Sequence record: NC_052655.1 | DNA length: 64,000 nucleotides | Origin: Escherichia phage alia | Reading direction: 5' to 3' (one strand) | Part shown: piece after piece, positions 1-64,000 of the stretch | How the letters are laid out: every line of letters starts with the position of its first letter | How positions within the stretch are numbered: position 1 is the stretch's first letter | The notes under the pieces: generated by a model | Told to the model about the DNA's origin: nothing | What the model saw: the letters and a program-made list of their open reading frames with translations, nothing else | Database searches by the model: none | Position numbers and translations under genes: made by a program

Positions 1-2
1 AT

Positions 3-1313
3 GCTACGTACATCTTTGTAGATAGAGCATTCTTTGATTTTAAAATAAAATACAATGTTAGTTCAGCTAAGTCAAGACGTGCTGCAAAGTTTGTAGACTA
101 CACACTTCGCAACATGAATGCACCACTAAGACAGTATGTACGCTCCTTGCTAACATATAAGCAATTTGGGTTTGCATTTGCAGAAAAGGTGTATGAACTT
201 GATGAAGATCCAAAAAGCCCGTATTTTGGTTATTACCGTCTTGTTAAATTGGCGTTTAGACCCCAGGATACAATTGATTTGGCACAACCTTTCACTTATT
301 CTGATGACGGTCGCACTATTCTTACGGTAAACCAAAACATTACTAATGGAATGGTAAGCCCTGGTACTAACGCAACTCTAATAGGAAGGAAAGAAATTCC
401 TATGGAGAAAGTTATTTACGTAGGGAGCAACATTACAGAGAATAATCCATTAGGTGTAAGCCCACTTCTTGCAGTATATAGAAGTTGGCGTGAAAAATCT
501 CTGATTCAAGAATACGAAGTTGTTGGTGTTTCGAAAGACTTAGGCGGTATGCCAGTGTTGATGGTTCCAAGCGATATTCTCAACAGGGCATCACTAAACC
601 CAAGCGGGGATGAAGCACAATCTTTACGTGTTCTGCAAGCAAATATCGCTAACTTACATGCTGGTGAACAATCCTATATGGTGTTACCTTCTGATGTTTA
701 TGAAGGTACTGTTATGCGCCAGTATGATCTTGTATTCCAAGGTGTTGAGGGTAGTGGTAAGCAATTCGATACACAGGCTCTAATAAAACAACGTAAATTA
801 GATATCTACAACAGATTTGGTGCAGGTGTTCTGATTATGGGTGATGGAGAAGGTGGTAGTTATTCTTTGTCAGATAACAAACAAACCCTTCTTTCACATT
901 TTATTGAGCGTGATGTAGATATTATTACAGAAGCACTAAATACTCAAGTAATTCCCCAACTTCTACGTTTGAATGGTATTTTCTTATCTCAAGAAGATAT
1001 GCCTAAATTTGTTAGTGATGATATCGGTGATCCTGATATTGAAGTTAATGCTAAGGCAATCCAACAAATCGTAGCTGCTGGTGCAATACCATTAACGCCA
1101 GAAGTGATTAATGAATTCTTCGAACGTTTAGGTTTCAATTATAGAATACCTGATGATATTGTTGCTGATCCAGATAAGTTCCAAGAATACCTTGAGACTT
1201 TTATGCCAGACAAGACTTCAAGATCTGGTGATGGTTTAGCGGCTGGTGCTGGTAATGGAACGTCAACATCTCCTGCTGCATTAGATACATCGGCAGCAAA
1301 TTTGGCAAATTAA
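3..1313 (+). CDS. portal protein, 5'-truncated at window edge
   Basis: Reading frame is open from base 3 with no stop before the first ATG at 114, so the gene probably starts upstream of the window. Lies immediately upstream of the head-morphogenesis and capsid genes; the portal assignment is by position and size only. Confidence 0.5.
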   Translation, partial: ATYIFVDRAFFDFKIKYNVSSAKSRRAAKFVDYTLRNMNAPLRQYVRSLLTYKQFGFAFAEKVYELDEDPKSPYFGYYRLVKLAFRPQDTIDLAQPFTYSDDGRTILTVNQNITNGMVSPGTNATLIGRKEIPMEKVIYVGSNITENNPLGVSPLLAVYRSWREKSLIQEYEVVGVSKDLGGMPVLMVPSDILNRASLNPSGDEAQSLRVLQANIANLHAGEQSYMVLPSDVYEGTVMRQYDLVFQGVEGSGKQFDTQALIKQRKLDIYNRFGAGVLIMGDGEGGSYSLSDNKQTLLSHFIERDVDIITEALNTQVIPQLLRLNGIFLSQEDMPKFVSDDIGDPDIEVNAKAIQQIVAAGAIPLTPEVINEFFERLGFNYRIPDDIVADPDKFQEYLETFMPDKTSRSGDGLAAGAGNGTSTSPAALDTSAANLAN

Positions 1314-1344
1314 AAATATTTTTAAAAATTTTTTAATTTAGGTA

Positions 1345-1373
1345 TTGACAAATAAGCAAATATCCTGTAGACT
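1345..1373 (+). promoter_or_regulatory. sigma70-like promoter candidate (TTGACA-N17-TAGACT)
   Basis: TTGACA at 1345-1350, 17-nt spacer, TAGACT at 1368-1373, about 35 nt upstream of the ATG at 1410. Confidence 0.4.
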
Positions 1374-1409
1374 AAGATTTATGGGATATTTGTTTTTATG
1401 AGGAACCGT

Positions 1410-1889
1410 ATGGAACTTAATAAAGACACGCTTTGGGAACTCTATAAAACGTTCAGTGGAACGAAAGAGAAAAAGCAAACCCAACAAAATTCCACTCCAG
1501 AAGAAACACCTGCTACTATCGTCAAACAAAATAAATTTGACGAAGAAAAAATGCAAGTGATTGAAGTGATGTATTGTCCACCAGAACACGATGACCTCCA
1601 CGGTGAACGTATGTCTGAAATTGAAATCAGAAAGATGGTTGACAACTTCAACGCAAATATTACTAACGTAAGTGGTAATCTTGGTCATATCAAAAACACC
1701 GATAAATTTAAACCAGTTAAGGCTTGGGTTAATGAAGTCGATTGTTATATTGGTGACGAGTTTGTTGTTGAAGGAACACCACTCGTTAAAATTCAATTCT
1801 ATGATCCTGAACTGTATGAAGCAAGAAAGAACGGCGTTCTTAAAGGTTTAAGTATTGGTGCAGTAGGATGTAAAGTGAAGAAGGATTAA
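1410..1889 (+). CDS. hypothetical head-morphogenesis protein (possible prohead protease or scaffold component)
   Basis: ATG at 1410 preceded by AGGAA; the track ATG at 1398 has no SD. Sits between portal and scaffold-like genes. Function unassigned. Confidence 0.55.
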   Translation: MELNKDTLWELYKTFSGTKEKKQTQQNSTPEETPATIVKQNKFDEEKMQVIEVMYCPPEHDDLHGERMSEIEIRKMVDNFNANITNVSGNLGHIKNTDKFKPVKAWVNEVDCYIGDEFVVEGTPLVKIQFYDPELYEARKNGVLKGLSIGAVGCKVKKD

Positions 1890-1891
1890 TT

Positions 1892-3007
1892 GTGGCACAT
1901 ACATATCTAGCTGACGTAGACTTTTCGGGTAAAGCTACGGAAGATTCTTGCGGAGCACACATTGCTTACACCTTCGATTTTCAAGGTGGTGCTGCTTCTG
2001 GCTTTAATACCCCTCTACTTTTTAAATCTGGTGACAACCCAGACATTAGCTTCACTAAATTAGAAGCTCTAGAAAAAATGGGTGAAGACGTTACTGAATT
2101 ACGTAAATCATATATGAACCAACTTATGGGATCATTATCTGATGCCGTTCGTGAAAAATACGAATCTGGTTGGGATTGGGTTTATGTAGTCGATGCCGAT
2201 TTTGATAATGGCATTGTTATTTTCTGTTCTGACTATGGAATGTTCTCTACTGATTTTACCCTTAATGGACTTCTTGTTGAAGTTGGTGATGTTGCAAAAC
2301 CAGTAGTACAAACAACGGACTATGAAGTAGTAGACGGTGATGTTTTAGTTTCCCTGGATTTCTTTGACAACTTGATTGATGATGCTCTAGGTGATTTAGT
2401 TAAGAGCGCAATTAAGTTTGATCACGTAAAAGATTATTTAGTAAAAGCTCACGAAGCTCGTACTAATAAAGACTCTGTGATTGCAGAGGATAATCCAGCA
2501 GATCTTGAATCTGCAAACACAACCGATATAAATAAAGGAGATACCCCTTTGGAAAATATTAACAAAGAAGAATTCCTGAAATCTGCTGAGGTGCAAGACC
2601 TTATTAAAGCACAGATTGCAGAAGCGGTAGAAAAAGCTGCTGCTGAAGCTCGTGCAGAGGCAGAAGCTAAAGCACAGGAAGAAATCAACAAAGCTAAGGC
2701 AGAAGCCGAAGAACTTCGTAAAGCAGAGATTGCTCGTATCGAAGAAGACTATACCAATGTAATTAAGTCTTATGGCTATGTTGAAGAAGACAAAGTTGAA
2801 GCACTTGTTAAATACCTAGTAGATAACAAAGAAATTGCTGAAACTGTTGTTACTGCATTTGAAAAAGCTCGCGAAGAAGTTGAAACAGTTAAGAAAGAAT
2901 TTGGCAAAGAAGTAGGTGTTGATGTTGAAAACAAAGAACCTGTTGCTAAATCTGCTTCTGAACTGATTCGTCAAAAAGCTGCTGAACTTAAAAAAGCCCA
3001 GAAATAA
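1892..3007 (+). CDS. putative scaffolding protein
   Basis: GTG start with AAGGA 6-7 nt upstream. C-terminal third is Ala/Glu/Lys-rich with heptad-like charge pattern (AEAVEKAAAEARAEAEAKAQEE...). Position between portal and capsid. Confidence 0.5.
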   Translation: MAHTYLADVDFSGKATEDSCGAHIAYTFDFQGGAASGFNTPLLFKSGDNPDISFTKLEALEKMGEDVTELRKSYMNQLMGSLSDAVREKYESGWDWVYVVDADFDNGIVIFCSDYGMFSTDFTLNGLLVEVGDVAKPVVQTTDYEVVDGDVLVSLDFFDNLIDDALGDLVKSAIKFDHVKDYLVKAHEARTNKDSVIAEDNPADLESANTTDINKGDTPLENINKEEFLKSAEVQDLIKAQIAEAVEKAAAEARAEAEAKAQEEINKAKAEAEELRKAEIARIEEDYTNVIKSYGYVEEDKVEALVKYLVDNKEIAETVVTAFEKAREEVETVKKEFGKEVGVDVENKEPVAKSASELIRQKAAELKKAQK

Positions 3008-3025
3008 TCTAAGGAGATTTAATTA

Positions 3026-3418
3026 ATGGCAACTGGAATTTCTTTATCAAACTACCGCCAGGAATTTGGACACCTTGTTCTGGGTGGAGTATTTAGTTCT
3101 GACCTAGGTCACTGTGTTCGTGAAGTGAACCTGGTTAAAACTGCAACCATGAAAATTGGTTCTGTACTGAAAGCTGACAACACAGAAGCTGCTTCTGCTG
3201 GTGAAGCTGTTAAAGTTCTGCTGTGGACTGACGCACTGTTCGGGATCGATGATGTTGCAGTAGGTGACACTTTCACCGCAGTTGTTGGTGTACGTGACCT
3301 GACTCTCAACCGTTATGCAGTTTACTACAAGAGTGGTGATCTGATTGATGACGCTGGCGTTGCAGCACTGGAAACTCACGATCTGAAACTGACTGAAAAA
3401 GTTGTTTTCACTTCTTAA
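3026..3418 (+). CDS. putative head decoration or accessory capsid protein
   Basis: 130 aa ORF with AAGGAGA SD, immediately upstream of the major capsid gene (lambda D-E-like arrangement). Assignment is positional. Confidence 0.4.
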   Translation: MATGISLSNYRQEFGHLVLGGVFSSDLGHCVREVNLVKTATMKIGSVLKADNTEAASAGEAVKVLLWTDALFGIDDVAVGDTFTAVVGVRDLTLNRYAVYYKSGDLIDDAGVAALETHDLKLTEKVVFTS

Positions 3419-3439
3419 TTTTTAATAGGAGATTTATAC

Positions 3440-4441
3440 ATGCCAGCTATTATCTTAGATCAGGTTGTTGACTTTAGCCCAATGATTGAGCTACAAGAAA
3501 CTCCTGATACACTTATCGCAAGTCTGAACCTGTTTGATGTTCAGTATCATGCTACCACTGCTATCGAAATTGGCAGACAGAAAAATGCAGATGGTCTGAT
3601 CCCAGCACGTGAACGTGGTGGTGAGCGTAACTTCCTGACTATGGACGCTCCAAGCGTTAAAGTCTTCCGTATTCCGTTCTTCCCTCTGGATAAGAACATT
3701 AAGGCACAGGATATTCAATCCTTCCGTAGCTTCGCTATGGGTGGCATCAATGATAACCTGCGTACCGAAGCGGAAGTTGTTAACCGCTATATGACTCAAA
3801 TCCTGCGGGATGTTGCAAAAACTAAAGAAAAAATCTTTGCAGAAGCAGTAATGGGTCGTGCATACAATGGTGTTGGTGGTGCAGCTAACTCTGCATACAA
3901 CTGGTACACCGAATGGGGTGCTACCCAGAAATCAGTATCTGTAGACTTCGCTTCTACTACTGTTTCTCCGGCTGCTACCATTGAGAAAGAAGCTCGTGCA
4001 TACATCATCGATCAGAAACAAGACGGTTCTACCGCTACTCGTATTGTTGCTCTGTGCTCTCGTGAGTTCTTTGCTTCTCTGGTTAACTCTCCGTTTGTTC
4101 GCCAGGCTTATCAATACTTCCAAGGTACTCCGAACCTTCTGCGTGACCGCCTAAGCGGTAATATGGACGTTCAGGTATTCGAATGGAATGGTGTAACCTA
4201 CATCGAAGATATCCACGGTAACATTCCTGCTGGTGAAGCGTTTGTTCTGCCAATGGGTATTCCAGATATGTTCCAGGCGCACTATGCTCCAGCGGATACT
4301 CCAGAACTGGCTAACACTGTTGCTCGTGATCTGTATACCTTTATGGTATCTGAACACCGCACTGTACAGCTACAGTCTGAATTCTCCCTGCTGGCGGTTA
4401 ATACCCGTCCAGAACTGGTAGTTAAACTGACTACTGCTTAA
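3440..4441 (+). CDS. major capsid protein
   Basis: 333 aa ORF with AGGAGA SD, followed by a strong intrinsic terminator. Position after portal/scaffold/decoration-like genes; size fits lambda E-type capsid proteins. Confidence 0.7.
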   Translation: MPAIILDQVVDFSPMIELQETPDTLIASLNLFDVQYHATTAIEIGRQKNADGLIPARERGGERNFLTMDAPSVKVFRIPFFPLDKNIKAQDIQSFRSFAMGGINDNLRTEAEVVNRYMTQILRDVAKTKEKIFAEAVMGRAYNGVGGAANSAYNWYTEWGATQKSVSVDFASTTVSPAATIEKEARAYIIDQKQDGSTATRIVALCSREFFASLVNSPFVRQAYQYFQGTPNLLRDRLSGNMDVQVFEWNGVTYIEDIHGNIPAGEAFVLPMGIPDMFQAHYAPADTPELANTVARDLYTFMVSEHRTVQLQSEFSLLAVNTRPELVVKLTTA

Positions 4442-4462
4442 TCCTTAACGGGATTCTAAAAA

Positions 4463-4489
4463 GCCTGCCCCTTGCGGGTGGGCTTTTTT
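4463..4489 (+). terminator. intrinsic terminator after capsid gene
   Basis: Stem GCCTGCCC (4463-4470) / GGGTGGGC (4476-4483) with two G-U pairs, loop CTTGC, then TTTTTT. Confidence 0.7.
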
Positions 4490-4526
4490 ATTATGTGTCC
4501 CACTAACAATGAGAGGAAACACGATT

Positions 4527-4877
4527 ATGGGTAACGCTGTACTGAAAACATATTTTAGCTACCATGAAATGATTGTGGATTTTGCTTCACTATCTCCTGC
4601 ATTAGATGCAGGTAAGACACTTAGTGTTGCTCCACCTATGTCATTCTATACTACAGATGGTAGAGTAGCCCTTGGTGGTAACTTTATTCACTTCTTAGTT
4701 CGTCTACGTGAAGAGACAGGAATTCAGGTTCATCCTTTCGGAAGTGAAGAACATCCTGGCTACTATCTCGTTAGCTATGAAGATTATGCACCTGTAGAAT
4801 TAAAAACGCAAGATAAAATTGAAGTTAAAGCAGTAGACACACCAGCAAAGAAACGTGCACAGCGCACTAAAAAGTAA
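4527..4877 (+). CDS. hypothetical head-tail joining (neck) protein
   Basis: ATG at 4527 preceded by GAGAGGA (the track start at 4509 has no SD). Basic C-terminus. Lies between capsid and tail sheath. Confidence 0.55.
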   Translation: MGNAVLKTYFSYHEMIVDFASLSPALDAGKTLSVAPPMSFYTTDGRVALGGNFIHFLVRLREETGIQVHPFGSEEHPGYYLVSYEDYAPVELKTQDKIEVKAVDTPAKKRAQRTKK

Positions 4878-4889
4878 TAGGAGGTTTAC

Positions 4890-5438
4890 ATGCTTATAGC
4901 TAGTGACCTTGTACCTATGATCCGCATATTGGTATTTAACCCTTCACAAGAAACACTGTCTGATGCAATGATTGAACAAATCATTCAAACGTGGATAGAT
5001 GTACTAGGGAATGATGATGCCAATAAATGTGCTGTACTGTGGAACAGTCTGATCTCTGTACTTGAATACTTGTGGAATACAGACGTACTAAATCATAATA
5101 CACAAACAGGTGGTGCTCTCTCTAGAAAAGAGAAAGTTGGCGAAGTACAGGTTGAAGTAACCTTTGGTACTGGACAGACAGAATACATTTCACCTTGGGA
5201 AAATATCTATAAAGGATATCTTGATGGTGATATGATGATACCTGGTTGTACTTCTGGTAGAGGTGTAACAAGTAAAGTATTAGTTGGTGGTGTTGATGCT
5301 CGTGAAATTGATCGTGTCAACAGCGATCCTAATTCAGTAAATGGTTTAGGTGGTGTTGGTAGTGTAGATCGACATACGAGAAATATCAAATATGCCAGAA
5401 ACTATGGCCCCATTGGTTACTACAGAAGGGATAAATAA
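4890..5438 (+). CDS. hypothetical head-tail joining (neck) protein
   Basis: AGGAGG SD 6 nt before the ATG; its stop overlaps the next start (TAATG). Confidence 0.6.
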   Translation: MLIASDLVPMIRILVFNPSQETLSDAMIEQIIQTWIDVLGNDDANKCAVLWNSLISVLEYLWNTDVLNHNTQTGGALSRKEKVGEVQVEVTFGTGQTEYISPWENIYKGYLDGDMMIPGCTSGRGVTSKVLVGGVDAREIDRVNSDPNSVNGLGGVGSVDRHTRNIKYARNYGPIGYYRRDK

Positions 5439-5926
5439 TGAAATGTGAGATCACACGTGGCGATGATATGTCGTTAGATGAATATTTTAGTAAAATGCTG
5501 GCTCTAGATAATATAGAAATAGATGCTGGTTTTCTTACTGCTGTTCGCCATCCAGAATCAGATCTCACTATCCCTGCAATTGCTGCCATACAACAGTTTG
5601 GTAATGAAACAAACAATACTCCTGCACGTCCGTTTTTAACGGACGGTGCAGTCCACGCCAGTAAAGAAATACCTAAGCATTTTGAAGAAGTGTTTAGAAA
5701 TTATTTACTTCGTGGAAGGGGTTTAGCTGCCTTTGAACCTATTGCAAAAGTTTCACGAGAATCTATTGCTAAAGCGATTGCTCTGCAACGTTATAGACCG
5801 CTATCTTCTGTGACTATTAAAATCCGTAGAGATAAAGGTAACTACTCTTCTCATATTCTTATTGATACTGGACACTTAATTAACAGTATTGAATCAGAAA
5901 TCAAGAAGGGTCGTTCTAAAAAATAA
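5438..5926 (+). CDS. hypothetical head-tail joining (neck) protein
   Basis: ATG overlaps the upstream stop; GAAGGG SD present. Confidence 0.6.
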   Translation: MKCEITRGDDMSLDEYFSKMLALDNIEIDAGFLTAVRHPESDLTIPAIAAIQQFGNETNNTPARPFLTDGAVHASKEIPKHFEEVFRNYLLRGRGLAAFEPIAKVSRESIAKAIALQRYRPLSSVTIKIRRDKGNYSSHILIDTGHLINSIESEIKKGRSKK

Positions 5927-5927
5927 C

Positions 5928-5956
5928 TTGCAATAAGTCTGTTTTTGATGTATACT
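5928..5956 (+). promoter_or_regulatory. sigma70-like promoter candidate (TTGCAA-N17-TATACT)
   Basis: TTGCAA 5928-5933, 17-nt spacer, TATACT 5951-5956, just upstream of the AGGAGA SD and the ATG at 5971. Confidence 0.3.
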
Positions 5957-5970
5957 AAAAAGGAGATACA

Positions 5971-6387
5971 ATGCTATTAGACCAATTTACTCTCCTTGAT
6001 CTAACAACGTATCAGGGTCGTAAAAGAACCTATGTTCAAGATCCTGATTCGCCAATTTCCAATATGGGTAATACAGTAGCATATGAAGACTTTACAATAG
6101 AGGCTGCAAGTTTGCAACCAATATCAGGTAGAACACTTCAAGCACTGCCAGAAGGATACAGATCTAAGGCACAATATAGCTTCTGGACAAAAACAGAAAT
6201 CAGAGGCATCCAGCAAGGATCAGATCAATTATCTGACCAAATACTAATAGATGGACAATGGTTTTCCATTTATTCTTTGAAAGACTGGACAAGAACATCT
6301 TTCTTAATACACACACATTGTGTTGCTATTCTAGATGACCAGAATAACACCTATTCATATTCTGAGGAGGGTGGTAATTTTGGCTAA
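5971..6387 (+). CDS. hypothetical neck / tail-completion protein
   Basis: 138 aa ORF with AGGAGA SD. Confidence 0.6.
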   Translation: MLLDQFTLLDLTTYQGRKRTYVQDPDSPISNMGNTVAYEDFTIEAASLQPISGRTLQALPEGYRSKAQYSFWTKTEIRGIQQGSDQLSDQILIDGQWFSIYSLKDWTRTSFLIHTHCVAILDDQNNTYSYSEEGGNFG

Positions 6388-7036
6388 TATCTATGAACAA
6401 ATTGAATTGTATGAAAATACGATATTATTAAATATCGCTAAGTTCTTACAAAGACTAGTGGGGCTTCCGGTTTATGTTATGGATAAACCATTTGTTAAAC
6501 CAACAACCCCATATCTGACATTACGTATTGTATCATCTGATGATTCAGGTGGTTGGTCACAAAAATATTCTTTTAGTGAAGATGCGTTTTCCTATCTAAT
6601 GGACAATAAGTATGAAATAGAACTTATGGCTTTTAGAGGAAGACCCATGACACTTTTAAGTTATGTTCTTGCGGCACTTCGTGGTGCAGATGAATTAAAA
6701 TACCAGTATCTTTATTCCAAAGGTATTAGCTTCTTATCTGCAACAAATGTTGCACAGGCTAACACTGTTCTGGATGGAGATAAAACTGAACAAAGAGCGA
6801 GAATATTTCTTACATTCAATACTACGATGGTTATTGAGGATTTAGTAACTACCGAAATTGAAGCAATTAATATGAACATTCATTCGTTCAGAGATGATTA
6901 CGATGATCCTACTCCAATAGATCTTCCTTTGGATAAGATTTACATTGTTGCTCACAGAAGTAAAACTTATTACTTTACGACGACTGATGATGGATCATTA
7001 ATTAAGTATATCCCAACGGATAATTCATTGGAATAA
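6380..7036 (+). CDS. hypothetical neck / tail-terminator-like protein
   Basis: TTG at 6380 lies 8 nt after GAGGAGGG and overlaps the upstream stop (TTGGCTAA). The track ATG at 6335 would overlap the previous gene by 53 nt and has no SD. Confidence 0.5.
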   Translation: MANIYEQIELYENTILLNIAKFLQRLVGLPVYVMDKPFVKPTTPYLTLRIVSSDDSGGWSQKYSFSEDAFSYLMDNKYEIELMAFRGRPMTLLSYVLAALRGADELKYQYLYSKGISFLSATNVAQANTVLDGDKTEQRARIFLTFNTTMVIEDLVTTEIEAINMNIHSFRDDYDDPTPIDLPLDKIYIVAHRSKTYYFTTTDDGSLIKYIPTDNSLE

Positions 7037-7056
7037 AGTTTCTAACAGGAGCATAA

Positions 7057-8463
7057 ATGGCAACTTTTCGTGATAAGGTAGTTTCCGTAACCCTTACCTA
7101 CGGTGCTACTTCAATTAGTGAAACACAGTTTGATATCCCTCTAATTCTTACAGGGCATAACGTTACTGGCAATCTTGTAGATTATTTCACTTCTTCAGAC
7201 GCACTTCTGCAAGCAGGTTTTGGCACTGCCGATCCAGCTTATAAAATGGCAAAACTACTATTTGACGGTCTGTTCGCACCAGAACAAGTTATCGTCGGTA
7301 AGCGTGATGTTTCTAAAACAACTCTAACTCCAGTAGTTGAAGATAGTGCAACTTACGTTATCACTATTAAAGCAAATTCAAAAAGCAAGGACTTCAAGTT
7401 TGTTGCCGATGATACTGCAACTGCTCAAGAGATTGTTGTTGGTTTAACAGAAATGATCAACGCAGACGTAGTGTATAAAGAATTTTTCACTGTGTCAAAC
7501 GATGGTAGTGTTATCACTGTAACCCCAGTTGCAGGTAAATACGCTACTATGGATAGTTCAGGATTCACAACTAAAGTAGAATATGCAAATGATATCTTAG
7601 AAGATATTGCTAAAATTGCAGACTATGAAAACAGTTGGTTCTGGTTACTATCTGATTCTCACGCAGAACAAGATATTATCGATCTAGCAGGTTATGTAGA
7701 AGAGCACGATAAAGTGTATTTCTTCTCTACCTCGCAACAAGGTGTTCTAACTAAAGAAGAAGATAACATTCTAGAACGCTTAGGTGATATGGGCTACAAT
7801 AACACTTGTATGGCATTGTGGATGACTAACGCTGATACAGTGTTCCCAGAGGCTGCTGTAGTTGGTTCTATCTGCTCTGCAACACCAGGTACTACTACCC
7901 TACATGGTAAAACCCTTGTTGGTATCGAGATTGAAAAACTTGGTCAGACAGCAGAAAACTTTATCGTTCAACAGAATGGTAATATTTACCGTAAAGAACA
8001 CGGTGTTCTGTTCTACCGTGATGGCTTCATGGTTAGTGGTTTCTATGTTGACTATGTGGTACACGCTCTGTGGTTCAAAGCTCGCGTAGAAGAATCTCTG
8101 TTCGCTCTATTCAAACAGCAATCTATGCTTGGTAGTGGTGTTAGAGCAACTTCTGCTGGTCTTGCTTTGATTCGTCAGGCTGTTACTGCAAACCCAATCC
8201 AAGTAGGTATTAACAATGGTTCTATTGCCAATGAGGTAGTAACTTCAGAGGAAACAGGACTTCTGGTAAGCCTTAAACCTACTATCTATATCCCATCTCG
8301 TGCAGATATGACTGATGCTCAAATCAATGCACGTTTGGTTGATGGTATGGTTATTGAATACGTATATGCTGGATTCTTCCACTATGTTAAAGTGCAGGTA
8401 AACGTTCTAACGAACCGCACTGCAAATAGCCAGAATTCCAATAGCTCTACTGTATCTTCATAA
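7057..8463 (+). CDS. tail sheath protein
   Basis: 468 aa ORF with CAGGAG SD, immediately upstream of a ~160 aa tube-like gene, the frameshifted chaperone pair and the tape measure gene (P2/Mu-like contractile-tail order). Confidence 0.7.
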   Translation: MATFRDKVVSVTLTYGATSISETQFDIPLILTGHNVTGNLVDYFTSSDALLQAGFGTADPAYKMAKLLFDGLFAPEQVIVGKRDVSKTTLTPVVEDSATYVITIKANSKSKDFKFVADDTATAQEIVVGLTEMINADVVYKEFFTVSNDGSVITVTPVAGKYATMDSSGFTTKVEYANDILEDIAKIADYENSWFWLLSDSHAEQDIIDLAGYVEEHDKVYFFSTSQQGVLTKEEDNILERLGDMGYNNTCMALWMTNADTVFPEAAVVGSICSATPGTTTLHGKTLVGIEIEKLGQTAENFIVQQNGNIYRKEHGVLFYRDGFMVSGFYVDYVVHALWFKARVEESLFALFKQQSMLGSGVRATSAGLALIRQAVTANPIQVGINNGSIANEVVTSEETGLLVSLKPTIYIPSRADMTDAQINARLVDGMVIEYVYAGFFHYVKVQVNVLTNRTANSQNSNSSTVSS

Positions 8464-8471
8464 TTAAAAGC

Positions 8472-8489
8472 AGCGGGGGAAACCCCGCT
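8472..8489 (+). terminator. hairpin after sheath gene (GAAA loop)
   Basis: AGCGGGG-GAAA-CCCCGCT perfect 7-bp stem; the downstream U-tract is weak (TATATG), so this may be a partial terminator. Confidence 0.45.
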
Positions 8490-8521
8490 TATATGAAAAG
8501 TAGTATAAAAGGAGATCCACT

Positions 8522-9001
8522 TTGGATAAAATGCTTACTGGCGTAATGGCCTATGATCCTTCTCAAGTAATCCTGTCTTTGGGTGGTTGGGAACCTTGGG
8601 GTTTCGCCGCAGATACCAAAATTGTTATTAACAAAACTAACGATATCATCAACCCATATTCAGGTACTGATGGTGACGTTTCCTTGGCGCTTAGTCGTAA
8701 CCGTTTAGGTACGCTAACAATGTCACTGCAACGTACTTCCCCAGCAAACGAAGTTCTTGCTGCTTATGCACAAACGATGTATTCTACTCGTCAAGTAGCA
8801 TTTAGCGTATATCTAGAAGACCCTCGCGGATATTATATCAGCACAATTGGTTGGATTCAAAGTCAACCGGACGACACTATTGGTGAAACTATTCAAGAAA
8901 ACCAATGGGTAATTGGTCTTAAAGATGCAAGCCTACTTCGTTCTACTGTAGGTGTTGGTGTTAACGCACTTAACTCTATTAGTGCTCTAACTATTCAGTA
9001 A
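8522..9001 (+). CDS. tail tube protein
   Basis: 159 aa ORF; TTG at 8522 is 7 nt after AAGGAGA. Sits between sheath and chaperone genes and is followed by a strong terminator. Confidence 0.7.
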   Translation: MDKMLTGVMAYDPSQVILSLGGWEPWGFAADTKIVINKTNDIINPYSGTDGDVSLALSRNRLGTLTMSLQRTSPANEVLAAYAQTMYSTRQVAFSVYLEDPRGYYISTIGWIQSQPDDTIGETIQENQWVIGLKDASLLRSTVGVGVNALNSISALTIQ

Positions 9002-9005
9002 CAAA

Positions 9006-9030
9006 AAGGGCAGAAATGCCCTTTATTTTT
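9006..9030 (+). terminator. intrinsic terminator after tube gene
   Basis: AAGGGCA-GAAA-TGCCCTT stem followed by TATTTTT. Confidence 0.7.
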
Positions 9031-9044
9031 AAAGAGAGGAAATA

Positions 9045-9527
9045 ATGGAACAACAAAAAGATAATACTATTGCAAAATTTGCTCGTCCAGAAGTAATGGT
9101 TGAAATTGATCTGGATGAAGGACGCAGTGTAAAATTTAGAGTTCTCAAGTGGAGTCCAACTAAAGTTTTTGAAAGGATTCCAGAACTAGGTAGTGTACTA
9201 GCTGTTCCTATGACAATGTATAATACTGCTCTTATGTCAGCAGACGAAGATCTAGAAGCTCGTATTGCTATGGCACTGATCCAATTATTCAGTGGTCTGG
9301 AAGAAAAAAACTTAGCCGCATTCTTACGTAAAATTTTAGATGAAGTTTACACAGAAGCAGGTCATAGTGTTTCCGATAATTTTGATGAATTGTTTTTTGC
9401 TCACCCAGAATTAGTTGTTGACTTAGCTGCAAAAGTTCTTGAGGTGAACTATGCCCCTTTTTTCAAACGAGGTTTCGGAAAACTGTTGACCCAATTTCAA
9501 GGAATAGAGACTCTAGCGAAGAGTTAA
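9045..9527 (+). CDS. tail assembly chaperone (G-like, short product)
   Basis: 160 aa ORF with AGAGAGGAAA SD, directly upstream of the tape measure gene; its 3' end overlaps a second open frame. Confidence 0.65.
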   Translation: MEQQKDNTIAKFARPEVMVEIDLDEGRSVKFRVLKWSPTKVFERIPELGSVLAVPMTMYNTALMSADEDLEARIAMALIQLFSGLEEKNLAAFLRKILDEVYTEAGHSVSDNFDELFFAHPELVVDLAAKVLEVNYAPFFKRGFGKLLTQFQGIETLAKS

Positions 9528-9802
9528 GTCCGGCAATTAAATCAGCAATTGAAATTGCCTCACAAACCCTTAGCTTGACATGGTATGAAGTAATTCTTTG
9601 TAAGGTAATTAAGAATACCTCCGAAACCTTGTCCTCGTTAGATAATTACGGTGTAGATTATCTACTTAAAATTTATGAATATTTAACATTTGAAGACTAT
9701 GTACAAGATCTTCACGTTAAAGATGCGGATATTAAACGTGGTCAACAGAGAACAATAAGAGAACTGGATACGGCTATGAAAAAATTAATTCCAGATTCAT
9801 AA
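9045..9802 (+). CDS. tail assembly chaperone, predicted -1 frameshift fusion product (GT-like)
   Basis: The -1 frame is open from 9449 to 9802 and overlaps the end of the 9045..9527 ORF. Slippery heptamer T_TTT_TTC at 9458-9464 is in the zero frame. Predicted junction peptide ...YAPFFQTRFRK... Confidence 0.5.
9458..9464 (+). other. candidate -1 ribosomal frameshift slippery site (U UUU UUC)
   Basis: X_XXY_YYZ heptamer with zero-frame codons TTT (9459-9461) and TTC (9462-9464); both Phe tRNAs can re-pair on UUU UUU after a -1 slip. Confidence 0.5.
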
Positions 9803-9821
9803 GTAATACGGAGGATTACCC

Positions 9822-11801
9822 TTGTTAGAAATTAACACTTCCAAGATTAAGAATACAGTAACGTTTACTGTAGATAAAGACAGTTTAAAAAATACTAAAG
9901 ACGCAATTAAAAACCTTAAAACTTTTACAGAATCTATTGAACCATCTTTAAATATGACTAAAATGCGTCGTCAGTTTAAAAGTATGGAAGAGTATGCTAA
10001 AAGAATAAGGCAGCAAATGTCAGGTCTTGGCGGCGGTAATCCTCCACCAATCCCACCAACCGGAGGTTCAAGTGGTGGTGGAAAAGGAGGAAGTGGTAGA
10101 GGTGGTTCTGGATCTTCTGGAGGACGTAAGACACCGGAGGAAAGAGCCGCAGAAGCCGCCGCTAAACGTGCAGCACTTGCTAATATGAAGCAAGATGATT
10201 TTAGTTTTAAAGCTATGCCTTTTACAAAAGCAGACAGCAGAATTCTAGAAAAATCTAAAAAGATTGTAGAAGAAACTGTTGAACTTTATCGTAAAGGTGT
10301 GATTACTAGCCAACAAATGAACAATACTTTGGCTAGACAGTTAGAAGAACTACGCAGATCTCATAGAGAGAAGAATGCACAACTTCTTGATGAAGAGAGA
10401 GCTAGACGTAGAATTGCCCGTCTGCAAGAAGCAGAAGATAAAAGAAGACAGCGTGTTCGAGAAAGAGAAAGAAAGGAGTTCGAACGTCAGCAAAGGAGAG
10501 AAAAAGAAGCAAGACAGCGAGATAGACAACGTAAGCTATCTGGTGTAGGTAATGCTGCTATTGCTCTTAACCCTGCTATGTTTGGTGCTGCTCTTTTAGG
10601 TGCTGGTTTATATCAAGGTATAAGCAAAATAGCTGAAAGTATCACAACTGCGGCAGAACGTATTAATATGGTTAGTAAAGGTGGTCAGAACGTACAGGTA
10701 AACCCTAATGCAATTTTAACAATGCGTACTTGGGGTGAGATGAACGGTGTAGACTCTGCCAGCATTATTAAAGCAATTGACAATATTAAAGACGTTCGTG
10801 AACGTTTAGGTAATACTGTACTCCACTCTGAATTTGATGAAAAATCAGGTAAATGGAAAGGTGGAGATAGTGGTATTAATGAAATCATGAACCAATTTGG
10901 TTGGTCGAAAGAAGATGTTGCTAAATTCCAGAACAGACCTTTAGACTTTGTTCAAGCACTTGTTAATGAAGGTCAAAAAAGAGGAATGAACTCCGCGCAA
11001 ATTGGTCGTTTGATGGAAAACCTTGGTGATGACTTAATGCACTACCAACGTATGTTTTTGGATAACGGTAAAGAGTACATGAAAGTCTTGGATATGTTAA
11101 AAAATTCAGGAGCAACTCTTAACGATGAAAACATCAAAGCAGCACAAGATTTTGTTAAGCTAAGAGCACAAATTAGTGCAGCAGGAGAAGGTTTTACCAA
11201 TAACTTACTTATAGGATTTATGGATGGTTTAAAATCTGCACCAGATTTTGCAGAGAATATGAAAACTTTCCAAGAAGCTGCTCGTGGTCTTGGTGAAATG
11301 TCTGGTAGTATTGTAAGTAGCCTTGCAAAAATTGCGAAATATTTCCTTGATTTTTCAAATAAGGTTGGGCCAAAAAACAATACTAAAGAAGCTGTAAGAG
11401 ATTATTATAATGGCACGCAGTATGGGTACGATGCACAGGTTGGTGGTAATCCTTGGGCTTATTGGCCTATTGGAAGAGATCAACATAAACCTGAAAATCA
11501 ACCTTTAGGTGACTTTGATAGTAGTTTCTTAACTAGTGCCTTAAACCCAAGTGCTTCTAGTATCGGTTACAATAGACCTGATTTAACAGCATCTATGCTA
11601 ACACCACGCCAAGGTGTTCCAGTACCATTAAGTGTAGAGAATACGGTTGTTATCCCAGACAACGCATTCCAGATTAATGTTATTCCAGATGGCTATGGTT
11701 TTAGTAATTATCTAGATGCGACAATGAATACCAGTTTTAGTAACTTCTCACAAGGTTTAACTCTTCAGTTAAGCAGTGGACAATCTTCTACTGGTGGTTA
11801 A
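9822..11801 (+). CDS. tail tape measure protein
   Basis: 659 aa ORF; TTG start 7 nt after GGAGGA. Gly-rich N-terminal tract, highly charged Arg/Glu coiled-coil segment (RRRIARLQEAEDKRRQRVRERERKEFERQQRREKEARQRDRQRK), hydrophobic central segment. Follows the chaperone pair. Confidence 0.8.
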   Translation: MLEINTSKIKNTVTFTVDKDSLKNTKDAIKNLKTFTESIEPSLNMTKMRRQFKSMEEYAKRIRQQMSGLGGGNPPPIPPTGGSSGGGKGGSGRGGSGSSGGRKTPEERAAEAAAKRAALANMKQDDFSFKAMPFTKADSRILEKSKKIVEETVELYRKGVITSQQMNNTLARQLEELRRSHREKNAQLLDEERARRRIARLQEAEDKRRQRVRERERKEFERQQRREKEARQRDRQRKLSGVGNAAIALNPAMFGAALLGAGLYQGISKIAESITTAAERINMVSKGGQNVQVNPNAILTMRTWGEMNGVDSASIIKAIDNIKDVRERLGNTVLHSEFDEKSGKWKGGDSGINEIMNQFGWSKEDVAKFQNRPLDFVQALVNEGQKRGMNSAQIGRLMENLGDDLMHYQRMFLDNGKEYMKVLDMLKNSGATLNDENIKAAQDFVKLRAQISAAGEGFTNNLLIGFMDGLKSAPDFAENMKTFQEAARGLGEMSGSIVSSLAKIAKYFLDFSNKVGPKNNTKEAVRDYYNGTQYGYDAQVGGNPWAYWPIGRDQHKPENQPLGDFDSSFLTSALNPSASSIGYNRPDLTASMLTPRQGVPVPLSVENTVVIPDNAFQINVIPDGYGFSNYLDATMNTSFSNFSQGLTLQLSSGQSSTGG

Positions 11802-11808
11802 TGCATAA

Positions 11809-11836
11809 AGCCTCGCTTCGGCGGGGCTTTTTATTT
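11809..11836 (+). terminator. intrinsic terminator after tape measure gene (UUCG loop)
   Basis: AGCCTCGC-TTCG-GCGGGGCT stem followed by TTTTATTT. Confidence 0.7.
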
Positions 11837-11839
11837 GTC

Positions 11840-11869
11840 TTGACAAAGAGTTGTTTTTCGTGATAAAAT
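11840..11869 (+). promoter_or_regulatory. sigma70-like promoter candidate with extended -10
   Basis: TTGACA 11840-11845, 18-nt spacer, TG at 11861-11862, TAAAAT 11864-11869, upstream of the AAGAGG SD and ATG at 11917. Confidence 0.45.
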
Positions 11870-11916
11870 GAGTGATAAGGGAGAATGTTTCTTATCACAT
11901 TAAGAGGTAAAATTAT

Positions 11917-12627
11917 ATGGCAGCAAACACTCCAGAACAACACGTTCAAGCGGTTTATAAAGCGGAACAAGATATAAATTCTACAAAAAACACAAATAAC
12001 TCTGCCTCTACTGTGAAAGGGGAGAATGGTTTTTGTATTTTAGCAAGTATTTACAACAGTGCAAGTGATCAATATATTCAAAATTACCAAGCTATAGTTT
12101 TTGATGCTGTTCCAAATATAGGTGTAAAACGTCAAGCAGATGTTACTAGTTATCCTGTAGAAAATGGAGCTAATGTATCGGATCACGTTCAAGTTAAAAA
12201 TAATACTTTCTCTTTATCAGGAATGATTACAGAGACACCTGTAAGATTAATGCGAGATATGCTATATAGTGCTGGTGTTAACGGTACTCGTATCAGTCAA
12301 GCAATTACTTACTTAGATAAAATATTTGATGAAAGACAGCCTATCATTTTAATAACAGAACATAAGGTGTATGAGAATGTTATTTTGAAAGGCATATCAT
12401 ATGAATATCAAACAGAATATGCGATGCAATTTGACTTGGAATTTGAACAAGTAAGATTAGTTTCCTACGGGGAAACAAATGCTATTGCACTTAAGACAAA
12501 ACCAAATAAGAATACAGGTGTTAAAAACAAGAAAGGTACTAGTCCAGATGCTGATTTGGATGCAAGAACAGGGAAAGCAACTGGTACAGAACATCTTAGT
12601 GATCACAGTGCAGATGGTAAAAAATAA
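11917..12627 (+). CDS. hypothetical tail / baseplate protein
   Basis: 236 aa ORF with AAGAGG SD, first gene after the tape measure gene. Confidence 0.5.
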   Translation: MAANTPEQHVQAVYKAEQDINSTKNTNNSASTVKGENGFCILASIYNSASDQYIQNYQAIVFDAVPNIGVKRQADVTSYPVENGANVSDHVQVKNNTFSLSGMITETPVRLMRDMLYSAGVNGTRISQAITYLDKIFDERQPIILITEHKVYENVILKGISYEYQTEYAMQFDLEFEQVRLVSYGETNAIALKTKPNKNTGVKNKKGTSPDADLDARTGKATGTEHLSDHSADGKK

Positions 12628-12638
12628 GGAGAAAATTT

Positions 12639-13058
12639 TTGGCTATTTCATCTTATTCAAAGATCAGTAGAAGCACATCTAATAGTGGCTACAATGCAGT
12701 ATTTATTGATCGAAATTTAGGTTATTATTCTTGGTACTTACCTACAGAACAGTACCCAGACCAAACATATACGGTAACTCTCGATGGAGTAGATTATGAT
12801 ATACGTTTGAGATGGAATACAAGAGATCAAGCGTGGCAAATGCAATTAGGATTATCAGGAGACAATCCTAGTGTAACTTTTAAAGTAACCAATGGTTTAG
12901 ATCTTCTAGAACCATATAAGTATATAGAATCTGTGCCGGATGGTCAACTTTATTTGGTAGATACTGTTAAAATAAACGGTAGACCTAATTACTATGACAC
13001 AGGTGTAGATAAAAGATTTGCTTTGGTTTATATCGACGCTCTTCCATATCAAGCATGA
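12639..13058 (+). CDS. hypothetical tail / baseplate protein
   Basis: TTG start 6 nt after AAGGAGA; 139 aa. Confidence 0.5.
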   Translation: MAISSYSKISRSTSNSGYNAVFIDRNLGYYSWYLPTEQYPDQTYTVTLDGVDYDIRLRWNTRDQAWQMQLGLSGDNPSVTFKVTNGLDLLEPYKYIESVPDGQLYLVDTVKINGRPNYYDTGVDKRFALVYIDALPYQA

Positions 13059-13074
13059 TAAAAGGAGTTTTTAA

Positions 13075-14085
13075 ATGGCAGAAGAAAGAAATTACACAAA
13101 AGCTCCTGCACCAAATCTAAACAGAGCATACAAACTATTAATAGGTACAGCTACTAATACTAAAGAAAAAAGGACAAAAAATTCCTCTTTCAAATCTACA
13201 GTAGACTTAGATACTAAACTAGGGGATGCTAAAAAATCAACCCCTAATTTGTATGTTATTACGGAGCACCAAATATCTTTCACAATAAGAAAAGATAATA
13301 ATAAAGATCCTAATCAAGCCGAGATAACTATTTATAACCTAAGTGATGATACTGTTAATTATATTAACAAGGGTATTCGTAACAACTTGGCTGTTGCTTT
13401 GGCGGTAGGTTATGAAGGTCAAGAGTTAATTATGATCTTTAAGGGAACGGTGCAATGGGTAAGTGATACGTTTAACAATACTGACAGACGTACAGTGTTA
13501 CATTGTCTGGATGGTGGTATTAACATCTCCGAAGCAAGGACAAGCAGAAGTTATCCGAAAGGTACAAAAGTAAGTAAGGTTGTTAAAGACTTAGTTAAAG
13601 ATTTAGGTACTACAGAAGGTAATATTCACGTAGACACAGAGAAAACTTTATCATCTGCAACAGCTATGTGTGGTAATACATCACATTACTTAGAAAGTAT
13701 CTGTAAAGGTATTGATCACAATGTGTCGATACAAGATGGATCTGTTTACGTGACACCAAGATCACAAATGTCTAGTGCAAGATGCGCATATATTAGTGCA
13801 GAAACAGGTTTAATTGGTAGTCCAGAACCTTTCCACAATGATATTAAACCAACACAAAAAGTAACTAAATCTTCTAAGAAAGCTAAAAAGCCTACAGATG
13901 GTGTTAAGTTCAGATGTGAAATGAACGGTGCTATCTTACCAGAAAAAACTGTTTGGCTCAAGAGTCATAACTATGATGGTGGTTTTAAGGTGGTGTCTGT
14001 TGTTCATACAGGAGATAGGGAAGGTAAAGACTGGACAACTGAAGTAGAGTCTGTATCTGTATCTGCAATTATTAAGAAGGGCTAG
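13075..14085 (+). CDS. putative baseplate hub protein (P2 gpD-like by position)
   Basis: 336 aa ORF with AAGGAG SD, between the tape measure and central spike genes. Assignment is positional. Confidence 0.45.
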   Translation: MAEERNYTKAPAPNLNRAYKLLIGTATNTKEKRTKNSSFKSTVDLDTKLGDAKKSTPNLYVITEHQISFTIRKDNNKDPNQAEITIYNLSDDTVNYINKGIRNNLAVALAVGYEGQELIMIFKGTVQWVSDTFNNTDRRTVLHCLDGGINISEARTSRSYPKGTKVSKVVKDLVKDLGTTEGNIHVDTEKTLSSATAMCGNTSHYLESICKGIDHNVSIQDGSVYVTPRSQMSSARCAYISAETGLIGSPEPFHNDIKPTQKVTKSSKKAKKPTDGVKFRCEMNGAILPEKTVWLKSHNYDGGFKVVSVVHTGDREGKDWTTEVESVSVSAIIKKG

Positions 14086-14087
14086 AA

Positions 14088-14825
14088 ATGGATGCTTTAA
14101 ATTTTGTAACAGCAATCCGTGGATTAATCAACGAACAAGTTGCGGAAGTACATACATCTTTACCTGTAAGGGTAATTGGTGTAGATTATGGATCTAAGAC
14201 AGTAACTTTAGAATCTATCGTAAAAAATACCAGATCTACTGAAGATGAAATAGATTACCCAACATTCCACGATGTTCCTTTTATGGTAAATGGTGGTGGG
14301 ACAGGTAGAATTTCATTTCCAATTAAAGCAGGAGATATTGGTGTTGTTGTCTTTTCAGAAAGAGATCCGTCGAATGCTTTCCAGACAGATGGAGATACAG
14401 CCAGCAGCGGAACATTAATTCAACCTTGTGGTTTGTATCCAGCCTGTTTTATTCCTAAGATAGCAACAGCTACAGATTCTTCAGAAGAAGTAGATTCTGA
14501 AAAAGTTGTTATCTCAAATAATAAGCAAACTTACGCTTCGTTTGATCCTAACGGTAATATATCTGTGTACAACACACAAGGTATGAAAATAGATATGACA
14601 CCAAACAGTATTGTCCTTACCGATGCAGGAGGAGGAAAACTTACACTGCAAGGTGGGACTATGACATATAAAGGTGGTACTGTGAATTTAAACGGTTTAA
14701 CAATCACACCTGACGGTCGTATGACAGATAGTGGTGGCATTGGTTTACACACACATACACACCCTGTACGCGGTGTTGAAACTGGTGGTAGCACTGTTAC
14801 TTCCGACAAACCAAATGGAGGTTAA
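14088..14825 (+). CDS. baseplate central spike protein (gpV-like)
   Basis: 245 aa; Gly-rich beta-helix-like C-terminal repeats (GGGKLTLQGGTMTYKGGTVNLNG) ending in GLHTHTHPV, resembling the His-rich metal-binding apex motif I recall for P2 gpV / phi92 gp138-type spikes. Confidence 0.6.
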   Translation: MDALNFVTAIRGLINEQVAEVHTSLPVRVIGVDYGSKTVTLESIVKNTRSTEDEIDYPTFHDVPFMVNGGGTGRISFPIKAGDIGVVVFSERDPSNAFQTDGDTASSGTLIQPCGLYPACFIPKIATATDSSEEVDSEKVVISNNKQTYASFDPNGNISVYNTQGMKIDMTPNSIVLTDAGGGKLTLQGGTMTYKGGTVNLNGLTITPDGRMTDSGGIGLHTHTHPVRGVETGGSTVTSDKPNGG

Positions 14826-14828
14826 CAG

Positions 14829-15464
14829 ATGGGAATACCATTTGATTTAAAACTTGATGGTTCTAACGATTTAGTAATGGTGGATGGTGATTTAACACTA
14901 ACCACAACTAAAAGTGAAATTGCAGCACAGACGCTTGGAATAACACTTAGAACTTTCCGTGGAGAATGGTTCCTCAACTCTAATTTTGGGGTTCCATATC
15001 TGCAAGAGATTATTGGTGTTGCCAAGAAGAAAGAGATTGTTGATCGCATTTTCTTATCAACTATCGCAAGTAATGTTTATATAGATAATATTAATTCCTA
15101 CACATCCTCTTATGATAGAGATGATAGGTATTACTCAATGAACGTTACTGTTACAGTTGGTGAACAAGTTGTTAGTGCGCTGTTCAGTACACAGCCGTCT
15201 GAAGAATATATCTATCCAGAAGCTGGTGATGATAATGCAGCAATCACTTGTGAAGCATTTGAAATTGTTGAATCTGCAAATAGACTCTATCGCTTTATTA
15301 ACATTGTTGGTCTTCCTAAAGATACTTATTCTACTTGGTGGAATGAGTGGTCTAACGAGGCATTGTTTGAAAAATACCTTGTTAACGAAGCCAATAAAGG
15401 TCTTGCAACCAATTACAACTATGCTATAACAGCAACAATGGGAGCTACAAATAATAATGGCTGA
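14829..15464 (+). CDS. hypothetical baseplate protein
   Basis: 211 aa ORF with GGAGG SD directly downstream of the spike gene. Confidence 0.45.
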   Translation: MGIPFDLKLDGSNDLVMVDGDLTLTTTKSEIAAQTLGITLRTFRGEWFLNSNFGVPYLQEIIGVAKKKEIVDRIFLSTIASNVYIDNINSYTSSYDRDDRYYSMNVTVTVGEQVVSALFSTQPSEEYIYPEAGDDNAAITCEAFEIVESANRLYRFINIVGLPKDTYSTWWNEWSNEALFEKYLVNEANKGLATNYNYAITATMGATNNNG

Positions 15465-15930
15465 TTTAACTACAATCAAGGTGTCTGATCTACCTGTAAC
15501 AACATCTGTTTCAGACACAGATTATTTTGTAACAGATCAATCAGGCATCACTAAGAAAACATCATTACGTGTTCTTCTTGCGGGTGCTGGTGTTACACGA
15601 AATCGTCTTTCTGCAAGGGGTACTGTCACAAATACCCTAGCTTTAGATATTAGCACGGCAGAGTATTTCTCTGCCACTTTATCTAGTCCAACTTGCAGTA
15701 TTTCATTTAGTAATGTTCCAGTTACAACTAACATTGTTCAAAACTTTACGCTATCCCTACGTCAAGGCAGTGGAGCAAATAAAGTAACGTGGCCTCAATC
15801 TGTTAAATGGAGTTTTGGTCGCGCTCCTGTTTTGAGTTATAAACAGGGAGCTACAGATATTTTTGAATTTGTTAGTTATGATAATGGAGCTACCTGGATA
15901 GGTAGTTTAGTGATGGCAGGAGTGATTTAA
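15457..15930 (+). CDS. hypothetical tail-fibre-related protein with fibre-type N-terminal motif
   Basis: 157 aa; its N-terminus (TTIKVSDLPVTTSVSDTDYFVTDQSGITKKTSLRVLL) shares a pattern with the N-terminus of the 20983 tailspike (TITNLPETSKVNGSDYLVLDQPDKTVKSTVSNFL). Confidence 0.5.
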   Translation: MADLTTIKVSDLPVTTSVSDTDYFVTDQSGITKKTSLRVLLAGAGVTRNRLSARGTVTNTLALDISTAEYFSATLSSPTCSISFSNVPVTTNIVQNFTLSLRQGSGANKVTWPQSVKWSFGRAPVLSYKQGATDIFEFVSYDNGATWIGSLVMAGVI

Positions 15931-18806
15931 TGTCAAGAATTAAGCACAGAATTGACAATGTTTTTCAACTGATCGATGGACATATTCAGTTCTTAGATCG
16001 TAATACAGGTTTAACTGTAGATCCTACAGTGCAACACTATGTATTAAACCCACAAAACGTTCTAGCTAATAACAGACACTTTATAAACTGGACTGCTCAA
16101 GAAGGGCAACCAAACGGGGATGCTACAACAGAAGGTCAATCCGTGCTTATTCTTGGTTGCGCTTATGCATACCTAGCTTCCGGCGATACAAAGTATTTAG
16201 ACTCTGCTAAAAAATATTGGCAAGCCTATATAGATTACTTCTTTGGTGGTCAACCTATCCCAGATCCGCCAGCAAAGTATCGCCCTAACTGGATTATTAA
16301 CGGTAAAGAACCACGTCTTGCACATTATCCTCTTACAGATGATGGCTACCCTACACACGGAGGTTTTAAGGGTAGCTTAATGACGTGGACTAACGGTAGA
16401 ACAGTTATTCCTCATGGTGCTCCACATTGGGGAGAATACCTTGACAAAGCATGGTTTGCTTTTAATGGTAATCTAGGATGGAACTCTGTAAACGCTACAG
16501 TATATGCTGTTAATGCAGATGGTACAACAGATTGGTCTAAGAAGGGAGATCAATGGGATGTTGATTGGATCATTGATCGTCTAGGACGTAAAGTTGATTG
16601 GGATGGAAATATCTTAGAAGAAGGTTTTCCAACATCTCAATACGGAACAGTTCAACTAAAAAATACTTCTGTAAATGGTACATATAAATTTAACTACGCG
16701 ACTTGTAACCCTGTTGAACACGGTGGTTATTTAATGGAGCGTAACACTATGTGGCATAACAGACCAGTTAACGTTCCGGTAGAAATGGGCTTTCAGGATA
16801 ATGCGTCAGATGCCGAAACTTGGTGGTGTGATGCTAACTACCTGATGTACCAAATTACAGGAGAAAGAAAATATTGGCTATGCTGGCAGTCTTCACTGTT
16901 AGTGTGTCAAGATTACTCAAACATTGATATGTTTGATAAATTCTTCCGTAAGTCTACATATGCAACTATCCCGTTTACAGATGGCATCTCTTACGATTAT
17001 TCGTATCCATCTACAGCAATACCTAAATATTCAAGAGATACTTTAGGCTATATTGTTATTAGACAAGATGTTGCTGCTCAAACAACATTAGAACAGCAAG
17101 CCATTTGGTTTAAAGTTGATCAGAACTCTAAGTTACGAGTCCAGTTTCAAGGTGTAGATGACGCAGGACATGGTATTCTTTTCCGTCCAGAGTTGGAATT
17201 AAGTAAGACCAAAGATGAAAATAACACAGTAACTTACCGTTGTGGCTTACCATTAGGTACAGCTAATATGACAAGCATGGATATCCCATTATCCAGCTTT
17301 ATGAGAAGTACCCCTCCAAATGGTGGAACATATATTATCGCAGATCCGCGAATTATTGTTGACTGGGGTGACAAAACTGTGGTACAATTTAAGTATGTAA
17401 CAGGTATTGCTGGAACTAATGATGACCAGATTGTTACTGCATCAATGGATACGGATGGTGGTGTCACTGTTGGTTTTTGGTTAACCCCTACATCAAAAGC
17501 TAATGTTAAGTCTATCACATATAGAACATATGAAGATGACTTTAACATGACTATCACGGATGCTCAAGGTTGGAGATGGTGGGCTATGCTACCTAAAACG
17601 CAAGGAGCATGGAGTACGAAGACTTTATCAGCTTCTGATTTTCAGTTAAGTGCTTATCAGCCTAATCATCCAGATACAGATCCTAAACCTTCAGCAATAA
17701 ATCTTACTGCGGTAGATCAGGTAAATTTAGTTCTTGATACGGCTCCTGTCAATGGTTTAACAGGAACAATAGATTTCTATTGTATTAACGATGTACCTGA
17801 AAGATATTCGTCATCTTCTGGTGATGATTATACCATGTACTTCCGTATTACTGTACAGGCTTCAAGTCCTCACACTGCTAAGTTAGGTGATTGTACTATT
17901 ATTGACTATAAGTTAAATAGTCTTAATTACACACCAGGAATAATTCCATTCTCTAATATCAGTGACCCAAACACTGCATTATACGATGGATGGCGTGGTA
18001 TTCCATACCCAGGATACCAGTATCCTTCCTTATACTGTTTCGCAGGTAGGGATATTGATTGGACACGTTTAAACAACAGTATTGATTTCTTGTATGATGC
18101 TCAAATGTGGTTTTATAACACGTTTGATCCTGTGATGCCTGGGCCTATGGCACAAGCATATGTGTGGGATCGTTGGGATGCAAGAAAATACGGTGAACCT
18201 AATACGTTTACTATGAAACACTGGAATGAAAAAGCGTGGGATGGTTATGAAGCTCGTGCATTCTACTGTGCTTGTCATGCTGTGTACGAACTTGTACAAA
18301 GAGGAGAAACACCTCCTGAAAAACTAGTAACAGTTTGTAAAAATTGGATCAACTATCTTAAATGGTTCCAAGACAATAATGATGGAAGAACACCAACTAT
18401 CTTTAACCCAGATGGTACAGTTCTTGCGCCTATAGATGACTTTACTAGCCATATGTCTGCACTGTTTATGGCGGGTTGTTCAATCATGGGCTTGGCAGGT
18501 TATGATTCACAAATTCCAAACATTGGTATTGTAGCAGACAGATGTTTTGATCTGATTCAGCAAAACTATATTGTGCTTTCCCCTAACCATCCGATGAATG
18601 GTTCCTGGAGTGTTGCACCACGCCCAGATTCAGATAACGGAATGTTCTTTGGTTTCCATGCTGGAGAACTATTACGTGGTTTTGGTTTATATGCCTTGTA
18701 TCGTAAACTAAACCCTCAAAACGCTTTACCAATTTTGGATAATAGTAACATACCAACACTAACTGTTCTAACTATGAATGATATTAGTGTTGATGTAACC
18801 AAATAA
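15930..18806 (+). CDS. large baseplate / tail-fibre-associated protein
   Basis: 958 aa ORF in the fibre region. No confident domain call; a possible glycosidase-like segment near the N-terminus is unverified. Confidence 0.55.
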   Translation: MSRIKHRIDNVFQLIDGHIQFLDRNTGLTVDPTVQHYVLNPQNVLANNRHFINWTAQEGQPNGDATTEGQSVLILGCAYAYLASGDTKYLDSAKKYWQAYIDYFFGGQPIPDPPAKYRPNWIINGKEPRLAHYPLTDDGYPTHGGFKGSLMTWTNGRTVIPHGAPHWGEYLDKAWFAFNGNLGWNSVNATVYAVNADGTTDWSKKGDQWDVDWIIDRLGRKVDWDGNILEEGFPTSQYGTVQLKNTSVNGTYKFNYATCNPVEHGGYLMERNTMWHNRPVNVPVEMGFQDNASDAETWWCDANYLMYQITGERKYWLCWQSSLLVCQDYSNIDMFDKFFRKSTYATIPFTDGISYDYSYPSTAIPKYSRDTLGYIVIRQDVAAQTTLEQQAIWFKVDQNSKLRVQFQGVDDAGHGILFRPELELSKTKDENNTVTYRCGLPLGTANMTSMDIPLSSFMRSTPPNGGTYIIADPRIIVDWGDKTVVQFKYVTGIAGTNDDQIVTASMDTDGGVTVGFWLTPTSKANVKSITYRTYEDDFNMTITDAQGWRWWAMLPKTQGAWSTKTLSASDFQLSAYQPNHPDTDPKPSAINLTAVDQVNLVLDTAPVNGLTGTIDFYCINDVPERYSSSSGDDYTMYFRITVQASSPHTAKLGDCTIIDYKLNSLNYTPGIIPFSNISDPNTALYDGWRGIPYPGYQYPSLYCFAGRDIDWTRLNNSIDFLYDAQMWFYNTFDPVMPGPMAQAYVWDRWDARKYGEPNTFTMKHWNEKAWDGYEARAFYCACHAVYELVQRGETPPEKLVTVCKNWINYLKWFQDNNDGRTPTIFNPDGTVLAPIDDFTSHMSALFMAGCSIMGLAGYDSQIPNIGIVADRCFDLIQQNYIVLSPNHPMNGSWSVAPRPDSDNGMFFGFHAGELLRGFGLYALYRKLNPQNALPILDNSNIPTLTVLTMNDISVDVTK

Positions 18807-18814
18807 GGAAAATA

Positions 18815-20974
18815 ATGAAACAGGCTATTTTTACTGTAACTCGAAATACGAGAGTAAATGCCAGTTCATTCAGCTATAAGACCGTCGATGGAACGGCGGT
18901 CGCTGGTAGAGATTATGTAGCTAAACAGGGAACAGTAACGTTCCCTTCTGATGCAGATTCTGCTACTGTAGTAGTTGATGTATATGAACGTCCGGCAAAC
19001 TCTTTAGATCTTTATTTTACTCTTGAGATTACTAGCATAAGTCAAAATAACATGATGATCAATGAAGAAATTCGTTGTGTTATTACGACTAATCAATCGA
19101 ATACAACCCCGCTAACTTGGCCTGTTGTGAAGTCTAGAATGTTTGATCCTAAGTTTTGGACAATAGATTCTCAATCAACAGAAAGTTGTTCTATTATCTC
19201 TAATGGTGATTCTTTCACGGCAAGAATGGTTAATAGGACAGTGGCTGGTCTTGCTGGGATTATTTGGTCAACTTACGATAAATATGATCACAAAGGATTA
19301 GGCTACCAAGAACATTCTGATTTAAGTAAAGAAAAACTTTGGTTTAAAATGGAACTTAGTCAAGGTGTTCCTGGATTAAAAGAAGAAAAATTAATGCCAT
19401 CCTTAACAGTGACACTGAAGGATGAAACAGTTCATTATGTATCTCTAAACTTTTATGCAGAAGAAGTTTCAGAGGACGGTAAAACAGCAATAATCAAATT
19501 AGATTTCTCAAATTTAAAATCTGGGCCAGAAAATGATATTGTTGTTGACACTACACAGATAGATAACATGTTCTTCTCTTTGATCTCCGCAAGGTATCAA
19601 GAAATTGAAGATGTTATACCTGTAGACAATATGGATCTTTCCTTTAAGTTTACCATACTAGAGCCTGATACTGGTTACAGTATGATGAATATGGGTAATT
19701 TAAATGTTCCGGCGCACACCATAAGAATGTGTACATCTTATGATGATATGTATAACCTAACCCCAGAGCGAGTTATTTCTAACACCTACAGATTAGGTTA
19801 TAGAGATATGATTAACCATTATAATGGTATGTCACACTATTATCAATTTAGTTGGGATGCTGGATCTAATAAATGGGCTTTGAATAGAACAGAATATTTA
19901 AACCCAGCAACAGAAGCCTGGTTTGATAATTTCCACGCTAATGCAAAAGCTATGGGCTACACAGTAATGAACTCCTTAAGTTTTGAACTTATGAGTACAG
20001 TGTGTCCTGTAGAATGGGTACAACATACTTGGAATGATGATCTGGCTGCTACAGGTTATGAGCCACCAAGTTATGTTTTATCTCCTTCAATTGATGAAGG
20101 GATGAATTATTTACAAGGTGTGATAAATAAGATAGCTTCTATATCCGCTGCCAATGATCTTCCGGTTATTATTCAGGTTGGTGAACCGTGGTGGTGGTAT
20201 AACACAGCTACCAATCTACCGTGTATTTATGATTATACAACCAAAGTTGCATTTAATAATGAAACTGGATTATATGCACAAGATGTTGGTACAGTTAAAA
20301 ATTATAAAACTGGTACACCATATGATGAATATTATGCATTCCTATCTAAAACATTAGGACTGCGTGTTGCTAAATTTGCAACAGATACCAGATTAGCATA
20401 CCCTGGAGCGAAAGTTACATTGTTACCATTTGTACCATCCATCTTAGGTAATGGTATGATGGAGTTTGTTAACTTCCCTAAAGATTATTATATTCCAGAA
20501 AACTTTGACTTTTATTGTTCAGAATGTTATGACTGGTTGTTGGAAGGTAAGATGGAAAGATCTTTCGACGCTATCAAAATACCTAATGAGCAACTAGGTT
20601 TTAGTTACGATAAGATACATTATCTTGCAGGGTTTGTTCCAGATGCAACTCTAGCACCATTATATGGCTTTGATCCTGAATCAAACTATAGAACATATTT
20701 GTGGAAAATGATTATAGGCAATATTGTATTGAATGACCAGAAGTTTGTTGGTTTATATCAATACATATGGGCTTACCCACAAATAATGCATGATTCAATA
20801 ACTGTTCTTAATTCAAAATCCCAAGTGTTTTATATGGGTAATGTGCCTTTGAATTGCTACTTGCAAGATATCACTCTTAAACAGGTAAATGTTGAGATTG
20901 CCACTATAACTGGAATTACATTAGCCACTAAATCTGGAGAAGATTTAGTAACAACACAAAAATTTTATATATAG
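18815..20974 (+). CDS. large tail protein with N-terminal Calx-beta-like domain
   Basis: 719 aa with AAGGAA SD. N-terminal SFSYKTVDGTAVAGRDYVAKQGTVTFPSDADSATVVVDVYERP matches the Calx-beta pattern (DGTA.AG.DY...G...F). Confidence 0.55.
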   Translation: MKQAIFTVTRNTRVNASSFSYKTVDGTAVAGRDYVAKQGTVTFPSDADSATVVVDVYERPANSLDLYFTLEITSISQNNMMINEEIRCVITTNQSNTTPLTWPVVKSRMFDPKFWTIDSQSTESCSIISNGDSFTARMVNRTVAGLAGIIWSTYDKYDHKGLGYQEHSDLSKEKLWFKMELSQGVPGLKEEKLMPSLTVTLKDETVHYVSLNFYAEEVSEDGKTAIIKLDFSNLKSGPENDIVVDTTQIDNMFFSLISARYQEIEDVIPVDNMDLSFKFTILEPDTGYSMMNMGNLNVPAHTIRMCTSYDDMYNLTPERVISNTYRLGYRDMINHYNGMSHYYQFSWDAGSNKWALNRTEYLNPATEAWFDNFHANAKAMGYTVMNSLSFELMSTVCPVEWVQHTWNDDLAATGYEPPSYVLSPSIDEGMNYLQGVINKIASISAANDLPVIIQVGEPWWWYNTATNLPCIYDYTTKVAFNNETGLYAQDVGTVKNYKTGTPYDEYYAFLSKTLGLRVAKFATDTRLAYPGAKVTLLPFVPSILGNGMMEFVNFPKDYYIPENFDFYCSECYDWLLEGKMERSFDAIKIPNEQLGFSYDKIHYLAGFVPDATLAPLYGFDPESNYRTYLWKMIIGNIVLNDQKFVGLYQYIWAYPQIMHDSITVLNSKSQVFYMGNVPLNCYLQDITLKQVNVEIATITGITLATKSGEDLVTTQKFYI

Positions 20975-20982
20975 GAGTAAAA

Positions 20983-22707
20983 ATGTCAACTACAATTACT
21001 AATTTACCGGAAACATCAAAAGTTAATGGTTCTGATTACCTAGTTTTAGACCAACCTGATAAGACCGTTAAAAGCACAGTTTCCAACTTTCTTACTAACA
21101 CTGGGGTGGTTGCTGCGGGGAGTGATACACCTAGAACATTATCCGATAGATTTGCTGATGTATTTAACGTTAAAGACTTTGGTGCAATTGGTGATGGAGT
21201 TGCTGATGATACAGCAGCAATACAGATAGCTAATGATGCAGCTACAGAAGTGGGTACTACTTTGTTCTTCCCTAAAGGGGTGTATCGTTGTACTGATGGT
21301 ATCGACAAGACTTGTGAATGGGTAGGTTCAGGTGCTGCAAAAATAGGTGCTTTTCCTCTTACGGATGATAAAGTATTTATGATACCAGGAATCAAGAACA
21401 AACTACCTGGTACTTGCTTGTTATTCACTGGTGTAGGAACAAAATCTTTCTCTACAAATAGAGAAGACGAGTTCTCTAGTGTACGCTATTGTGTGTTAAA
21501 TAAGGGAAGGAAAGGGCAAGGGTTAACACCTTTCGGTAAAGACCTAGCAATAGTGTGTGATTTTAACTATAAGAATACACTAGACGGAGAAGTTACAGAT
21601 CCTACTAATGACAACTCTGCGGATTACGATGTAGGGTTGTTAATGCACAATACAGACCTATCTGGCCCATCTAATGTAACAGTCGGGGGGTATTTCAAGG
21701 TAGCAGGTACAATGCACTTTGGGCAAGACCCTGACGGGTGTACTGTATATGAATTAAGGACTATGGGAAACATTGGCCTAGCTATAGTAGGGGATGGCAC
21801 TGGCACTAATAGTGCATTTAATATGCACGGTGGTGCTATCTTTGGAAACGACCATCACAGCCGTAACGTAGAGTCCGGTGTAGAGAAGTGGGGAAAACAT
21901 GCACTATACATAGACATCCCATCTTCTGTAGGTTCTGGTTCACGTAATGGTATCTCCTTCCATGGAACATGGCTGGCAACTAAGTTAGATGTTCCAGTAA
22001 AATATGACAGATGCGGTGCTATCCAATTCTTTGGTGTGGTGTTTGAGAATGCAACACAAACAGGTAGCCAACAAGCTGGAGGTATTAAAAAACAAATTGG
22101 AACCAGTAATACAGGTGATATAGGTTTCTTTGGGTGCAGATTTAATTCAGACCAGATACGTATTTCTGGTGCTTTATTGGATACTGCGACGGAATCGACA
22201 GTGATCGTTTCTGGAAGTAATGCTGGATATGGTGTTGAATTTTGGAAAGGAAAGGTTGGAGGGCGTTTTACAGGAAGCAAAAATCAAACAAATATTCAAC
22301 TAACGGATGATCCAACAAAAACAACTAGTGGTGTGGTTCTACGTCGTGATTCTTCTGGTAATTTTAATATCTTACATAACAATGATATTAAATTTACATG
22401 CGACGGTGGGGGGATTAAGACCCACCTATCATCAACTGTAGCTACAGTTAGTGGTGGTCAGACTAATATAACTAGAAACTTGCACAAGCTAAGTGGTGGT
22501 ACTCAAGAGTTAAACACATTGAACGGTGGAGTCGAAGGGATGCGTGTTGTTTTAGTGAGAAACACATCTGCCGACACAATTACACTAAAGAATCAAACAG
22601 GTAATTTACGCATCAATGGGGACTTTACTCTAGGAGCCTTCGACACTATAGAGCTAATTTACATAGGTGGTTATTGGAATGAAATAGGACGAGTTGACAG
22701 GGCTTAA
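20983..22707 (+). CDS. tailspike protein, pectate-lyase-like beta-helix (depolymerase candidate)
   Basis: 574 aa with AGGAG SD. Motif FNVKDFGAIGDGVADDTAAIQ is typical of pectate-lyase-3 / tailspike beta-helix domains; fibre-type N-terminal anchor motif. Confidence 0.7.
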   Translation: MSTTITNLPETSKVNGSDYLVLDQPDKTVKSTVSNFLTNTGVVAAGSDTPRTLSDRFADVFNVKDFGAIGDGVADDTAAIQIANDAATEVGTTLFFPKGVYRCTDGIDKTCEWVGSGAAKIGAFPLTDDKVFMIPGIKNKLPGTCLLFTGVGTKSFSTNREDEFSSVRYCVLNKGRKGQGLTPFGKDLAIVCDFNYKNTLDGEVTDPTNDNSADYDVGLLMHNTDLSGPSNVTVGGYFKVAGTMHFGQDPDGCTVYELRTMGNIGLAIVGDGTGTNSAFNMHGGAIFGNDHHSRNVESGVEKWGKHALYIDIPSSVGSGSRNGISFHGTWLATKLDVPVKYDRCGAIQFFGVVFENATQTGSQQAGGIKKQIGTSNTGDIGFFGCRFNSDQIRISGALLDTATESTVIVSGSNAGYGVEFWKGKVGGRFTGSKNQTNIQLTDDPTKTTSGVVLRRDSSGNFNILHNNDIKFTCDGGGIKTHLSSTVATVSGGQTNITRNLHKLSGGTQELNTLNGGVEGMRVVLVRNTSADTITLKNQTGNLRINGDFTLGAFDTIELIYIGGYWNEIGRVDRA

Positions 22708-22712
22708 CTAGA

Positions 22713-22734
22713 CAGTGCGTAAGCACTGCTTTTC
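22713..22734 (+). terminator. intrinsic terminator after tailspike gene (GUAA loop)
   Basis: CAGTGC-GTAA-GCACTG stem followed by CTTTTC. Confidence 0.6.
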
Positions 22735-22829
22735 ACACAACTTTTCTTAAAGGTTATCCTAGAGATAGCCTTTCTGAATGGGTGGTATCAGAAAAGTTAT
22801 TCCATGCATCTGTTTCCCTGTAACACTAT

Positions 22830-22851
22830 CCCCTCTCTGGAGGGGTTTCTT
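22830..22851 (+). terminator. second hairpin terminator in intergenic region
   Basis: CCCCTC-TCTG-GAGGGG perfect stem followed by TTTCTT. Confidence 0.5.
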
Positions 22852-22871
22852 AGAAAAACAAAGAGGTACTT

Positions 22872-23021
22872 ATGAACGAATTATGCTCCCAAGGCGGTAT
22901 TGCCCCAGGTACTACTGCCATTAGTCTTAGTGCTGCTGTACTTGTGCATTCAGCGGGTTCTGTAGACCTTGGGGAATTAGCTGTATCTCGTGATTTAAAA
23001 AGTAATGAGAACGCACTATGA
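22872..23021 (+). CDS. small hypothetical protein (49 aa), not in ORF track
   Basis: ATG at 22872 preceded by AAAGAGG at optimal spacing; its TGA stop overlaps the next ATG (ATGA). Translation MNELCSQGGIAPGTTAISLSAAVLVHSAGSVDLGELAVSRDLKSNENAL. Confidence 0.35.
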   Translation: MNELCSQGGIAPGTTAISLSAAVLVHSAGSVDLGELAVSRDLKSNENAL

Positions 23022-23263
23022 GAAAATTTTTAATAGGTATGTTCTGTACATATCCTGATAATAAAGTCAGTTCTACTAAAGTTTGGAATGCTATTGGTAT
23101 GATTGTTATGTCCAGTATGTTTATTTATTTGGGAATTGATAAAGAAATTCCTGAATGGATGGGCTGGGCTTTTGTTTTTATGATCACACCATCCAGACTA
23201 ATGAAGAATTTAATAGATTTACGTTGGGGCAGATCACCTGCCCCTGATAAGGAGGATAACTAA
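23018..23263 (+). CDS. small membrane protein (two predicted TM segments)
   Basis: 81 aa with hydrophobic stretches AIGMIVMSSMFIYLG and WMGWAFVFMITPS; coupled to the upstream small ORF and to the downstream gene (TAATG). Confidence 0.5.
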   Translation: MRKFLIGMFCTYPDNKVSSTKVWNAIGMIVMSSMFIYLGIDKEIPEWMGWAFVFMITPSRLMKNLIDLRWGRSPAPDKEDN

Positions 23264-24750
23264 TGGCAGATTATGGTTTAACAGATGCTGGTTTTGTAAT
23301 TCCAACGTTTGATGATATTTTAAATAATTATATGACAGCATTGAAAAACACTTTCGGTGCAGATACAGCTACATCTGAAGATACTGTCTTTGGACAACTG
23401 TTCCGTATTATTGCATACACAGATTACACCCTTTGGGAAGGTATGCAAGGTGTTTACAATACCCAAACCTTAGATGGTGCAGAAGGTATTTACCTTGATG
23501 AAATTTTCTCTAAAAGGGGTTTTTATCGTAAAGCTGCTTCTGCTGGTAGTGGTTATGCTTATGTTAAATCTAACAATAAGGCAGCTTGGACTTATGAACT
23601 AAGCACAGATGTTTATTTTAATGCCGATAACGATTTGACATATTATGTCAGTGCACCAACAATGTTGAATGCTAAGATTGGAGCATATACCATTTCTAAA
23701 GCAAACGCAACAGCTTCTGGTGAAACTTCCATTACTTTCTACATTCAAAGTGCTATTGATGGTGGGCTTAACAGTAAAACACTAAGTCCTAGCAATACAA
23801 ACTTTATTGTAGATCTCACGAATTTCATTAAAGCTAACGTATCAACAACAGATCGTGCTTTAGTATGGAATGATGCTAGTAATGTTTACATGGGTTATAA
23901 TCCAGAAGATAATGTTAACCCAATCGGTCTAGTAACACCAGTGAAATTTTACGCATCTATTGCAATAGGTACAAAATGGAGTGAAATTCCAGTTACGTGT
24001 TCAGACGTTGGTTATAATCCAGTAGGTACAGAAAGTATTACAGGTATTTCTTCAACGTTTACAGGCTTTTTAGATACAGGTAACTTCTATCCGTTCTCTC
24101 CAGGTACAGATGTTGAAACAGATGCAGAATTCCGTTCTCGTTTCAATGATAATATGGATGAAGCTAATGCTGCTACTCGTGCTGCTATTGTTAAAGCTCT
24201 ACTACTGACAGATGGCGTGACAAAGGTTAAGATTTATGATAACCCTACACTACACGATCAGGAACATGCCCCAGCTATGACATTCCAGACTATTGTGTAT
24301 GGTGGTACAGCAGAAGAAGTTGCACAGGTTATTTATAATACTAAGCCTATTAACACCTTAACTTATGGTACGACAGCAATTACTATCATAACAGAAGATG
24401 GTGGTCAAGAAGTAATTCGTTTTTCTCCTGGTGATAATGCGGAATACTCACTTAAACTGGTGTATCAAACTGGCAATGGTAGTGTGTTAAGTACAACAGA
24501 AAGGGAAAATATTGTTTCTGCTCTTGCAAACTTACAGGCTTATTTTGAATTAGGGTCAACAGTAACTAACGATCAGATAAAAGGTGTAATTTATTCTGCA
24601 CTTGCGTTCGGACGCTTGACTTCTCTCCGTGTTTATGTTAAACTTAATACTGAGGATGACAGTAAATATAATGAGGGAGATATCACTCCAGCGTACAATG
24701 TTGTACCATCCTTTGACCTTGATAATATTTCCTACGAGTACGGAGTCTAA
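23263..24750 (+). CDS. putative baseplate wedge protein (J-like)
   Basis: 495 aa ORF with AAGGAGG SD, upstream of fibre and fibre-chaperone genes. Assignment by size and position. Confidence 0.45.
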   Translation: MADYGLTDAGFVIPTFDDILNNYMTALKNTFGADTATSEDTVFGQLFRIIAYTDYTLWEGMQGVYNTQTLDGAEGIYLDEIFSKRGFYRKAASAGSGYAYVKSNNKAAWTYELSTDVYFNADNDLTYYVSAPTMLNAKIGAYTISKANATASGETSITFYIQSAIDGGLNSKTLSPSNTNFIVDLTNFIKANVSTTDRALVWNDASNVYMGYNPEDNVNPIGLVTPVKFYASIAIGTKWSEIPVTCSDVGYNPVGTESITGISSTFTGFLDTGNFYPFSPGTDVETDAEFRSRFNDNMDEANAATRAAIVKALLLTDGVTKVKIYDNPTLHDQEHAPAMTFQTIVYGGTAEEVAQVIYNTKPINTLTYGTTAITIITEDGGQEVIRFSPGDNAEYSLKLVYQTGNGSVLSTTERENIVSALANLQAYFELGSTVTNDQIKGVIYSALAFGRLTSLRVYVKLNTEDDSKYNEGDITPAYNVVPSFDLDNISYEYGV

Positions 24751-24752
24751 AA

Positions 24753-25382
24753 ATGGCAGTGAGTGTTGACCATGTGACAACGTGGGATAGTATCAATGAA
24801 GATGTTAAAGACCTACTGATTGAAGATTTTAAATCTTCTCCGAACATTGTCAAACTACTCTATATCATTTCTAGCGAAAAACAAAAGATAGATCAGGCAA
24901 TGATCTATCTTGCCAAACACCGCTTAATCTCTACTGCAACTGGTAAGTATTTAGATCTTATTGGTGAAGAAATGGGGATGGAAAGAAATGGTGCTACAGA
25001 TGAAGAGTATCGTACAATATTAAAAATCAGGGCTTATCGTGTTGCGTCTTCTGGTACGCGAGATGATATCATTGATATGTTCGCTCGTTTTACAGGAACA
25101 GAAAAAGAAACGATTAATACATACGTTGGATTAAATAAAACATTCGACGTATTCTTTTATAATTTGTGTCTACAATCCGATCAGGCAGTAGCACAGTTAC
25201 TTAACGTTTTCCCGATCCTAAGCAGTTATCGCTTAGGTGCGAAAGCGGGTGCAGCCTTTGGTTTCACTTCCTATTATGCCACAAAGCCACCTCATGGTAT
25301 AGGTGGTTTAGGCTCTCTTTACACAGAGGCTGAAGGAGATGATACAGGGCGAATGACTATGCTGATAGCTCAAATAGAATAA
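24753..25382 (+). CDS. hypothetical baseplate / tail protein (gpI-like position)
   Basis: 209 aa ORF immediately after the J-like gene. Confidence 0.4.
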   Translation: MAVSVDHVTTWDSINEDVKDLLIEDFKSSPNIVKLLYIISSEKQKIDQAMIYLAKHRLISTATGKYLDLIGEEMGMERNGATDEEYRTILKIRAYRVASSGTRDDIIDMFARFTGTEKETINTYVGLNKTFDVFFYNLCLQSDQAVAQLLNVFPILSSYRLGAKAGAAFGFTSYYATKPPHGIGGLGSLYTEAEGDDTGRMTMLIAQIE

Positions 25383-25395
25383 GGAGTTACCCTTA

Positions 25396-26379
25396 ATGGC
25401 AAAGCCACAATACTACCCTGACTGGGCGACACAAACAGTAACCCTCCCAGGAACGGGAAACACAAACAAGATTAGACCAAAAGAAACCATCCGTAATGTT
25501 GGTATGGACTTTGGTCAGATTATGACTTGTGAAGAAATGAACTGGATCTTAAACAATATTGGGTCTTGGATTCGCTATATGCAAGATGAATTCTTCCCAA
25601 CATTGCCTACGACATATCTTCCTATAGTCGGTACTAAAATTACAATGGCAGGTGATGCTACAGGTGAAGTTACATGGAATGGTGATGCTGCTGTAACATT
25701 ATCTATTCAAGTAGTAGATAACAGTCATAATCACTTATCAGCTAACATTACAGACGCAACATCGAACCAAGTTGTAGGAAATGTCCTTGTTAAGCGTGAT
25801 AATGGTGGTGCTATCTATGCAGGTGATATTTACACTTGTGGTACAGGTGCTACAGATCCTGCAACATTATTTTTTAGAAACTATAATGGACAAACAGTAG
25901 GCAATATGTCTTCTGAACCAGGTGCAGGTGGTCAACTCTATATTTATAGAATAAATCCATCTACTGGAGGAACATCTTGTGGAGTCCGTTTGTATGATGC
26001 AGGTTATGTTTTAATAGACAATCCTCGTTCTAATTCTGGTCAAGATACTGGCAATGGTAATGCTCTTGTAAGATTAGACTATCTTAACTCCAGACTAAAC
26101 TCATTGCAAAGCACACTGCAAAATAATATTAACAACGTTAATAGTAACTTGCAAGGCCAAATTAATAGCATTAACAATAGAGTTTCTTCTGTTGTGTCTG
26201 CTATCCGTCTTGGAACACGTATTCAAGCTGGTGTATCTGAGTCTCGTTTCTATGCTGGTCACGTGATCACAGGTTGGGGTTTTGGTGACAAGAAAGAACT
26301 TCGTGGTGCTTGGTATTGGTCAGCCCCGCTACAATATTATATTAATGGTAGCTGGATAACAGTAACCAACGTTTCGTAA
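25396..26379 (+). CDS. tail fibre protein
   Basis: 327 aa with AAGGAG SD; central Asn/Gln/Ser-rich coiled-coil-like segment (LNSRLNSLQSTLQNNINNVNSNLQGQINSINN). Directly upstream of a tail fibre assembly chaperone gene. Confidence 0.6.
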   Translation: MAKPQYYPDWATQTVTLPGTGNTNKIRPKETIRNVGMDFGQIMTCEEMNWILNNIGSWIRYMQDEFFPTLPTTYLPIVGTKITMAGDATGEVTWNGDAAVTLSIQVVDNSHNHLSANITDATSNQVVGNVLVKRDNGGAIYAGDIYTCGTGATDPATLFFRNYNGQTVGNMSSEPGAGGQLYIYRINPSTGGTSCGVRLYDAGYVLIDNPRSNSGQDTGNGNALVRLDYLNSRLNSLQSTLQNNINNVNSNLQGQINSINNRVSSVVSAIRLGTRIQAGVSESRFYAGHVITGWGFGDKKELRGAWYWSAPLQYYINGSWITVTNVS

Positions 26380-26388
26380 GGAGAGTCT

Positions 26389-26940
26389 ATGAAAAAAGAC
26401 GTTATTTTTACAGGTTTTGAATTGTATGAACCAGAATTAACAGAAGAAAATATTCTTTATCTCTCTGTTGGTGGTGGTTTTTTGCAAGACAAAGATGGTA
26501 ACGACTGGTATCAGCTTCAAAAAACTTTGATGGTAGAATATCCCGACGCTTATTTTATTACCTTAGATGATAATAATATTGTACGTGGTGCTACTAAAGA
26601 TGTTACTACCTATTTCCCTGCCGGACAATCTATTTTAGTTACATATAATGCACCAGATAAAATAGAAGATGAAAGTAATATTGGCTCTTGGCAATATGTT
26701 GAAGGTAAATTTGTTCCTCACAATAGTCTTGCTATTGAAGATGCTACTCTTAAGTTAGAAAAGGAGTTAACTTGGGCTACGAATCAAGTGTCTGCGATTC
26801 AAGATTTAGAGGAATTACAAGGTTTATCTGAAGAACAAAAAGATTGGTTAGGAAAAGTTAAACTCTATCGTGCAACATTAATTCAAATTAACGTTGAAGA
26901 TGCACCTAATATAACTTGGCCTACAAGACCTAAGAAATAG
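26389..26940 (+). CDS. tail fibre assembly chaperone (Tfa-like)
   Basis: 183 aa; C-terminal SEEQKDWLGKVKLYRATLIQINVEDAPNITWPTRP matches the conserved Tfa C-terminal pattern (W..YR..L..VD...AP.I.WP..P). Confidence 0.65.
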   Translation: MKKDVIFTGFELYEPELTEENILYLSVGGGFLQDKDGNDWYQLQKTLMVEYPDAYFITLDDNNIVRGATKDVTTYFPAGQSILVTYNAPDKIEDESNIGSWQYVEGKFVPHNSLAIEDATLKLEKELTWATNQVSAIQDLEELQGLSEEQKDWLGKVKLYRATLIQINVEDAPNITWPTRPKK

Positions 26941-26949
26941 GGGTAATGT

Positions 26950-27291
26950 ATGGAGCTAACAGAAGTATGGGATATCGCTAAAGAGGCGATTATCCCTCTT
27001 ATTGGCGTAATCTGGGTGGTCTTCAAACAGAAGATAGATGATATGGCAAGTGATTTGGACAAAATGGAAGACAAGTACCGCGAACTAGAAAAGAAGTTGG
27101 TGTTTGTTGAATCCACTTATGCTACCAAAGCAGAACTTGCTCAAATGCTTAACCAGATCAACTCTACATTAATGGCAAATAATACTGCCTTAGAACAGAA
27201 GATTGAAAAAATAATGGATTTAAAAAATGCTCCTGTTCAATTAATGTTAGAGGAGATTACAAAGCGCACACAAAGTAAGGACAAAAATTAA
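26950..27291 (+). CDS. hypothetical protein with N-terminal TM helix and coiled coil
   Basis: 113 aa; hydrophobic AIIPLIGVIWVVF followed by a charged coiled-coil-like region. Function unknown. Confidence 0.45.
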   Translation: MELTEVWDIAKEAIIPLIGVIWVVFKQKIDDMASDLDKMEDKYRELEKKLVFVESTYATKAELAQMLNQINSTLMANNTALEQKIEKIMDLKNAPVQLMLEEITKRTQSKDKN

Positions 27292-29705
27292 TGGCGAATT
27301 TTCCAACATATCCTGCTACGACACTAGAACAAGGTGTTGATCTGGTTATATTCTCGTCTAACCAGATGCATGATGTTATTAATGGGGATGCTACAGCAAC
27401 TGTAGAAACCGAAACAGGTTTAATACCTACACTGCGTAAAGCACTTGTTGATAACTTCTTCTTTAAGAGTCCTGTTGCTTGGTCAGCAGGATCAACTGAA
27501 ACTGTATTTAACCAGTTACGTTATTTTGAAAACGGTATCTTGAGTGGGTACTATTATGCCCCATCTGCCACTACTGCGAACCCTGTACCTATGCAGGGCA
27601 CACCTGTAGGAGACAGTAACTGGACTCTGTACGCTCTTAAAACTGAACAGTTAGCTTCAGATGTGTATCCTTGGTATTTTAAAGGTGCTACAGGATATGA
27701 AACAGAAATCAGTCCTCCTTATATCTTTGATAATGCTATTGTCACCATTAACGGTGTAATTCAGATTCAAGGTGAAGCATTTACTATCAAAGATAGTAAA
27801 ATTATTCTGGCAGAACCATTAGGTTTAGATCCGTCTACTGGTCTACCTAACAAATTGTTTGCTTTTATTGGTAAAACAACAGCCTCTACTTCTTACGTAG
27901 AGAAAAACCTTTTGTCATCTACCACTGGTGCAGCAATGGTTGGTCTTCCATCTGGAGGCAACCTGTTACAAGCTCAATACTTTGTAACGCCTGAGCAGTT
28001 TGGTGCAATTGGTGATGGAGTTACCGATGATACTCAAGCAATTTTAAAAACCATTACTTTCGCTAACACGAATAACATTCAAGTACGTGCAGATAAGAAT
28101 TATAGATTCACAAGCTCAATTGCTATGTCTGGTATTCGTTGGTATGGTGGTACATTCACTGGTAACGGTGGAACAATGATTTCTACTGTGTCCTGTTGGA
28201 TGGAAAACGTTCGCTTTGAAAAATGTTATGTTAAGATGTTAGGTGGTGATTGCCGATTCTATCGTAATATCTTCTCCAACGCAACATCTACAGCAGCATT
28301 CTTAATGCAAGCAATGACAAGTGAAGGTACGTTGGACTTCAGTTACAACGAAATGTATGGTTGTAAATATGCGATCCTGCAACAAGGTACTGGAGAAGTA
28401 ATGACCTACGGGCGTTACTCTAACAACTATATTCACGATATCAAAGGTGATGCTATTGAACTTAACGTAGTTCAAAAACACTACACTGAAGGTTTGATTA
28501 TAGAGAATAACCACATTGCTAACGTAGATGCTTCTGGACAAGGTGCAAACTGGGGTATTGGTATTGGTGTAGCAGGTAGTGGCCCATATGGTGTTGATGT
28601 TCCTGATTCACAATATGTACGTAATTTCAGTATCGTTGGGAATAGGGTTTACAATTGCCGTCAATGTCTACACGTTGAAATGGGTAAAAACTTCACAATA
28701 CGTGATAATGAAGTTTATCCTAACACAGCAGTTTCAACAGGTACAGGTTTAACTACTTGTGGTGTTGCATTATACGGATGCCAAGATTTTGAAGTTGATG
28801 GTTTAACTGGTTATCTGCTCAATGATCCGTCTGTTTCAACACGTATGGTCTTTATTGACTGGGGTGTTAACAGTGGAAGATATGCGGGGCCACCAATTAA
28901 CTTTACAATTAAGAATTTGGATATTCCAGAATCTTCAATTGAGATTGCAACATCTGGATCAGATGCCTGGGAAAACTCTACAATTGTTAGTAATATCAAT
29001 TGTAATGTTTTTAAATGGCGTGGGCTACCATCTAGCTCTACCTTTAATAATATTCGTTGCCGTAGTATTGACTTTATTGGTCAACACGGAAGCGGAGAAG
29101 GAAGTGGTGGCGGTTTCTATACTCGCAGCCAATTCACGTATATGAAGTGGGTAGGATGTACAGCACTTAGCGGAGATGAAACAACAGTTTCTTTTGCTAA
29201 AATCTACACTGATCGTTGCGATCAGGTTGGAAATAACTTTGGTGTTCCAACTGCTGTTGATGGTACAGGTCATCGTGGGCCAGTTTTAACTACTATTTCT
29301 GAACAATATTTTACAGCTTATGATGAATTCCCAGGTGGGCGTGAATTCCCTACTGGAACAGTTATTCATTGTGCAAGCGGTAAAAAACATGTTGTTACAG
29401 TAGGTGGTGCTTTCTTTAGTGCCAACGAGAAAATAAAAGCAACTGTTACAGGTCAAACCTATCTACAGTCTAATGCTTTAAACTGGGCTAGTAATGGCTA
29501 CGCTAAAGCAGCAGGTACTAAGATTGTTATTCCAGGTGCAGGAGCAAATGGTGGCGATCTTGTGACAACTATAGCACGTGCTACGTATGTGACAAATAGT
29601 TTGTACACAATAGATATTGCAGATCCAATTGTAACACCTACAGCAGAGAATACACAAATTAAAGCTCTGAACCCTGTTACTTTTGTTACTGTCAATAATG
29701 CTTAA
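27291..29705 (+). CDS. tailspike protein, pectate-lyase-like beta-helix (second depolymerase candidate)
   Basis: 804 aa; motif FGAIGDGVTDDTQAILKTI; shares an identical 24-nt stretch with the first tailspike gene. Confidence 0.7.
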   Translation: MANFPTYPATTLEQGVDLVIFSSNQMHDVINGDATATVETETGLIPTLRKALVDNFFFKSPVAWSAGSTETVFNQLRYFENGILSGYYYAPSATTANPVPMQGTPVGDSNWTLYALKTEQLASDVYPWYFKGATGYETEISPPYIFDNAIVTINGVIQIQGEAFTIKDSKIILAEPLGLDPSTGLPNKLFAFIGKTTASTSYVEKNLLSSTTGAAMVGLPSGGNLLQAQYFVTPEQFGAIGDGVTDDTQAILKTITFANTNNIQVRADKNYRFTSSIAMSGIRWYGGTFTGNGGTMISTVSCWMENVRFEKCYVKMLGGDCRFYRNIFSNATSTAAFLMQAMTSEGTLDFSYNEMYGCKYAILQQGTGEVMTYGRYSNNYIHDIKGDAIELNVVQKHYTEGLIIENNHIANVDASGQGANWGIGIGVAGSGPYGVDVPDSQYVRNFSIVGNRVYNCRQCLHVEMGKNFTIRDNEVYPNTAVSTGTGLTTCGVALYGCQDFEVDGLTGYLLNDPSVSTRMVFIDWGVNSGRYAGPPINFTIKNLDIPESSIEIATSGSDAWENSTIVSNINCNVFKWRGLPSSSTFNNIRCRSIDFIGQHGSGEGSGGGFYTRSQFTYMKWVGCTALSGDETTVSFAKIYTDRCDQVGNNFGVPTAVDGTGHRGPVLTTISEQYFTAYDEFPGGREFPTGTVIHCASGKKHVVTVGGAFFSANEKIKATVTGQTYLQSNALNWASNGYAKAAGTKIVIPGAGANGGDLVTTIARATYVTNSLYTIDIADPIVTPTAENTQIKALNPVTFVTVNNA

Positions 29706-29712
29706 TTAAAAG

Positions 29713-29730
29713 GGGCGAAAGCCCCTTTAT
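29713..29730 (+). terminator. intrinsic terminator (GAAA loop)
   Basis: AGGGGC-GAAA-GCCCCT stem followed by TTAT, then AAGGAG SD of the next gene. Confidence 0.6.
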
Positions 29731-29745
29731 AAAAGGAGTAGTAAA

Positions 29746-31707
29746 GTGATTTTAACACGTCCAAATAGTGCCATTGCAGACATGGTAGAGTCTCGCTATA
29801 GAAAGCGTAGAAGTTTTGCAAGTGGTTTTACCTTAAGAGATGCTCGTGAAGCATTGCTCTTTGAAGCTGACGGTAACTACTATCAGTGGAAAGGTTCTCT
29901 ACCTAAAGTTGTACCTGCTAACTCTACTCCTACATCTACTGGAGGGATTTCAGATACAGCTTGGAAAAATGTGGGTAATGCAGATGACATTGCTCAAATA
30001 GAATCAGAATTAGATGCTATTGAAGCTGAAATTGAAGATCTTAGAGAATCCATACCAGAAGCTGGTAAATCAGCTTACCAGATTGCCGTAGACAATGGTT
30101 TCCAAGGTACTGAGACACAGTGGTTGGCTTCTTTAAAAGGTGATCCAGGTGCTCCATTAAAGCTACTAGGGACGCTATCTAATACCAACCAATTACCTAC
30201 AACTGGAAACAATGCAGGGGATGCATGGATTGTAGGCGAGAATATGTATGCTTGGGATGGTACGGCTTGGAGAAAAGTAAACTCACAGGGGCCAGAAGGT
30301 AAATCTGCTTATGAAGTATGGCTTGCAGCAGGAAATGAAGGTACAGAACTAGATTATCTTGCTTCAATTAAAGGTGATAAAGGGGAGCCTGGCCCAGAGG
30401 GGCCACAAGGTGTGCCAGGTAATAATGCTAATGGTTTTGATTACCAAGGCGCAGCTAATTCCGTTTCAGATCTTCCTTCTGCATCTCATGGAAACACATC
30501 TCAAGCATGGAGTGTTGGTACATATCTATACGTGTCAAACGGTGTAGAATGGATCAATATGGGCGCTATAGTGGGGCCAAAAGGAGATAAAGGCGACAAA
30601 GGAGATAAGGGTAACACTGGTGATTCAGCTTATCAAGTCTGGTTAAATGCTGGTAACGTTGGTACTATTGACGAATATATTGCCTCTCTGAAAGGAGAAA
30701 AAGGTGATAAAGGAGACAAGGGTGATCAAGGTGAGCAGGGTATACAAGGCTTGACGGGGCCAACTGGCGCAGGGTTGACCATTATTGATATTCTGACTAA
30801 CACTTCTGAACTACCACAAACTGGAGAAGATGGTGATGGTTATCTAATCAATAATGAACTTTGGGTCTGGTTGCAAGGAGCCACAGAGTGGACAAATGTT
30901 GGTCGTTTAGCTGGTACTCCAATCACTGCAAAAGGACACGTTGCGTCTGCAAGTGCGCTTCCTCCTACAGCCAATTACGGTGATGCTTATCTGACGGAAG
31001 ATACAGGTCATCTTTACATTTACACCTATAATGAACAAACTCAAACTGCTGAATATGTAGATATGGGTAGTTTGAAAGGTGATAAGGGTGAAAAAGGTGA
31101 CGCTGGTACTAACGGTACAGACGGTGCAACTTGGATTGTTAAAACAACAGATCCAATCTCTAGTGATGGTAAACAAGGTGATTATGCCTTTAATATCTCC
31201 ACTGGTGAGGTGTTCTTAAAAACATCTGCAACTGTCTGGACTTCTCAAGGTACACTACCTAGCATCACAGATGCACCTAGTGACGGTAAGATCTATGCTC
31301 GTAAAGATGGAACATGGGAAGAACTCACTAGTTCTGTAGATGGTCAAGATATAGTTCCAACAAAAGTAACAACTAATTTTATAGAGGTTACAGCATACAC
31401 TAACAACTCTGTTACAGGGGACTGGACACCTCCAGGAACACATAACATGAATGTGTTGAATCTTACTGGTAACTCTACTATAAAAGCATGGCCTGGTGTC
31501 GAAGATAGCACAAAACCTAAACCATTCTCTGCAATAGTTTATCTTATCCAAGATGCCACTGGGGGTCATACTGTTACTTTAGATCCATCTTACAAAGTAA
31601 TTGGTTCTAGTGATATTAATACAGATCCTAACGGAGTAACAATACTACAACTAACATATTGTGGTGTTGGTGATTACGTGGATGCTATTGTTGCTAAACG
31701 CACATAA
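29746..31707 (+). CDS. collagen-like repeat tail fibre protein
   Basis: GTG start 7 nt after AAGGAG. Several Gly-X-Y tracts (GDKGEPGPEGPQGVPG; GPKGDKGDKGDKGNTGDS; GEKGDKGDKGDQGEQGIQGLTGPTGAG; GDKGEKGDAGTNGTDGA) and three copies of a ~30-aa module. Confidence 0.7.
   Translation: MILTRPNSAIADMVESRYRKRRSFASGFTLRDAREALLFEADGNYYQWKGSLPKVVPANSTPTSTGGISDTAWKNVGNADDIAQIESELDAIEAEIEDLRESIPEAGKSAYQIAVDNGFQGTETQWLASLKGDPGAPLKLLGTLSNTNQLPTTGNNAGDAWIVGENMYAWDGTAWRKVNSQGPEGKSAYEVWLAAGNEGTELDYLASIKGDKGEPGPEGPQGVPGNNANGFDYQGAANSVSDLPSASHGNTSQAWSVGTYLYVSNGVEWINMGAIVGPKGDKGDKGDKGNTGDSAYQVWLNAGNVGTIDEYIASLKGEKGDKGDKGDQGEQGIQGLTGPTGAGLTIIDILTNTSELPQTGEDGDGYLINNELWVWLQGATEWTNVGRLAGTPITAKGHVASASALPPTANYGDAYLTEDTGHLYIYTYNEQTQTAEYVDMGSLKGDKGEKGDAGTNGTDGATWIVKTTDPISSDGKQGDYAFNISTGEVFLKTSATVWTSQGTLPSITDAPSDGKIYARKDGTWEELTSSVDGQDIVPTKVTTNFIEVTAYTNNSVTGDWTPPGTHNMNVLNLTGNSTIKAWPGVEDSTKPKPFSAIVYLIQDATGGHTVTLDPSYKVIGSSDINTDPNGVTILQLTYCGVGDYVDAIVAKRT
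30049..30750 (+). repeat. internal tandem module repeats with collagen-like Gly-X-Y tracts
   Basis: Three related modules (SAYQIAVDNGFQGTETQWLASLKGDPG / SAYEVWLAAGNEGTELDYLASIKGDKGEPG / SAYQVWLNAGNVGTIDEYIASLKGEKGDKG), each followed by G-X-Y repeats. Confidence 0.6.
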
Positions 31708-31710
31708 TCA

Positions 31711-31735
31711 AAGCCCCTTCGGGGGCTTATTATTT
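31711..31735 (+). terminator. intrinsic terminator (UUCG loop)
   Basis: AAGCCCC-TTCG-GGGGCTT stem followed by ATTATTT. Confidence 0.6.
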
Positions 31736-31746
31736 AAGGAGATTAA

Positions 31747-34566
31747 ATGTATCCTATTCCTTTATTTATGTCAACAACATCAGCTTCAGTAGTAACAGCT
31801 ACATCTATAACTACTTCCTCTATTGGTATTGCAATAGTTGGTGGTAAAAAACAACTGACATACACAGTTACACCGGAAGATGGTGCATTATTTGATATAG
31901 CTTTTTCATCTTCAGATAATACCAAAATGGTTATAGATAATAGTGGTATGATGGAGTTTGTTGCCGAAGGTGGTTTTGATGCAATAATGACAGCTAAAAA
32001 TAATTTAGGTGCTGTCTTAACTGATCAATCTGGTGGTTATGCTTCAGAATTAAGTGTGTACACTGAAAGTCTATCGGCTATGGATGTAGGCACTACTCAA
32101 CAGTTGGTTGCTACAATCAGTCCAGAAGGTGCTAAAGACCTTCCAGATATGGTAATTACATACACCACAACAGATCCAGAAGTAGCTACTGTAAGCCCTA
32201 CAGGGTTAATAACTGCTCTTAAAGATGGCGGTTGCCGTATAGGTTGTACTGCAACGTATCAAGGAACAGTTGTGGCCTCTGATAGTTCTTATTTAGGTGT
32301 TAATGCTATTCCTGTTATTTCTAATGTAACAGCCGTGGCAAACAGCTATGGAGACGTTCGTGTTGCTTGGGATGTAGCTGATCCGCTAGACGGTGATACT
32401 TATACTGTAGAAGTATTAGATTTAAGTGATAATAGTGTCCAGTGGACTACAACAACCACGAATACTTACGCCTATTTTGATATCTCTGACTCTATTCCTC
32501 TTTATGGGTTTGCTCCAACATACCTTAAAATTAATGTTAAGAGCACCAAAGCAGCAGCCGTTATCTTTAATAACTCAATAGCTACAGATGATTCATTCAT
32601 TAAAGAAGTTATTGTCTTTGCTGGACAAGATAACGTAAATGCACACTTTACAGAACTATCTGGTGCAAATAAAGCAGCAATGGGTAGCACAACAGCCCGT
32701 AATGCATATGCTACGCAACGTGGTTTAGCAAATGCTGAAGTTCTTCCGTTAAATACAGCTTCTGGATCATCAGCAGCAGATAAATATGCTGACGATAAAG
32801 CTGGAACAGGTACACCAGATAACTACTGGTATGATCTGGATAACACAGCAGATGGGCCATGCTTAACTAACTTTATCACTAAAGTCACACCTTATGCAAG
32901 TAAGGTTAAAGCGATTATTTGGGGACAAGGTGAAAATGATGCTGTATCAGCATCTTCTACTGTTGCAGGTAGGTACAGTAACACTACACGTTACCATGAT
33001 GCTACGATAGCCATCTTTGATAAGATGCGTACAATAGTTCCTGCTTCTCAAGCAAAAATTGTTTGGCAGATCCTAGGACGTTCTTATTTATATGGTGTAG
33101 AAGTTAATGGTGTGGATTGGCAGAAGTACAGAAATGTACAAAGAACCATCTCTACAGCACGTGATGATGTTATCATTGGTTCTTGGGTAGATGGTGCTGA
33201 ACGTTACAGTGGTTATGTTTATGAAGAAGGTATTGATGGTCGTATCCATTATGTTTCTTCTGTATACCAAACAGCAGCTACAAAACTTGCTAAATCAGCA
33301 GCAGACGGTACAGACTTAACATCAACGTCACCTGTTTGGGTTGATATGGCTGTTCCAACTGGAGCAACAGCTACTTCCCAACCTAATCAAGATACAATTT
33401 TAGCATGGGATGCTCAAGGCTATAGTAAACACTACTTCCGTAATATTAACGTCTTAACTGCATCTGTATTAACTGAACAAACGCTTAATACGAACAGTTA
33501 TACGTTTACCTATGCAGATCAAGTAGAACAATATGGTTTTGCAGCAGGAACTACTATATTTGATGTTGCATATTATGACGAAGCAAATGATGTGTTATCT
33601 CCTTTAGTACGTTTTAATGTTAACGTTACAGCAGGAACCGTAGAAGATAAACCTGTCGTGATGGACTATGATTTGACGCAAGAAACTCTTCCATCAGATG
33701 TTAAGGTTAATGGTGGGAACTCTTTTGCTCGTGCTTCTGGAGATAAACTTGTAGCCACTAACACCTTGGTTGCTCCGTTGGAGTATGTTGGTACTACCCC
33801 TGTAGGTAGACGTGTAACAGCTAACACAGCTACACAAATTTTTGTCAACAACGCCTTAACAAGCGCAAGCCCGTGGATAAAGACCAAATTAACTGTTGCA
33901 GCTTCATCTGATAACTCTCCGGCTGGAACTACTGCTAATGTATTCAAATTAACTCCGACTACAACCTCTGGTAGTCATATCTTAACTGCAACATATACTA
34001 ACGCGTACAACATATCTGCCGGACGTAACTGGTCTGCCTCTGTTTTCTTGAAAGCGAACGGGATTACTAAGGCCAAACTAAGATTAAAAGCAGGAACTGA
34101 AGTTAATGAGGGTACTTTTGATTTAGCAGCAGGTACATTCACAGGAAGTGAAGCTAATATTATATCTATGGGCAACGGTTGGTATCGTGCTATTCTGCAT
34201 AAAACAGGGATAGCCAAACAGTCCTCCATAAGTTTTGAAATAATTGCCTTGGATGCAACTGGTGCGGAGATTTTCGCTGGAGATGGTACTAGTAACCTTG
34301 CAGTTTGGTTGCCACAGCTTGAAGGTGCTTCTACAGGAGAAACATCAAAAGCTGGATCGCCTTATGTCTGCATATATCCTGGAAATTTAGGAGGAGTATC
34401 CTTCACTATACCAAGGAACGGACATACTGGTGTGGATGTTTACTATTCCAACGGAGACGTTGTTCGTGACGTATTCTCTGGTACGGCATCTACTTGGACA
34501 ATAAACTACTCCAGCTTGTACGATTGGGGATCAGTCTTTATTACAGGTTTGAAATATTACGACTAA
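31747..34566 (+). CDS. tail fibre protein with Ig-like domains and SGNH/SASA-like esterase domain
   Basis: 939 aa; N-terminal bacterial Ig-like (BIG2-type) segments; motifs IVFAGQDNVNAHF and AIIWGQGENDA resemble the GQSN and W.QGE.. motifs of sialate O-acetylesterase-like SGNH hydrolases. Confidence 0.55.
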   Translation: MYPIPLFMSTTSASVVTATSITTSSIGIAIVGGKKQLTYTVTPEDGALFDIAFSSSDNTKMVIDNSGMMEFVAEGGFDAIMTAKNNLGAVLTDQSGGYASELSVYTESLSAMDVGTTQQLVATISPEGAKDLPDMVITYTTTDPEVATVSPTGLITALKDGGCRIGCTATYQGTVVASDSSYLGVNAIPVISNVTAVANSYGDVRVAWDVADPLDGDTYTVEVLDLSDNSVQWTTTTTNTYAYFDISDSIPLYGFAPTYLKINVKSTKAAAVIFNNSIATDDSFIKEVIVFAGQDNVNAHFTELSGANKAAMGSTTARNAYATQRGLANAEVLPLNTASGSSAADKYADDKAGTGTPDNYWYDLDNTADGPCLTNFITKVTPYASKVKAIIWGQGENDAVSASSTVAGRYSNTTRYHDATIAIFDKMRTIVPASQAKIVWQILGRSYLYGVEVNGVDWQKYRNVQRTISTARDDVIIGSWVDGAERYSGYVYEEGIDGRIHYVSSVYQTAATKLAKSAADGTDLTSTSPVWVDMAVPTGATATSQPNQDTILAWDAQGYSKHYFRNINVLTASVLTEQTLNTNSYTFTYADQVEQYGFAAGTTIFDVAYYDEANDVLSPLVRFNVNVTAGTVEDKPVVMDYDLTQETLPSDVKVNGGNSFARASGDKLVATNTLVAPLEYVGTTPVGRRVTANTATQIFVNNALTSASPWIKTKLTVAASSDNSPAGTTANVFKLTPTTTSGSHILTATYTNAYNISAGRNWSASVFLKANGITKAKLRLKAGTEVNEGTFDLAAGTFTGSEANIISMGNGWYRAILHKTGIAKQSSISFEIIALDATGAEIFAGDGTSNLAVWLPQLEGASTGETSKAGSPYVCIYPGNLGGVSFTIPRNGHTGVDVYYSNGDVVRDVFSGTASTWTINYSSLYDWGSVFITGLKYYD

Positions 34567-34567
34567 T

Positions 34568-34594
34568 AAAAAAGGAGCCATTAGGCTCCTTTTC
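34568..34594. terminator. bidirectional intrinsic terminator at strand switch
   Basis: A-tract (34568-34573), GGAGCC-ATTA-GGCTCC stem, T-tract (34590-34594), between convergent gene ends at 34566 (+) and 34602 (-). Confidence 0.75.
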
Positions 34595-34601
34595 TTTTAT
34601 C

Positions 34602-35033
34602 TTAGTCAGTGAAAATTACGCTTACATCTTCTTTAGAAAAGAGTTTATGATCTTCACCTTTTGTCTCAAGAGTTTCATACAGGTTAAGAAGTTCTGAAAC
34701 ATCTTTCTCTACCAGTTTCTTCAATGTTGCAATTTTCTGTTTGCGACTCTTAATACGTTCAGCTACAACCTTACGCTGGTATCCGGCAGTACGATAACCT
34801 GAGAAAGTTACACCAGTGAGACTTGCAGTTACAGGATCGTAGTGACGTTCAATCTGAAATTTATTAAAAGGTACAGCGTCATCACGAATAATCTTACCGC
34901 CATTACTTACTTGACGAAGACCAGTAACTTGTTCCAGTCGTGCCATAGAAATCTTTGGAGACAGACCAGAGTCCAGGTTCATACCGTTGTTAATCAGTGC
35001 TTTCAGGGTGATTTTGCTGTTCAGTGTACTCAT
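34602..35033 (-). CDS. hypothetical protein
   Basis: 143 aa; ATG at 35033 preceded by GGAGGAA; overlaps the 3' end of the methyltransferase gene by 44 nt in another frame. Confidence 0.55.
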   Translation of the reverse strand: MSTLNSKITLKALINNGMNLDSGLSPKISMARLEQVTGLRQVSNGGKIIRDDAVPFNKFQIERHYDPVTASLTGVTFSGYRTAGYQRKVVAERIKSRKQKIATLKKLVEKDVSELLNLYETLETKGEDHKLFSKEDVSVIFTD

Positions 35034-35721
35034 TTAGTCGTTCCTCCGCTTGCTTAAAAATATTTACATCGGCTTCACAGCCTAAGTATTCTCTACCTGT
35101 TAAAAGTGCCGCAACTTGTGTTGTTGCACTTCCAGAGAAGAAGTCTAAGACTACATCTCCTTCGTTGGTGTGTATATTAATAAGGTCACAAAACAAAGTC
35201 AAGTGTTTTTGTGTTGGATGAAAACGATCTGCTCCTTGATAGATAGGATACTCAAACACACCCTTATGGTAGGAAGCATTGAAGGTTGGCTTCGAACCTT
35301 TAACACAAACAATAGCCATCTCTTTAGCGTTACTAAGATAGTTAACACCACTGTTGATGGGTACAGGGTTTGTTTTAATCCATTCGATAGTACGGAACAT
35401 ACGAAAACCAAGTGGTTCAAGGATTTCACGTAGTTCTTGGATCTTCCAGATATCATACCAAACGATGCAAGTACCACCTTTTCTAAGCACCCTGTAGGCT
35501 TCTTTGAATACTTCTTTAAAGTAAGGAATATCTACAACATCCCAATCACCAAAGTTGTAAGATACACGGAATCTATCCGTATCTTTTCCAGTCGGCTCTC
35601 CAGATTGAAAATTTGTGTCACGAGAAATAGCATATGGTGGGTCAGTAAGAATCAAATCTACACTATTGCTTTCGAGGGTTTGCAGGTAGTTTAATGCGGT
35701 GTTGTTTACAAATTCGCTCAT
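34990..35721 (-). CDS. DNA methyltransferase (N6-adenine / N4-cytosine type, permuted beta-class)
   Basis: 243 aa; motif IV DPPY near the N-terminus (LILTDPPYA) and AdoMet-binding motif I near the C-terminus (VLDFFSGSATT); AAGGAGA SD. Confidence 0.8.
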   Translation of the reverse strand: MSEFVNNTALNYLQTLESNSVDLILTDPPYAISRDTNFQSGEPTGKDTDRFRVSYNFGDWDVVDIPYFKEVFKEAYRVLRKGGTCIVWYDIWKIQELREILEPLGFRMFRTIEWIKTNPVPINSGVNYLSNAKEMAIVCVKGSKPTFNASYHKGVFEYPIYQGADRFHPTQKHLTLFCDLINIHTNEGDVVLDFFSGSATTQVAALLTGREYLGCEADVNIFKQAEERLNEYTEQQNHPESTD

Positions 35722-35737
35722 TATATCTCCTTCAAAG

Positions 35738-35759
35738 AAAAGGAGCCGTTAGGCTCCTT
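35738..35759 (-). terminator. hairpin terminator; second copy of the GGAGCC hairpin
   Basis: AAAA-GGAGCC-GTTA-GGCTCC-TT, 21/22 identical to the hairpin at 34570-34591. On the minus strand it follows the SSB-like gene and is followed by a T-rich run. Confidence 0.55.
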
Positions 35760-35781
35760 ATATTCACACAATATTTAACTA

Positions 35782-36729
35782 TTAGAAACAGTGCAGGAAG
35801 TTTCGACCATACTGCAAACCAATAGGAGCAAATGGGATATCATCATCGAAATCTTGAACAACAGGTTCTGGTTCTTTCGGTGCTGGCTCTTTCTTCTCTA
35901 CTTTTTTAGTTTCTTTCTTAACTTCTTGTACCGGGGTAGACATTCCACGGATAGCAGCAGCTACTTTATCAGACAAAGCAAGAACTTCACGAGCAGCTTC
36001 AATAATCTCTTCTGCCGTTACAGTTTTACCTGTATGATCACGACAAGCGTTAAGAATTGCGTGTCCAACTGAAGCACCAAGATCATAGTCAGTCACATCA
36101 ACGCCACGATCTTTAGCAATTTCTGCTTTCAGAGTAACAGTTGCAGATTGTACCACACCAGCCAAGTCGAAAGCATCACCTTTCACACCAGCACGTAGAA
36201 GCTCCAGAGCGCCGTTTACAGCGTGTCCTGTTTCAATCCCTACGGTATCACGTTTTTTGTAGTTAGGCTTGCTACCTTCGTTATTAGATGGCTTATTTCC
36301 ACCTTTTGAAGAAGATTGTGCTTGCTGAACACCTTCTGTTGAAAGAATAGTGATTTTACCTTTAGAGGAATTGTAGTATGTTTTGCCATTCCATTCAGAA
36401 GGTTTAACATCCATAGTTAGTTCTACACCTTTTTCGATAGTAACCCACTTATCACCATCTTTAACTTGCAGGTTTTCATGTTCTGGGTGCAGTTTAACTT
36501 CACCTAGGCTAACCCAAACACCTTTATCATCAGCACCAGCACCTTTCTCTTTAATAAGCAGGGATGCTTTGTGAGTTGATTCAATTTTCTTATCTGGCTG
36601 ACCTGCAACCTTAATATAAGAGACTTTCATTTCATCAAACTTATCCAGTTTGACATATTCAACGATACCTTCAGCCCAGAATGCTTCTTTTTTAGTACGA
36701 CGGTCGATTTCAGAATTAATTACTGGCAT
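35782..36729 (-). CDS. putative ssDNA-binding protein with SSB-like acidic motif (DFDDDIPF)
   Basis: 315 aa; DFDDDIPF matches the E. coli SSB C-terminal tip but here is followed by 15 more residues (APIGLQYGRNFLHCF); Lys/Pro/Glu-rich linker precedes it. Confidence 0.45.
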   Translation of the reverse strand: MPVINSEIDRRTKKEAFWAEGIVEYVKLDKFDEMKVSYIKVAGQPDKKIESTHKASLLIKEKGAGADDKGVWVSLGEVKLHPEHENLQVKDGDKWVTIEKGVELTMDVKPSEWNGKTYYNSSKGKITILSTEGVQQAQSSSKGGNKPSNNEGSKPNYKKRDTVGIETGHAVNGALELLRAGVKGDAFDLAGVVQSATVTLKAEIAKDRGVDVTDYDLGASVGHAILNACRDHTGKTVTAEEIIEAAREVLALSDKVAAAIRGMSTPVQEVKKETKKVEKKEPAPKEPEPVVQDFDDDIPFAPIGLQYGRNFLHCF

Positions 36730-36745
36730 AAATTCTCCTCTATAA

Positions 36746-37144
36746 TTACATTACTTTAACACAAAACTCTCGTAAAAGAGTAGCGTCAGTTTCTTCCAAC
36801 AGGTATTTACCAAGACCAATACCAAATCCTATTTCACCACTTTCGAAATGGAGGATTTGTATCTTTTCTCCACCAAGGTTAATTACTTTTGCTTTTCCAG
36901 GATTATCCAAAACATCTCGTATTGTATCCTGTAGTAGCATTAGTTCACGCTTTGTGATAGTGGTTTCAGATATCTCTTTGTTTTCTACCCTCACTGTTAA
37001 ACGATTGTATCCACCAAAGAGACATAGTATTTGAATAAAAAAGGTATTATCTTGAGGTTCAACATCTTTTTTAGTTAGCTCAAGACGATTAGTTTCTCTA
37101 CTGTAGAACGTCTCGACTAAGATTTTAGAACGATTATCTGTCAT
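36746..37144 (-). CDS. hypothetical protein
   Basis: 132 aa ORF in the replication block. Confidence 0.5.
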   Translation of the reverse strand: MTDNRSKILVETFYSRETNRLELTKKDVEPQDNTFFIQILCLFGGYNRLTVRVENKEISETTITKRELMLLQDTIRDVLDNPGKAKVINLGGEKIQILHFESGEIGFGIGLGKYLLEETDATLLREFCVKVM

Positions 37145-37187
37145 TCAAGTCCTCATAATAACACATAATTATAATGTTTGTCAACAC

Positions 37188-37802
37188 TTAAATCTTAAAT
37201 TCTTCGTTGTTAAATGAATCCAGTGTACGTACTTCTGGTTCTTTGGGAATGAAAACGTCTTTTACAAAGCGGAACATAGGGAAACGTTCTGCCATTTTAC
37301 GGACGTGTGCTTCTTTACCTGTGTATCGGTGATTAATAGTGCAAATATTAGTTTTCAATGCAAAGTCAAAATCTGGATGATATACATAATTTTGACCATC
37401 CCAGTAACACAAGCAAATAGCTACATCAAAGTTCCATACGATTTCACTGCGTACACCTTCTTCCATGATCATAAAGTTAAACTTAAGATCTTTATAGTAT
37501 GCTTCAAATACCCATTTCAAATGTGGTAGTTCGGCATAAGTGTGTTCTGTTTGCTTAGTAAGTTGTTTAACATTACGTGCACCAACACCCAACATCAAAA
37601 ATTTCTCTACTAGTACGAGTGTATTGTGGTTAGGCATACGCAAGTAAATGTCAATATCTTGCGCAGGTTTCTCTAATCGCCAGTCACGTACAGCGCCGCC
37701 AGCTACAATTGCAAACGGATCTACCAGTTGGCACATACGTAATACTTCTAAAGCTCGTACTTTTTGATCTTCAATATTCATATTTTCTCCTATCGTGTCC
37801 AC
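37188..37802 (-). CDS. nucleotidyltransferase, CCA-adding-enzyme-like head domain (Pol beta superfamily)
   Basis: 204 aa; motif AIVAGGAVRDWRLEKPAQDIDIYL resembles the GGAVRD...D.D signature of class II tRNA nucleotidyltransferases / poly(A) polymerases. Confidence 0.5.
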   Translation of the reverse strand: MDTIGENMNIEDQKVRALEVLRMCQLVDPFAIVAGGAVRDWRLEKPAQDIDIYLRMPNHNTLVLVEKFLMLGVGARNVKQLTKQTEHTYAELPHLKWVFEAYYKDLKFNFMIMEEGVRSEIVWNFDVAICLCYWDGQNYVYHPDFDFALKTNICTINHRYTGKEAHVRKMAERFPMFRFVKDVFIPKEPEVRTLDSFNNEEFKI

Positions 37803-38386
37803 TCTTTATGTTGTTCTACATGCTCAAGCATTTCATTATACAGTGCTTTAAGATGTGGAACAACTCTTTCATCTTCAGTTTCAAAGAATTTTGTAAGCTG
37901 TTCTGCCTTAGCTTTCAACCAGCAAAGATGCGCTTCAATTTCAGTATTAAAACGTCCCAGTGTTATAACACGTCCATCACGTTGAATATGGGCTTTATAC
38001 TTTTTACGATCTTTTTCGTAACTACATCCTACCATAGTCCCATGAGATCTTTTACTTACTCTATAAGCTAAGAACTTGTTAAGATCTCCTGTTACTAAAA
38101 GACAGGTATCGGGAGAGTAAACTCTCCCTCCTATAATATCTTTATCAAGTTCTAAGTTTTCCCAGTTATCCCAAGTTTGCAACCAGGAGTAGAAATTGGA
38201 GAACAGTTTCCATTCTTCACAAACCGTCACCCCATTATAACAAGGATCACGTTCTTGTTGACAAGGGGAGTAACACCTCCCCAACATAGCCATCCATTTC
38301 ATATAATGCGGCGTTAGTTTCTTACTACCAGGTAGCGTACTCTCGCCTTCCAAATCATTAATACCTTCACCATATACGGTAAGCAT
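37790..38386 (-). CDS. putative homing endonuclease-like protein with AP2-type DNA-binding domain
   Basis: 198 aa; N-terminal Y..W..M..RC....Y pattern (HYMKWMAMLGRCYSPC...CEEW) and C-terminal AP2-like segment (GCSYEKDRKKYKAHIQRDGRVITLGRFNTEIEAHLCW), as seen in free-standing phage homing endonucleases. Confidence 0.45.
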   Translation of the reverse strand: MLTVYGEGINDLEGESTLPGSKKLTPHYMKWMAMLGRCYSPCQQERDPCYNGVTVCEEWKLFSNFYSWLQTWDNWENLELDKDIIGGRVYSPDTCLLVTGDLNKFLAYRVSKRSHGTMVGCSYEKDRKKYKAHIQRDGRVITLGRFNTEIEAHLCWLKAKAEQLTKFFETEDERVVPHLKALYNEMLEHVEQHKEWTR

Positions 38387-38413
38387 AAAAACTCCTTTAA
38401 AATCAAAGAGATG

Positions 38414-40993
38414 TCAGTGACAAGACGCCCATGAGTTACCAACATCGTAACCAGCAGTGAGAGGTACATTAAGATTGTAATACTCACCAGCTTTATTAAC
38501 AGCGATAGATGCTAATTCTCCAGCACGACTGTAGGCTGTAAACCAACCACCTTTCGGAGATTCATGTACGTTAGCCCAAATCTTGCCAGTACGTTTCTCT
38601 TCCTCTTCTTTCCAGGCATTAACTTTATCCAAACATTCTTTATCAATTTTCTTTTGTTCTTCTGGATCATCAACTTGAGTCCAACCTAAAGATTCTTTAG
38701 AGAACCATTTAAAATGCACTAGATCACGAGTAACTTCAAGCTGTGCTTCATCGTGATATGCAATCATTTGTTGAACGAATGACTTATTTTTCCAGTCATC
38801 AACAAAAAAGTCAACAGCTAATCCTTCTTCTTCGATAAGATCGTCGTAGATAACCATTGCTCTTTTTGCACAAATAACACCACCACTCTGGAACAGAGAG
38901 TTAAGTATTGCGTGTGCAGATCGTGTAGGTACTTTCCTACCATCAATACCAAGAATGTATTTCTTACCTGTTTTAACCCAAAAGTCATGCAGACGTTCTT
39001 TAAGAAGCGCAAGAGGTTTTGCAGCTTCCCAGAAAGCATCGTATACAAGCTGTCCTGTATACATATCACTACCTATAGTTTTTGCTACTTTTGCAGCTTG
39101 AGCACCATAAGTAATACCATACTTAACAGATTTAGCAGGGCTTCGTTCAAACTTACGACCAATAGTGTCAGAAATACGTCGAGCCATCATTGTATGAACA
39201 TCATTAGGTTTTTCCAATAATAGAGCATTACAATATTCGTGTGGTTCCTGCTCGTACCGCCAACAGTAGTGCGATTCTATTTTTGCCTCAAGAGAATCAA
39301 AGTCATAACCAATTTGGAAGTATTTTGGAACTTCTACACCAAATAAGTTACGCATTTCATATCCGTACAGAGATGTTACACGTGGGATATTTGCTACTAA
39401 CCTATGTTTCATACGAGACGTAGCTGCATCACACGTTGCAGCAGGAGTTGGTATACGACCATCAGCCCTTACTGCTGCCAGATAACCTTTATCGTAATCT
39501 TCTTCATCTTCTTCCCAATCAGCACCACCCCCTAGAATAGAGTTCCTACGGTGTTTATACGTAAGATACTGCACAATCTGCGTAGCATAAGGAAACTTTT
39601 CACCTAGTGCTTCCAAGTTAGGACAAATATCTTTCTCTTGCCCTTTTGTAAAGGAAGGGTTAGTAAGCACTTTAACACCACGACCTTTAGCTTTAGCAAT
39701 ACGATCTCTTAGTTTCCATTCCAAAGTTTCTGGTGTGCACTCCAGATGATCACATCTGTCCTGGCAAAAGTTAGATGCTAACGTTTGATCAACATAATCA
39801 CGAATAGCTTTCTCCATTTGTGCTTCATCTTTCTTAATCTTAGTGCCAGATTTAAGAGTGATATCTTTATCTTTATATTCAGATGGACTCCAACCTAAAC
39901 CAACTAACCAGTTTTTAATATGTGTAGTGTCGTCTAAAGTAGCAGGTACTGTAGGATCACAAATAGGTTCTTCTGCTGGAATAGGTAGTTTAAACTCTTT
40001 ACCTAGTGCAAATAACCACCAACCATCTTCTTTTTGTACAAGTTCACCAGAATGTTTCTCTGCAAACTTTATCATGTTACTTGAAGGTTCACCATTCTTT
40101 TTAAACTGTAGTTTAGGTGGAATGAATGATTTCAAATAACCTTTAGTAGCAGGTTTAGGAGGTAGCACAGGTTCTGCCTCTAAACGACATGCTTCCATTC
40201 GAGCATCCAGATCACGAATATTATCTTCTGCTTGTTTCATGTTGAAAGCAAAGCCACGGTGCTCTTGACGTGTAATAATATCAGCTACACGTTGTTCTAA
40301 GTTAAATGGTTCAGACCACTTATTATAATCACCCCACTCTTCCATCAAATAACGGAACACTGCGGTGTTAGCTTTGTTATCGTAAATACAGTAATACAGC
40401 ATATCTGCTGCAAATGTTTTAAATCTTTCAGTTTCAGGAATGTTTTTTCTAAAATCAATTTTAACATCCCCTCCAGCTTTCTTAGATAACTCTGCCAGAC
40501 TATGACCACCGAAGCGATCAGGGTTTAGTGTCTTACTTAAGATCATAGTATCACAAATTTCAATGTTACTATTACCCCAAGTATTGTACTTAATACTGTA
40601 GTTGAGTTTAAAAAATAATTTAATTGCCAGTAAGTCAAAGTTAATGATGTTATGTCCAACTACTTTGGTAATTTTATAGTTTGAATTACCTTTAAATTTA
40701 CCTGTTCCATTTACAAAATCAGGAAAATCTTTAAGAGGGAAATGGGTATATTCTAAATGCTCATATTCCTCCAGTCGGTATTCATACTTTCCGTCAGTCT
40801 CAACATACGGACGACCATCGAAAAGATATTTATCACCATCATGGAAAGCAATAATCTCTCCAGTATCATGACTTTCGCACACAATACAGTGCATTGCAAA
40901 ACTATCTTTTAAACGATATGGACTTGCCAAGTAATCTACACTTTCGTCATTAAGCAAGTTGTTACTTTCAATGTCGAAAGTAAAAGCTCCCAT
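38414..40993 (-). CDS. DNA polymerase, family A, with 3'-5' exonuclease domain
   Basis: 859 aa with AAGGAGGGAGA SD. Exo I motif FDIESNNL; motif A-like YDFDSLEAKIESHY; motif B KSVKYGITYGAQAAK; motif C YHDEAQLE. Confidence 0.85.
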   Translation of the reverse strand: MGAFTFDIESNNLLNDESVDYLASPYRLKDSFAMHCIVCESHDTGEIIAFHDGDKYLFDGRPYVETDGKYEYRLEEYEHLEYTHFPLKDFPDFVNGTGKFKGNSNYKITKVVGHNIINFDLLAIKLFFKLNYSIKYNTWGNSNIEICDTMILSKTLNPDRFGGHSLAELSKKAGGDVKIDFRKNIPETERFKTFAADMLYYCIYDNKANTAVFRYLMEEWGDYNKWSEPFNLEQRVADIITRQEHRGFAFNMKQAEDNIRDLDARMEACRLEAEPVLPPKPATKGYLKSFIPPKLQFKKNGEPSSNMIKFAEKHSGELVQKEDGWWLFALGKEFKLPIPAEEPICDPTVPATLDDTTHIKNWLVGLGWSPSEYKDKDITLKSGTKIKKDEAQMEKAIRDYVDQTLASNFCQDRCDHLECTPETLEWKLRDRIAKAKGRGVKVLTNPSFTKGQEKDICPNLEALGEKFPYATQIVQYLTYKHRRNSILGGGADWEEDEEDYDKGYLAAVRADGRIPTPAATCDAATSRMKHRLVANIPRVTSLYGYEMRNLFGVEVPKYFQIGYDFDSLEAKIESHYCWRYEQEPHEYCNALLLEKPNDVHTMMARRISDTIGRKFERSPAKSVKYGITYGAQAAKVAKTIGSDMYTGQLVYDAFWEAAKPLALLKERLHDFWVKTGKKYILGIDGRKVPTRSAHAILNSLFQSGGVICAKRAMVIYDDLIEEEGLAVDFFVDDWKNKSFVQQMIAYHDEAQLEVTRDLVHFKWFSKESLGWTQVDDPEEQKKIDKECLDKVNAWKEEEEKRTGKIWANVHESPKGGWFTAYSRAGELASIAVNKAGEYYNLNVPLTAGYDVGNSWASCH

Positions 40994-41062
40994 TCTCCCT
41001 CCTTAAAATATTTCTAAAGTCTTAATTTGTTAATACTGTACCACAAATTAATTGTTTTGTAA

Positions 41063-41080
41063 AGGGGCTTTCGCCCCTTC
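41063..41080 (-). terminator. hairpin between hypothetical gene and DNA polymerase gene
   Basis: AAAGGGGC-TTTC-GCCCCTT on the plus strand (GAAA loop on the minus strand); inverted copy of the 29713-29730 hairpin core. Confidence 0.45.
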
Positions 41081-41083
41081 TTG

Positions 41084-41479
41084 TTATTTATTGTCAGCAC
41101 TTAGTTGTACTTTAATAAGGCAATTAGGGACACCATTGGTATTTCTCAAGCCTACACGTTCAATTTTAACAGTGCCTGTCAAACCATTAAAAGTGGAAAC
41201 AATGTTATTAATGTTTTCATCCTTACTAGTGATATCAAGAATAACTTTATCACTGACATTTTTCAACATACGATCTACAAGCTCTCCCACAAAACCACTG
41301 GTAGTTTGAATGAGAAGGTATAGACAACCATCCTCAAACCACAAATGTTCACCATAAGCATAACCGTATGGTTCTAATTCCGATCCATCTTGAAATTTAA
41401 ACTTAGCAATAGTTTTCGTATAATCATACGCTAAAGCAGAAGGGCATACCCCATAGAGGATATTTTCGTTGTCTTTCAT
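41084..41479 (-). CDS. hypothetical protein
   Basis: ATG at 41479 preceded by AAGGAGAAA, 11 nt after the primase-helicase stop. The track start at 41608 would overlap the upstream gene by 119 nt. Confidence 0.5.
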   Translation of the reverse strand: MKDNENILYGVCPSALAYDYTKTIAKFKFQDGSELEPYGYAYGEHLWFEDGCLYLLIQTTSGFVGELVDRMLKNVSDKVILDITSKDENINNIVSTFNGLTGTVKIERVGLRNTNGVPNCLIKVQLSADNK

Positions 41480-41489
41480 ATTTTTCTCC

Positions 41490-43262
41490 TTAATAAGAAC
41501 CAGCAGAAATATTTTCTGGGTTACTCGTGTATTGATCGTAATCGTGAAGTGTAGCTGTTTTAATCTCATAGAAGAAACTACCTGCTGCACCAGTCTCTGA
41601 GAACTCACGGTTCTTTAGAATGTAGCAATATGTGCGGTTACGTTCCATAGGATCTTCAGCTTGTTTATCACGCTCCAGCGCAATTGTGATACCAGCACCT
41701 TTAGCAAGGAAGCTACTACCCATTGCATCATCTTCTACAATATGTTCATTACTATTGTTAGAAGACTTTTTAACGTGTGAAATTACAACAATGGTTATTG
41801 CATACTCTTTCATAATGCGTTTGAGCCACGTCGCAAGTTCCTCTTGTTGTGACACGTCCATACCAGAAAGCAAGTCAGAATAAGGGTCGATAACAAGAAT
41901 GGTTACTCCGAAATAAATAATCATTTCCAGAACCTTCTCTTTAATCACATCTACGTTAGCTCCACGATCATCACAAACATAGAAACGTGGTGTTCCATCT
42001 TCTCGTTCGTAAAAATCACGAATCTTTTCTTCATTATCTTTTAAAATCTTTTCCTTCTCTTCTTTTGTTTTACGGTGAAGAGGGATGTGCAAGAATGAAG
42101 ACAGTAAGTTACGAGAATACTTCTTATACGTTGCCTCCAAAGATAAAATACCAAGAGTATGTTCTGGGTGTGCAAGAATAATGTGCTTCGTAATCTCGTT
42201 AACCAACAGTGTCTTACCAATACTTGTTTTTGCAAGTATAACAGTAATTTCTTCTTCTACCAAGCCTCCACCTAACATATTAGAAGCAACACGCATGAAT
42301 GGAGGAAGGGTGATCATTTTAGCTTCCAGGCATTCCAAGGCTGCTTCATACAGTACGTTAGAAGCGTAAACACCAGCAGGTGTGTACAGTTTAGCTTTGA
42401 AAAAGCGATCAATAAAATGATCAATTTTTCCTTCTACTAGTGCCTGGTTAGGATCTTTAACATCCGTTAGTTCCATCACGTAAACTTTATTACGTGGTAA
42501 GATTTTAACACATTTCTCAACTGCTGCACGTCCAGCTTCATCATTATCCATACATAGAACAATCTTTTTAAATTGATCTAAGAATTTATAACGATGTTGA
42601 AGCTGCTTATGCAGAGATGTTTCGCCACAAGTACCAGATACTACAGCAGGAACAGGATATTTACCACCCTTGTTATAATCTTTTAGCATCTGTGTTGCAG
42701 CCAGCATATCGTGTTCACCACCAACGATTAGAATAGTACCGCTGTGGTTACGATATTTAAACTCCCCAAAAAGATCACAATCCTTTCCTGTTTCACCGAT
42801 AGGATGTGAGAAATCTTTTGGATCGATACGTTGTTTATACCCAGCAATATTGTAATCTTTAGTTGTAGGGTATAGTGTTGAAATTACTTCGCCAGTAGCT
42901 TCATCGTACATATAACGTACACCGAAAGGCTTAGAGATATCTTCACGAATACCGCGATAACCTTTTGGATTAGTTCCAGTGCTGGCTTTTAGTTTATCAT
43001 GTACTTCTGGATTAAACTCACTACCCAAGATATCCTCCTCTTCAATTTCTTCGCCGTGTGCATTTAACCATTTTTGATCAGGGATAGTAAAGCCACAAGA
43101 AAAACAATGTGCGCCTCGATGGTCTTCATCGGCATCTAAGCCATATACCATCAAATTGTTTTGTGATCGATCACGCCCTCCTTTCATACAACGAGGACAC
43201 CCAGTATGTCCTTCTTGACTTAGATCAATGTTATACCCATATTTATTTACAACATAAGACAC
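41490..43262 (-). CDS. DNA primase-helicase (T7 gp4-like)
   Basis: 590 aa; GTG start after AGGAGA. N-terminal zinc-finger cysteines (CPRC...HCFSCGF), central primase region, C-terminal Walker A (AKTSIGKT) of a DnaB-like helicase. Confidence 0.8.
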   Translation of the reverse strand: MSYVVNKYGYNIDLSQEGHTGCPRCMKGGRDRSQNNLMVYGLDADEDHRGAHCFSCGFTIPDQKWLNAHGEEIEEEDILGSEFNPEVHDKLKASTGTNPKGYRGIREDISKPFGVRYMYDEATGEVISTLYPTTKDYNIAGYKQRIDPKDFSHPIGETGKDCDLFGEFKYRNHSGTILIVGGEHDMLAATQMLKDYNKGGKYPVPAVVSGTCGETSLHKQLQHRYKFLDQFKKIVLCMDNDEAGRAAVEKCVKILPRNKVYVMELTDVKDPNQALVEGKIDHFIDRFFKAKLYTPAGVYASNVLYEAALECLEAKMITLPPFMRVASNMLGGGLVEEEITVILAKTSIGKTLLVNEITKHIILAHPEHTLGILSLEATYKKYSRNLLSSFLHIPLHRKTKEEKEKILKDNEEKIRDFYEREDGTPRFYVCDDRGANVDVIKEKVLEMIIYFGVTILVIDPYSDLLSGMDVSQQEELATWLKRIMKEYAITIVVISHVKKSSNNSNEHIVEDDAMGSSFLAKGAGITIALERDKQAEDPMERNRTYCYILKNREFSETGAAGSFFYEIKTATLHDYDQYTSNPENISAGSY

Positions 43263-43274
43263 ATGATTCTCCTA

Positions 43275-43544
43275 CTAAAATGATTCGTTTGTCTCCATAA
43301 TATATTGCATTTCCAAATCTTCCATATGTTTCTTAAATTGGTAAACAATTTCCGATGGGGAAATATCTATATCAAAAAGTTCTTTTGTACCAGAATAAAA
43401 CCTAATACCATCAACAATAAGACCACCATAATAATCCCAATCACTTTCTCGTGAGAAAGGATTAGGTTCTTCATAATAGTAATCTACTTCAACAATAATA
43501 GGTTCTTTATTATCTTGTTTATACTCAAAATCAAAAGTGTTCAT
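43275..43544 (-). CDS. hypothetical protein
   Basis: 89 aa; start overlaps the upstream stop (TAATG). Confidence 0.5.
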   Translation of the reverse strand: MNTFDFEYKQDNKEPIIVEVDYYYEEPNPFSRESDWDYYGGLIVDGIRFYSGTKELFDIDISPSEIVYQFKKHMEDLEMQYIMETNESF

Positions 43545-44488
43545 TATAAATCCTCGATAAGCAGTCTGCGGGTTTCATTTAAATCATCAATATTGTAGTT
43601 ATCTCTTACATACTTAGCAAGAGCCAATCCTTTCTCAATACAAACATCAGGAGATTCGATTAAGTATTCTACAATATCTTTCCACTCTTTAACTGAATCA
43701 GCAAAGAAGATTAGATCTTTAAATTCTTCAGTATAATAGTTCTCTCGTGGCGAACAAACGAGTGGCAAACCTTTAGCACCAGCTTCAAGAATTTTTAAAT
43801 TACTTTTGGCATTATTAAAATGATTATTTACTAATGGAGCTATGGAGATTTGATGACCATCGTATGCTTCCATATAACACTCATAAGGACGAATACCTTC
43901 ATAAACACAATCTGGTTGAATATTTTCTTTAATTTGCAACCATTGAGCACTACTTAACTCTTCATGATCTCTACGAAATCCACATAAAGTTAAATCTTTA
44001 CCAAAATCAGGAAGAATTGCTAAATCATGTTTATGTGTTTCACTTCCCGCCCAAACCAGTGGACTTTTAGAATAACGGTCTTTCGTAAGAACAAACTGTC
44101 CTTCATCAAAAGGTAATCCGTTAGGCACAATATGTACATTATCATTGTATTGGCTTAATTCAACCTTTAATGCTGGAGTTGTTGTAGTTACAAGATCGCT
44201 TCTTTCAAGGAACCATTTTAGATCATCTCGGATTTGATTTTCAAATAATCCTTCAAGCATATGCCCTTCAGGAATAATTAAAGAATCATCCAGATCCATT
44301 ACCAATTTAAACCCAAGTTGTTTAAGAGCCAGGAAACCTGGCTTTCCACGTGTTGGTACTCCATTGAACACAAAAATATTATGCTTAGGATTAATGGTCA
44401 GTTTGCGTTTATATGGCAAAATGATCCTATGAAAATCACATACACTATACTTTTCATTTCCGCGTGTGTCAAGAATAATATTAGGCAT
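43544..44488 (-). CDS. glycosyltransferase (GT-B-like), paralog 1
   Basis: 314 aa; AAGGAG SD. Shares motifs PYDEGQFVLTKDR and YDGHQISIAPLVNNHFNNAKSNLKILEAGAKGLP with the adjacent paralog; the E....A.A.G.P segment resembles GT-B nucleotide-sugar-binding regions. Confidence 0.55.
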   Translation of the reverse strand: MPNIILDTRGNEKYSVCDFHRIILPYKRKLTINPKHNIFVFNGVPTRGKPGFLALKQLGFKLVMDLDDSLIIPEGHMLEGLFENQIRDDLKWFLERSDLVTTTTPALKVELSQYNDNVHIVPNGLPFDEGQFVLTKDRYSKSPLVWAGSETHKHDLAILPDFGKDLTLCGFRRDHEELSSAQWLQIKENIQPDCVYEGIRPYECYMEAYDGHQISIAPLVNNHFNNAKSNLKILEAGAKGLPLVCSPRENYYTEEFKDLIFFADSVKEWKDIVEYLIESPDVCIEKGLALAKYVRDNYNIDDLNETRRLLIEDL

Positions 44489-44499
44489 ATAACTCCTTG

Positions 44500-45474
44500 T
44501 TAAAGACTTTCAATAACTTGACGACGCAGTTCATTGGCATCTGCAAGATTATAATTAAGACGAACGTGTTCTGCAAGCATCATACCACGATCTTCTGTGT
44601 ATCTAGGGTTCCTCATTAGCTTGACAACTTCATAATGCCAAGATGCTTTAGAGTCTGCATAGATAACAGCCTTTGCATCTACCGGATTGAAGTACGGCAG
44701 CACAGGAGAACAGATAATAGGAAGACCCTTTGCACCTGCTTCCAAAATCTTCAAATTGCTTTTACAGTTGTTGAAGTCATTATCTACCAGGGGAGCAATT
44801 GCAATACTGTGACCGTCATACACAGACATATACTCACCTAAATTTTTAATAGCTGGTTTATACTGTGCATTTGGAATTTTACGTTTTATTTTAACCCACT
44901 CCGCAGTAGTTAGATACTGACTATTATTTCCAACAGGTGCAGAAGGATACACTTCATACCCTGCAATTGTCAATAGTGTATCATCAAATGTATTAGCTAC
45001 AAGAGATAAATCAGGCTCATGGCTTGCTCCTCCAGCCCAGATAATAGGTGTGTCAGAACTACGGTCTTTTGTCAAAGTAAATTGACCTTCGTCGTAAGGT
45101 AGTGCGTTTCTAATTACGACAACATTACGATTTAAATGACGAATTTTGTAAGCTAGGTATTCTGTTGTTACAGTAACAACATCTGCTAACTTAACCATCT
45201 CTACAATAGTCTTTGAATGATTAGTAAATACGCCAGCCATATAATGTTCAGGATTAAGTGAATAAAAATCATCTAAATCAACAATAATCTTAACACCTTG
45301 TGCCTTCAGGCGTTTAACCTCGTCTGCTCCACGAGAATACACTCTATTAAAAACTAAAACGTCTTTCTTAGGTTTAAACGTATTTCCAGCAAATGGCATT
45401 ACAATACGATGGTAATCACAACCACTGCCTAACTTATTATCACACTTAAGTACAGGAGTATTAGGATTTACCAT
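44500..45474 (-). CDS. glycosyltransferase (GT-B-like), paralog 2
   Basis: ATG at 45474 preceded by GAGGAGG; this start aligns with the paralog N-terminus (the track start at 45513 has no SD). Confidence 0.55.
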   Translation of the reverse strand: MVNPNTPVLKCDNKLGSGCDYHRIVMPFAGNTFKPKKDVLVFNRVYSRGADEVKRLKAQGVKIIVDLDDFYSLNPEHYMAGVFTNHSKTIVEMVKLADVVTVTTEYLAYKIRHLNRNVVVIRNALPYDEGQFTLTKDRSSDTPIIWAGGASHEPDLSLVANTFDDTLLTIAGYEVYPSAPVGNNSQYLTTAEWVKIKRKIPNAQYKPAIKNLGEYMSVYDGHSIAIAPLVDNDFNNCKSNLKILEAGAKGLPIICSPVLPYFNPVDAKAVIYADSKASWHYEVVKLMRNPRYTEDRGMMLAEHVRLNYNLADANELRRQVIESL

Positions 45475-46147
45475 ATTTTTGAGCCTCCTCATAAGAGATA
45501 AAAGTTTTACCATTGCGAAGATCCTCCAGGGATTGTTTATATTGTTCCCAGTTTACACCAATCCCCTGTTCTTTCTCTTCTTTTGACAGATTCGCAAAAG
45601 GTAAAGGATTGTCTCCAAATACATCATCAGGATGGATAAACGCCATAATTCGAATAGGACATGGCACGCCTTGAATACCTCGGTTCAAACCTGCCAGTGG
45701 AACGCGATGAATCCACTCTGCATCTTCATATCCATAACCGTGGGTGTATGAGCGGAAATAGCCAGCTTTCTCAATAACTGCACGGGAATACATACCAAAC
45801 TGGCACATACCTAGTTCCCAAATAACCACTTCCCCTTCAATACCTTTTACTTTATCTTTAAAGTATTCAGGCATACCAAAGAAATCCCAACCATTTTCCT
45901 TCGCCTGTTTTACAAAATATGTTTCCCAACCTTGAACAACAGGATAGCAATCATCATCAAAAATAAACCAGTAATCATACCCTTCATCATAAAACTTTTT
46001 CATCAGTTCATTACGAGCATATGCAACACCTTTTCGCTCCCGATCATACTGCACAACAAAAGTAGCATTAGGATCAGTCACAAGATAATCTTTAAGAGGA
46101 CGCTTACCTACAGTAATAACACCAACACCAATTTTTGTATTTTCCAA
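45461..46147 (-). CDS. glycosyltransferase (GT-A-like, DxD motif)
   Basis: 228 aa; TTG start after AAGGAG; DxD-containing FIFDDDCYP. Confidence 0.55.
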   Translation of the reverse strand: MENTKIGVGVITVGKRPLKDYLVTDPNATFVVQYDRERKGVAYARNELMKKFYDEGYDYWFIFDDDCYPVVQGWETYFVKQAKENGWDFFGMPEYFKDKVKGIEGEVVIWELGMCQFGMYSRAVIEKAGYFRSYTHGYGYEDAEWIHRVPLAGLNRGIQGVPCPIRIMAFIHPDDVFGDNPLPFANLSKEEKEQGIGVNWEQYKQSLEDLRNGKTFISYEEAQKYGKS

Positions 46148-46156
46148 AATAACTCC

Positions 46157-46720
46157 TTAAATAATTTTATTCATGTCTTGACAATGTAAAAGGTGTGAAA
46201 TAGCTTTTCTAGGATCATCATTACCTAAACGGTATGTGTGAAATAAATATAACCCACGTAGTAAACCTAGCCTTTTATTGTTAGCGTGCAATGCTTTAGA
46301 GAAAATTATATCAAACTGTATTGATCTTTCCTCAAAAGGGATTTCATTCCACAGACTCTTACGAAAGAGAAGAAAGAATCCTGCTAAGATAGCATCTGTA
46401 GGTACTTCCTCTATTGAGTTTCCCCATTCTAGATGTGCTCTTTTTGCAATCTCAATGTGGTGTAATATATTTGGATCTTCACTTCTTTCATTATTAAATA
46501 ATTGATATGTTGATCCCAATCTATTACAAGATGCACCAAGAACATCAAAATCAGGATTTGAACGGACTATTGATTCCAGCCAAGCAGGTTGTTCTGGAAG
46601 AAGAAACATTGTATCAATGTCTCTTAGGCAAATCCAACTATCTTCTGGTAAAACACTTATTGTGTCATTGATACCTTTTCCAATATCTCCAGAAAGATAG
46701 GGAGTTATGTGAAATATCAT
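46157..46720 (-). CDS. putative glycosyltransferase (GT-A-like)
   Basis: 187 aa; GGAGGGAG SD; LRDIDTMF DxD-like motif. Weaker assignment. Confidence 0.4.
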   Translation of the reverse strand: MIFHITPYLSGDIGKGINDTISVLPEDSWICLRDIDTMFLLPEQPAWLESIVRSNPDFDVLGASCNRLGSTYQLFNNERSEDPNILHHIEIAKRAHLEWGNSIEEVPTDAILAGFFLLFRKSLWNEIPFEERSIQFDIIFSKALHANNKRLGLLRGLYLFHTYRLGNDDPRKAISHLLHCQDMNKII

Positions 46721-46777
46721 ACTCCCTCCGTATTATTACTTTAGCATTTTTAGACTAAAAAGTCCAAATGGTTTTAC

Positions 46778-46972
46778 CTATTGATTACGTTTTGCGAGTT
46801 CCATTTGGATAGCTAAACTGTGATCTCGTGCTTCCATATACTCTTTATATGTTTCATTAAGATGATCACGACAAACATCACGCAGTTTAATCAGTTTATC
46901 TGTAGGGATACCACTAAGATCATCCCAAGATTTTACAACTTCACCAGTATCATTGATCCCAATGGTTTTCAT
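46778..46972 (-). CDS. hypothetical protein
   Basis: 64 aa with AAGGAGG SD. Confidence 0.5.
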   Translation of the reverse strand: MKTIGINDTGEVVKSWDDLSGIPTDKLIKLRDVCRDHLNETYKEYMEARDHSLAIQMELAKRNQ

Positions 46973-47180
46973 CTACAACCTCCTTAATTGCTACAGCACA
47001 GTTTTTGCAGATACACTGCCCTTTACCTTTAGAAATCTGGATGTAAGGTTCATTTTCATTTTCGCCCTTACGTGAGTCATATATTACAGAATTGAAGCAC
47101 ACAACGCAAATATTTTTTAAGATTGTATACTTATCAACTTTCTTTTTTGTTTTAAAGTTAACTTCAATAACATCAGCCAT
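46950..47180 (-). CDS. hypothetical zinc-ribbon protein
   Basis: ATG at 47180 overlaps the upstream stop (ATGA); two Cys pairs (CVVC ... CICKNC). The track start at 47228 is also possible. Confidence 0.45.
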   Translation of the reverse strand: MADVIEVNFKTKKKVDKYTILKNICVVCFNSVIYDSRKGENENEPYIQISKGKGQCICKNCAVAIKEVVDENHWDQ

Positions 47181-47458
47181 CAGTGTAACACTCCCAGTAT
47201 GTTGCTTTGTGACATAACCATAGAACATTCAACATTATCGTGACTACGTGAAAAACGTTCCCAAACATCTTCATCGACTCGTAAAGCTATACAAGGATAG
47301 ACGTTATCATTGATCATTTCAATTGAATAAACATCCACATTGTCTTCGTCTTCGATGAACATCATTGCAAACTGTTCTAAATGTTTCCTAATGTAATGTA
47401 CATCCTCTTCTGTAAGACCAATAACAAGATAACTTGCAACGATAACGCCATCTTTCAT
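47180..47458 (-). CDS. hypothetical protein
   Basis: 92 aa ORF. Confidence 0.5.
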   Translation of the reverse strand: MKDGVIVASYLVIGLTEEDVHYIRKHLEQFAMMFIEDEDNVDVYSIEMINDNVYPCIALRVDEDVWERFSRSHDNVECSMVMSQSNILGVLH

Positions 47459-47468
47459 CTATATCTCC

Positions 47469-47978
47469 TTAGCGATAGAATTGATGTTCTTTGTAGCGGT
47501 ACACTAGAACCATATCTTTTTCCCAGTGTGCTCTTATTGTAGATTTTTTAAAGTATAATGCTCCTTTTGTAATATCTAATGCAATTCGTAATTCTGGAAA
47601 ATGCGTATCGAGATAAAGTAGACGTTCTGCTATAGCCTTAGCTTCCTTCCACTTATCACGTTCCATAACGTTGAATGTCTTTGTGTAAGAGAATTGTCCT
47701 TTTTGAAACAAAACTTCTTTTATAGTATCAGGGAAATATGAATCTCTAGCCCTATTCAATACTACATTACCAACAGCAGACATACCGCGCTTTCCTTGAT
47801 TACGACTTTCTGCATAGATTGCACAAGCTAATAGATTTTCTTTACTATCACGCTTTGTACACTTGTGAACTACTTTAGCAGTTTTTACGTTTGCAGCTTC
47901 GGCTTGCGCCACGACAGGTGTAAATGTAAAAGCAGTTAAGGATAGTAACGCAATTGCGACAAAGGTTTTTATTGACAA
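47469..47978 (-). CDS. secreted cell-wall hydrolase (SleB-like), endolysin candidate with signal peptide
   Basis: TTG start 5 nt after AGGAGG. N-terminal signal peptide (MSIKTFVAIALLSLTAFTFTPVVAQA); motif CAIYAESRNQGKRGMSAVGNVVLNR resembles the SleB-type cell-wall hydrolase family. Confidence 0.6.
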   Translation of the reverse strand: MSIKTFVAIALLSLTAFTFTPVVAQAEAANVKTAKVVHKCTKRDSKENLLACAIYAESRNQGKRGMSAVGNVVLNRARDSYFPDTIKEVLFQKGQFSYTKTFNVMERDKWKEAKAIAERLLYLDTHFPELRIALDITKGALYFKKSTIRAHWEKDMVLVYRYKEHQFYR

Positions 47979-48071
47979 ACTTGCCTCCTATTTTGTTAAA
48001 CGAACTTTTATTGTAACACAGAAGAGGCTGTTTTGCAAGTGGAGGGGGGATAATCCCCCTCTTACACCCTG

Positions 48072-48674
48072 TTAGATGTTGTAAACCTTCGTATGAGTTA
48101 CTACACCATCTTCTACAAAATCAATACGTTCTTGATCCGTAACTAGTGCAGACAACACTTTAAATTTAATTGTTACACGTTCAAAAGCTGGTTGACCATC
48201 TTTAAGATAATTATGTTCAGTTGTTACTGTCTTGTTTACAAAATCAACTTTCGCTTTACCGTTTTCGCGCAAGTGGAATGTTTTTCCTGCTTTATACACA
48301 ATTTCAACATTACCTTCGAGAGTAATTCCTTCAAAAAGTTCGCCCTCTTCTTCATTTTCTTCACTTTTGAACAGACGACGAAACTCTTCCATATCAAGAT
48401 AAACAACATCTTCAGAATAACTATCAGTAAGGTATGTCTTACCATCCATTAACCCGAAATATTGCCAGATCGCAGAATAAACATCACTAGTTGATCCAAG
48501 GGTATCTCTGAGTTTAGTTCCACGGATTACTTCATAAACTTCAAAATTGAAACCAGACTGCAAAGCATTAAACAGTACATCACTAACTTCTAAAGCATAA
48601 TCTTCATTGTTGTCAATATCCACAAGAAAATTGCCGCTACGAATAAGTTTTTGACCTTCTAAAGTAATACTCAT
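48072..48674 (-). CDS. hypothetical protein
   Basis: 200 aa with GAGGAGAAA SD. Confidence 0.55.
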   Translation of the reverse strand: MSITLEGQKLIRSGNFLVDIDNNEDYALEVSDVLFNALQSGFNFEVYEVIRGTKLRDTLGSTSDVYSAIWQYFGLMDGKTYLTDSYSEDVVYLDMEEFRRLFKSEENEEEGELFEGITLEGNVEIVYKAGKTFHLRENGKAKVDFVNKTVTTEHNYLKDGQPAFERVTIKFKVLSALVTDQERIDFVEDGVVTHTKVYNI

Positions 48675-48702
48675 TGTTTTCTCCTCTTCTATTTAAAATA
48701 TG

Positions 48703-48718
48703 CGCCCCGAAGGGCGCT
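48703..48718 (-). terminator. intrinsic terminator after terD-like gene (UUCG loop on minus strand)
   Basis: GCGCCC-CGAA-GGGCGC on the plus strand; on the minus strand it is followed by TATTTTAAAT. Confidence 0.55.
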
Positions 48719-48726
48719 ATGATTTA

Positions 48727-49323
48727 TTACTCGAACCAATCGTCGCCAGCGCCAAACGCTTTAACTACATCATAAATGTCAAGTCCAGCTTTACCTACAC
48801 CATATGCTTTCAGTTTCCATTCGTTATCTTCCCGCACCAGGGAGGCAACGTGGCAAATGGTATTACCTGCAAGTTCTGGAGCCAAGAAGTCAAAGTCCAG
48901 CAGTTCAACGTTACGTTCATCATCGAAGATTTTAAGGAAACCTTCGGTAGCGTGACCAAGGCGTTTCTTACCCGTTTCGTCATCAATAGTAATTACGAAT
49001 GCAATTTCCTGTGCTTCAGCAGAGATATTATCCAGTGTAACATCAATCTGCTCCATTTGCCCTACACCGTCACGAACATCTTCACCTGCAAAAGTAGAAC
49101 GTTCAGGATCAAATTTCTGTGCGTAGCATACCAGGTGGCGAGGAGACAACAGTTCCGGCAGACCAGATGCATTGTGTCGGCAAATCAGAGCACTAACATC
49201 CAGATCCAGTTTTTCGTTAGATTTCCAAGAGAATTCCAGACGAATGCGTTTCAGTGCTGGTGCAATCTTTTTCAGAGAAACTTTTTCGCTAGAACCTTTT
49301 TTCAGGGAAATTTTCTGAGTCAT
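48727..49323 (-). CDS. terD: TerD-family protein
   Basis: 198 aa; AAGGAGG SD. Hallmarks KISLKKGSSEKVSLKK, LDLDVSALI, IAFVITIDD and NEWKLKAYGVGKAGL align with TerD as I recall it. Confidence 0.8.
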   Translation of the reverse strand: MTQKISLKKGSSEKVSLKKIAPALKRIRLEFSWKSNEKLDLDVSALICRHNASGLPELLSPRHLVCYAQKFDPERSTFAGEDVRDGVGQMEQIDVTLDNISAEAQEIAFVITIDDETGKKRLGHATEGFLKIFDDERNVELLDFDFLAPELAGNTICHVASLVREDNEWKLKAYGVGKAGLDIYDVVKAFGAGDDWFE

Positions 49324-49360
49324 AATTTATTACCTCCTTTGTTGTTAATTTACGTTGTCT

Positions 49361-49388
49361 ATTTTACTAATCTTTTCTACAAAGTCAA
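49361..49388 (-). promoter_or_regulatory. sigma70-like promoter candidate (minus strand) upstream of terD-like gene
   Basis: On the minus strand: TTGACT (plus 49383-49388), 16-nt spacer, TAAAAT (plus 49361-49366). Confidence 0.3.
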
Positions 49389-49395
49389 GCGTTTT

Positions 49396-50190
49396 TTACG
49401 CTTTTGCTCCAAATTTTTTAACCCACTCGCCAAACTCTTCAGATAGCAGTTTATCGTAAAGTTCTTCGTCAGACAAGGACAAATCTGCAATACCGATAAA
49501 ATCAACATTATCGTATTCTTTTGCCAAGTCTTTCAGGAATTTAAAGTTTGCATTACCTACACCGACCATAAACCAGTAAACAGGAGTGTTGCGGTGTTTG
49601 TTCAGCAAACTACGTACTGCTGAAGTATCCATGTTCTCCCCGTCAGTTTGGAAGAAAATCATTGCAGGAGTACGATCAACTTGTGCATCAGTATCTACAA
49701 CCTGTTCTATAACAGTACGTGTAACTTCTACAAGTTCTTTTTTACCAGTTAGTTTAGCAAGGAAACCCTTAGCCGGAACTTCTTCATACTCAACGACTTG
49801 GCGTGTAATATTTTTCATAGGTACACTACCGAAGTATGTATCATAGATCTCTTGCATTACTGGAGCATAAGCAGTACCACCATTGATGCAAACATTAGAC
49901 ATACAAGAGCCGACATAATCATCATATACATCAGCCGTTGCAGGAGGCAGTTCAAAAGAAGAACTATTGAAAGCCCACATGTCAATCTGTGCATTATCAT
50001 CAAACTTCATACCAAACGGCAGCAGCTTACCTACAAAATCACTAACAGTGCCATCACGATACAGCTCACACATACTACCCGAAATATCTAAGGCGCTTCC
50101 GACACGAAGAACAACATCGTTAATCTTTTTCTTACGCAGAGATACGGTAAGAGTTTCTTGACGTTTTTTAAGACTGATTTTATTGGACAT
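49396..50190 (-). CDS. von Willebrand factor A (vWA) domain protein (TerY-like)
   Basis: 264 aa; AAGGAGAAA SD. MIDAS-type motif DISGSM and downstream FFQTDGE; N-terminus has a TerD-like ISLKK motif. Confidence 0.65.
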   Translation of the reverse strand: MSNKISLKKRQETLTVSLRKKKINDVVLRVGSALDISGSMCELYRDGTVSDFVGKLLPFGMKFDDNAQIDMWAFNSSSFELPPATADVYDDYVGSCMSNVCINGGTAYAPVMQEIYDTYFGSVPMKNITRQVVEYEEVPAKGFLAKLTGKKELVEVTRTVIEQVVDTDAQVDRTPAMIFFQTDGENMDTSAVRSLLNKHRNTPVYWFMVGVGNANFKFLKDLAKEYDNVDFIGIADLSLSDEELYDKLLSEEFGEWVKKFGAKA

Positions 50191-50191
50191 A

Positions 50192-50461
50192 TTATTTCTC
50201 CTTTCTGAGTGTAATGTTAGTAACTTCTAAATCCACTTCTACCATTTCTGTATCATATGAAATACAGCTAAGTTGACCTCTTTGTGAACCGTTCAGACAC
50301 ATTGCTTGGTTTGTATTAACTTTAATAAACACTAAGTTTCTGAACGTATCTAAACCAGAATCTTGATACGCAACATAATATACAAATGTATCACCTGCAT
50401 CAAGTTCTCCAAAACATTTAGGTTCATCTGATTCGTCGTCTTTGATATTAAATTTAAGCAC
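50192..50461 (-). CDS. hypothetical protein
   Basis: 89 aa; GTG start after AAGGAGAAG; stop is 1 nt before the vWA start. Confidence 0.5.
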   Translation of the reverse strand: MLKFNIKDDESDEPKCFGELDAGDTFVYYVAYQDSGLDTFRNLVFIKVNTNQAMCLNGSQRGQLSCISYDTEMVEVDLEVTNITLRKEK

Positions 50462-51017
50462 TATCTTCTCCTTTACCTGCTCTCAAGCCTAAATAGAAAG
50501 CCTCTCTGGTGATCTTTTGCAACTCGTTTAAAGAGATAGTTACAACTAAATCATCTTCAATTTCTAGCTTTGAGTCTTCTTCTGTCTCAATGCAAGTATT
50601 ATGCACTTTGTGGTAAGGATTGTCAACACGTTTAAATTTATTATTTTCAGTGCTGAAGAAGCAATCTGGATCTTCTTCCCCATCACCCCAACCCTGGTTA
50701 GGATCTTCTTCAGATCTTTCTGTTGGGATCTCGCCTGTAAAGTGCTCTTCTAATACCAGAGCAATCCCATCTCCAAGATCGGAAGAGAACATCAAATTAC
50801 AAACTTCTTCCCAAGGCATAGACCACTTAAATCTTTTACGATTGCCATGTTTATCTTCTTCGTTAGAGAAAACACTACCATAGCTATCATAATTCCCATA
50901 CATCTCTTCGATAACCTTACCACCTTTCAAAAGAAATAGGTAGCAAGGAGAGCCATCGAAAGAGGTAGAAAGAGCAGCATTACCAGACTCTTTGCACAAG
51001 AAACTAAAACATCCCAT
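50454..51017 (-). CDS. hypothetical acidic protein
   Basis: 187 aa ORF coupled to its neighbours. Confidence 0.5.
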   Translation of the reverse strand: MGCFSFLCKESGNAALSTSFDGSPCYLFLLKGGKVIEEMYGNYDSYGSVFSNEEDKHGNRKRFKWSMPWEEVCNLMFSSDLGDGIALVLEEHFTGEIPTERSEEDPNQGWGDGEEDPDCFFSTENNKFKRVDNPYHKVHNTCIETEEDSKLEIEDDLVVTISLNELQKITREAFYLGLRAGKGEDSA

Positions 51018-51217
51018 TATACACCAGCCTTAAGATCAATTATAGCCAAAGTTGTTTCAGAGTGTGTTTGCTCGTCTACAGGTGCAGTCATATGATAATA
51101 CAAAAAGTCTTCGGCATCATACCAATCTGACTCTTGACCTTGTTTCCAACCATCAATGAAAGCATCTTCCATAATGGTTTGTAACTCTTCACGAGTTAAG
51201 TGAATATCTTTACTCAT
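51017..51217 (-). CDS. hypothetical protein
   Basis: 66 aa ORF coupled to its neighbours. Confidence 0.45.
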   Translation of the reverse strand: MSKDIHLTREELQTIMEDAFIDGWKQGQESDWYDAEDFLYYHMTAPVDEQTHSETTLAIIDLKAGV

Positions 51218-51450
51218 TACACATTCTCCTCTTTTACCAATTCCATCGTTGAACTATCAAAACCATCTTTAGAAGAATAGGTATAGACAGAACGTAGTTC
51301 TCGCAGGACAGTGAATACATTAGGATCATCTAACCAAGCATCCTGGAGGAGAACATAACGATCTTCATTGTCGTACTGGACGGCAATCATAGAACCAGAC
51401 AGTTTGTAAATTTTAATATTCATAATATATTTCTCCTTAAAGTAGACCAC
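51217..51450 (-). CDS. hypothetical protein
   Basis: 77 aa ORF coupled to its neighbours. Confidence 0.45.
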   Translation of the reverse strand: MVYFKEKYIMNIKIYKLSGSMIAVQYDNEDRYVLLQDAWLDDPNVFTVLRELRSVYTYSSKDGFDSSTMELVKEENV

Positions 51451-52540
51451 GTTTAACAGTTTGAATCATACCATCTTCAAGAGATTGTACTTCTTGGATG
51501 TAATCAATACGAGCAGCACGGGCTTCAGTATTGATTCGGTTAGTTTCTTCTAACATTTTAACTAAGTTTTCTTGATCGCGACGTAATGTTTCAATATCCA
51601 ATACTTGACGATTAGCAAGTTGTGTAGCTTCAATTTGGTTTTGTGCAGCCAGATCACTACCCATTGCAATAGCAGCATTAAATTCGTTCAGTACATTGTT
51701 CTGTGTATCTGCTGCTTTCTTCTGGCGTAGACTTTCAATATACATAGAAAAGTTTGCAGAGTAAGCAGGGATAACATTATTCACAATATTACGGGCTGAT
51801 CGCATCAAACTTGCAGATACTTTCTGCATACTTTGTACACGTGGCCCCATCTGAACACACAGTAAACGCAAGGCTTTCAGGTCTGCAATACGAATTTCAA
51901 GCAGATCCATAGTATCACGAGTACGTTGACGCTCTTCTACTTCATTTTCAGGTAGTGTATTAAGGCGAACTTCTTCTTTTTCATAAGTAGCTGTTAGAAG
52001 CTCTATATCCCTGTTTAAGCTAAGAGCATATTTTGCAATAGCCTCTTCTAAACGTTGCAGATATCGTAAAGAATCTTCTTCTTTTTTCAAGTCTGTTTGG
52101 AGTGTCTTTACCAAACCTTCAATACGATTATTGATGGTGTCAAATTCTCCAAACAAATCTTCTTTCATACCTAAAACTTTCTTAAATAGTTTACCTAAAC
52201 CTTTAGATTGTTTAATAGAATTAGGATCAAGTTGCTTTGCTTGCTTAATAAGTGCGGTTAAACGTTCACTCATTTCATCTCCCTGGGATGAACGCTGGTG
52301 TTTAAGCACTTCGGCATTAAGGTTACGAAGAGTAAGTCCTGCATCAGCACCAACTTGTTCAATCTCTTCACGAGACATTGGAGGCAGCATTTGTACAGGT
52401 CGTGCAACAGCAGGGGCATATACAGGGCTTGCATCCATAGCACTTGGAGCAAACAAAGACTTACTTTTTTCTGTTGTTGCCGTGAATACACTCATTTCAG
52501 ACGGTTTGCTTTTTACGGCACTGATAAAAGGACTGGACAT
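51437..52540 (-). CDS. TelA-like toxic-anion-resistance family protein (tentative)
   Basis: 367 aa, largely coiled-coil/helical; GGAGGAAA SD. Size, composition and adjacency to terD/terC-like genes suggest TelA/KlaA; no unique motif verified. Confidence 0.4.
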   Translation of the reverse strand: MSSPFISAVKSKPSEMSVFTATTEKSKSLFAPSAMDASPVYAPAVARPVQMLPPMSREEIEQVGADAGLTLRNLNAEVLKHQRSSQGDEMSERLTALIKQAKQLDPNSIKQSKGLGKLFKKVLGMKEDLFGEFDTINNRIEGLVKTLQTDLKKEEDSLRYLQRLEEAIAKYALSLNRDIELLTATYEKEEVRLNTLPENEVEERQRTRDTMDLLEIRIADLKALRLLCVQMGPRVQSMQKVSASLMRSARNIVNNVIPAYSANFSMYIESLRQKKAADTQNNVLNEFNAAIAMGSDLAAQNQIEATQLANRQVLDIETLRRDQENLVKMLEETNRINTEARAARIDYIQEVQSLEDGMIQTVKRGLL

Positions 52541-52608
52541 TCAATTTCCTCCATATTCTTTAGTAGATGGTGATACCTCTGTACCACCATCATAACACAA
52601 ATTAAGTA

Positions 52609-53460
52609 TTAAACAAACATATCTAAATAATTTGTAGTAATAAATGCTCCATCTGCTTCCAGATTAACATAACCAGTAGCATTAGTGGTTAAGAAATCCA
52701 GATCGAAGGACTCTTTAACACCCCGTACCTCAACACGAGAGATATCGAATACAGGTAGTGTAACAGCCTCTTCGTGCAATACCGTACCTTTGTAGGTTGC
52801 CTTAATGATAAACTTGATATTACCCGTTCCAGCATCATACAAAACACTTTCAAACCCTTTGAGAGTATACTTATCACCAGAAGTGAAGTGCAAAGTTGCT
52901 TTGTTTACAGTACGTTTCTTACGAGGAGTTCCTTTCACACGTTTATGATCACTACGTTTTTTGTACTTAGGAATGAATACAAACGATACACTATCAAGAA
53001 AGGTATCAACATCAAGGATTTTAATATCCTCTGTTGCAGCAAATTTTGAAGTCGTTGCATCAAAATGCTTTTCCCTGCGATCATACATAAAGATATCAAA
53101 ACGATCTTCTAAATCAAACAAATTATGTATCTTAATTTCAGAATGCTTGCACATTGCAGCAACCTTAAACTCTTCAAAACGTGGGTGTTCTACCAGTTCT
53201 TCAAGTTTTACACCAAAGACAGTATATGGCTTCGAAGTTTTTTCTGGCGTTGGCATTACAGAAGCATAATCACCGATTGCGCTTTTAAAGCAAAATTGTT
53301 CTTGACCTGTATTTTTACCAACGAATTTACAATATTCGTCATCGTGCATACTTTCTTTGGTAGTACCAACAAACTCAAAACCATCTTTATTCTTCTCAAG
53401 AATTTCTTGATTAAAGATCCAACCTTCCAGGCGATACACTTTACCAACTTCTAGTTTCAT
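52609..53460 (-). CDS. hypothetical protein
   Basis: 283 aa with AAGGAGAAA SD. Confidence 0.55.
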   Translation of the reverse strand: MKLEVGKVYRLEGWIFNQEILEKNKDGFEFVGTTKESMHDDEYCKFVGKNTGQEQFCFKSAIGDYASVMPTPEKTSKPYTVFGVKLEELVEHPRFEEFKVAAMCKHSEIKIHNLFDLEDRFDIFMYDRREKHFDATTSKFAATEDIKILDVDTFLDSVSFVFIPKYKKRSDHKRVKGTPRKKRTVNKATLHFTSGDKYTLKGFESVLYDAGTGNIKFIIKATYKGTVLHEEAVTLPVFDISRVEVRGVKESFDLDFLTTNATGYVNLEADGAFITTNYLDMFV

Positions 53461-53495
53461 CTGTTTCTCCTTCTTATTTAATCTGTATTAAATTA

Positions 53496-54086
53496 TTAAC
53501 GACGACGTGAGCTACTAAAACTACGTTTCGACGAAGAATAACTTTTCGAAGACTTACTATAAGAGCTAATAGGACTTGAGTAAGACTTACGAGCAGAGTA
53601 ATCACTATTCACTTTTGTTGTTGATGGGCGTGAATACGTTTGTACACTTTGCTGCTTAATTGTGTTTTGTTTAGTGGTTGTATATGTATTTACAGGTTTA
53701 TCATAAAAACTACGCTTTTGTGTTGTATATGATTTACTGTTAGTTGTAGGAGCAGCATTGTTATTAATAATGGTTGTGTTGCTACCACCATCTCTATAAC
53801 CACCACCGCCACTATTACCACTCAACATATGACCAAGAAGCATACCTGTAGCAAAGTCACCTACACCAGAAGAACCACTACCACCTCCTTGCACAACAAC
53901 TGTGGAAGGTTGTGCAGGTGCTGCTTGAACAACTTGAGGTGCAGGTTGATTTACATATTGTTCATCTACCATCTGATTTGGTGTTTGTTGGTAACGTTGA
54001 TTTTGTACATTTTCAGAATCATCACAACCTACCAGCAATGCACTACCTAAAACAACTGCAACAATAAAAGATTTAATGTTTTTCAT
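53496..54086 (-). CDS. lipoprotein with Ser/Thr/Tyr-rich low-complexity C-terminus
   Basis: ATG at 54086 preceded by GAGAGGG. Lipobox LLVGC after a hydrophobic signal sequence; Gly-rich tract; long S/T/K/Y-rich tail. Confidence 0.55.
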   Translation of the reverse strand: MKNIKSFIVAVVLGSALLVGCDDSENVQNQRYQQTPNQMVDEQYVNQPAPQVVQAAPAQPSTVVVQGGGSGSSGVGDFATGMLLGHMLSGNSGGGGYRDGGSNTTIINNNAAPTTNSKSYTTQKRSFYDKPVNTYTTTKQNTIKQQSVQTYSRPSTTKVNSDYSARKSYSSPISSYSKSSKSYSSSKRSFSSSRRR

Positions 54087-54279
54087 TTGTAACCCTCTCA
54101 TTTAAAGTCTCAACACAATTTTTAAAATCCCTAGAGAAACAATACATCTGTTCTCCGTTCCTGTTGATAGTAATTGTATGGTTATCAATATATGTTGTCA
54201 AGATAAAAATCAAACAAAATAACCCTAAAGCAAAACAAATATTTTCAAACAGAATCCAAAGAACACGTAAAACCACCAT
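54073..54279 (-). CDS. small hydrophobic membrane protein
   Basis: 68 aa; hydrophobic stretch VLRVLWILFENICFALGLFCLIFIL; overlaps the lipoprotein start by 14 nt. Confidence 0.4.
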   Translation of the reverse strand: MVVLRVLWILFENICFALGLFCLIFILTTYIDNHTITINRNGEQMYCFSRDFKNCVETLNERVTNEKH

Positions 54280-54293
54280 CAGATCACCTCAAC

Positions 54294-54309
54294 AAAGCCC
54301 CCGAAGGGG
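54294..54309 (-). terminator. hairpin after terC-like gene (UUCG loop on minus strand)
   Basis: AGCCCC-CGAA-GGGGCT on the plus strand, immediately downstream of the terC-like stop on the minus strand; U-tract weak. Confidence 0.4.
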
Positions 54310-54318
54310 CTTAATGAA

Positions 54319-55296
54319 TTAAGCAACAGTCTGGTCTTCTTTTTCAGGGAAGATTAAACTTGCAACAACACCCAACCCAAGAGTACCTAACACAATATAC
54401 ATACTGATCGTCGGATCAATGTGTGCTGGCAGGAAACTCATTTTTGCGTGCAGAGTTTCTGCAAACGGGTGATACATCAGTTTTACACCCACAAATACCA
54501 GGACTACGATAACTGCTTTCTCCAGATGAACCAAATACTTCAGTGCAACACTAAGAACAAAGAACAGAGCACGTAAACCTAAGATTGCACAGAGCATCGA
54601 AGAGAACACCAGCAGAGGTTCTTGTGTCACTGCAATTACTGCTGGAACAGAGTCTACTGCAAAGATTACGTCAACCATTTCCATTACAAACACACAAACC
54701 AGAGCCGGAGTTGCTACACGAACACCATTCTTGATTGTGAAGAACTTCTCACCATCCATCTGATCAGATACAGGGAACAGCTTACGAACAATGCGAGTAG
54801 CCCAGTGTTTAGAGTAATCAACTTCTGCATCATTATCTCCAGCGAATACCATTTTAGCCGCACAGAAAAGGATGACAGCACCGAAGAAGATATTAACATA
54901 CCAGCCCAAACTCAACAAGTAAGTGCCTACTGCTACAAACACACCTCGGAAGACAATCGCACCTGCAATACCCCAAAGTAGAATTTTGTGCTGCAAGTGT
55001 GTGCTTTTAATACCAAAACTTGCGAAGACTGCCACAAATACTACTAAGTTATCTACAGAAAGAGATTTCTCCAACACATACCCACTCAAGAACAAGCTCG
55101 CAAAATCAGCACCGTGTTGGAAGTATACAAAACCATAGTAGGCTAATGATACCCCAATCCAGAAAATTGACCAACCAACTGCCGATTTAAATGAAATCTC
55201 TTTGTTTTCTCTGTGTCCAAAGAAATCAATACAAATCGACAAGACTAAAATACCCACTAAAACAACCACATCAATAATTGGGAAACCCAGTTGCAT
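54319..55296 (-). CDS. terC: TerC-family integral membrane protein
   Basis: 325 aa multi-pass membrane protein with the TerC hallmark LEKSLSVDNL; AAAGAGGAG SD. Confidence 0.8.
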   Translation of the reverse strand: MQLGFPIIDVVVLVGILVLSICIDFFGHRENKEISFKSAVGWSIFWIGVSLAYYGFVYFQHGADFASLFLSGYVLEKSLSVDNLVVFVAVFASFGIKSTHLQHKILLWGIAGAIVFRGVFVAVGTYLLSLGWYVNIFFGAVILFCAAKMVFAGDNDAEVDYSKHWATRIVRKLFPVSDQMDGEKFFTIKNGVRVATPALVCVFVMEMVDVIFAVDSVPAVIAVTQEPLLVFSSMLCAILGLRALFFVLSVALKYLVHLEKAVIVVLVFVGVKLMYHPFAETLHAKMSFLPAHIDPTISMYIVLGTLGLGVVASLIFPEKEDQTVA

Positions 55297-55314
55297 TCTT
55301 TTCTCCTCTTTAAT

Positions 55315-55373
55315 GCGGAGGACAATCCTCCGCTCTATGTCGTATACTATAAACTGTTTTTAAAGAAAGTCAA
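55315..55373 (-). promoter_or_regulatory. promoter candidate plus 5'-UTR hairpin upstream of terC-like gene
   Basis: On the minus strand: TTGACT (plus 55368-55373), 16-nt spacer, TATAGT (plus 55346-55351), then hairpin GCGGAGG-ATTGT-CCTCCGC (plus 55315-55333) just upstream of the SD. Confidence 0.35.
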
Positions 55374-55622
55374 CTAGTTCAGTTCTGTAATTTTAAGTTT
55401 ATCTTCTTTGTTAATGATAGGGAAAGCTACAGCATCACCTACATCATCAATAAAGCAAATAGCAAGACCACCTTCCACTTTGCTAACCTGACCATTAAAG
55501 GCGTGATACGGGGCAGGAACAATATCTCCATCTTCAAGGAGAATAGCCTCATAAACCTTACCAATAGTACAATCACGAGTGTTTTTAAATTTTTCAAGCA
55601 CTTCAACATTTACTTTACGCAT
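55374..55622 (-). CDS. hypothetical protein
   Basis: 82 aa ORF. Confidence 0.5.
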   Translation of the reverse strand: MRKVNVEVLEKFKNTRDCTIGKVYEAILLEDGDIVPAPYHAFNGQVSKVEGGLAICFIDDVGDAVAFPIINKEDKLKITELN

Positions 55623-55636
55623 ATAAAGATCCTCTC

Positions 55637-55843
55637 TTATTTGTTAGATTGAAAGATACCACGAAGTACCGCAAGAATGAACGTCACACAGACTACACTC
55701 CAAAACGTTACAGGAACATGATGCCAGTCTAAACCGATAATGTCAATCATATAGTTGTATGCTAAAAGCAGTAGCCAACTAGGGATTAACACAATCAAGA
55801 ACACAACAATAAAACAACCTAATACTGCTAAAACACCTGCCAT
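55637..55843 (-). CDS. small membrane protein
   Basis: 68 aa, almost entirely hydrophobic (two predicted TM helices). Confidence 0.5.
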   Translation of the reverse strand: MAGVLAVLGCFIVVFLIVLIPSWLLLLAYNYMIDIIGLDWHHVPVTFWSVVCVTFILAVLRGIFQSNK

Positions 55844-55852
55844 ACTTTCTCC

Positions 55853-56569
55853 TTATTTCAGTTTGTAAACAATTACATTTAAACCTTTGTTCACTAGAGT
55901 TTCTTCGATCATAAGTTTTACAATATTCCAAGAACCTCCAGCCAAACCACAACCAAGCATTGGTAAACCTACAATTTTACCGCCTGAAGATACAACATCG
56001 TCTCCCATACTATCTAACGCATTGTAGATAGCTTCATAATTCAGGTCACGCTTACCTTCCTCACGACGACTATAACCATATTGTCCATATAAATTATAAA
56101 TTGTCAAATTGTTTTCTGTATATTTGGTAAACGTACCTAATTTTTTATAATCACCACGTTTAGTGGCACAATCTGCTTTAAACGCACCAGGCCACTTGCT
56201 TTTAATTTTTGGTGCAATACCACTACCCATAGTGCAAAAACAGTTACAGCAGTGTGCTATAGCGTCTATATCGCCTCTCTCGGCTGCTGCTAAAAGATCA
56301 CCGTATACCTCAATGATACCTGCCGGATAACTTGTTACAATTTCATCTTCCCAATACATTTTCTCTACACCACCGATCAGTGCAAAGTTTTGTGTAATGC
56401 GATCATCAATATAGTTAAGACCTGAAACATACACAGCGTATTCATCCTGTGCTGTAATACCTTGCACACGAATTCTTAAGACACCATCTTTATCTGTTGC
56501 TACACGCCCAAAATCTTTTTCTGTAATATTGGTGATAGGATCTCCGAAAGTCATTACTTTATTAGACAT
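55853..56569 (-). CDS. macro-domain protein (ADP-ribose binding / processing)
   Basis: ATG at 56569 preceded by AAAGGGGA and overlapping the upstream stop (ATGTCTAA). Motif DAIAHCCNCFCTMGSGIAPKI fits the macro-domain H..N.......G.G.A pattern. The track start at 56686 would overlap the upstream gene by 125 nt. Confidence 0.6.
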   Translation of the reverse strand: MSNKVMTFGDPITNITEKDFGRVATDKDGVLRIRVQGITAQDEYAVYVSGLNYIDDRITQNFALIGGVEKMYWEDEIVTSYPAGIIEVYGDLLAAAERGDIDAIAHCCNCFCTMGSGIAPKIKSKWPGAFKADCATKRGDYKKLGTFTKYTENNLTIYNLYGQYGYSRREEGKRDLNYEAIYNALDSMGDDVVSSGGKIVGLPMLGCGLAGGSWNIVKLMIEETLVNKGLNVIVYKLK

Positions 56570-57419
56570 AATAATCCCCTTTAACATTAGGTTTGTTGAT
56601 AATGTTGCTTTCAAAAAATTGACGTAGGAAATCAAAGTTCTCTTTGTATTTTTCAATGTTATTGTAACCTTCTGCAAGGCAACCAAAGAACAGTTGTTCT
56701 ACATAATACAAAGGAAGTTGTGAAAGTGCAATTTTAAAATCAACTTCGCTTTGACTCATTAGATACTTAATAGGACGAACCAAACATTTAGCATCAGCTT
56801 CTTGCTTAATCATTTTAATAAAAGCTGCCAGATTATTGATATAGTTGAAGTTAAGTGCAGCTTCGGTGTTGGCTTCTGTACCTTCATACTTTGCAAAGTA
56901 CAGGAAAAACGTATCGTTTTCAACACCTTCTTTGTCTAAAATTTCAATAAGTTTTTCTTCGTGTGTTCCTGTAATATTAACATCATCAATGAAAATCAGA
57001 GTTTTATTACCCCAGAAATCACGATTGATAGAGAAAGTGTCACCATCGATCAAAGCCTTACGATCTTCTTTGCTAAGAAATCCATAATCATTGATATAGC
57101 TCACTTTACGATGAACGATATCCCACTCCACTGCTTTACCCCCTTTGATAGAGATTAGGTAGTTGAGGTGATCTACAAAATGTTCAGATAACACTGTAGC
57201 TGCATTTTTCACATAGTTATATGGAGATGGAATAACAACAAAACTTTCATTTACCAGTCGTTCTTCATACTTAGAAAAGAAACTTTCAGCCAGAATGCGT
57301 CCCATTCTTTTTGCTGCCTGGTTACTACCAAACTTCAGTTTGGAATAATCTGCAATGTTAAATTTTGCTTCCTTCAGGTTAGTAAAAGTATTAGCAAAAT
57401 GTTGAATTTGATTACGCAT
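56562..57419 (-). CDS. type I phosphoribosyltransferase-fold protein
   Basis: 285 aa; AAGAGGAA SD. PRPP-binding-loop-like motif KTLIFIDDVNITGTHEEK. Substrate unknown. Confidence 0.45.
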   Translation of the reverse strand: MRNQIQHFANTFTNLKEAKFNIADYSKLKFGSNQAAKRMGRILAESFFSKYEERLVNESFVVIPSPYNYVKNAATVLSEHFVDHLNYLISIKGGKAVEWDIVHRKVSYINDYGFLSKEDRKALIDGDTFSINRDFWGNKTLIFIDDVNITGTHEEKLIEILDKEGVENDTFFLYFAKYEGTEANTEAALNFNYINNLAAFIKMIKQEADAKCLVRPIKYLMSQSEVDFKIALSQLPLYYVEQLFFGCLAEGYNNIEKYKENFDFLRQFFESNIINKPNVKGDYYV

Positions 57420-58068
57420 TAATAAGTTCCTCTTTTTTAAGTTTAGCCAACAAGTCTTCTGGATTAATAATATGACAGAACTTCATCCCTATGTCAACAG
57501 CTTTCCCATCATAGATCAAACTATCTCCAACGTGTAAAATCTCCTCTGGTGCGAGATCAAACGTTACCATTTCATCAAAAGAGAGTTTAAAAAACCTGGG
57601 ATCTGGTTTACACAAGCAAAACTCATCAGAAAAATGCATAAAATCGAATGGTAATTTTGTCAAGCCAGAATATACAGCTAAGAAACTACCAGGTACAAAA
57701 TTGGTATTGCTTTTAATACTCAAAGAATAGGTTGAACTTAGCTCTTCCAACTTCTTGCAAAGTTCAGGGTTTAATATTGGAGGATGTTTTATAAACATTG
57801 CTAAACAGTCTCTTTTTAACCCATCTACTTTATCAAGATCAATGTTCAAATGAGCAGAAAGTGTTTCCCAAGCATTTCTAGATGTTCCACAAATGCCTTT
57901 TTCTGCTTTTAAATCCAGGAGAGTTTTTACCTCTTTATATACGGTAGCTGCTTCTGCCTCAGAACAAGAGGCATACTCGGCAATAACCTTGTTGCGCTCT
58001 TCTGCATACAAAGGATTAGCAGTAATAAGAGTATTCCATACATCAAAAGAAATATGCTTAACAGTCAT
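57412..58068 (-). CDS. HAD-superfamily hydrolase (phosphatase candidate)
   Basis: ATG at 58068 preceded by GGAGGA. HAD motif I FDVWNTL (DxD-type nucleophile) and motif IV HVGDSLIYDG. Its stop overlaps the PRTase start by 8 nt. Confidence 0.6.
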   Translation of the reverse strand: MTVKHISFDVWNTLITANPLYAEERNKVIAEYASCSEAEAATVYKEVKTLLDLKAEKGICGTSRNAWETLSAHLNIDLDKVDGLKRDCLAMFIKHPPILNPELCKKLEELSSTYSLSIKSNTNFVPGSFLAVYSGLTKLPFDFMHFSDEFCLCKPDPRFFKLSFDEMVTFDLAPEEILHVGDSLIYDGKAVDIGMKFCHIINPEDLLAKLKKEELINA

Positions 58069-58070
58069 TT

Positions 58071-58226
58071 TTAATCCTCCGTCCAAAAGAATATCATCTG
58101 CTTAATTTTATTGATTTCTTGATGTAGTAACTTTCCAGCATGTGATTGATCTTTAATATTGACAGCAAGAATTTCAAGTTCCGTTAGTTTTTCTTGGATA
58201 GCTTTATATTCATCATCTGTAAGCAT
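58071..58226 (-). CDS. small hypothetical protein (51 aa), not in ORF track
   Basis: ATG at 58226 preceded by AAAGGGGAAG; stop lies 2 nt before the HAD start. Translation MLTDDEYKAIQEKLTELEILAVNIKDQSHAGKLLHQEINKIKQMIFFWTED. Confidence 0.3.
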   Translation of the reverse strand: MLTDDEYKAIQEKLTELEILAVNIKDQSHAGKLLHQEINKIKQMIFFWTED

Positions 58227-58237
58227 TTTCTTCCCCT

Positions 58238-58441
58238 TTAGAATGGTAATCTTTGTATGTCACTTATCCCCACACCCAGAAGTCTAGCAATATCCTTATC
58301 TAAAAGCAACTCTTTTTGTTCTAAAATGTTAATCAAATCTCCTAATACTTCTTTAATGTCACGATCATTTTTAGCAACGTGACCACCTGCGGTATCAACT
58401 TTATCTTTAAAAACAAAATAATGATCCATAATACCCTCCAT
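58238..58441 (-). CDS. hypothetical protein
   Basis: 67 aa ORF; the alternative ATG at 58429 has a GGAGGG SD and may be the true start. Confidence 0.45.
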   Translation of the reverse strand: MEGIMDHYFVFKDKVDTAGGHVAKNDRDIKEVLGDLINILEQKELLLDKDIARLLGVGISDIQRLPF

Positions 58442-58447
58442 ATAAAT

Positions 58448-58469
58448 AAAGGAGGCTTTCGCCTCCTTT
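58448..58469 (-). terminator. intrinsic terminator after ATPase gene (GAAA loop on minus strand)
   Basis: AAAGGAGGC-TTTC-GCCTCCTTT on the plus strand; on the minus strand it is followed by ATTTATA. Confidence 0.5.
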
Positions 58470-58475
58470 TATCAC

Positions 58476-59636
58476 TTAGTAAGAACGACCACCAAACACA
58501 TACTCTGTGTAGTTTTTACGTTCTTTGTTTTTAATAACAACTTCAATGTTGTTACCTTTATCATCGGTGAACATAAAGTGATAACCGTCACCACCCATTG
58601 TACGGATGTGTTTTTCATCATACGTCAGCAAGATACGGTCTACACCCCAGTAGTAGTCACCTTCTTCATCTTTATCTTCTACGGTAACAATCCCTTCCAT
58701 TTCAGGAAGATGCTCTTCACCTAGTTTATGGTCTACAGCTACAACATAACGATTACCGCTAAACAAACCTTGTGCTGTCATACCGTCAATATCGGTATCT
58801 GCCGAAACATCTCCTGTACGATCTACACCGTTAACTTTCAGAAGTTTAACCTCTTTTGCAGCATAGCGGTGTTCAGTAATACTGATACCCATTAATGCAA
58901 GTGCATCAGAGAATTTGTCATTAGGATAACGGTTAAGTTCTTCTACTAATGACTGAACAATATCAAAGTTCAAGTCCACGGACAGATTATAAAGCGTTTC
59001 AAAATCTGGTAAAAAGGCTTTGTTCTCCAGATTTTTAGCCAGATAATCATCCATAGTAGCTTTAGGTAGTTTCTTATAGCTAAAGCTGTAGAAAATACGG
59101 CTAGGGCGATTACGCAAAAATTCTGATACATAACCATCATTTTTAGTCAATACAAACAGCTTGTCATAGCCACCAACACCATCCAGCAGGGTAAGCAAAC
59201 CATCCTGTGCATCTTTTTCAGCATACAGTTTATCAAATTCATCGATCATAATCATCACAGGTTGTGTGATTTTAGACATAAAATTGATAAAGCCTTCACC
59301 ATTAAAAGCACTACCGATAGAAATAGTAGGAATACCCATTTCACGAAGAGCAGAAGACAGCATTTTAGCTTGCAAAGTTTTACCGCTACCCTTCGTACCC
59401 TCAAGGAGAACACCTGTGTTTTTACCTTTGCGGCTAAGGAACGTCTTGATAATACGTTCTGATTTATCATCAGTATCACCGTATGTTACTGAAGGGACTT
59501 CCATATCGTTTTTAGGATACAGGAAGAACTCACCACTTTGAGTAACACCTACACCAAAAGTTCCTGCTGGAATTTCTTCGATATCTGTACCAGACTTCTG
59601 ACGCAGGAAGATTTGATTGCCGAATACTGTAAACAT
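58476..59636 (-). CDS. P-loop NTPase / AAA-type ATPase
   Basis: 386 aa; GAGGAGAAA SD. Walker A LLEGTKGSGKTLQAK and Walker B-like VMIMIDEFDKL. Confidence 0.6.
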   Translation of the reverse strand: MFTVFGNQIFLRQKSGTDIEEIPAGTFGVGVTQSGEFFLYPKNDMEVPSVTYGDTDDKSERIIKTFLSRKGKNTGVLLEGTKGSGKTLQAKMLSSALREMGIPTISIGSAFNGEGFINFMSKITQPVMIMIDEFDKLYAEKDAQDGLLTLLDGVGGYDKLFVLTKNDGYVSEFLRNRPSRIFYSFSYKKLPKATMDDYLAKNLENKAFLPDFETLYNLSVDLNFDIVQSLVEELNRYPNDKFSDALALMGISITEHRYAAKEVKLLKVNGVDRTGDVSADTDIDGMTAQGLFSGNRYVVAVDHKLGEEHLPEMEGIVTVEDKDEEGDYYWGVDRILLTYDEKHIRTMGGDGYHFMFTDDKGNNIEVVIKNKERKNYTEYVFGGRSY

Positions 59637-59656
59637 AGTTTTCTCCTCTATTTAAT

Positions 59657-60127
59657 TTAGTCAGATTCCCAAATGTTGTCTTTCTTAATCCACATTCGTT
59701 GATTATCTGAACCTCTATAACGTTTCGTTGTTGGTTGATTCATATCATACTTACCATCTATCACTATGTCAACCAGTTTTTTAATTTTTTCTGGAATTTC
59801 TTCAAAAAGATATCCTGTATATAAGACAATATCTTTTTTGTTTCCAAAACAATCTCTTACCTTCTCAAGAACATACTCTACAGTGTCAATGTTCTCTTTG
59901 TCAAGAGGTTCACCACCTAAAACTGTTAATCCTTTAATGAAAGGTCGAGATAAATCTTTCAAGATAAGATCTAATGTTTCAGTAGTGAACTCTTGTCCGT
60001 AGTTATACGACCAGGCTTTCTGGTTGAAGCAGCCACGGCAACCGTGGCTACAACCGCTCACCCACAAAGAGCATCTTACACCGTCACCGTTGAGCATGTC
60101 AACAGGTTCATATCCGGCATAATTCAA
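59657..60127 (-). CDS. nrdG: anaerobic ribonucleotide reductase activating protein (radical SAM)
   Basis: 156 aa; TTG start overlapping the nrdD stop (TTGA) after AAGGGAG. Radical-SAM cysteine motif CSHGCRGC. Directly downstream of nrdD. Confidence 0.75.
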   Translation of the reverse strand: MNYAGYEPVDMLNGDGVRCSLWVSGCSHGCRGCFNQKAWSYNYGQEFTTETLDLILKDLSRPFIKGLTVLGGEPLDKENIDTVEYVLEKVRDCFGNKKDIVLYTGYLFEEIPEKIKKLVDIVIDGKYDMNQPTTKRYRGSDNQRMWIKKDNIWESD

Positions 60128-61923
60128 AAATGTTTCTCCCTTTCCAGTACCTCTTGCATTTTACCTTTATTATAAGGGCGAGAGTTAGGGGCAGACAGGT
60201 ATCCTGACACTCTTCTGATTACAGATATAGATTCTTCCTCATGATTGCCACAACTTGGACACTCGAAGCCTTTAGCTGTTGCCTTAAATTCACCATGAAA
60301 ACCACATTTGAAACACTGATCTACAGGTTGGTTCACGCCAAAATAAGGAATTTTGTTGTAGGCATAATCTACAAGAGTTTCCAGTGCTTGCAAGTTATTT
60401 TTAAGGTTTGGTGTTTCTACATAACCTATGTTCCCACCATTACTGATTTGTGCAAAACCTTCCTCATAATCCCACTTTTGGAACGGGGTAGTGTGCATCC
60501 ACACAGGTTGATGGAAAGAGTTTGTCAAGTAGTCACGATCAATAGAACCAGGATAGCGATCATTTAATGCTTTGGCAAATTTATAGCACAAGGATTCTGC
60601 TGGTGTTCCATACAAACTAAAAGCTAAACCAGAACGTTCTTTAAATGTGCCACAGATATCCTTCATATATTGAAGGATGTTTTTACCCATTGCTTTTGGA
60701 TTGGTGTTACCTGGGTATAAAATCTCCATAGCTTCTGCTAAACCTACATAACCGATACTAATAGAGGCATAACCACCTTCGAATAGTTTACCAATCTCTT
60801 CATTAGCTTCTAGTCGAGCTAAAGCCCCTTCCATAAACAATGTAGGGTTTTGGGATGCTTTGGTATGTCTAATACGGTTAACACGTAGTATATGTGCCTT
60901 ATACGCCATCTCCATATGTTGTTCCAACAGTTCAGTAAATAAGATGCCCTTTTCACGGGACTCTGCTGCAATGATAGGTAAGTTTAAAGAAACTACACCT
61001 AAGTTGAAACGACCATCATATTTTTCACCTTGCTCTGTTGCATAGTATGACAAGAAGCTACGGCAACCCATGCTTGTGACGCGACCATCTGAAGATCCTG
61101 TAACTTCTTTGTTTAAAGGTACAGAGATAAAATCAGGATAAATGCGTTCAGCACAACACTCCATTGCCAGTTGCTTCAAATCATAGTTTGGATCGCCAGC
61201 TTTCATGTTAACACCATCTTCCAAGAAGAAGATAACTTTAGGAAACACAGGAGTTACCCTATCTTTTCCTAATCCTTGTTTGTGCACCATTAGGTAGTTT
61301 TTAGTGATCATTCTACCAAAAGCAGAGGTATCCAAACCTAAACTAATTGTTATAAAAGGTGACTGACCATTTACACTCATTAGGGTGTTCACCTGGTAGA
61401 TTAAAGTTTGCATTGCATCATAGACCTGTTTATCTACCATACGCATAGCAATATCATAATCGCCAACATCGGCATATATTTTGTTAAAACTTGCTTTAAC
61501 GTATTGACTAAGCCCAGTATCAATATGTGCACAAGTTTGTCCACCATATTGGCTAGAAGCTACTGCTTGAATAATTTGAGTTAGGACAGTAGTTGCTACA
61601 CCTATAGACTTTGGTTTTTCAATATGTGCATTACCAATACGGAAACCGTTCTCAAGCATATCTTGGTAATTTACCAGGCAACAATTAGTTAGAGGTGAGA
61701 GTAAATAATCTAAATCGTGAATGTGACCATACCCACTTTTGTGCCATTCTGCCAGATCATCCGGTAAAATATGGGTCATTGCCATGTGCTTGCTTAGGAT
61801 ACCTGCTAGTAAGTCTCGGTGAGTATTAACAATCATTGCAGGTTTGTTTGCATTTTCACGAGTAAATTCTTCGGATGTTTGTTCGAGGAATCCGATTACA
61901 TCCTCATATAGTTTTTGGGTCAT
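60124..61923 (-). CDS. nrdD: anaerobic ribonucleoside-triphosphate reductase
   Basis: ATG at 61923 preceded by GGAGGA. C-terminal zinc-ribbon cysteines (CFKCGF...CPSCGN) and glycyl-radical-type motif RRVSGYL. The track start at 61953 adds 10 residues without an SD. Confidence 0.8.
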   Translation of the reverse strand: MTQKLYEDVIGFLEQTSEEFTRENANKPAMIVNTHRDLLAGILSKHMAMTHILPDDLAEWHKSGYGHIHDLDYLLSPLTNCCLVNYQDMLENGFRIGNAHIEKPKSIGVATTVLTQIIQAVASSQYGGQTCAHIDTGLSQYVKASFNKIYADVGDYDIAMRMVDKQVYDAMQTLIYQVNTLMSVNGQSPFITISLGLDTSAFGRMITKNYLMVHKQGLGKDRVTPVFPKVIFFLEDGVNMKAGDPNYDLKQLAMECCAERIYPDFISVPLNKEVTGSSDGRVTSMGCRSFLSYYATEQGEKYDGRFNLGVVSLNLPIIAAESREKGILFTELLEQHMEMAYKAHILRVNRIRHTKASQNPTLFMEGALARLEANEEIGKLFEGGYASISIGYVGLAEAMEILYPGNTNPKAMGKNILQYMKDICGTFKERSGLAFSLYGTPAESLCYKFAKALNDRYPGSIDRDYLTNSFHQPVWMHTTPFQKWDYEEGFAQISNGGNIGYVETPNLKNNLQALETLVDYAYNKIPYFGVNQPVDQCFKCGFHGEFKATAKGFECPSCGNHEEESISVIRRVSGYLSAPNSRPYNKGKMQEVLEREKHF

Positions 61924-61942
61924 TAATCCTCCGTGGAAAATA

Positions 61943-61965
61943 AAAGCCAGCATTAAGCTGGCTTT
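61943..61965 (-). terminator. hairpin terminator/attenuator immediately upstream of nrdD
   Basis: AAAGCCAGC-ATTAA-GCTGGCTTT perfect 9-bp stem; on the minus strand it is followed by TTTTATTTT and then the nrdD SD. Confidence 0.5.
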
Positions 61966-62012
61966 AGGGTGGATCTTTATTTTAAATCTTTTTCGTAAGA
62001 TTGTCCTTGATC

Positions 62013-62963
62013 TTAGTCAAGGTTTTTGGTAATACGTGTACAACCGTCAGAAGTCAAACCGTCAACTTGAGTTTCCCAAGTGCCATGAATATTTCGGAAC
62101 AATGTTGTTACACCTTTTGGTTCATTAATAATGATTGCCATAACAAGTTTAGGATCGATAACAGACATAATCTTTTCCTCAATACCCTCTGTAATAACAT
62201 TATTACGCACAATATTAATTACATCTTCTTGTACAGTAAGGGTACTTACGTTCTTAAGAGTATATACCTGCTGCGTAGTGTAAATGATACGAACATAGCT
62301 TACAGAACGAGTAGGCACAGGTTTACGCGGTCGGCGAAAACGTGGTTTTGGTGAAGATTCAGTCTTACTTTCATTTTTTGAATAATACTCCTCAAACAGT
62401 TTAGTAAATGTTTTTACATCAACTACAAACCGATCTTTCCTATATGGAGAATTCTTATGTGCACCATTAATACCACTGTTTTCATCGAAGAAAGTAATGT
62501 TTTCTTCAGTTGAATACATTAGATAATGATCTGCATTTTTCCAATGTGGTTGTGGACAATGAGGATTACAAACGGAAAGCAAATAACTAATATTTTCTTC
62601 CGTGGCCTCAGTATCCAGGAAACACGTATTATGCACAGTCAGTTGTACTTTTTCAGCCATATCTTTTTCTTTATCCTCTTTAGTAAGATATTCAGTACGA
62701 ATAATCTCCAGAAAACCTTCAGGTGTTACTTCCATAAATTTATATTCAGGATGAAGCTCCATATATTCAAACCCACAACCATCTAACTGCTGTAGGAAGT
62801 TAGGGTAGAAGAACAAATCATTAACACTGTGAATCAGATCATTGATTTCTGCTTCAGTTGTGTAACCAAAACTCTTGTGAATTGCTTCGTTAAGAATATG
62901 CAGGATACCCATCTCTTCTGCTGCTTTTTTAACTTCCAGTTTATTAGCGTAAAATGCAATCAT
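62013..62963 (-). CDS. hypothetical protein
   Basis: 316 aa ORF; Lys/Arg/Pro-rich segment (KPRFRRPRKPVP). Confidence 0.55.
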   Translation of the reverse strand: MIAFYANKLEVKKAAEEMGILHILNEAIHKSFGYTTEAEINDLIHSVNDLFFYPNFLQQLDGCGFEYMELHPEYKFMEVTPEGFLEIIRTEYLTKEDKEKDMAEKVQLTVHNTCFLDTEATEENISYLLSVCNPHCPQPHWKNADHYLMYSTEENITFFDENSGINGAHKNSPYRKDRFVVDVKTFTKLFEEYYSKNESKTESSPKPRFRRPRKPVPTRSVSYVRIIYTTQQVYTLKNVSTLTVQEDVINIVRNNVITEGIEEKIMSVIDPKLVMAIIINEPKGVTTLFRNIHGTWETQVDGLTSDGCTRITKNLD

Positions 62964-62980
62964 TATGTTCTCCTTCTAAA

Positions 62981-63415
62981 TTAGTTTAAAATTTCTTTTG
63001 CAATGGTAGAAGCAAGTTTTCCATCATATTGATTCGGATACTCTGCTTTAAGGTGTTTCATCATATCTGGCATTTTCTTGCCTGTCAAGGCAAATTCTTC
63101 AGCAATAGCTCGAAGATCATCTTCAGATAGCATTTCTGGCAAATATTTTTCCAGAGTGGTGATATCACGCATAGCTCGCTCACACTTGCTAATGGAGGCA
63201 TTAACTTTCTTAAGCGAGTCTAGTTCCTCTTTAGCGTGTGCAATACCAATCTTAACAATGTTAATCATAATATCGTCTTCTGATTTATTTAGATTTGCCT
63301 TTTGAGTACGAGCAAGGTCAAACTCACCAATAATATTAGTTAACAAAGCAAAAGCACCCTTATCGGTTGTACGTGCTAAAATACGATCTGCTTTCATTTG
63401 TGTCACAATAGACAT
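62981..63415 (-). CDS. GatB/YqeY-domain protein
   Basis: 144 aa; C-terminal MPDMMKHLKAEYPNQYDGKLASTIAKEIL resembles the YqeY / GatB C-terminal domain signature. Confidence 0.5.
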   Translation of the reverse strand: MSIVTQMKADRILARTTDKGAFALLTNIIGEFDLARTQKANLNKSEDDIMINIVKIGIAHAKEELDSLKKVNASISKCERAMRDITTLEKYLPEMLSEDDLRAIAEEFALTGKKMPDMMKHLKAEYPNQYDGKLASTIAKEILN

Positions 63416-63427
63416 TCTATTCTCCTC

Positions 63428-64000
63428 TTATTTGCTAATGCTTTGAGTCTTGTTTACAACACGGTTTATTGCCAGTGAAGCCCTAGGCTCTGCAATACCT
63501 GTTGCATAGATATAAGGATGACCTTTTGGAGACTCCCTCATACCGAATGAACCTAATTCTAAACCATATTCATCCTCTACGTCAACCCCAATATTAGTGG
63601 GTACTAAATATGTTTTAACTCCGTAATAAGTAGAGAAGAAACAGCGCATAGCGTTAGCATACTCTTCAATTGTAGCATCAGGGTAGAACTCAATCAACTC
63701 CAATTTCAAGAAAATATTAAAATGGGTATCATCTAAATTTTCTTCTGTGCGGTAACATGGTGTTAGTGCCATATACGGATTACCTACTGCAAATTCAAAA
63801 CCATCCTTCTCCATTTGCAGGAAAGATTGTTCTGCACTAGCTACATAGTATTTACCGTTAGGATGCCCTAATGGGCGATCCTCTTTATTTTCTGGTAGTG
63901 TATACGCCAGTATATCAGCATCCACGAGATATGGAACTTCTAACATTTGTGCAAATCGACCATAGTAATCAATAGCTTGAGCTATTACTGCAACATTCAT
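63428..64000 (-). CDS. class II aminoacyl-tRNA-synthetase-like catalytic-core protein (AsnA / EpmA-like), possibly 5'-truncated at window edge
   Basis: Motif-2-like CYRTEENLDDTHFNIFLKLELIEFY (compare fRnE...H.pEFt.lE.Y) and motif-3-like YATGIAEPRASLAINRV. The ATG sits exactly at the window end, so the true start may be further upstream in the gene (beyond base 64000). Confidence 0.4.
   Translation of the reverse strand: MNVAVIAQAIDYYGRFAQMLEVPYLVDADILAYTLPENKEDRPLGHPNGKYYVASAEQSFLQMEKDGFEFAVGNPYMALTPCYRTEENLDDTHFNIFLKLELIEFYPDATIEEYANAMRCFFSTYYGVKTYLVPTNIGVDVEDEYGLELGSFGMRESPKGHPYIYATGIAEPRASLAINRVVNKTQSISK

Follow-up and report, generated by a model that had tools for sequence, protein, structure and literature searches.

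What do four adjacent glycosyltransferase genes of a lytic coliphage, co-oriented with its replication genes, modify? The genes occupy positions 43544-46720 of a 64,000-nt stretch of DNA from Escherichia phage alia (NC_052655.1), the whole of which is referred to here as the window. The source phage is phi92-like (Justusliebigvirus) and ~99% identical to phi92, and the genes are named here after their phi92 orthologs. The cluster is already annotated, with a putative function; the glycosyltransferase annotation of these phi92-type genes dates from 2012, and our literature search found no paper on what the cassette genes do. The cassette is conserved across phi92-like and phAPEC8-like phages, coliphages of broad host range that have been isolated time and again and serve as components of therapy cocktails.

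Gene layout of the cassette

An earlier note on this DNA had reported four adjacent glycosyltransferase ORFs on one strand, and all four were recovered on the minus strand. In the direction of transcription, these are the orthologs of gp166 (46157-46720), a 187-aa DxD protein and candidate minimal GT2-like GT-A enzyme; gp165 (45461-46147), a 228-aa GT-A-fold glycosyltransferase, probably inverting and GT2/GT7/GT27-like; gp164 (44500-45474), a 324-aa GT4-like GT-B glycosyltransferase; and gp163 (43544-44488), a 314-aa GT4-like GT-B enzyme and the diverged duplicate of the pair. They are followed on the same strand by gp162 (43275-43544), a conserved 89-aa ORF of PHROG 4240 that is not a glycosyltransferase, and by the primase-helicase (41490-43262; Pfam Toprim_2 and DnaB_C), giving the order GT-A, GT-A, GT-B, GT-B, 89-aa ORF, primase-helicase. 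The cassette is thus co-oriented with the replication genes, as the earlier note had it, but because the genes lie on the minus strand it is transcriptionally upstream, not downstream, of the primase-helicase.

From gp166 to gp162, successive genes are separated by 9 nt, a 14-nt overlap, 11 nt, and a 1-nt overlap, and no terminator-like site was found on the minus strand from 48700 to 41080; this tight spacing without a terminator-like site fits one operon. A ribosome-binding site (GAGGAGG) precedes the ATG at 45474 of the gp164 ortholog. A scan for sigma-70 promoters and terminators returned no enrichment over shuffled sequences and no internal terminator, and was uninformative on timing. None of the four cassette proteins has a predicted transmembrane (TM) segment (Kyte-Doolittle 19-residue mean maximum 0.83-1.21), and they are best explained as soluble, cytoplasmic glycosyltransferases encoded by a co-transcribed cassette.

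Within the six flanking ORFs (43275-48674), a Pfam scan identified only a SleB-like hydrolase. TerD, vWA-TerF, TelA, PRTase, and HAD genes belong to the same gene string as the cassette. The gp162 ORF shares 49% identity with the same-position ORF of Klebsiella phage KP2025 and weak similarity with its counterpart in the related large phage L009. The phi92 annotation records PVP-SE1 gp008 as a gp162 homolog, which places gp162 in the replication-module backbone.

Fold and family of the four enzymes

The two GT-B proteins share the two-Rossmann-domain fold, and the tandem paralogy noticed earlier was borne out by the alignment of the gp163 and gp164 orthologs (41% identical, E 8e-82). The gp164 ortholog matches PHROG 7162 (E 6e-149), and a search of 1.84 billion proteins at E<=1e-30 puts 126 representative clusters in its family. 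Every single-copy homolog is nearer to gp164 than to gp163, with gp164 identities of 66% in Klebsiella phage KP2025, 52% in L009, 44% in B. dolosa, and 37% in L022; judged by these sequences, gp164 is the ancestral-like copy and gp163 the diverged duplicate. In Pfam, a gp163-like protein passes PF13524 (26.8 vs. a threshold of 25), and its 41% identical gp164-like paralog scores 14.4-17.9 bits, under threshold. Residues K228, S229, K232, and E235 of the C-terminal domain are invariant in 39 family members, both paralogs included, and probably map onto the donor-binding EX7E region. The best structural matches of the GT-B include PglA, PglH, PimA, WaaG, WbnH, and TarM. Two long family members (P0192 and P0232) are TPR-GT fusions, and two bacterial homologs, with 44% and ~35% identity, adjoin inverse and pertactin-type autotransporters.

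As for the two DxD proteins, which the earlier note had taken together as GT-A-like, the claim held fully for gp165, which adopts a GT-A fold with a DxD metal/nucleotide motif. It resembles GT2 enzymes of the wall or polysaccharide type (RmlT, TarP/TarS, SpsA), and Foldseek comparison of its model with viral predicted structures yielded generic GT-A matches only. Against Pfam TAGT (PF20691), gp165 scored 24.1 bits vs. a gathering score of 27.5, over residues 16-79 only, and weak matches within its family were distributed over TAGT (15 of 17 members), GT2 (10 of 17), and Glyco_transf_7C (9 of 17).

The GT-A assignment of gp166 is the weakest of the four, because this protein has no match in Pfam or the PDB, nor in NCBIfam; its match to PHROG 14179 (E 5e-113), its motifs, weak GT2-type matches, and its gene context make it a candidate. 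Across 30 homologs, D34, D36, N66-R67, H88, W124, E131, and D137 are invariant, as are H161, Y163-R164, and H176; the protein also carries a GT2-like 'AGxFxLFRKxxW' segment, and 3 of the 30 homologs match Glyco_tranf_2_5/2_3 weakly. The gp166 and gp165 families are unrelated to each other (hhalign probability 1.3%). In other phages, gp166 homologs reside in cassettes with GT2, deacetylase, Methyltransf_24, GT-D-like, and DegT genes. Sequence searches of PDB chains with each protein and the family profiles retrieved at most marginal TreT, PglA, and b4GalT7 tails, and none for gp166, while PADLOC and NCBIfam scans of the cassette returned no matches.

Rhamnose supply and spread of the module

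A phage rmlABCD operon for dTDP-rhamnose lies ~77 kb from the cassette, outside the window. A tblastn search with phi92 RmlD retrieved 155 phage records and the GT-B search 142, and the taxon make-up was alike for RmlD, GT-B, and gp165: each search returned 105 records labelled 'Escherichia', 3 of Justusliebigvirus, 3 of Phapecoctavirus, and 5 mislabelled as 'Campylobacter'. Klebsiella phage phi1_175008, which has two of the glycosyltransferases, was also among the RmlD matches. Cassette and rmlABCD thus co-occur almost perfectly. In the related large phages L009, L028, and L029, a gene for an NAD-dependent sugar 4,6-dehydratase/epimerase lies within the cassette itself. Searches of Seunavirus and Vequintavirus found no homologs of the cassette glycosyltransferases.

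The location in a replication block, which the earlier note had read as a clue to function, is not conserved. In L022, a gp165-like and gp164-like pair lies directly upstream of the genes for terminase small and large subunits, portal, protease, and capsid; in L025, a GT-B homolog directly follows the large terminase gene; and in L023, a GT-B homolog, an acetyltransferase, and a GT2 gene lie upstream of terminase. The Streptomyces phages KimJongPhill and Zuko similarly carry GT-B, UDP-Glc dehydrogenase, and methyltransferase genes upstream of terminase, whereas in L014 a gp166-like protein, a GT2, a deacetylase, and two Methyltransf_24 genes are found between terminase and portal. A GT-D-like gene is present in L015. 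The module is mobile and often placed with morphogenesis genes.

Candidate acceptors of the sugars

DNA is the acceptor towards which the earlier note leaned, on the T4 model and with restriction evasion as the benefit, while rightly committing to no single target, and DNA glycosylation has been proposed in print for these phages (Olsen et al. 2020, PMC7552041). Rhamnose or another sugar would here be placed on modified phage bases to evade nucleases. Such a role matches a cassette that adjoins, and is co-transcribed with, the primase-helicase and DNA polymerase genes, much as b-gt and gene 42 lie beside gene 43 in T4, and it could draw on the sub-threshold TAGT match of most gp165 relatives. 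We nonetheless regard it as improbable. The earlier note had seen no hydroxymethylase in the window, and this extends to the whole phi92 genome: a phmmer --max search of every six-frame ORF of 60 aa or longer in the 148.6-kb phi92 genome and in the window found no homolog of the T4 dCMP hydroxymethylase gp42 (queried as a single sequence; best E 2.6) or of T4 beta-gt (best E 0.82), and the phi92 annotation lists no gp42/ThyA-type, other thymidylate-synthase-like, or TET/JBP gene. Nor is there a TET/JBP gene among the six flanking ORFs. Maffei et al. 2021 (PMC8594841) describe the phi92-like Bas60-62 as 'exceptionally susceptible' in vivo to RM systems of types I-III, in spite of 'a putative dTDP glycosylation machinery', and this susceptibility counts against glycosylated DNA. 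These phages carry several DNA methyltransferases instead, and, as far as we found, no rhamnosylated phage DNA has been reported. The earlier note had itself named restriction-sensitive DNA or LPS/capsule-type glycosyltransferases as outcomes speaking against DNA as the target, and essentially this is what emerged.

Comparison with the enzymes known to glycosylate DNA is in keeping with this. The T-even system likewise places phage GT-B enzymes beside replication genes and has the fold class in common with the cassette; however, it differs in its hydroxymethylase, in its restriction resistance, and in the sequence of beta-gt (compared by phmmer; alpha-gt by fold only), while the cassette comprises four glycosyltransferases, two of them GT-A, with dTDP-rhamnose rather than UDP-glucose as implied donor. 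T4 alpha-glucosyltransferase (GT72) and beta-glucosyltransferase (GT63), singled out earlier for structural comparison, have no special similarity to the cassette enzymes and rank only 16th and 27th among structural neighbours, below generic GT4 enzymes; taken as a whole, the neighbours are enzymes of generic GT4 and GT2/GT27/GT7 type that act in polysaccharide and protein glycosylation. The TET/JBP-associated glycosyltransferases of 5hmC-hypermodifying phages, which define the TAGT family, are matched weakly in the nucleotide-binding/DxD region, with a score under gathering and with GT2 and Glyco_transf_7C matching the gp165 family about equally well, and unlike in those systems no TET/JBP partner is encoded nearby or annotated in phi92. 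A rhamnose glycan attached to DNA at sparse or sequence-specific sites, without a hydroxymethyl-pyrimidine precursor, would explain both the location beside primase-helicase and polymerase and the retained sensitivity to the RM systems tested; we consider this variant highly improbable.

Soluble glycosyltransferases might instead remodel the host envelope by acting on lipid-linked intermediates at the cytoplasmic face or on the LPS core (ECA, NGR glycan, O-unit, or core), e.g., to mask receptors against superinfection or to keep progeny from adsorbing to debris. Entry of phi92-like phages depends on surface glycans (ECA/NGR, LPS core), early/middle expression would allow time for a surface change, the best structural matches of the GT-B include enzymes with Und-PP-linked or lipid acceptors, and the likeness of gp165 to wall and polysaccharide enzymes points the same way. 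Yet the host range of these phages, which spans O-types and genera, is very broad, whereas the cassette is fixed and comes with its own rml operon; no flippase, polymerase, membrane glycosyltransferase, or TM segment accompanies the enzymes; homologous modules elsewhere sit in late packaging/structural operons, too late for surface remodelling; and we found no lytic coliphage precedent, so that we hold this role to be rather unlikely. Seroconversion of the Gtr type (GtrA/GtrB/GtrC) was discarded, there being no TM segments and no Gtr-like Pfam matches. Also unlikely, and slightly more so, is that the enzymes glycosylate a small molecule or a cytosolic protein of the host. They might, for example, make a disaccharide, an osmolyte-type product, or a nucleoside-like metabolite tied to the neighbouring Ter/PRTase/HAD genes, or they might inactivate a host factor or a defence signal. 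Soluble products, the position among early genes, and the gene string shared with TerD, vWA-TerF, TelA, PRTase, and HAD would suit such a role, but four glycosyltransferases of three unrelated types plus rml are excessive for a disaccharide, PADLOC and NCBIfam gave no matches, and GT4 fold-level similarity does not predict the acceptor. Moreover, the phi92 annotation notes similarity to PVP-SE1 for some genes of this region, and the lack of detected glycosyltransferase homologs in Seunavirus/Vequintavirus argues against an obligate link.

The reading that we prefer, albeit tentatively, is that the enzymes build, step by step, a glycan with rhamnose in it on proteins of the virion or on other proteins of the phage. 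The phage rmlABCD operon would supply dTDP-L-rhamnose to the cassette enzymes, which probably use host UDP-sugars as well; the four glycosyltransferases would add sugars one by one, yielding a short rhamnose-containing oligosaccharide on a non-DNA acceptor, most likely Ser/Thr of phage-encoded, probably virion, proteins; and the outcome would be a glycan coat like that on Cluster F mycobacteriophages. Four glycosyltransferases combined with a dedicated deoxysugar pathway imply that the product is an oligosaccharide, not one sugar, and a protein acceptor is hinted at by the autotransporter-adjacent homologs, the TPR-GT fusions, the GT-D-like gene of L015, and the kinship of gp165 to Boomer gp102. 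The neighbourhood of homologs that are 30-37% identical is weak evidence for acceptor specificity.

Boomer gp102, to which gp165 is related (E 1e-13), is the first glycosyltransferase of Cluster F phages, and the gp165 search retrieved 351 Mycobacterium phage matches. The Che8-type cassette of Cluster F (gp108-110) is likewise a phage operon of several soluble glycosyltransferases, including a GT2-like GT-A, and Che8 gp108 is a fusion of GT2 with the sugar O-methyltransferase family Methyltransf_24/TylF, which co-occurs with distant gp166 and gp164 homologs. Direct BLASTP comparison of Che8 gp108-110 with all four cassette proteins was not significant, however (E>1 for every pair), and the phi92-type cassette differs in its GT4-like GT-B pair, its early/replication gene string, its lytic Gram-negative myophage background, its phage rml operon, and the absence by Pfam of a methyltransferase or other tailoring gene in or beside it. 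For Che8, glycosylation of the capsid has been documented (Freeman 2023, as cited in PMC11256854); our literature search found no report, proteomic or by glycostain, of glycosylated phi92-type virions. GtfA/GtfB and SdgB, the GT4-type enzymes of serine-rich adhesin O-glycosylation, are alike at the level of fold and architecture only: the cassette is accompanied neither by a substrate with serine-rich repeats nor by genes of an accessory Sec system, and both its GT-B paralogs keep the family-invariant residues, unlike non-catalytic GtfB. Capsid glycosylation of chloroviruses and giant viruses (PBCV-1 A064R, rhamnosyltransferase domains) offers generic GT-A similarity only, and involves a eukaryotic host and another architecture; the acceptor in phi92-like phages is putative.

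If phi92-like phages do build a rhamnose glycan on their virions, theirs would be the first such system to be described outside actinobacteriophages. For therapeutic phages it would matter to recognition by antibodies, to stability in serum, and to pharmacokinetics, and it would settle the published but unsupported idea of DNA glycosylation, which conflicts with the restriction sensitivity of this group.

The Ser-rich C-terminal tail ('...NRTANSQNSNSSTVSS') of the tail sheath (window 7057-8463) was considered as an acceptor and rejected, since its presence does not track the glycosyltransferases: it is absent in ESCO13, a phage with all four, and comparable tails are present in rV5 and in a Seunavirus, both without glycosyltransferase matches in our searches. 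For the E. coli myophage JEP7, with no link to the phi92-like group that we could find, a lack of glycoprotein staining has been published. In this phage lineage the cassette genes are transcribed together with the early/middle replication genes rather than with late ones, and DNA or host targets suit such a placement no less than phage proteins do.

Architecture of the glycosyltransferase cassette

The four predicted glycosyltransferase (GT) genes at 43544-46720 lie side by side on one strand, as the earlier note described, all in minus orientation. In order of transcription they encode orthologs of phi92 gp166 (46720 to 46157, 187 aa), gp165 (46147 to 45461, 228 aa), gp164 (45474 to 44500, 324 aa, with GAGGAGG before the ATG) and gp163 (44488 to 43544, 314 aa), followed on the same strand by an 89-aa ORF (43544 to 43275; phi92 gp162), the primase-helicase gene (43262 to 41490; Toprim_2 and DnaB_C) and, farther along, that of a family-A DNA polymerase (40993 to 38414). 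The cassette is therefore placed upstream of the primase-helicase by the transcription order of the minus strand, not downstream as first reported. Spacing through the 89-aa ORF is tight (9, −14, 11 and −1 nt), and no terminator-like hairpin was found on the minus strand between ~48700 and 41080, which fits a single operon.

Across 43200-46800, identity to Escherichia phages outra, ESCO8, phi92 and ~50 other Justusliebigvirus genomes (subfamily Stephanstirmvirinae) is 99.0-99.3%, and the window is collinear over its full length with phi92 58783-122952. Structural genes occupy its plus strand up to ~36 kb, after which early/middle genes run in a long series on the minus strand. The phi92 annotation lists gp166, gp165, gp164 and gp163 as glycosyltransferases from fold predictions, and records of the BASEL phages label the four ORFs as 'putative glycosyltransferase' (two) and 'putative disaccharide synthase' (two); the cluster itself is thus not new to databases. 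Already known, then, are the GT genes and their annotation, and a DNA hypothesis has been published together with its conflict with restriction-modification (RM) data. Four points are new here: the orientation is corrected, the duplication is polarised, the cassette co-occurs almost perfectly with rhamnose (rml) genes, and elsewhere the module is present in morphogenesis operons or beside adhesins. The DNA polymerase gene, at 2580 nt, lacks a ~730 bp segment of the 3315-nt phi92 gene (window 39263-39265 versus phi92 97186-97919), a difference suggestive of a mobile element (intein or homing element) inserted in phi92.

The cassette is closely preceded on the minus strand by Ter-type 'stress' genes (48727-52540), including TerD (48727-49323), a vWA-TerF-like gene (49396-50190) and TelA (51437-52540), a set that continues past this interval in phi92 (107.4-116.7 kb). 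In phi92 and EmilieFrey they are followed by a TerC-like membrane protein gene and then by macrodomain, phosphoribosyltransferase and HAD genes; the uncultured phage locus L029 has the same TelA/vWA/TerD/PRTase set ahead of its GT cassette. Between the Ter genes and the cassette, within the early/replication string and away from the lysis genes, a minus-strand gene (47469-47978) encodes a cell-wall hydrolase of SleB type (Pfam Hydrolase_2, E 6.5e-20) whose N-terminus resembles a signal peptide; phi92 has it annotated as the endolysin.

The two GT4-like GT-B proteins, gp164-like and gp163-like, are indeed the tandem paralogs first noticed, aligning over their full length at 41% identity (E 8e-82). 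Residues R21, D67, D68, H152, D155, K228, E235 and others, invariant in 39 family members, are retained in both, so both are probably active. The gp164-like protein is nearer than its gp163-like paralog to every single-copy homolog (66% identity to Klebsiella phage KP2025, 52% to the uncultured phage L009, 44% to Burkholderia dolosa and 37% to locus L022) and is the ancestral-like copy. The gp165-like protein carries invariant FDDD and YGxED motifs, and its structure model (pLDDT 89.6) has a GT-A fold resembling inverting enzymes of GT2/GT27/GT7, among them RmlT, which uses dTDP-rhamnose, and SpsA, which binds dTDP; its score against Pfam TAGT was 24.1, under the threshold of 27.5, and family-wide matches to GT2 and Glyco_transf_7C were equally weak. 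For the gp166-like protein, an invariant DxD, a GT2-like segment and PHROG 14179 ('glycosyltransferase') were found along with no Pfam or PDB matches, and its GT-A assignment is the weakest of the four. These two smaller proteins revealed no relationship to each other, and none of the four GT proteins contains a hydrophobic stretch compatible with a membrane span.

Distribution and link to rhamnose synthesis

The four-gene cassette occupies the same site in Justusliebigvirus (95-100% identity) and Phapecoctavirus (~76-77%). A group of Klebsiella Stephanstirmvirinae has at this site only a gp166-like and one gp164-like gene, and in related uncultured large phages (L009, L028 and L029) the gene order is gp166-like, sugar 4,6-dehydratase/epimerase, gp165-like, one GT-B, a small ORF, primase-helicase and PolA. 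No matches to the cassette GTs came from Vequintavirus (rV5) or Seunavirus (PVP-SE1 type); here the only genes with PVP-SE1 homologs noted in the phi92 annotation are the flanking gp162 and gp167. From this distribution, the GT-B duplication is confined to the Justusliebigvirus/Phapecoctavirus ancestor. Among 1.84 billion proteins, 126 representative clusters belong to the gp164 subfamily at E<=1e-30.

A complete rmlA/B/C/D-like operon, for dTDP-L-rhamnose synthesis, maps to 24.5-27.8 kb of phi92, ~77 kb from the cassette and outside the window. The tblastn search with phi92 RmlD matched 155 phage records, the Klebsiella two-GT phage phi1_175008 among them. These records are spread over taxa as in the GT-B and gp165 searches: each of the three gave 105 'Escherichia' records, 3 of Justusliebigvirus, 3 of Phapecoctavirus and 5 mislabelled as 'Campylobacter'. 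This co-occurrence and the dehydratase inside the cassette of related phages sustain the strongest functional inference available, namely that the GTs would take a 6-deoxyhexose donor made by the phage, in the simplest case dTDP-L-rhamnose. Phapecoctavirus ESCO37 is devoid of rmlA and rmlB yet retains the GTs, so host enzymes can presumably stand in for the first two steps.

'Campylobacter phage' A145, A110a and A150 (MG065645, MG065689 and MG065639; stated host C. jejuni) are ~98-99% identical to these coliphages across the cassette and also have rml genes; these records are probably host mislabels or contaminating coliphages. Elsewhere in phi92, beyond the window, adjacent genes for a ribose-phosphate pyrophosphokinase and a nicotinamide phosphoribosyltransferase (48179-50877) lie beside a tRNA cluster, a pair reminiscent of phage NAD+ reconstitution pathways.

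Candidate acceptors of the glycan

Olsen et al. 2020 (PMC7552041) proposed that these phages might rhamnosylate hydroxymethylated nucleotides, and the earlier note likewise leaned to DNA modification and restriction evasion. Its remark that the window shows no hydroxymethylase was confirmed by a six-frame ORF search with T4 gp42, and the same search of the whole phi92 genome was also negative, as was that for a beta-gt homolog in both sequences. Thymidylate-synthase-like (ThyA-like) and TET/JBP genes are neither annotated in phi92 nor found flanking the cassette; these phages encode several DNA methyltransferases instead. Moreover, Maffei et al. 2021 (PMC8594841) measured RM susceptibility in the phi92-like Bas60-62 and described them as 'exceptionally susceptible' 'despite a putative dTDP glycosylation machinery', and the literature searched held no report of rhamnosylated phage DNA. 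The lean to restriction evasion is not supported, and DNA as acceptor of the cassette-built sugar is highly improbable, with a small probability left for a sparse or site-specific modification.

The comparative context points to proteins rather than DNA. The gp165-like/gp164-like pair is a mobile module whose adjacency to replication genes is lineage-specific. In locus L022 the pair immediately precedes the genes for both terminase subunits (small and large), portal, MuF, protease and capsid, with an orientation divergent from that of the replication genes. A GT-B gene directly follows terminase large in L025, lies upstream of terminase with a hexapeptide acyltransferase and a GT2 in L023, and accompanies UDP-glucose dehydrogenase and methyltransferase genes just ahead of terminase in Streptomyces phages KimJongPhill and Zuko. 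The gp166 homolog of L014 is found between terminase and portal with a GT2, a polysaccharide deacetylase and two Methyltransf_24 genes, and that of L015 belongs to an extensive cassette that also contains GT-D-like, TOD1-like, DegT and epimerase genes; a comparable multi-GT cassette in L024 includes a radical-SAM enzyme and an aminotransferase. Such mixing of late/structural genes with sugar-tailoring enzymes matches the pattern of virion glycosylation cassettes. Two long proteins of the GT-B family combine TPR and GT parts (TPR-GT fusions), as is typical of protein glycosyltransferases. Capsid glycosylation is documented for the Cluster F mycobacteriophage Che8 (Freeman 2023, as cited in PMC11256854), whose gp108 is a GT2-Methyltransf_24 fusion; gp165 shows a relationship to Boomer gp102, the first GT of Cluster F phages (E 1e-13), but no significant similarity to Che8 gp108-110. 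Among bacterial homologs, a GT-B with 44% identity adjoins an inverse autotransporter (IAT_beta/Big_1/Invasin_D3) and a 571-aa unknown protein in Burkholderia dolosa (L008; JAIMDN010000082.1, 3025-8440), and another with ~35% identity lies near a pertactin-type autotransporter and further GT4/GT2 genes (L027; JGI Ga0596927_0001480, 100-5501). Both may be uncharacterised adhesin-glycosylation loci.

We tentatively favour a phage or virion protein as acceptor, at somewhat less than even chance; host-envelope intermediates are unlikely, and small molecules or host proteins quite unlikely. With a phage protein as acceptor, the soluble GTs, expressed from one transcript with the replication genes, would build up in the cytoplasm, where dTDP-L-rhamnose would come from the phage rml enzymes or from host RmlA/B-type enzymes with phage RmlC/D. 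An initiating enzyme would place the first sugar onto Ser/Thr, and the other three would extend it to a chain of at most about four residues, or else two short glycans of different kinds would result; the second GT-B copy would add a step missing from the two-GT Klebsiella phages. We class the cassette among the phage-encoded glycan-assembly cassettes, with a putative acceptor; were virions glycosylated, this would be the first glycosylated coliphage.

A Ser-rich sheath tail was tried as an acceptor signature and failed. The 939-aa lateral tail-fibre protein (31747-34566, plus strand) has an N-terminus conspicuously rich in Ser/Thr (MSTTSASVVTATSITTSSIG; 12 S/T in 20 residues), after which comes a Big_2 Ig-like domain, and this N-terminus is a conceivable O-glycosylation site because bacterial GT-B homologs neighbour Ig-domain adhesins. 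Relative to phi92, part of this tail-fibre gene (33603-34553) and the tailspike region (21111-23023; an endosialidase gene in phi92) are replaced or divergent.

Follow-up and report, generated by a model that had tools for sequence, protein, structure and literature searches.

A Ter-family gene block in the replication arm of a phi92-like phage and its possible role in the infected cell

What a set of Ter-family genes might do for a virulent phage is the question raised by positions 48727–55296 of the window, i.e. the whole 64,000-nt stretch of Escherichia phage alia (NC_052655.1) analyzed here. The source genome is a Justusliebigvirus with 98% identity to many phi92-like genomes, and by sequence comparison the block corresponds to phi92 gp172-gp182, the Ter module of phi92-like phages. 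It lies in the replication/nucleotide-metabolism arm of a virulent phage, in agreement with the lytic replication setting suggested by the original prediction; class III ribonucleotide reductase genes are located in the same arm. All the predicted ORFs are present at their coordinates on the minus strand, as are the regulatory elements and upstream genes described below, and the TerD, TelA and TerC family calls are upheld by Pfam profile matches. The number of uncharacterised ORFs is, however, seven (gp174, gp175, gp176, gp177, gp179, gp180, gp181) and not five, gp181 having been overlooked.

The gene family calls are thus correct, although the block is not a new finding, since its genes have been labelled as stress/tellurite-resistance-like since phi92 in many GenBank records and phage Ter clusters, including the idea of superinfection exclusion, have already been treated in the literature (PMC7824862, PMC8386662, PMC9796965). 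Literature searches on the topic returned no experiments on phage Ter clusters.

Ter-family proteins

TerC (gp182, 54319–55296) is a predicted multi-pass inner-membrane protein (Pfam TerC, 1.2e-38) with hydrophobic segments along its whole length. Its assignment to the NCBIfam model TIGR03718 (323.6 bits vs a cutoff of 246.4) places it in the TerC/Alx metal-homeostasis subfamily, and it shares 47% identity over 99% of its length with the terC of IncHI2-type plasmids and 71–76% with its counterparts in phage phAPEC8 and Citrobacter phage Tr1. TelA (gp178, 51437–52540; Pfam TelA 5e-35, profile positions 13–330 of 332) is a soluble helical protein of the toxic-anion-resistance family with no detected hydrophobic segments, 71–79% identical in the same two phages and with homologues in 244 phage records.

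The product of 49396–50190 (gp173), described earlier as a vWA/MIDAS protein with a TerD-like N-terminus, does possess a complete MIDAS site (D35-x-S37-x-S39, T106 and D183, invariant across five phage orthologues), but it belongs to the TerF-C-terminal type (PF10138, vWA-TerF-like, 5.1e-39), the generic VWA model giving only 22.8 bits with a cutoff of 23.8. No TerD domain is found at its N-terminus, where a motif of only 20 residues resembles TerD (11/20 identical, pairwise E 0.087). Identity is 67–68% to the phAPEC8 and Tr1 proteins and 25–27% over 96% of the length to plasmid terF/VWA proteins.

TerD (gp172, 48727–49323) consists of a single TerD domain (Pfam TerD 4.1e-28, 98.6 bits, profile positions 3–178 of 187; PDB matches 2KXT, 8e-15, and 3IBZ, 8e-13) and, at 81–84% identity in phAPEC8 and Tr1, is better conserved than any other protein in the block. 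Its acidic Ca2+ loop is degenerate, with GEDVRDGVGQM--E in place of the canonical GDNxTGEGDGDDE, and likewise in phAPEC8 and Tr1, whereas the loop is canonical in phages CcrBL9 and phiPsa374. The degeneration weakens a calcium-sensing model.

A degenerate loop in the best-conserved protein, together with the full-length similarity of TerC to plasmid terC, is what one might expect if the phage copies, TerD and TerC above all, poisoned or replaced the host ter defence complex in strains carrying terZABCDEF; plasmid ter operons do inhibit phages according to Whelan 1995, as cited in PMC8386662 and PMC9796965. Such mimicry is nevertheless very unlikely, with vWA and TerD only 25–30% identical to their plasmid counterparts and the canonical TerD loop retained in other phage quartets. 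To our knowledge, the ter operon is absent from K-12 laboratory hosts and many E. coli strains, and yet the block is kept in about 98% of the subfamily.

The plasmid operon also has TerB, TerZ, TerA and TerE, all four of which are missing from the phage block (no ORF of the block gave a Pfam TerB match), so the full plasmid operon phenotypes are not simply transferable to it. The PADLOC defence models matched none of the four Ter proteins. The absence of these components likewise bears on whether the block is cargo providing tellurite or xenobiotic resistance to carrier or pseudolysogenic cells. GenBank labels for tellurite or toxic-anion resistance would fit this, and xenobiotic resistance during pseudolysogeny was raised as a possibility by Iyer et al. 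2021 (PMC7824862), but for a virulent phage with the block inside its replication arm the explanation is highly improbable, and in the phiPsa374 study its authors considered it unlikely that a comparably incomplete set confers resistance to tellurium (PMC9796965). The block probably does not serve tellurite resistance as such.

Conservation of the block

The block is near-core in Stephanstirmvirinae, with TelA found in 130 phage records and DNA polymerase in 132 (identity threshold ≥60%). Judged by identity, the four Ter proteins are about as conserved as DNA polymerase, for which the value in Phapecoctavirus-type records is 77–78%. The gene order is kept across Justusliebigvirus, Phapecoctavirus and Citrobacter phage Tr1, and the four families also occur adjacent to each other as TelA-vWA-TerC(DUF475)-TerD in CcrBL9 and together as TelA-x-vWA-TerC-TerD in phiPsa374. 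The Ter genes in related phages are clustered and not scattered, and the quartet is clustered in at least two phage groups beyond Stephanstirmvirinae. The quartets of phiPsa374 and CcrBL9 also have conflict-related neighbours, NARP-type NAD genes, no more than 10 kb away.

Small ORFs of the block

Directly after TerC are two genes kept in this position across three genera. The first (gp181, 54073–54279) codes for a 68-aa predicted single-pass membrane protein with a hydrophobic segment at residues 1–33, which is 49–62% identical to the proteins in the equivalent position in phAPEC8 and Tr1 and has as its sole match a PHROG family with no assigned function. The second (gp180, 53496–54086) encodes a predicted inner-membrane lipoprotein with the lipobox LLVG-C and Asp at +2, a residue which in the E. 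coli Lol system retains lipoproteins in the inner membrane. Its low-complexity body ends in a Ser/Lys/Arg tail, and its identity to the orthologues in phAPEC8 and Tr1 is 35–38%. In each of these proteins Asp or Glu comes directly after the lipobox Cys, the motif GVG(D/E)FAxGMLLGH is present and RRR stands at the C-terminus.

The 283-aa gp179 (52609–53460) is lineage-restricted and confined to Stephanstirmvirinae; searching 5.8 billion proteins, also with a profile as the query, gave just eight homologues. It comprises an N-terminal module of about 70 aa, a basic linker and a C-terminal beta domain, the latter being the only part common to phAPEC8 gp055 and a 283-aa protein of Tr1. The AF2 model (pLDDT 54 overall, about 78 for residues 181–283) gave no match in a fold search.

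Between vWA and TelA there are four small ORFs. The largest, gp175 (50454–51017), consists of a phage-family domain of about 137 aa and a lineage-specific C-terminal helix; it has 297 homologues at 50–65% identity, 312 clusters in a 1.84-billion-protein library and an invariant signature MGCFSF..C8..GNYDSYG..W65..W69..DPNQGWG. Its AF2 model (pLDDT 86) has no neighbour in PDB and BFVD besides its own orthologue. The gene is missing from Tr1 and deleted in phage PD06, and in the genomic contexts of its homologues elsewhere no Ter genes are adjacent, all of which is consistent with a passenger from a separate, widespread, uncharacterised phage family. The others match only single PHROG families: gp174 (89 aa, 50192–50461; PHROG 11278) with two paralogous copies in phAPEC8 and none in Tr1; gp176 (66 aa, 51017–51217; PHROG 14200), in which the N-terminal helix motif at residues 5–31 resembles residues 159–185 of the gp175 tail (pairwise E 0.002); and gp177 (68 aa, 51217–51423; PHROG 26823; start as annotated in phage Paula) with a weak homologue in Tr1 and none found in phAPEC8.

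Ter clusters in other phage lineages contained none of the unknowns. Membership of the embedded ORFs in the Ter system is thus not supported, given the contexts of gp175, its deletion in PD06 and the few homologues of gp179, and most of them would rather be lineage-specific passengers than Ter components.

Transcription unit

By its sequence elements, the block is a single self-contained transcription unit in the order host-type promoter, 5′-UTR hairpin, TerC, gp181, gp180, gp179, TelA, the four small ORFs, vWA, second promoter, TerD and hairpin terminator. The sigma70-like promoter on the TerC side, TTGACT-16-TATAGT (55346–55373, scan match 10/12 and read of the sequence), begins 1 base past the gp183 stop codon. 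This predicted promoter is upheld by its conservation, the -35 TTGAC being unchanged in phAPEC8 and Tr1, and by the phAPEC8 record, which annotates a host-dependent promoter at the equivalent position. The second promoter, TTGACT-16-TAAAAT (49361–49388, scan match 10/12), occupies the vWA–TerD spacer and is kept in Tr1 as TTGACT...TAGAAT but not in phAPEC8, where other ORFs stand before TerD. A scan of the region gave 39 promoter-like matches vs 35.4 expected, no excess over chance, so the two promoters are backed by position and conservation and not by the scan count.

The 5′-UTR hairpin, also anticipated from the first reading, is flanked by the promoter and the ribosome-binding site of TerC (GCGGAGGA-UUG-UCCUCCGC, 55315–55333) and is well supported by folding (MFE -15 kcal/mol, z = -4.73, 0/200 shuffles folding equally well). 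GC-rich hairpins of different sequence occupy the equivalent place in phAPEC8 and Tr1, with double changes in five of eight pairs (a comparison of only three sequences). No Rfam family matched the hairpin, which argues against a yybP-ykoY Mn riboswitch. The unit is closed 10 nt past the TerD stop codon by a terminator found by scan, GCGCCC-UUCG-GGGCGC followed by AUAUUUU (48702–48717), and GC-rich hairpins of differing sequence follow TerD in Tr1, phAPEC8 and PD06.

Possible role of the block

Tentatively, and at slightly less than even confidence, we favour an early-expressed inner-membrane Ter complex which shields the infected cell, either by superinfection exclusion or by envelope/ion protection. 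Host RNA polymerase would transcribe the unit early in infection, promoter-like sequences being the sole basis for this timing, and the products may assemble as a Ter-type complex at the inner membrane, changing divalent-cation handling and the envelope state. The cell could then become refractory to secondary membrane-level insults such as the entry of DNA injected by superinfecting phages, colicins that form pores and membrane-depolarising abortive-infection effectors. Protection of this kind would mirror the phenotypes of plasmid ter operons in E. coli, which have been linked to the inhibition of phages and to resistance against colicins (PMC7824862, PMC8386662, PMC9796965), and phage Ter systems have been proposed by Iyer et al. 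2021 to act against superinfecting phages (PMC7824862).

The TerC/Alx assignment, above the curated subfamily cutoff, also suits a different purpose, in which TerC is an exporter of Mn2+ or other divalent cations or a Sec-linked metal chaperone, regulated by the vWA MIDAS, TerD and TelA, and serves to adapt cytoplasmic metal levels to the needs of phage enzymes, or to load metal into phage proteins that are exported, instead of excluding other phages. TerC-family proteins move Mn2+ out of the cell and metalate exported proteins, exoenzymes among them (PMC10550928, PMC10197570, PMC13274385; B. subtilis MeeF is YceF). Encoded nearby are the lipoprotein gp180 and a cell-wall hydrolase with a signal peptide (47469–47978, Hydrolase_2 6.5e-20), and the class III ribonucleotide reductase genes share the genome arm. 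This purpose is conceivable but unlikely, as the analysis identified neither an exported phage enzyme that depends on metal nor, upstream, a Mn riboswitch or any other element responding to metal, and the travelling of TelA, vWA and TerD with TerC in three phage groups is left unexplained. Moreover, the K-12 host already has a TerC homologue, Alx.

Upstream neighbours

Upstream of TerC are genes for an atypical HAD hydrolase (57412–58068, HAD 1.1e-5), a Ter-associated PRTase_3 (56562–57419, PF15610 9.1e-42) and a macrodomain protein (55853–56569, Macro 2.1e-7), which are probably associated with the block, the HAD-PRTase-Macro-TerC order being retained in three genera, phAPEC8 and Tr1 included. 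In PRTase_3 the PRPP loop DDVxITG is conserved; in HAD the motif I FDVWNTL is invariant, with Trp replacing the second Asp, which makes ordinary phosphatase chemistry uncertain.

The HAD and PRTase_3 genes adjoin and overlap, an arrangement that, with the shared gene order, recalls the Anantharaman/Iyer/Aravind-type scheme, where the two enzymes make a nucleoside-like molecule sensed by TerD or vWA, and TerC with TelA alters the membrane; the functional unit would then be the entire 48.7–58.1 kb stretch. Jumbo phages of Brevundimonas and Caulobacter, groups with TelA homologues, have PRTase_3 homologues too, and the Ter system of Acinetobacter phage ME3 includes PRTase and HAD (Iyer et al. 2021, PMC7824862). 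The scheme is nonetheless rather improbable here: the TerC promoter divides the modules into different transcription units, there is no TerB to act as the proposed ligand-binding link, and the HAD substitution stands against it as well. The pair is present in Rhizobium phages, including RHph_TM30, with no Ter genes nearby, while the phiPsa374 quartet occurs without the pair, so the link between the modules is facultative; in CcrBL9 the pair is not found within 10 kb of the quartet. If the block protects the infected cell, as we prefer, the pair may still provide a nucleoside-like ligand, in line with what has been proposed for the Ter systems of bacteria.

The macrodomain protein, with a DarG match (5.5e-13) and homology to T4-type tk.4, is by sequence a Tk.4/AdfM- or Poa1p/Adpp-like, conflict-related neighbour.

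Distribution and prior annotation of the Ter block

The block includes eleven genes on the minus strand of the 64-kb window from Escherichia phage alia (48727-55296), which correspond one-to-one, gene by gene, to phi92 gp172-gp182 in the annotation of phage Paula. Among the deposited Justusliebigvirus genomes, 53 match the whole 6570-base region with nucleotide identity values of 97.8-98.4% and an identical gene order, and those carrying the same locus include phi92, Paula, VEcB and JohannJBalmer, with no difference of substance; about 65 further records show 60-90% identity to the region. Four records deposited as "Campylobacter phage" with C. jejuni as the host (MG065639, MG065645, MG065656 and MG065689) are 97.8% identical across the whole block, and this host label is probably wrong or due to contamination.

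Every ORF of the original prediction is present at its coordinates, although the number of those without assignment comes to seven (gp174-gp177, gp179, gp180 and gp181) and not five. Labels given in Paula are "putative stress protein", "putative stress/toxic anion resistance protein" and "putative membrane bound tellurium resistance protein", other GenBank records name genes of the block as TerC, TerD family, VWA or TelA-like, and in many records all eleven are still "hypothetical". Three of them, phi92 gp172, gp173 and gp178, were listed as tellurium/tellurite resistance proteins in a metagenome paper of 2015. The Ter block had been recognized and annotated before; both the families proposed for it and their clustering stand, but neither the novelty, the genes having been annotated since the phi92-type records, nor the role assigned to the unknown ORFs does. 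As had been recognized, the phage is virulent and carries the block in its replication arm, since the genes around it code for DNA polymerase, primase/helicase, UvrD-like helicase and class III ribonucleotide reductase according to the Paula annotation.

Four of the genes, hereafter the quartet, belong to Ter-related families: TerC (gp182, 54319-55296), TelA (gp178, 51437-52540), vWA (gp173, 49396-50190) and TerD (gp172, 48727-49323). The gene order is the same in three genera, namely HAD, PRTase_3, Macro, gp184 and, after a promoter, TerC, gp181, the lipoprotein, a gp179-like gene, TelA, small ORFs, vWA and TerD. Identity to the comparison phages phAPEC8 and Tr1 amounts to 81-84% for TerD, which is the best-conserved protein of the block despite a degenerate acidic loop, 71-79% for TelA, 71-76% for TerC and 67-68% for vWA, and the DNA polymerase in the Phapecoctavirus-type records is 77-78% identical. 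TelA is found in 130 phage records at an identity of at least 60% and the DNA polymerase in 132, so the block is near-core in the subfamily Stephanstirmvirinae. The quartet is also adjacent in Caulobacter phage CcrBL9, where TelA, vWA, a DUF475-type TerC and TerD are consecutive, and in Pseudomonas phage phiPsa374 (Otagovirus), with the order TelA-x-vWA-TerC-TerD. Homologues in related phages are thus clustered and not scattered, as the original reading implied.

Organization of the unit

The block forms a discrete unit, given its promoter-like sites and a hairpin terminator, and the limits of this unit almost coincide with those predicted originally. The first promoter-like site, TTGACT-16-TATAGT (55346-55373, minus strand), begins one base past the stop codon of the upstream gene and is followed by a stable hairpin (55315-55333, minus strand; -15 kcal/mol, z = -4.7) and, ahead of the TerC start, a strong ribosome-binding site. 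The -35 element does not vary in phAPEC8 (Phapecoctavirus) and Citrobacter phage Tr1, each of which has at the position of the hairpin a GC-rich one with another sequence; in the phAPEC8 record a host-dependent promoter is independently annotated at this site. Both elements ascribed to TerC from the outset, its own promoter candidate and the 5'-UTR hairpin, were therefore located, with their position kept in both phages. The second promoter-like site (49361-49388, minus strand), which Tr1 keeps, lies within the 72-nt spacer preceding TerD. The transcription starts predicted for the two sites are near 55339 and 49354. A GC hairpin (48702-48717, minus strand) lies ten bases beyond the stop codon of TerD and precedes AUAUUUU, and in Tr1, PD06 and phAPEC8 TerD is likewise succeeded by hairpins, their sequences differing.

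The Rfam scan of the region 47-60 kb returned nothing at E ≤ 1 except a chance miRNA match, and hence the leader contains no Mn2+ riboswitch of the kind controlling many TerC/Alx genes: the yybP-ykoY element was not found in the TerC leader by Rfam, and a simple hairpin is there instead. This riboswitch is typical of the Alx, YkoY and YjbE members, and plasmid TerC does not need one. The lack of such an element speaks against the explanation that the unit provides metal logistics for the needs of the phage, which is otherwise in line with TerC-family proteins moving Mn2+ and metalating exported enzymes (PMC10550928, PMC10197570) and which we consider unlikely.

The four Ter-family proteins

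The Pfam matches of TerD, vWA, TelA and TerC span nearly the whole profiles and lie far above the gathering thresholds, and the TerD, TelA and TerC assignments of the original prediction were upheld by these profile searches. TerC matches PF03741 with 133.1 bits against a cutoff of 27.8 (E 1.2e-38) and the NCBIfam model TIGR03718 (TerC/Alx) with 323.6 bits against a curated cutoff of 246.4, and a Kyte-Doolittle scan reveals hydrophobic segments spread over residues 1-318, as in a multi-pass protein. TelA matches PF05816 with 121.6 bits against a gathering threshold of 30 (E 5e-35, profile positions 13-330 of 332). No solved relatives of TelA or vWA were found by sequence search.

The vWA protein matches PF10138 (vWA-TerF-like) with 134.9 bits against a gathering threshold of 29.4 (E 5.1e-39) and has a complete MIDAS site consisting of D35, S37, S39, T106 and D183 (DxSxS, T, D), all invariant in the five phage orthologues compared. 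The generic VWA profile PF00092 gives 22.8 bits, with a cutoff of 23.8, and no model of PADLOC-DB 2.0, which includes TerY-P, matches vWA, TerD, TelA or TerC. Judging by these profiles, vWA is of the TerF-C-terminal type and not clearly TerY. Its assignment to the vWA family was correct, but the TerD-like N-terminus ascribed to it is not a domain, as it has no TerD match in Pfam and is confined to a 20-residue motif (pairwise E 0.087); the N-terminal TerD domain that is fused to vWA in TerF proper was not found in the phage protein by Pfam.

TerD matches PF02342 with 98.6 bits against a cutoff of 25.3 (E 4.1e-28, profile positions 3-178 of 187) as well as the solved TerD structures 2KXT (8e-15) and 3IBZ (8e-13). 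The acidic loop with the canonical sequence GDNxTGEG(D/E)GDDE in 2KXT, 3IBZ and the TerD proteins of CcrBL9 and phiPsa374 reads GEDVRDGVGQM--E in alia, phAPEC8 and Tr1. In the alignment to 2KXT and 3IBZ the GDNxTGEGDGDDE form is absent from the phage TerD, and the DxD motif is kept as DLD. On the basis of the alignment to 2KXT and 3IBZ we take this loop to hold the calcium ligands, as is reported for Klebsiella TerD. The phage protein is a TerD-fold member that probably lacks metal binding or binds metal weakly.

Genes embedded between the Ter genes

The seven remaining products, gp174, gp175, gp176, gp177, gp179, gp180 and gp181, match only PHROG families of no known function in the Pfam and PHROG searches. 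The embedded unknown ORFs had been regarded as members of the Ter system, a view which the data do not bear out: none of the seven travels with the quartet in other lineages, gp175, which is never beside Ter genes elsewhere, is unrelated to Ter, and gp179 has only eight homologues. The varying gene content marks two intervals, TerC-TelA and TelA-vWA, as variable insertion zones.

Judging from its relatives, gp175 (50454-51017, minus strand) is a passenger gene that does not belong to the Ter system. Residues 1 to ~137 represent a very strongly conserved family with 297 matches at 50-65% identity, comprising 312 clusters at 50% identity in a library of 1.84 billion proteins and having the signature MGCFSF-C8-GNYDSYG-W65-W69-DPNQGWG. 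Members of the family occur in unrelated phage-like contigs, adjoining replication or other early genes and never Ter genes. Tr1 lacks the gene, and in Justusliebigvirus PD06, which is collinear in other respects, it has been lost naturally by a clean deletion (gap 7928-8013 of locus L014). The AlphaFold model of gp175 is confident (pLDDT 86), no Pfam match was found, and the fold search in PDB and BFVD detected no neighbour except its own orthologue. The C-terminal helix of gp175 (residues 159-185; 50454-50540, minus strand) resembles the N-terminus of gp176 (residues 5-31; 51125-51205, minus strand) in pairwise comparison, sharing the motif ELQxI..AFxxGxxxG (E 0.002), and a similar tail ends several distant gp175 homologues; the common helix may serve docking or oligomerisation. 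As a small, phage-wide and genuinely uncharacterised family, gp175 is the by-product most worth a separate look.

The eight homologues of gp179 were retrieved from 5.8 billion proteins by sequence and profile searches; its model has low confidence except for the C-terminal beta domain, and the fold search gave no match and was uninformative. Between the gp179-like gene and TelA, both phAPEC8 (gp056, 12702-13274 of locus L006) and Tr1 (10802-11383 of locus L007) have an extra gene coding for a SprT-like protein with the HExxH sequence HEIAHA, which is lacking at this position in alia, marking the TerC-TelA interval as an insertion hotspot.

In all three genera TerC is directly followed by the pair gp181 and gp180 (53496-54279, minus strand). 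The former is a 68-aa single-pass membrane protein, and the latter has in the three genera a lipobox Cys followed by Asp/Glu, the sequence GVGxFAxGMLLGH and a basic, Ser-rich tail of Ser, Lys and Arg with RRR at its end. Asp or Glu after the lipoprotein Cys is the inner-membrane retention signal of the Lol pathway in E. coli, and gp180 is predicted to be an inner-membrane lipoprotein. Among possible lineage-specific partners of TerC, these two proteins are the leading candidates.

Genes upstream of TerC

Genes coding for PRTase_3 (56562-57419, PF15610, 9.1e-42) and a HAD protein (57412-58068, 1.1e-5) are located 0.6-2.8 kb upstream of TerC and are kept in the three genera. They overlap each other (56562-58068, minus strand; locus L013, 4540-6055). 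PRTase_3, which has an intact PRPP loop here, is the ComF-like phosphoribosyltransferase family that was established from Ter neighbourhoods. Motif I of the HAD protein reads FDVWNTL, with Trp in place of the second catalytic Asp, and is invariant in all four orthologues examined, from E. coli to Rhizobium phages, a change that points to atypical chemistry. Anantharaman, Iyer and Aravind reportedly described in 2012 a Ter-associated module for a nucleoside-like metabolite, made up of PRTases, HAD, ATP-grasp and TIM-barrel lyase. The PRTase_3 and HAD genes directly upstream of TerC resemble this module, but motif I contains DVW instead of DxD and the pair is found apart from Ter genes as well; no Pfam match for the ATP-grasp amidoligase or the TIM-barrel C-C lyase was obtained in the flanking ORFs scanned. 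In Rhizobium phage RHph_TM30 the pair is surrounded by genes of nucleotide metabolism, Ter genes being absent from the vicinity, and phiPsa374 has the quartet without the pair, so the link between the two modules is facultative. That a product of PRTase and HAD serves as the ligand of a coupled Ter system, as this neighbourhood might suggest, is rather improbable.

The third gene (55853-56569) encodes the macrodomain protein gp185, which has a lineage-specific N-terminal extension of 88 residues, matches DarG (5.5e-13 with NCBIfam and 1.1e-13 with PADLOC) and is homologous to the T4-type tk.4; its family, annotated as Poa1p-like in other phages, numbers 2,971 phage records. For T4 Tk.4 the name AdfM was recently introduced, denoting a factor against DarTG2 (bioRxiv 10.1101/2025.11.20.689424), and related phage macrodomains are Poa1p-like ADPR-1''-phosphate phosphatases of extended NARP1 operons (bioRxiv 10.64898/2026.01.28.702374). 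By homology gp185 is probably a counter-defence enzyme, with ADP-ribosylated DNA or ADPR-1''-phosphate as the candidate substrates. In phiPsa374 a 35% identical macrodomain is found beside Adps-like and Namat-like genes 3-8 kb from the quartet (10565-15135 of locus L008, NARP1-AP-like), and in CcrBL9 NadM and NAMPT lie ~9 kb from it (19661-20996 of locus L005); no homologues of the NARP proteins Adps, Namat and NadM were detected in the 64-kb window by local tblastn. The macrodomain and NAD genes near the quartets indicate that the Ter quartet tends to sit among conflict-related accessory genes, this link being an association only.

Comparison with known Ter systems

Ter clusters of the same four families are known from the virulent phages CcrBL9, phiPsa374, Klebsiella phage phiKp34 and Acinetobacter phage ME3, and such clusters have been discussed as possible anti-viral or exclusion modules (PMC7824862, PMC8386662, PMC9796965). 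The order TelA-vWA-TerC-TerD of the other phages differs from that in alia, where TerC comes first and is followed at some distance by TelA and then by vWA and TerD, and the TerC of alia belongs to the TerC/Alx type, whereas that of phiPsa374 is short (223 aa) and that of CcrBL9 is of the DUF475 type. The TerD loop is canonical in both phages and degenerate in alia, the quartet is only 22-31% identical to those of the other lineages, and none of the seven unknown ORFs occurs in the Ter clusters of CcrBL9 and phiPsa374.

The terZABCDEF operons of plasmids and chromosomes (IncHI2 R478, E. coli O157, Klebsiella) share TerC, which is 47% identical to the IncHI2-type plasmid terC across 99% of the length, TerD, ~30% identical to the solved Klebsiella protein, and vWA, 25-27% identical to plasmid terF/VWA proteins. 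Unlike these operons with the paralogues TerZ, A, D, E and F, the alia set has one TerD-domain protein, which has the degenerate loop, lacks TerB, includes TelA and is located in a virulent phage under host-type promoters. Among the ORFs scanned at 43.3-59.6 kb neither TerB nor the TerD paralogues TerZ, TerA and TerE were found, with one TerD-domain ORF only, and the set is not a complete terZABCDEF operon. Recent wholesale capture of the quartet from an enterobacterial ter operon was rejected because of the uneven distances of TerC, TerD and vWA. Mimicry directed against host Ter, to which the resemblance of TerC and the degenerate TerD loop are relevant, is very unlikely.

The operon yceCDEFGH of Bacillus subtilis, involved in envelope stress, combines TerD, TerC and TelA as alia does, but it has three TerD paralogues and no vWA and belongs to a chromosomal stress regulon and not to a phage unit. 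Besides the TerC-family protein, its make-up is presumably the three TerD paralogues and the TelA-family YceH. The TerC-family protein is MeeF, that is YceF (PMC10550928).

Possible role of the unit

Tellurite resistance, inhibition of phages and protection from pore-forming colicins have been linked to plasmid ter operons (PMC7824862, PMC8386662, PMC9796965); for phage Ter clusters, searches of the literature retrieved no functional test. The alia unit would be expressed early from the host-type promoters, and its products would form an inner-membrane-associated complex altering cation handling or the envelope state, as a result of which the infected cell could resist secondary attack at the membrane level by superinfecting phages, colicins or depolarising abortive-infection effectors. 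We tentatively favour such an early inner-membrane Ter complex protecting the infected cell as quite possibly the role of the unit; it builds on the results established here, which concern the family assignments, the structure and conservation of the unit, its membrane setting and the complete MIDAS site. Resistance cargo benefiting the host would fit the labels in GenBank, but the phage is virulent and has the block in its replication arm; this explanation is highly unlikely.

The protective complex may be narrowed further to a counter-defence device in which the quartet together with gp181 and gp180 keeps the inner membrane energised against depolarising abortive-infection effectors and pore-forming toxins, set in an anti-defence island with the ribose-nucleotide enzymes PRTase_3, the atypical HAD protein and the Tk.4/Poa1p-like macrodomain, whose task would be the repair or detoxification of immune chemistry that involves ADP-ribose or derives from NAD. 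This version is fairly unlikely, but if it were true, Ter proteins would for the first time have a mechanistic function, and the phage inhibition and colicin resistance described long ago would be accounted for. A minimal four-gene set is kept as strictly as the DNA polymerase across a subfamily of virulent E. coli phages which includes BASEL phages growing on K-12, and this makes the genetics of the joint role of TerC, TelA, vWA and TerD tractable. As this opportunity is already visible in the literature, the region analysed here adds detail and not discovery: the limits of the unit, the degeneracy of the TerD loop, a conserved pair of candidate partners in the envelope and an indication of which embedded ORFs can be ignored.

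Other neighbouring genes

Four consecutive genes beside the primase/helicase (43544-46720, minus strand) have phAPEC8 homologues annotated as glycosyltransferases. Their Pfam matches are weak, with only gp163 above the threshold (Glyco_trans_1_2, 26.8 bits versus 25); gp165 scores 24.1 with the TET-associated TAGT family, below the threshold of 27.5, and for gp166 none was obtained. Downstream of the Ter terminator, at a distance of ~700 bases, there is a gene coding for a cell-wall hydrolase (47469-47978, minus strand; Hydrolase_2/SleB-like, 6.5e-20) with an N-terminal signal-peptide-like segment, which is annotated as endolysin in phAPEC8.

Follow-up and report, generated by a model that had tools for sequence, protein, structure and literature searches.

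The mode of action of Ter systems in tellurite, colicin, and phage resistance has been an open question for decades. To our knowledge, the product of their predicted phosphoribosyltransferase (PRTase)/HAD biosynthetic arm has never been identified, synthesis of a nucleoside-like metabolite has never been demonstrated for any member of the Ter module, and neither the PF15610 family of PRTases nor the HAD subfamily described below has a characterized enzyme. The Ter-linked "nucleoside-like metabolite" module was predicted in 2012 (Anantharaman, Iyer, and Aravind, Mol Biosyst 8:3142), as recounted in later papers (PMC7824862). Two such papers (PMC7824862; PMC5512222) describe PRTases and HAD enzymes as parts of Ter systems, with a proposed role in the synthesis of nucleoside or nucleotide derivatives, and report Ter systems in jumbo and some smaller phages. 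Ter-linked HAD and PRTase genes have already been noted in some phages.

For macrodomain proteins, the closest described systems are T4 Tk.4, which a genetic result showed to be required against DarTG2 and which was named AdfM in a 2025 preprint (bioRxiv 10.1101/2025.11.20.689424), and SCO6735 (PDB 5e3b), which cleaves thymidine-linked DNA ADP-ribose, has Gln85 in place of the TARG1/DarG lysine, and also acts on proteins. The HAD phosphatase of Hib Bcs3, which has the first DXD Asp alone, still strips the 5-phosphate from a PRPP-derived ribosyl product (PMC10299916).

Here, we compare with these systems a locus of three adjoining phage genes that encode a HAD hydrolase, a PRTase, and a macrodomain protein. 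The reading that we prefer, with a probability of about 0.6, is that two functional units lie side by side, a Ter-linked HAD-PRTase pair and an AdfM-type macro protein.

Three overlapping genes in a phi92-like phage

The window, that is, the whole 64,000-nucleotide stretch of DNA that was analyzed, is from the genome of a phi92-like myovirus of E. coli (Justusliebigvirus) and has 98.7% identity to Justusliebigvirus genomes. All three open reading frames (ORFs) are on the minus strand (HAD, 58068..57412; PRTase, 57419..56562; macro, 56569..55853), and the sequence bears out the original prediction that they overlap start to stop by 8 nt at each junction. The features of this part of the window are as follows.

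58071..58441, minus strand: two small ORFs (67 and 51 amino acids [aa]) between a terminator-like hairpin and the HAD gene (phrog_17780, phrog_24275)
57412..58068, minus strand: HAD-IA-type hydrolase, 218 aa, partner of the PRTase (Pfam, PHROG, and NCBIfam HAD-IA matches)
56562..57419, minus strand: ComF-like type I phosphoribosyltransferase (Pfam PRTase_3, PF15610), 285 aa
56309..56569, minus strand: extension of about 85 aa at the N terminus of the macro protein, confined to phi92-like phages, bearing the ATG that overlaps the PRTase stop
55853..56308, minus strand: macro domain core, residues ~88 to 238, of the T4 Tk.4/AdfM and SCO6735/TARG1 (ALC1-like) class (Pfam Macro)
55637..55843, minus strand: 68-aa hydrophobic, membrane-like protein (phrog_16065)

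The HAD/PRTase overlap is ATGCGTAA (positions 57412 to 57419), where ...AAT GCG TAA is read over ATG CGT AAT with GAGGA upstream, and the PRTase/macro overlap is ATGTCTAA (positions 56562 to 56569), where ...TAT GTC TAA is read over ATG TCT AAT with GGGGA 5 nt upstream. An alternative in-frame macro ATG lies at 56587 and is the macro start annotated for phage EmilieFrey in GenBank; initiation there would lengthen the overlap to 26 nt, but this ATG has no Shine-Dalgarno-like sequence. The HAD ATG at 58068 is preceded by GGAGGA and lies 2 nt past the stop of the 51-aa ORF. Start-stop overlap is ordinary in this region of the genome and not special to the HAD, PRTase, and macro genes: by ORF coordinates, there are 22 same-strand junctions from 49.4 to 64 kb, and the genes overlap at 8 of these, with an overlap of 8 nt at three.

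Upstream of the module on the same strand are nrdD, nrdG, and an AAA ATPase gene, and a terminator-like hairpin at 58469..58448 separates the ATPase gene from the module. This hairpin was the sole positionally suggestive site in a promoter/terminator scan whose site counts were not above those of shuffled controls. The 67- and 51-aa ORFs are probably the 5' end of the HAD-gene transcription unit, and the 67-aa ORF is kept in three other loci (L002, L012, and L015). The gene for the 68-aa membrane-like protein directly follows the macro gene in L002, L012, L013, and L015 and accompanies the cluster in Stephanstirmvirinae. Control of TerC or the module by a riboswitch or another RNA element was also considered and rejected, as no Rfam match was found in the whole window at gathering thresholds or between 53 and 59 kb at E values of up to 1.

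A HAD hydrolase and a PRTase that occur as a pair

The HAD, type I PRTase, and macro fold assignments that had been made from the sequence hold under both profile and structure tests. The PRTase matches PF15610 with an E value of 9e-42 (143.7 bits; cutoff, 28.7), and its PRPP loop reads L-I-F-I-D-D-V-N-I-T-G-T-H, with D145, D146, T150, and G151 invariant in 34 homologues. The model of the protein has the five-stranded alpha/beta PRTase core fold, and fold searches with this model returned only type I PRTases among the 50 to 60 matches listed, ComF being the closest and 7shg and Bcs3 being absent from those listed. With an intact and invariant PRPP loop and a modeled type I fold, the PRTase looks competent. 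It differs from the ComFC/ComF competence PRTase (PDB 7p0h) in sequence (12% identity), in having its own C-terminal helical domain (about residues 185 to 285), and in having an obligate HAD partner; in addition, no ComFA-type helicase match was found among the neighboring proteins of the window that were scanned. Comparison of the PRTase with PDB sequences gave nothing below an E value of 0.09 (single sequence) or 0.3 (profile). Many GenBank records label the protein "orotate phosphoribosyltransferase"; its match to orotate phosphoribosyltransferase (OPRT) is not significant (E value of 1.7), and no NCBIfam PRTase model matches it. None of the Prs, NAMPT, or NMNAT families in Pfam and NCBIfam scores for any of the three proteins. 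Thus, the remote-homology comparison that the original prediction had proposed places the PRTase as ComF/HGPRT-like, outside the Prs and NAMPT families, and the macro protein in the Tk.4/AdfM, SCO6735/TARG1 (ALC1-like) class.

The HAD protein scores 26.3 bits against Pfam Hydrolase (cutoff, 26.4), and its family profile matches PDB 2om6 at 5e-23, a protein with an identical FDVWNTL sequence. In this motif I (F-D-V-W-N-T-L), the nucleophile Asp is kept and the Asp at position +2 is replaced by Trp; the canonical D-x-D is lacking, while the Ser/Thr of motif II (S-N), the Lys of motif III (K-P), and the acidic pair of motif IV (H-V-G-D-x-x-x-D) are present. Across the family alignments, D9, S120, K154, D182, and D187 are invariant and W11 is found in at least 90% of members; as read from these alignments, the near-invariant Trp in place of the second motif-I Asp is a new detail. 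With its nucleophile Asp, Ser, Lys, and GDxxxD all invariant, the HAD protein looks catalytically competent. Since Trp replaces the general acid/base at Asp+2, plain 5'-nucleotidase activity is not assured.

We found the HAD gene directly upstream of the PRTase gene in all 43 loci that were compared (L001 to L043). These were drawn from Stephanstirmvirinae; phages of Rhizobium, Caulobacter, and Brevundimonas; a phage contig with T4-family genes; other uncultured phages; plasmids and chromosomes of Rhizobiaceae; and two Bacteroidota metagenome-assembled (MAG) contigs. In tblastn searches, the HAD and PRTase proteins each matched 155 phage records, with the same breakdown over the eight best-represented organism names. 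The two genes form an obligate pair that is mostly virus borne. A scan of 100,044 species genomes found 15 loci, mostly in Rhizobiaceae, a count that misses divergent members because the scan requires exact peptide patterns. Enterobacterial Ter plasmids were rejected as the source of the PRTase, since a tblastn search of 72,556 plasmids gave homologues in Rhizobium, Sinorhizobium, and Hymenobacter only. The Rhizobium pair is isolated and close to repA. Rhizobium phage TM30 has a NUDIX gene 250 nt downstream of the pair, and three other loci have one within 7 kb of it; a Pfam scan of the genes flanking the pair in four loci (L002, L003, L004, and L012) gave the NUDIX gene of the Rhizobium phage as its sole match.

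Linkage of the pair to Ter genes

The original prediction placed nrdDG and the AAA ATPase gene just upstream of the module on the same strand. Their position is correct, but the relevant context is a Ter cluster downstream of the pair, on the same strand and within 9 kb:

54319..55296, minus strand: TerC/Alx-family membrane protein (PF03741, 1e-38; TIGR03718, 1e-96, above the cutoff)
51437..52540, minus strand: TelA-like protein (PF05816, 5e-35)
49396..50190, minus strand: von Willebrand factor A (vWA) domain protein of the TerF/TerY type (PF10138, 5e-39)
48727..49323, minus strand: TerD-domain protein (PF02342, 4e-28)

After the pair itself, TerC and TerD are the commonest neighbors, each present within 10 kb in 10 of 22 representative loci, and TerC is rare in phages (175 of 50,697 records). 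Further Bacteroidota contigs carry operons of the form TerD(x2-3)-HAD-PRTase_3-(OmpA)-TerC. About half of the representative loci, including those of Rhizobiaceae, Caulobacter phages, and the phage contig with T4-family genes, where the neighbors are RNA-repair genes, have no Ter gene within 10 kb, so the pair can function without adjacent Ter genes. PADLOC has no models for the HAD, PRTase, TerC, TelA, vWA, or TerD proteins.

The pair in the window matches the Ter-linked module predicted in 2012. A PF15610 PRTase with an adjacent HAD gene, linked to TerD, TerC, TelA, and vWA-TerF, is common to both, a likeness that extends from the window to other phages and to the Ter operons of Bacteroidota. 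The window differs from the described module in having one PRTase and one HAD only, in having no ATP-grasp, TIM-barrel lyase, or TerB match among the cluster proteins scanned, and in being carried by a virulent E. coli phage of 148 kb and not by a bacterial island or plasmid. The suggestion that a PRTase and a HAD phosphatase might together build a ribose-linked nucleoside-like metabolite, which had been made from the sequence of the locus, agrees with the published prediction for the Ter module.

An AdfM-like macrodomain protein with an N-terminal extension

The macro protein scores 31.3 bits against Pfam Macro (cutoff, 22), and its PDB matches include 5e3b, 2fg1, and 2afc at about 4e-15, as well as TARG1. 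It matches T4 Tk.4 by BLASTP with an E value of 9e-18 (30% identity over 139 residues) and the tk.4 genes of RB49-like phages at 35 to 37%. H106, N109, Q163, and a G-x-G-x-x-x-G-x-W loop are conserved at the active site. Thus, T4 Tk.4/AdfM and the window protein have a homologous macro core with the conserved His, Asn, Gln, and Gly-rich loop and belong to the same PHROG-level family, but the window protein is longer at its N terminus, where about 85 of its 238 aa make up an additional domain, and the anti-DarTG2 result was obtained with the T4 member. SCO6735 (5e3b), in the class of human TARG1, is the best match of solved structure (3e-15); equivalents of its His24, Asn27, Gln85, and Gly128 are all present, including the Gln that stands in for the catalytic Lys of TARG1 and DarG. 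In contrast, the window protein has Ser in place of both DNA-positioning lysines of SCO6735, K34 and K89; the two proteins are about 33% identical, and one is of phage and the other of bacterial origin.

DarG was the sole PADLOC model that matched the macro protein, with DarG matches at about 1e-13 that fall below the family cutoff (NCBIfam, PADLOC). We rejected identity as a DarG antitoxin: the score is 48.9 bits against a cutoff of 250, the match covers only profile positions 4 to 147 of 338, Gln occupies the catalytic Lys position, and the C-terminal domain is absent.

The macro family, including T4 Tk.4, occurs in about 2,970 phage records, nearly all of them without the PRTase, and 68 of 2,971 macro-positive records cover at least 80% of the whole window protein. 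Homologues of the extension among 5.8 billion proteins were limited to two short fragments, 97 to 98% identical to part of it. The extension also aligns to the N-terminal half of a 188-aa ORF (29% identity; E value of 1e-5) that sits between the PRTase and macro genes in L012. The C-terminal half of this ORF was suspected to be MazG-like, but it had no Pfam match. By this alignment, the N-terminal 85 residues of the macro protein come from a neighboring gene, which is also a new detail, and the 8-nt PRTase-macro coupling in phi92-like phages arose by fusion of the N terminus of another gene to the macro gene. This overlap is limited to the phi92-like phages; phAPEC8 has a 13-nt gap and L012 has two extra ORFs between the genes.

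Alternative explanations

The original prediction had joined the three genes in a single pathway that remodels ADP-ribose or NAD derivatives and had looked to co-location of homologues as a check. For HAD and PRTase, co-location is complete in the 43 loci; the macro gene, however, adjoins the pair only in Stephanstirmvirinae relatives (L001, L002, L010 to L013, L015, and L029) and is absent near it in most other lineages and in the Bacteroidota Ter operons. One co-translated pathway that blunts NAD-depleting or ADP-ribose-signaling defenses would fit the overlaps that join all three genes, the proximity of macro and pair in Justusliebigvirus, Phapecoctavirus, and the Klebsiella/Citrobacter-type relatives, and the nearby NUDIX genes in TM30 and three other loci, which hint at nucleotide-diphosphate chemistry. 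Nevertheless, we regard it as improbable: the 8-nt coupling is unique to phi92-like phages as the product of a gene fusion, and the macro family is a stand-alone one, with nearly all of its phages lacking the PRTase. In addition, the PRTase is a ComF/HGPRT-like type I enzyme with no NAMPT or Prs match, so the enzymes that define the NAD-reconstitution pathways known from phages are absent. These pathways, reportedly described by Osterman et al. in 2024, are said to consist of Adps and Namat (NARP1) or of NAMPT and NMNAT (NARP2), and neither a Prs-like ADPR diphosphokinase nor a NAMPT-like (type II) PRTase is found among the three proteins. The single trio is therefore unsupported. The PRTase and macro genes have stayed neighbors in at least three groups of Stephanstirmvirinae at genus level, so there may be a functional link between them that is specific to this lineage. 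Ordinary nucleotide salvage or auxiliary metabolism tied to nrdDG, as the orotate phosphoribosyltransferase label in GenBank implies, seems very improbable. It draws on that label, on the position just downstream of nrdD and nrdG, and on the relation of the PRTase fold to those of OPRT and HGPRT, but the OPRT comparison was not significant, an obligately coupled phosphatase would reverse nucleotide synthesis, nrdDG is not conserved near the pair outside Stephanstirmvirinae, and the hairpin separates the nrdDG and AAA-ATPase genes from the module.

The pair could also be a split PRPP-dependent ribosyltransferase, like the gPRT-PRP enzymes (Hib Bcs3 CrpP-CriT, 7shg), that places ribofuranose on a hydroxyl of a glycan, lipid, protein, or nucleic acid rather than on a free base, with the HAD removing the 5-phosphate. 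The same two activities occur in the same order, HAD and then PRTase-like, in the fused enzymes (PMC11231755; PMC10299916), and CrpP, like this HAD family, keeps the first DXD Asp only (PMC10299916). The HAD profile matches the HAD domain of 7shg, a "ribofuranosyl transferase," at 2e-6, the extra helical domain of the PRTase recalls the helical bundles of CriT, and glycosyltransferase genes lie 9 to 12 kb further along the same strand. However, gPRT-PRPs are fused, glycan-directed enzymes, and the likeness is an analogy of chemistry rather than demonstrated membership; we consider this reading unlikely. For the macro protein, a different substrate, such as ADP-ribose-1''-phosphate, O-acetyl-ADP-ribose, or ADP-ribosylated proteins or RNA, likewise seems unlikely. 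In its favor, TARG1/OARD1 and SCO6735 also take protein and small-molecule substrates, "A1pp phosphatase motif" is the annotation in the record of T4 Tk.4, K34 and K89 of SCO6735 are not conserved, and the N-terminal domain of this lineage could direct the enzyme to another target. Against this, the sole experimental result for a phage member of the family is protection from DarTG2, and the nearest homologue of solved structure hydrolyzes thymidine-linked ADP-ribose on DNA and shares the Gln-type active site.

Proposed functions and significance

Returning to a Ter-linked pair beside an AdfM-type macro protein, we infer substrates, products, and biological roles from the folds, motifs, gene linkage, and homologies given above. 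The PRTase would use PRPP to place a 5-phosphoribosyl group on a nucleophile, probably a base-like small molecule, and the HAD would then remove or transfer the 5'-phosphate to give a nucleoside-like product, presumed to act on the membrane-associated Ter proteins as a ligand or signal. The phage may use this Ter signal against superinfecting phages or for control of envelope or metal stress. The macro protein would be a Tk.4/AdfM-type, SCO6735-like ADP-ribosyl glycohydrolase that most likely strips ADP-ribose from thymidine in phage DNA, an activity that would counter DarTG2-type defense; this substrate assignment is drawn from homology at 30 to 33% identity. A bolder and quite unlikely proposal is that the cassette makes a ribosylated small molecule, or ribosylates a macromolecule by way of the Trp-HAD, that its product is the long-sought Ter effector or signal, and that phages use it, together with TerC, TelA, TerD, and vWA, in remodeling the envelope of the infected cell against rival phages or host defenses; the fused, translationally coupled macro protein of phi92-like phages might also act on this product.

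The label of a three-gene "NAD/ADP-ribose remodeling module" should be dropped, and the "orotate phosphoribosyltransferase," "phosphatase," and "hydrolase" annotations in dozens of GenBank records should be corrected to a Ter-linked PRTase/HAD pair and an AdfM-like macrodomain. The macro gene is one more probable member of the phage anti-DarTG2 family. The Ter question also becomes more tractable, as the minimal version with one PRTase and one HAD is an obligate, mostly virus-borne pair, and this pair is present together with TerC, TelA, TerD, and vWA in virulent phages of E. coli that are easy to handle, namely, phi92 and the BASEL-collection phages EmilieFrey, PaulScherrer, and JohannJBalmer.

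Layout of the module and the downstream Ter genes

As the original prediction had described, three open reading frames (ORFs) overlap here. They lie on the minus strand and encode a HAD hydrolase, a ComF-like phosphoribosyltransferase (PRTase; Pfam PF15610), and a macro-domain protein:

58068..57412, minus strand: HAD hydrolase, 218 aa
57419..56562, minus strand: PRTase, 285 aa
56569..55853, minus strand: macro-domain protein, 238 aa

The 2.7-kb region of the three genes shares 98 to 99% identity with some 65 phi92-like E. coli myoviruses of the Stephanstirmvirinae, genus Justusliebigvirus, among them phi92 and the BASEL-collection phages EmilieFrey, PaulScherrer, and JohannJBalmer. GenBank names for the three genes differ ("orotate phosphoribosyltransferase," "phosphatase," "hydrolase," "macrodomain protein," or hypothetical). 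Both predicted 8-nt overlaps of start and stop codons can be read in the sequence, as ATGCGTAA at the HAD/PRTase junction and ATGTCTAA at the PRTase/macro junction, each with a purine-rich Shine-Dalgarno-like stretch upstream, and the HAD ATG lies 2 nt past the preceding stop, with GGAGGA upstream. The EmilieFrey record places the macro start 18 nt further up, without a Shine-Dalgarno-like stretch, and that start would just make the overlap longer. These overlaps are real, yet ordinary for this genome: from 49.4 to 64 kb, 22 junctions join genes on the same strand, and 8 of these overlap, 3 of them by 8 nt.

The genes nrdD and nrdG and an AAA ATPase gene lie upstream of the module, as had also been claimed. 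A terminator-like hairpin (58469..58448), between the ATPase gene and two small ORFs just ahead of HAD, is only suggestive as a divide between the ATPase and the module; in the hairpin scan, the number of terminator-like sites was not above that in shuffled sequence. Downstream, we found four genes typical of "tellurite-resistance" (Ter) clusters:

55296..54319, minus strand: TerC/Alx membrane protein (TIGR03718, 1e-96)
52540..51437, minus strand: TelA
50190..49396, minus strand: vWA-TerF-like protein
49323..48727, minus strand: TerD

Since these genes follow on the same strand, the three-gene module stands at the upstream end of a Ter cluster carried by the phage. Ter genes are rare among phages generally, with TerC in just 175 of 50,697 phage records. 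PRTases and HAD phosphoesterases occur in Ter systems, where they are proposed makers of a nucleoside or nucleotide derivative (PMC7824862 and PMC5512222, later papers by the group behind the 2012 Ter analysis).

A candidate sigma-70-like site (TTGACT, 16 nt, TATAGT) is present at 55346-55373 on the minus strand, just upstream of terC, and a "host dependent promoter" is annotated at the same relative position in phage phAPEC8, which suggests that terC begins its own transcription unit, apart from the HAD, PRTase, and macro genes. Between TerC and TelA, a 201-aa protein (53496-54101, minus strand) has a signal of the lipoprotein type (…LLVGC-DD) together with a long tail rich in Ser, Gly, Asn, and Thr. 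Five representative loci (L001, L002, L008, L012, and L018) encode a homologue of this protein close to the HAD-PRTase pair; one of these loci, L008, carries T4-family genes. The protein may be an unrecognized envelope component of phage Ter clusters.

Neighborhoods of the HAD-PRTase pair

From annotated phages, metagenomic and IMG/VR contigs, a Rhizobium plasmid, and 100,044 scanned species genomes, we collected 43 loci with a PRTase homologue, and these loci were then searched with the window proteins. The HAD gene is directly upstream of the PRTase gene in all 43, frequently overlapping it. The HAD and PRTase proteins each match 155 records of the phage database, and the eight best-represented organism names break down identically for the two. 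The linkage of HAD and PRTase is obligate. The macro gene, in contrast, follows the pair in Stephanstirmvirinae relatives only. In phAPEC8, a 157-aa macro protein is encoded after a 13-nt gap, and in Klebsiella/Citrobacter-type relatives two extra ORFs separate the PRTase and macro genes.

When all ORFs within 10 kb were clustered for 22 representative loci, the neighbors of the pair were TerC (10 loci), TerD (10), vWA-TerF (7), TelA (6), and macro (5); three of the five macro-bearing loci are Stephanstirmvirinae, and in the other two the macro gene is 6 to 8 kb away. Ter genes are thus recurrent neighbors of the pair. Additional Bacteroidota contigs carry the pair inside TerD(x2-3)-HAD-PRTase-(OmpA)-TerC operons that lack a macro gene. 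We also found the pair without nearby Ter genes in Rhizobiaceae, in Caulobacter phages, and in a phage contig with T4-family genes, and therefore it is a self-contained cassette that is frequently, not always, linked to Ter. The family appears to be mainly virus-borne, because the genome scan, which was pattern-limited and undercounts divergent members, yielded only 15 bacterial loci.

In this last contig, of 198 kb (ENA k141_152698; L008 7171-16465), the pair sits amid RNA-repair-type genes, not Ter genes. The neighbors there encode an RNA ligase, DUF2828/DUF7788, a CCA-adding/poly(A) polymerase-like enzyme, NUDIX, PTH2, and a protein with a weak 2H phosphoesterase match; four of the representative loci have an RNA ligase gene close to the pair.

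The HAD hydrolase and the proposed reaction order

The HAD and macro domain calls held in profile searches (Pfam, NCBIfam, and PDB matches). The HAD protein scores 26.3 bits with Pfam Hydrolase (cut-off, 26.4) and has several NCBIfam HAD-IA matches, and a profile of its 19-member family matches PDB entry 2om6 at 5e-23 and many further HAD-IA structures. Motif I is F-D-V-W-N-T-L family-wide, as in 2om6, an uncharacterized archaeal structure. The nucleophile Asp is invariant, motifs II (S-N), III (K-P), and IV (H-V-G-D-x-x-x-D) are intact, and Trp occupies the general acid/base position, Asp+2, in 90% or more of the members. The folds and catalytic motifs of the enzymes are established here. The Trp at Asp+2 weakens the label "HAD phosphatase," which may still hold: in Bcs3, the capsule polymerase of Haemophilus influenzae type b (Hib), the HAD domain CrpP, which like the window protein lacks the second Asp of DXD and retains only the first, takes off the 5-phosphate after the PRTase-like CriT transfers ribose-5-phosphate from PRPP (PMC10299916). 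The same logic of PRPP-dependent ribofuranosyltransferases (gPRT-PRP) holds for Klebsiella O4 and O7 (PMC11231755).

By analogy, this precedent supports an order of phosphoribosyl transfer followed by dephosphorylation, and it also raises the prospect that the PRTase acceptor is something other than a free base. However, neither Bcs3 nor 7shg (PDB "ribofuranosyl transferase") is among the 50 to 60 listed structural matches of the PRTase model, so the gPRT-PRP likeness is one of analogy, not demonstrated membership. We regard a non-base acceptor of that type as unlikely. In the reaction order that we propose, the PRTase would convert PRPP and a nucleophile X to X-ribose-5-phosphate, the HAD enzyme would convert this to X-ribose, and the product would act on the Ter membrane complex or by way of it. 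The phage may use the Ter cluster to exclude superinfecting phages or to control stress, in line with an earlier proposal (PMC7824862). Of the earlier interpretation, the fold calls and the idea of a nucleoside-like metabolite stand, and the trio and its NAD/ADP-ribose pathway do not.

The macro-domain protein

The macro protein matches Pfam Macro above the cut-off, and DarG macro models (NCBIfam and PADLOC) match it at about 1e-13, far under the family cut-off. Its top solved structures are SCO6735 (5e3b), BT1257 (2fg1), and TARG1. The core (residues about 88 to 238) has matches in 2,971 phage records, among them tk.4 of the T-even phages (T4 Tk.4: E, 9e-18; 30% identity), which turns essential on DarTG2 hosts and has been named AdfM (2025 preprint, bioRxiv 10.1101/2025.11.20.689424). 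SCO6735, the nearest relative with a solved structure, hydrolyzes ADP-ribose linked to thymidine in DNA and can rescue cells from DarT; it has Gln85 in place of the catalytic lysine of TARG1/DarG. By sequence comparison, the window protein is homologous to Tk.4 and SCO6735: it shares a His-x-Cys-Asn motif, a Gln (Q163, the equivalent of Gln85), and a Gly-rich phosphate loop with the phAPEC8 macro protein and T4 Tk.4. The DNA-positioning Lys34 and Lys89 of SCO6735 are Ser in the window protein. The protein probably undoes DarT2-type DNA ADP-ribosylation.

The N-terminal 85 residues are limited to phi92-like phages: only 68 of the 2,971 records cover 80% or more of the protein. When 5.8 billion proteins were searched with this extension, only two short near-identical fragments came up. 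In locus L012, two extra ORFs lie between the PRTase and macro genes, and a Pfam scan of both gave no match:

L012 9505-10071 and 9122-9505: extra ORFs, 127 and 188 aa

The extension is 29% identical (E, 1e-5) to the N-terminal half of the 188-aa ORF. The simplest reading of this similarity is that a deletion joined the 5' part of that gene to the macro gene. In that case, the PRTase-macro overlap of phi92-like phages would be a by-product of fusion, not ancestral coupling.

Other genes and records

Four glycosyltransferase-like genes in a run (43544-46720, minus strand), annotated "disaccharide synthase/glycosyltransferase" in EmilieFrey, could act in DNA or surface glycan modification; one (45461-46147) weakly matches a TET-associated glycosyltransferase family (PF20691, 3.9e-5, under the cut-off). 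The stretch 62981-64000 (minus strand) holds an ORF of 144 aa and a truncated one of 190 aa. EmilieFrey labels them "putative aspartyl/glutamyl-tRNA synthetase" and "putative tRNA synthetase," and the phAPEC8 label is "histidyl tRNA synthetase." Four representative loci have a homologue of the 144-aa ORF close to the pair, and the L008 copy is called PF09424 YqeY. In a phi92-like genome (IMGVR_UViG_2974717474_000001; L010 5177-7293), nrdD matches in two pieces, residues 1-296 and 297-609, with approximately 290 nt between, which suggests an intron or other insertion that is absent from the window nrdD. Records MG065639, MG065645, MG065650, and MG065656 carry "Campylobacter phage" names with C. 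jejuni as host and show 98 to 99% amino acid identity to proteins of these E. coli phages (65 to 71% for MG065650); the host labels are probably wrong.

Significance

Both units, the HAD-PRTase pair and the macro protein, are of known kinds: computational descriptions date from 2012 and 2021, and the macro protein was described experimentally in 2025. Besides a corrected annotation of the HAD, PRTase, and macro genes, what this analysis chiefly offers is an E. coli phage in which the predicted Ter metabolite becomes tractable.
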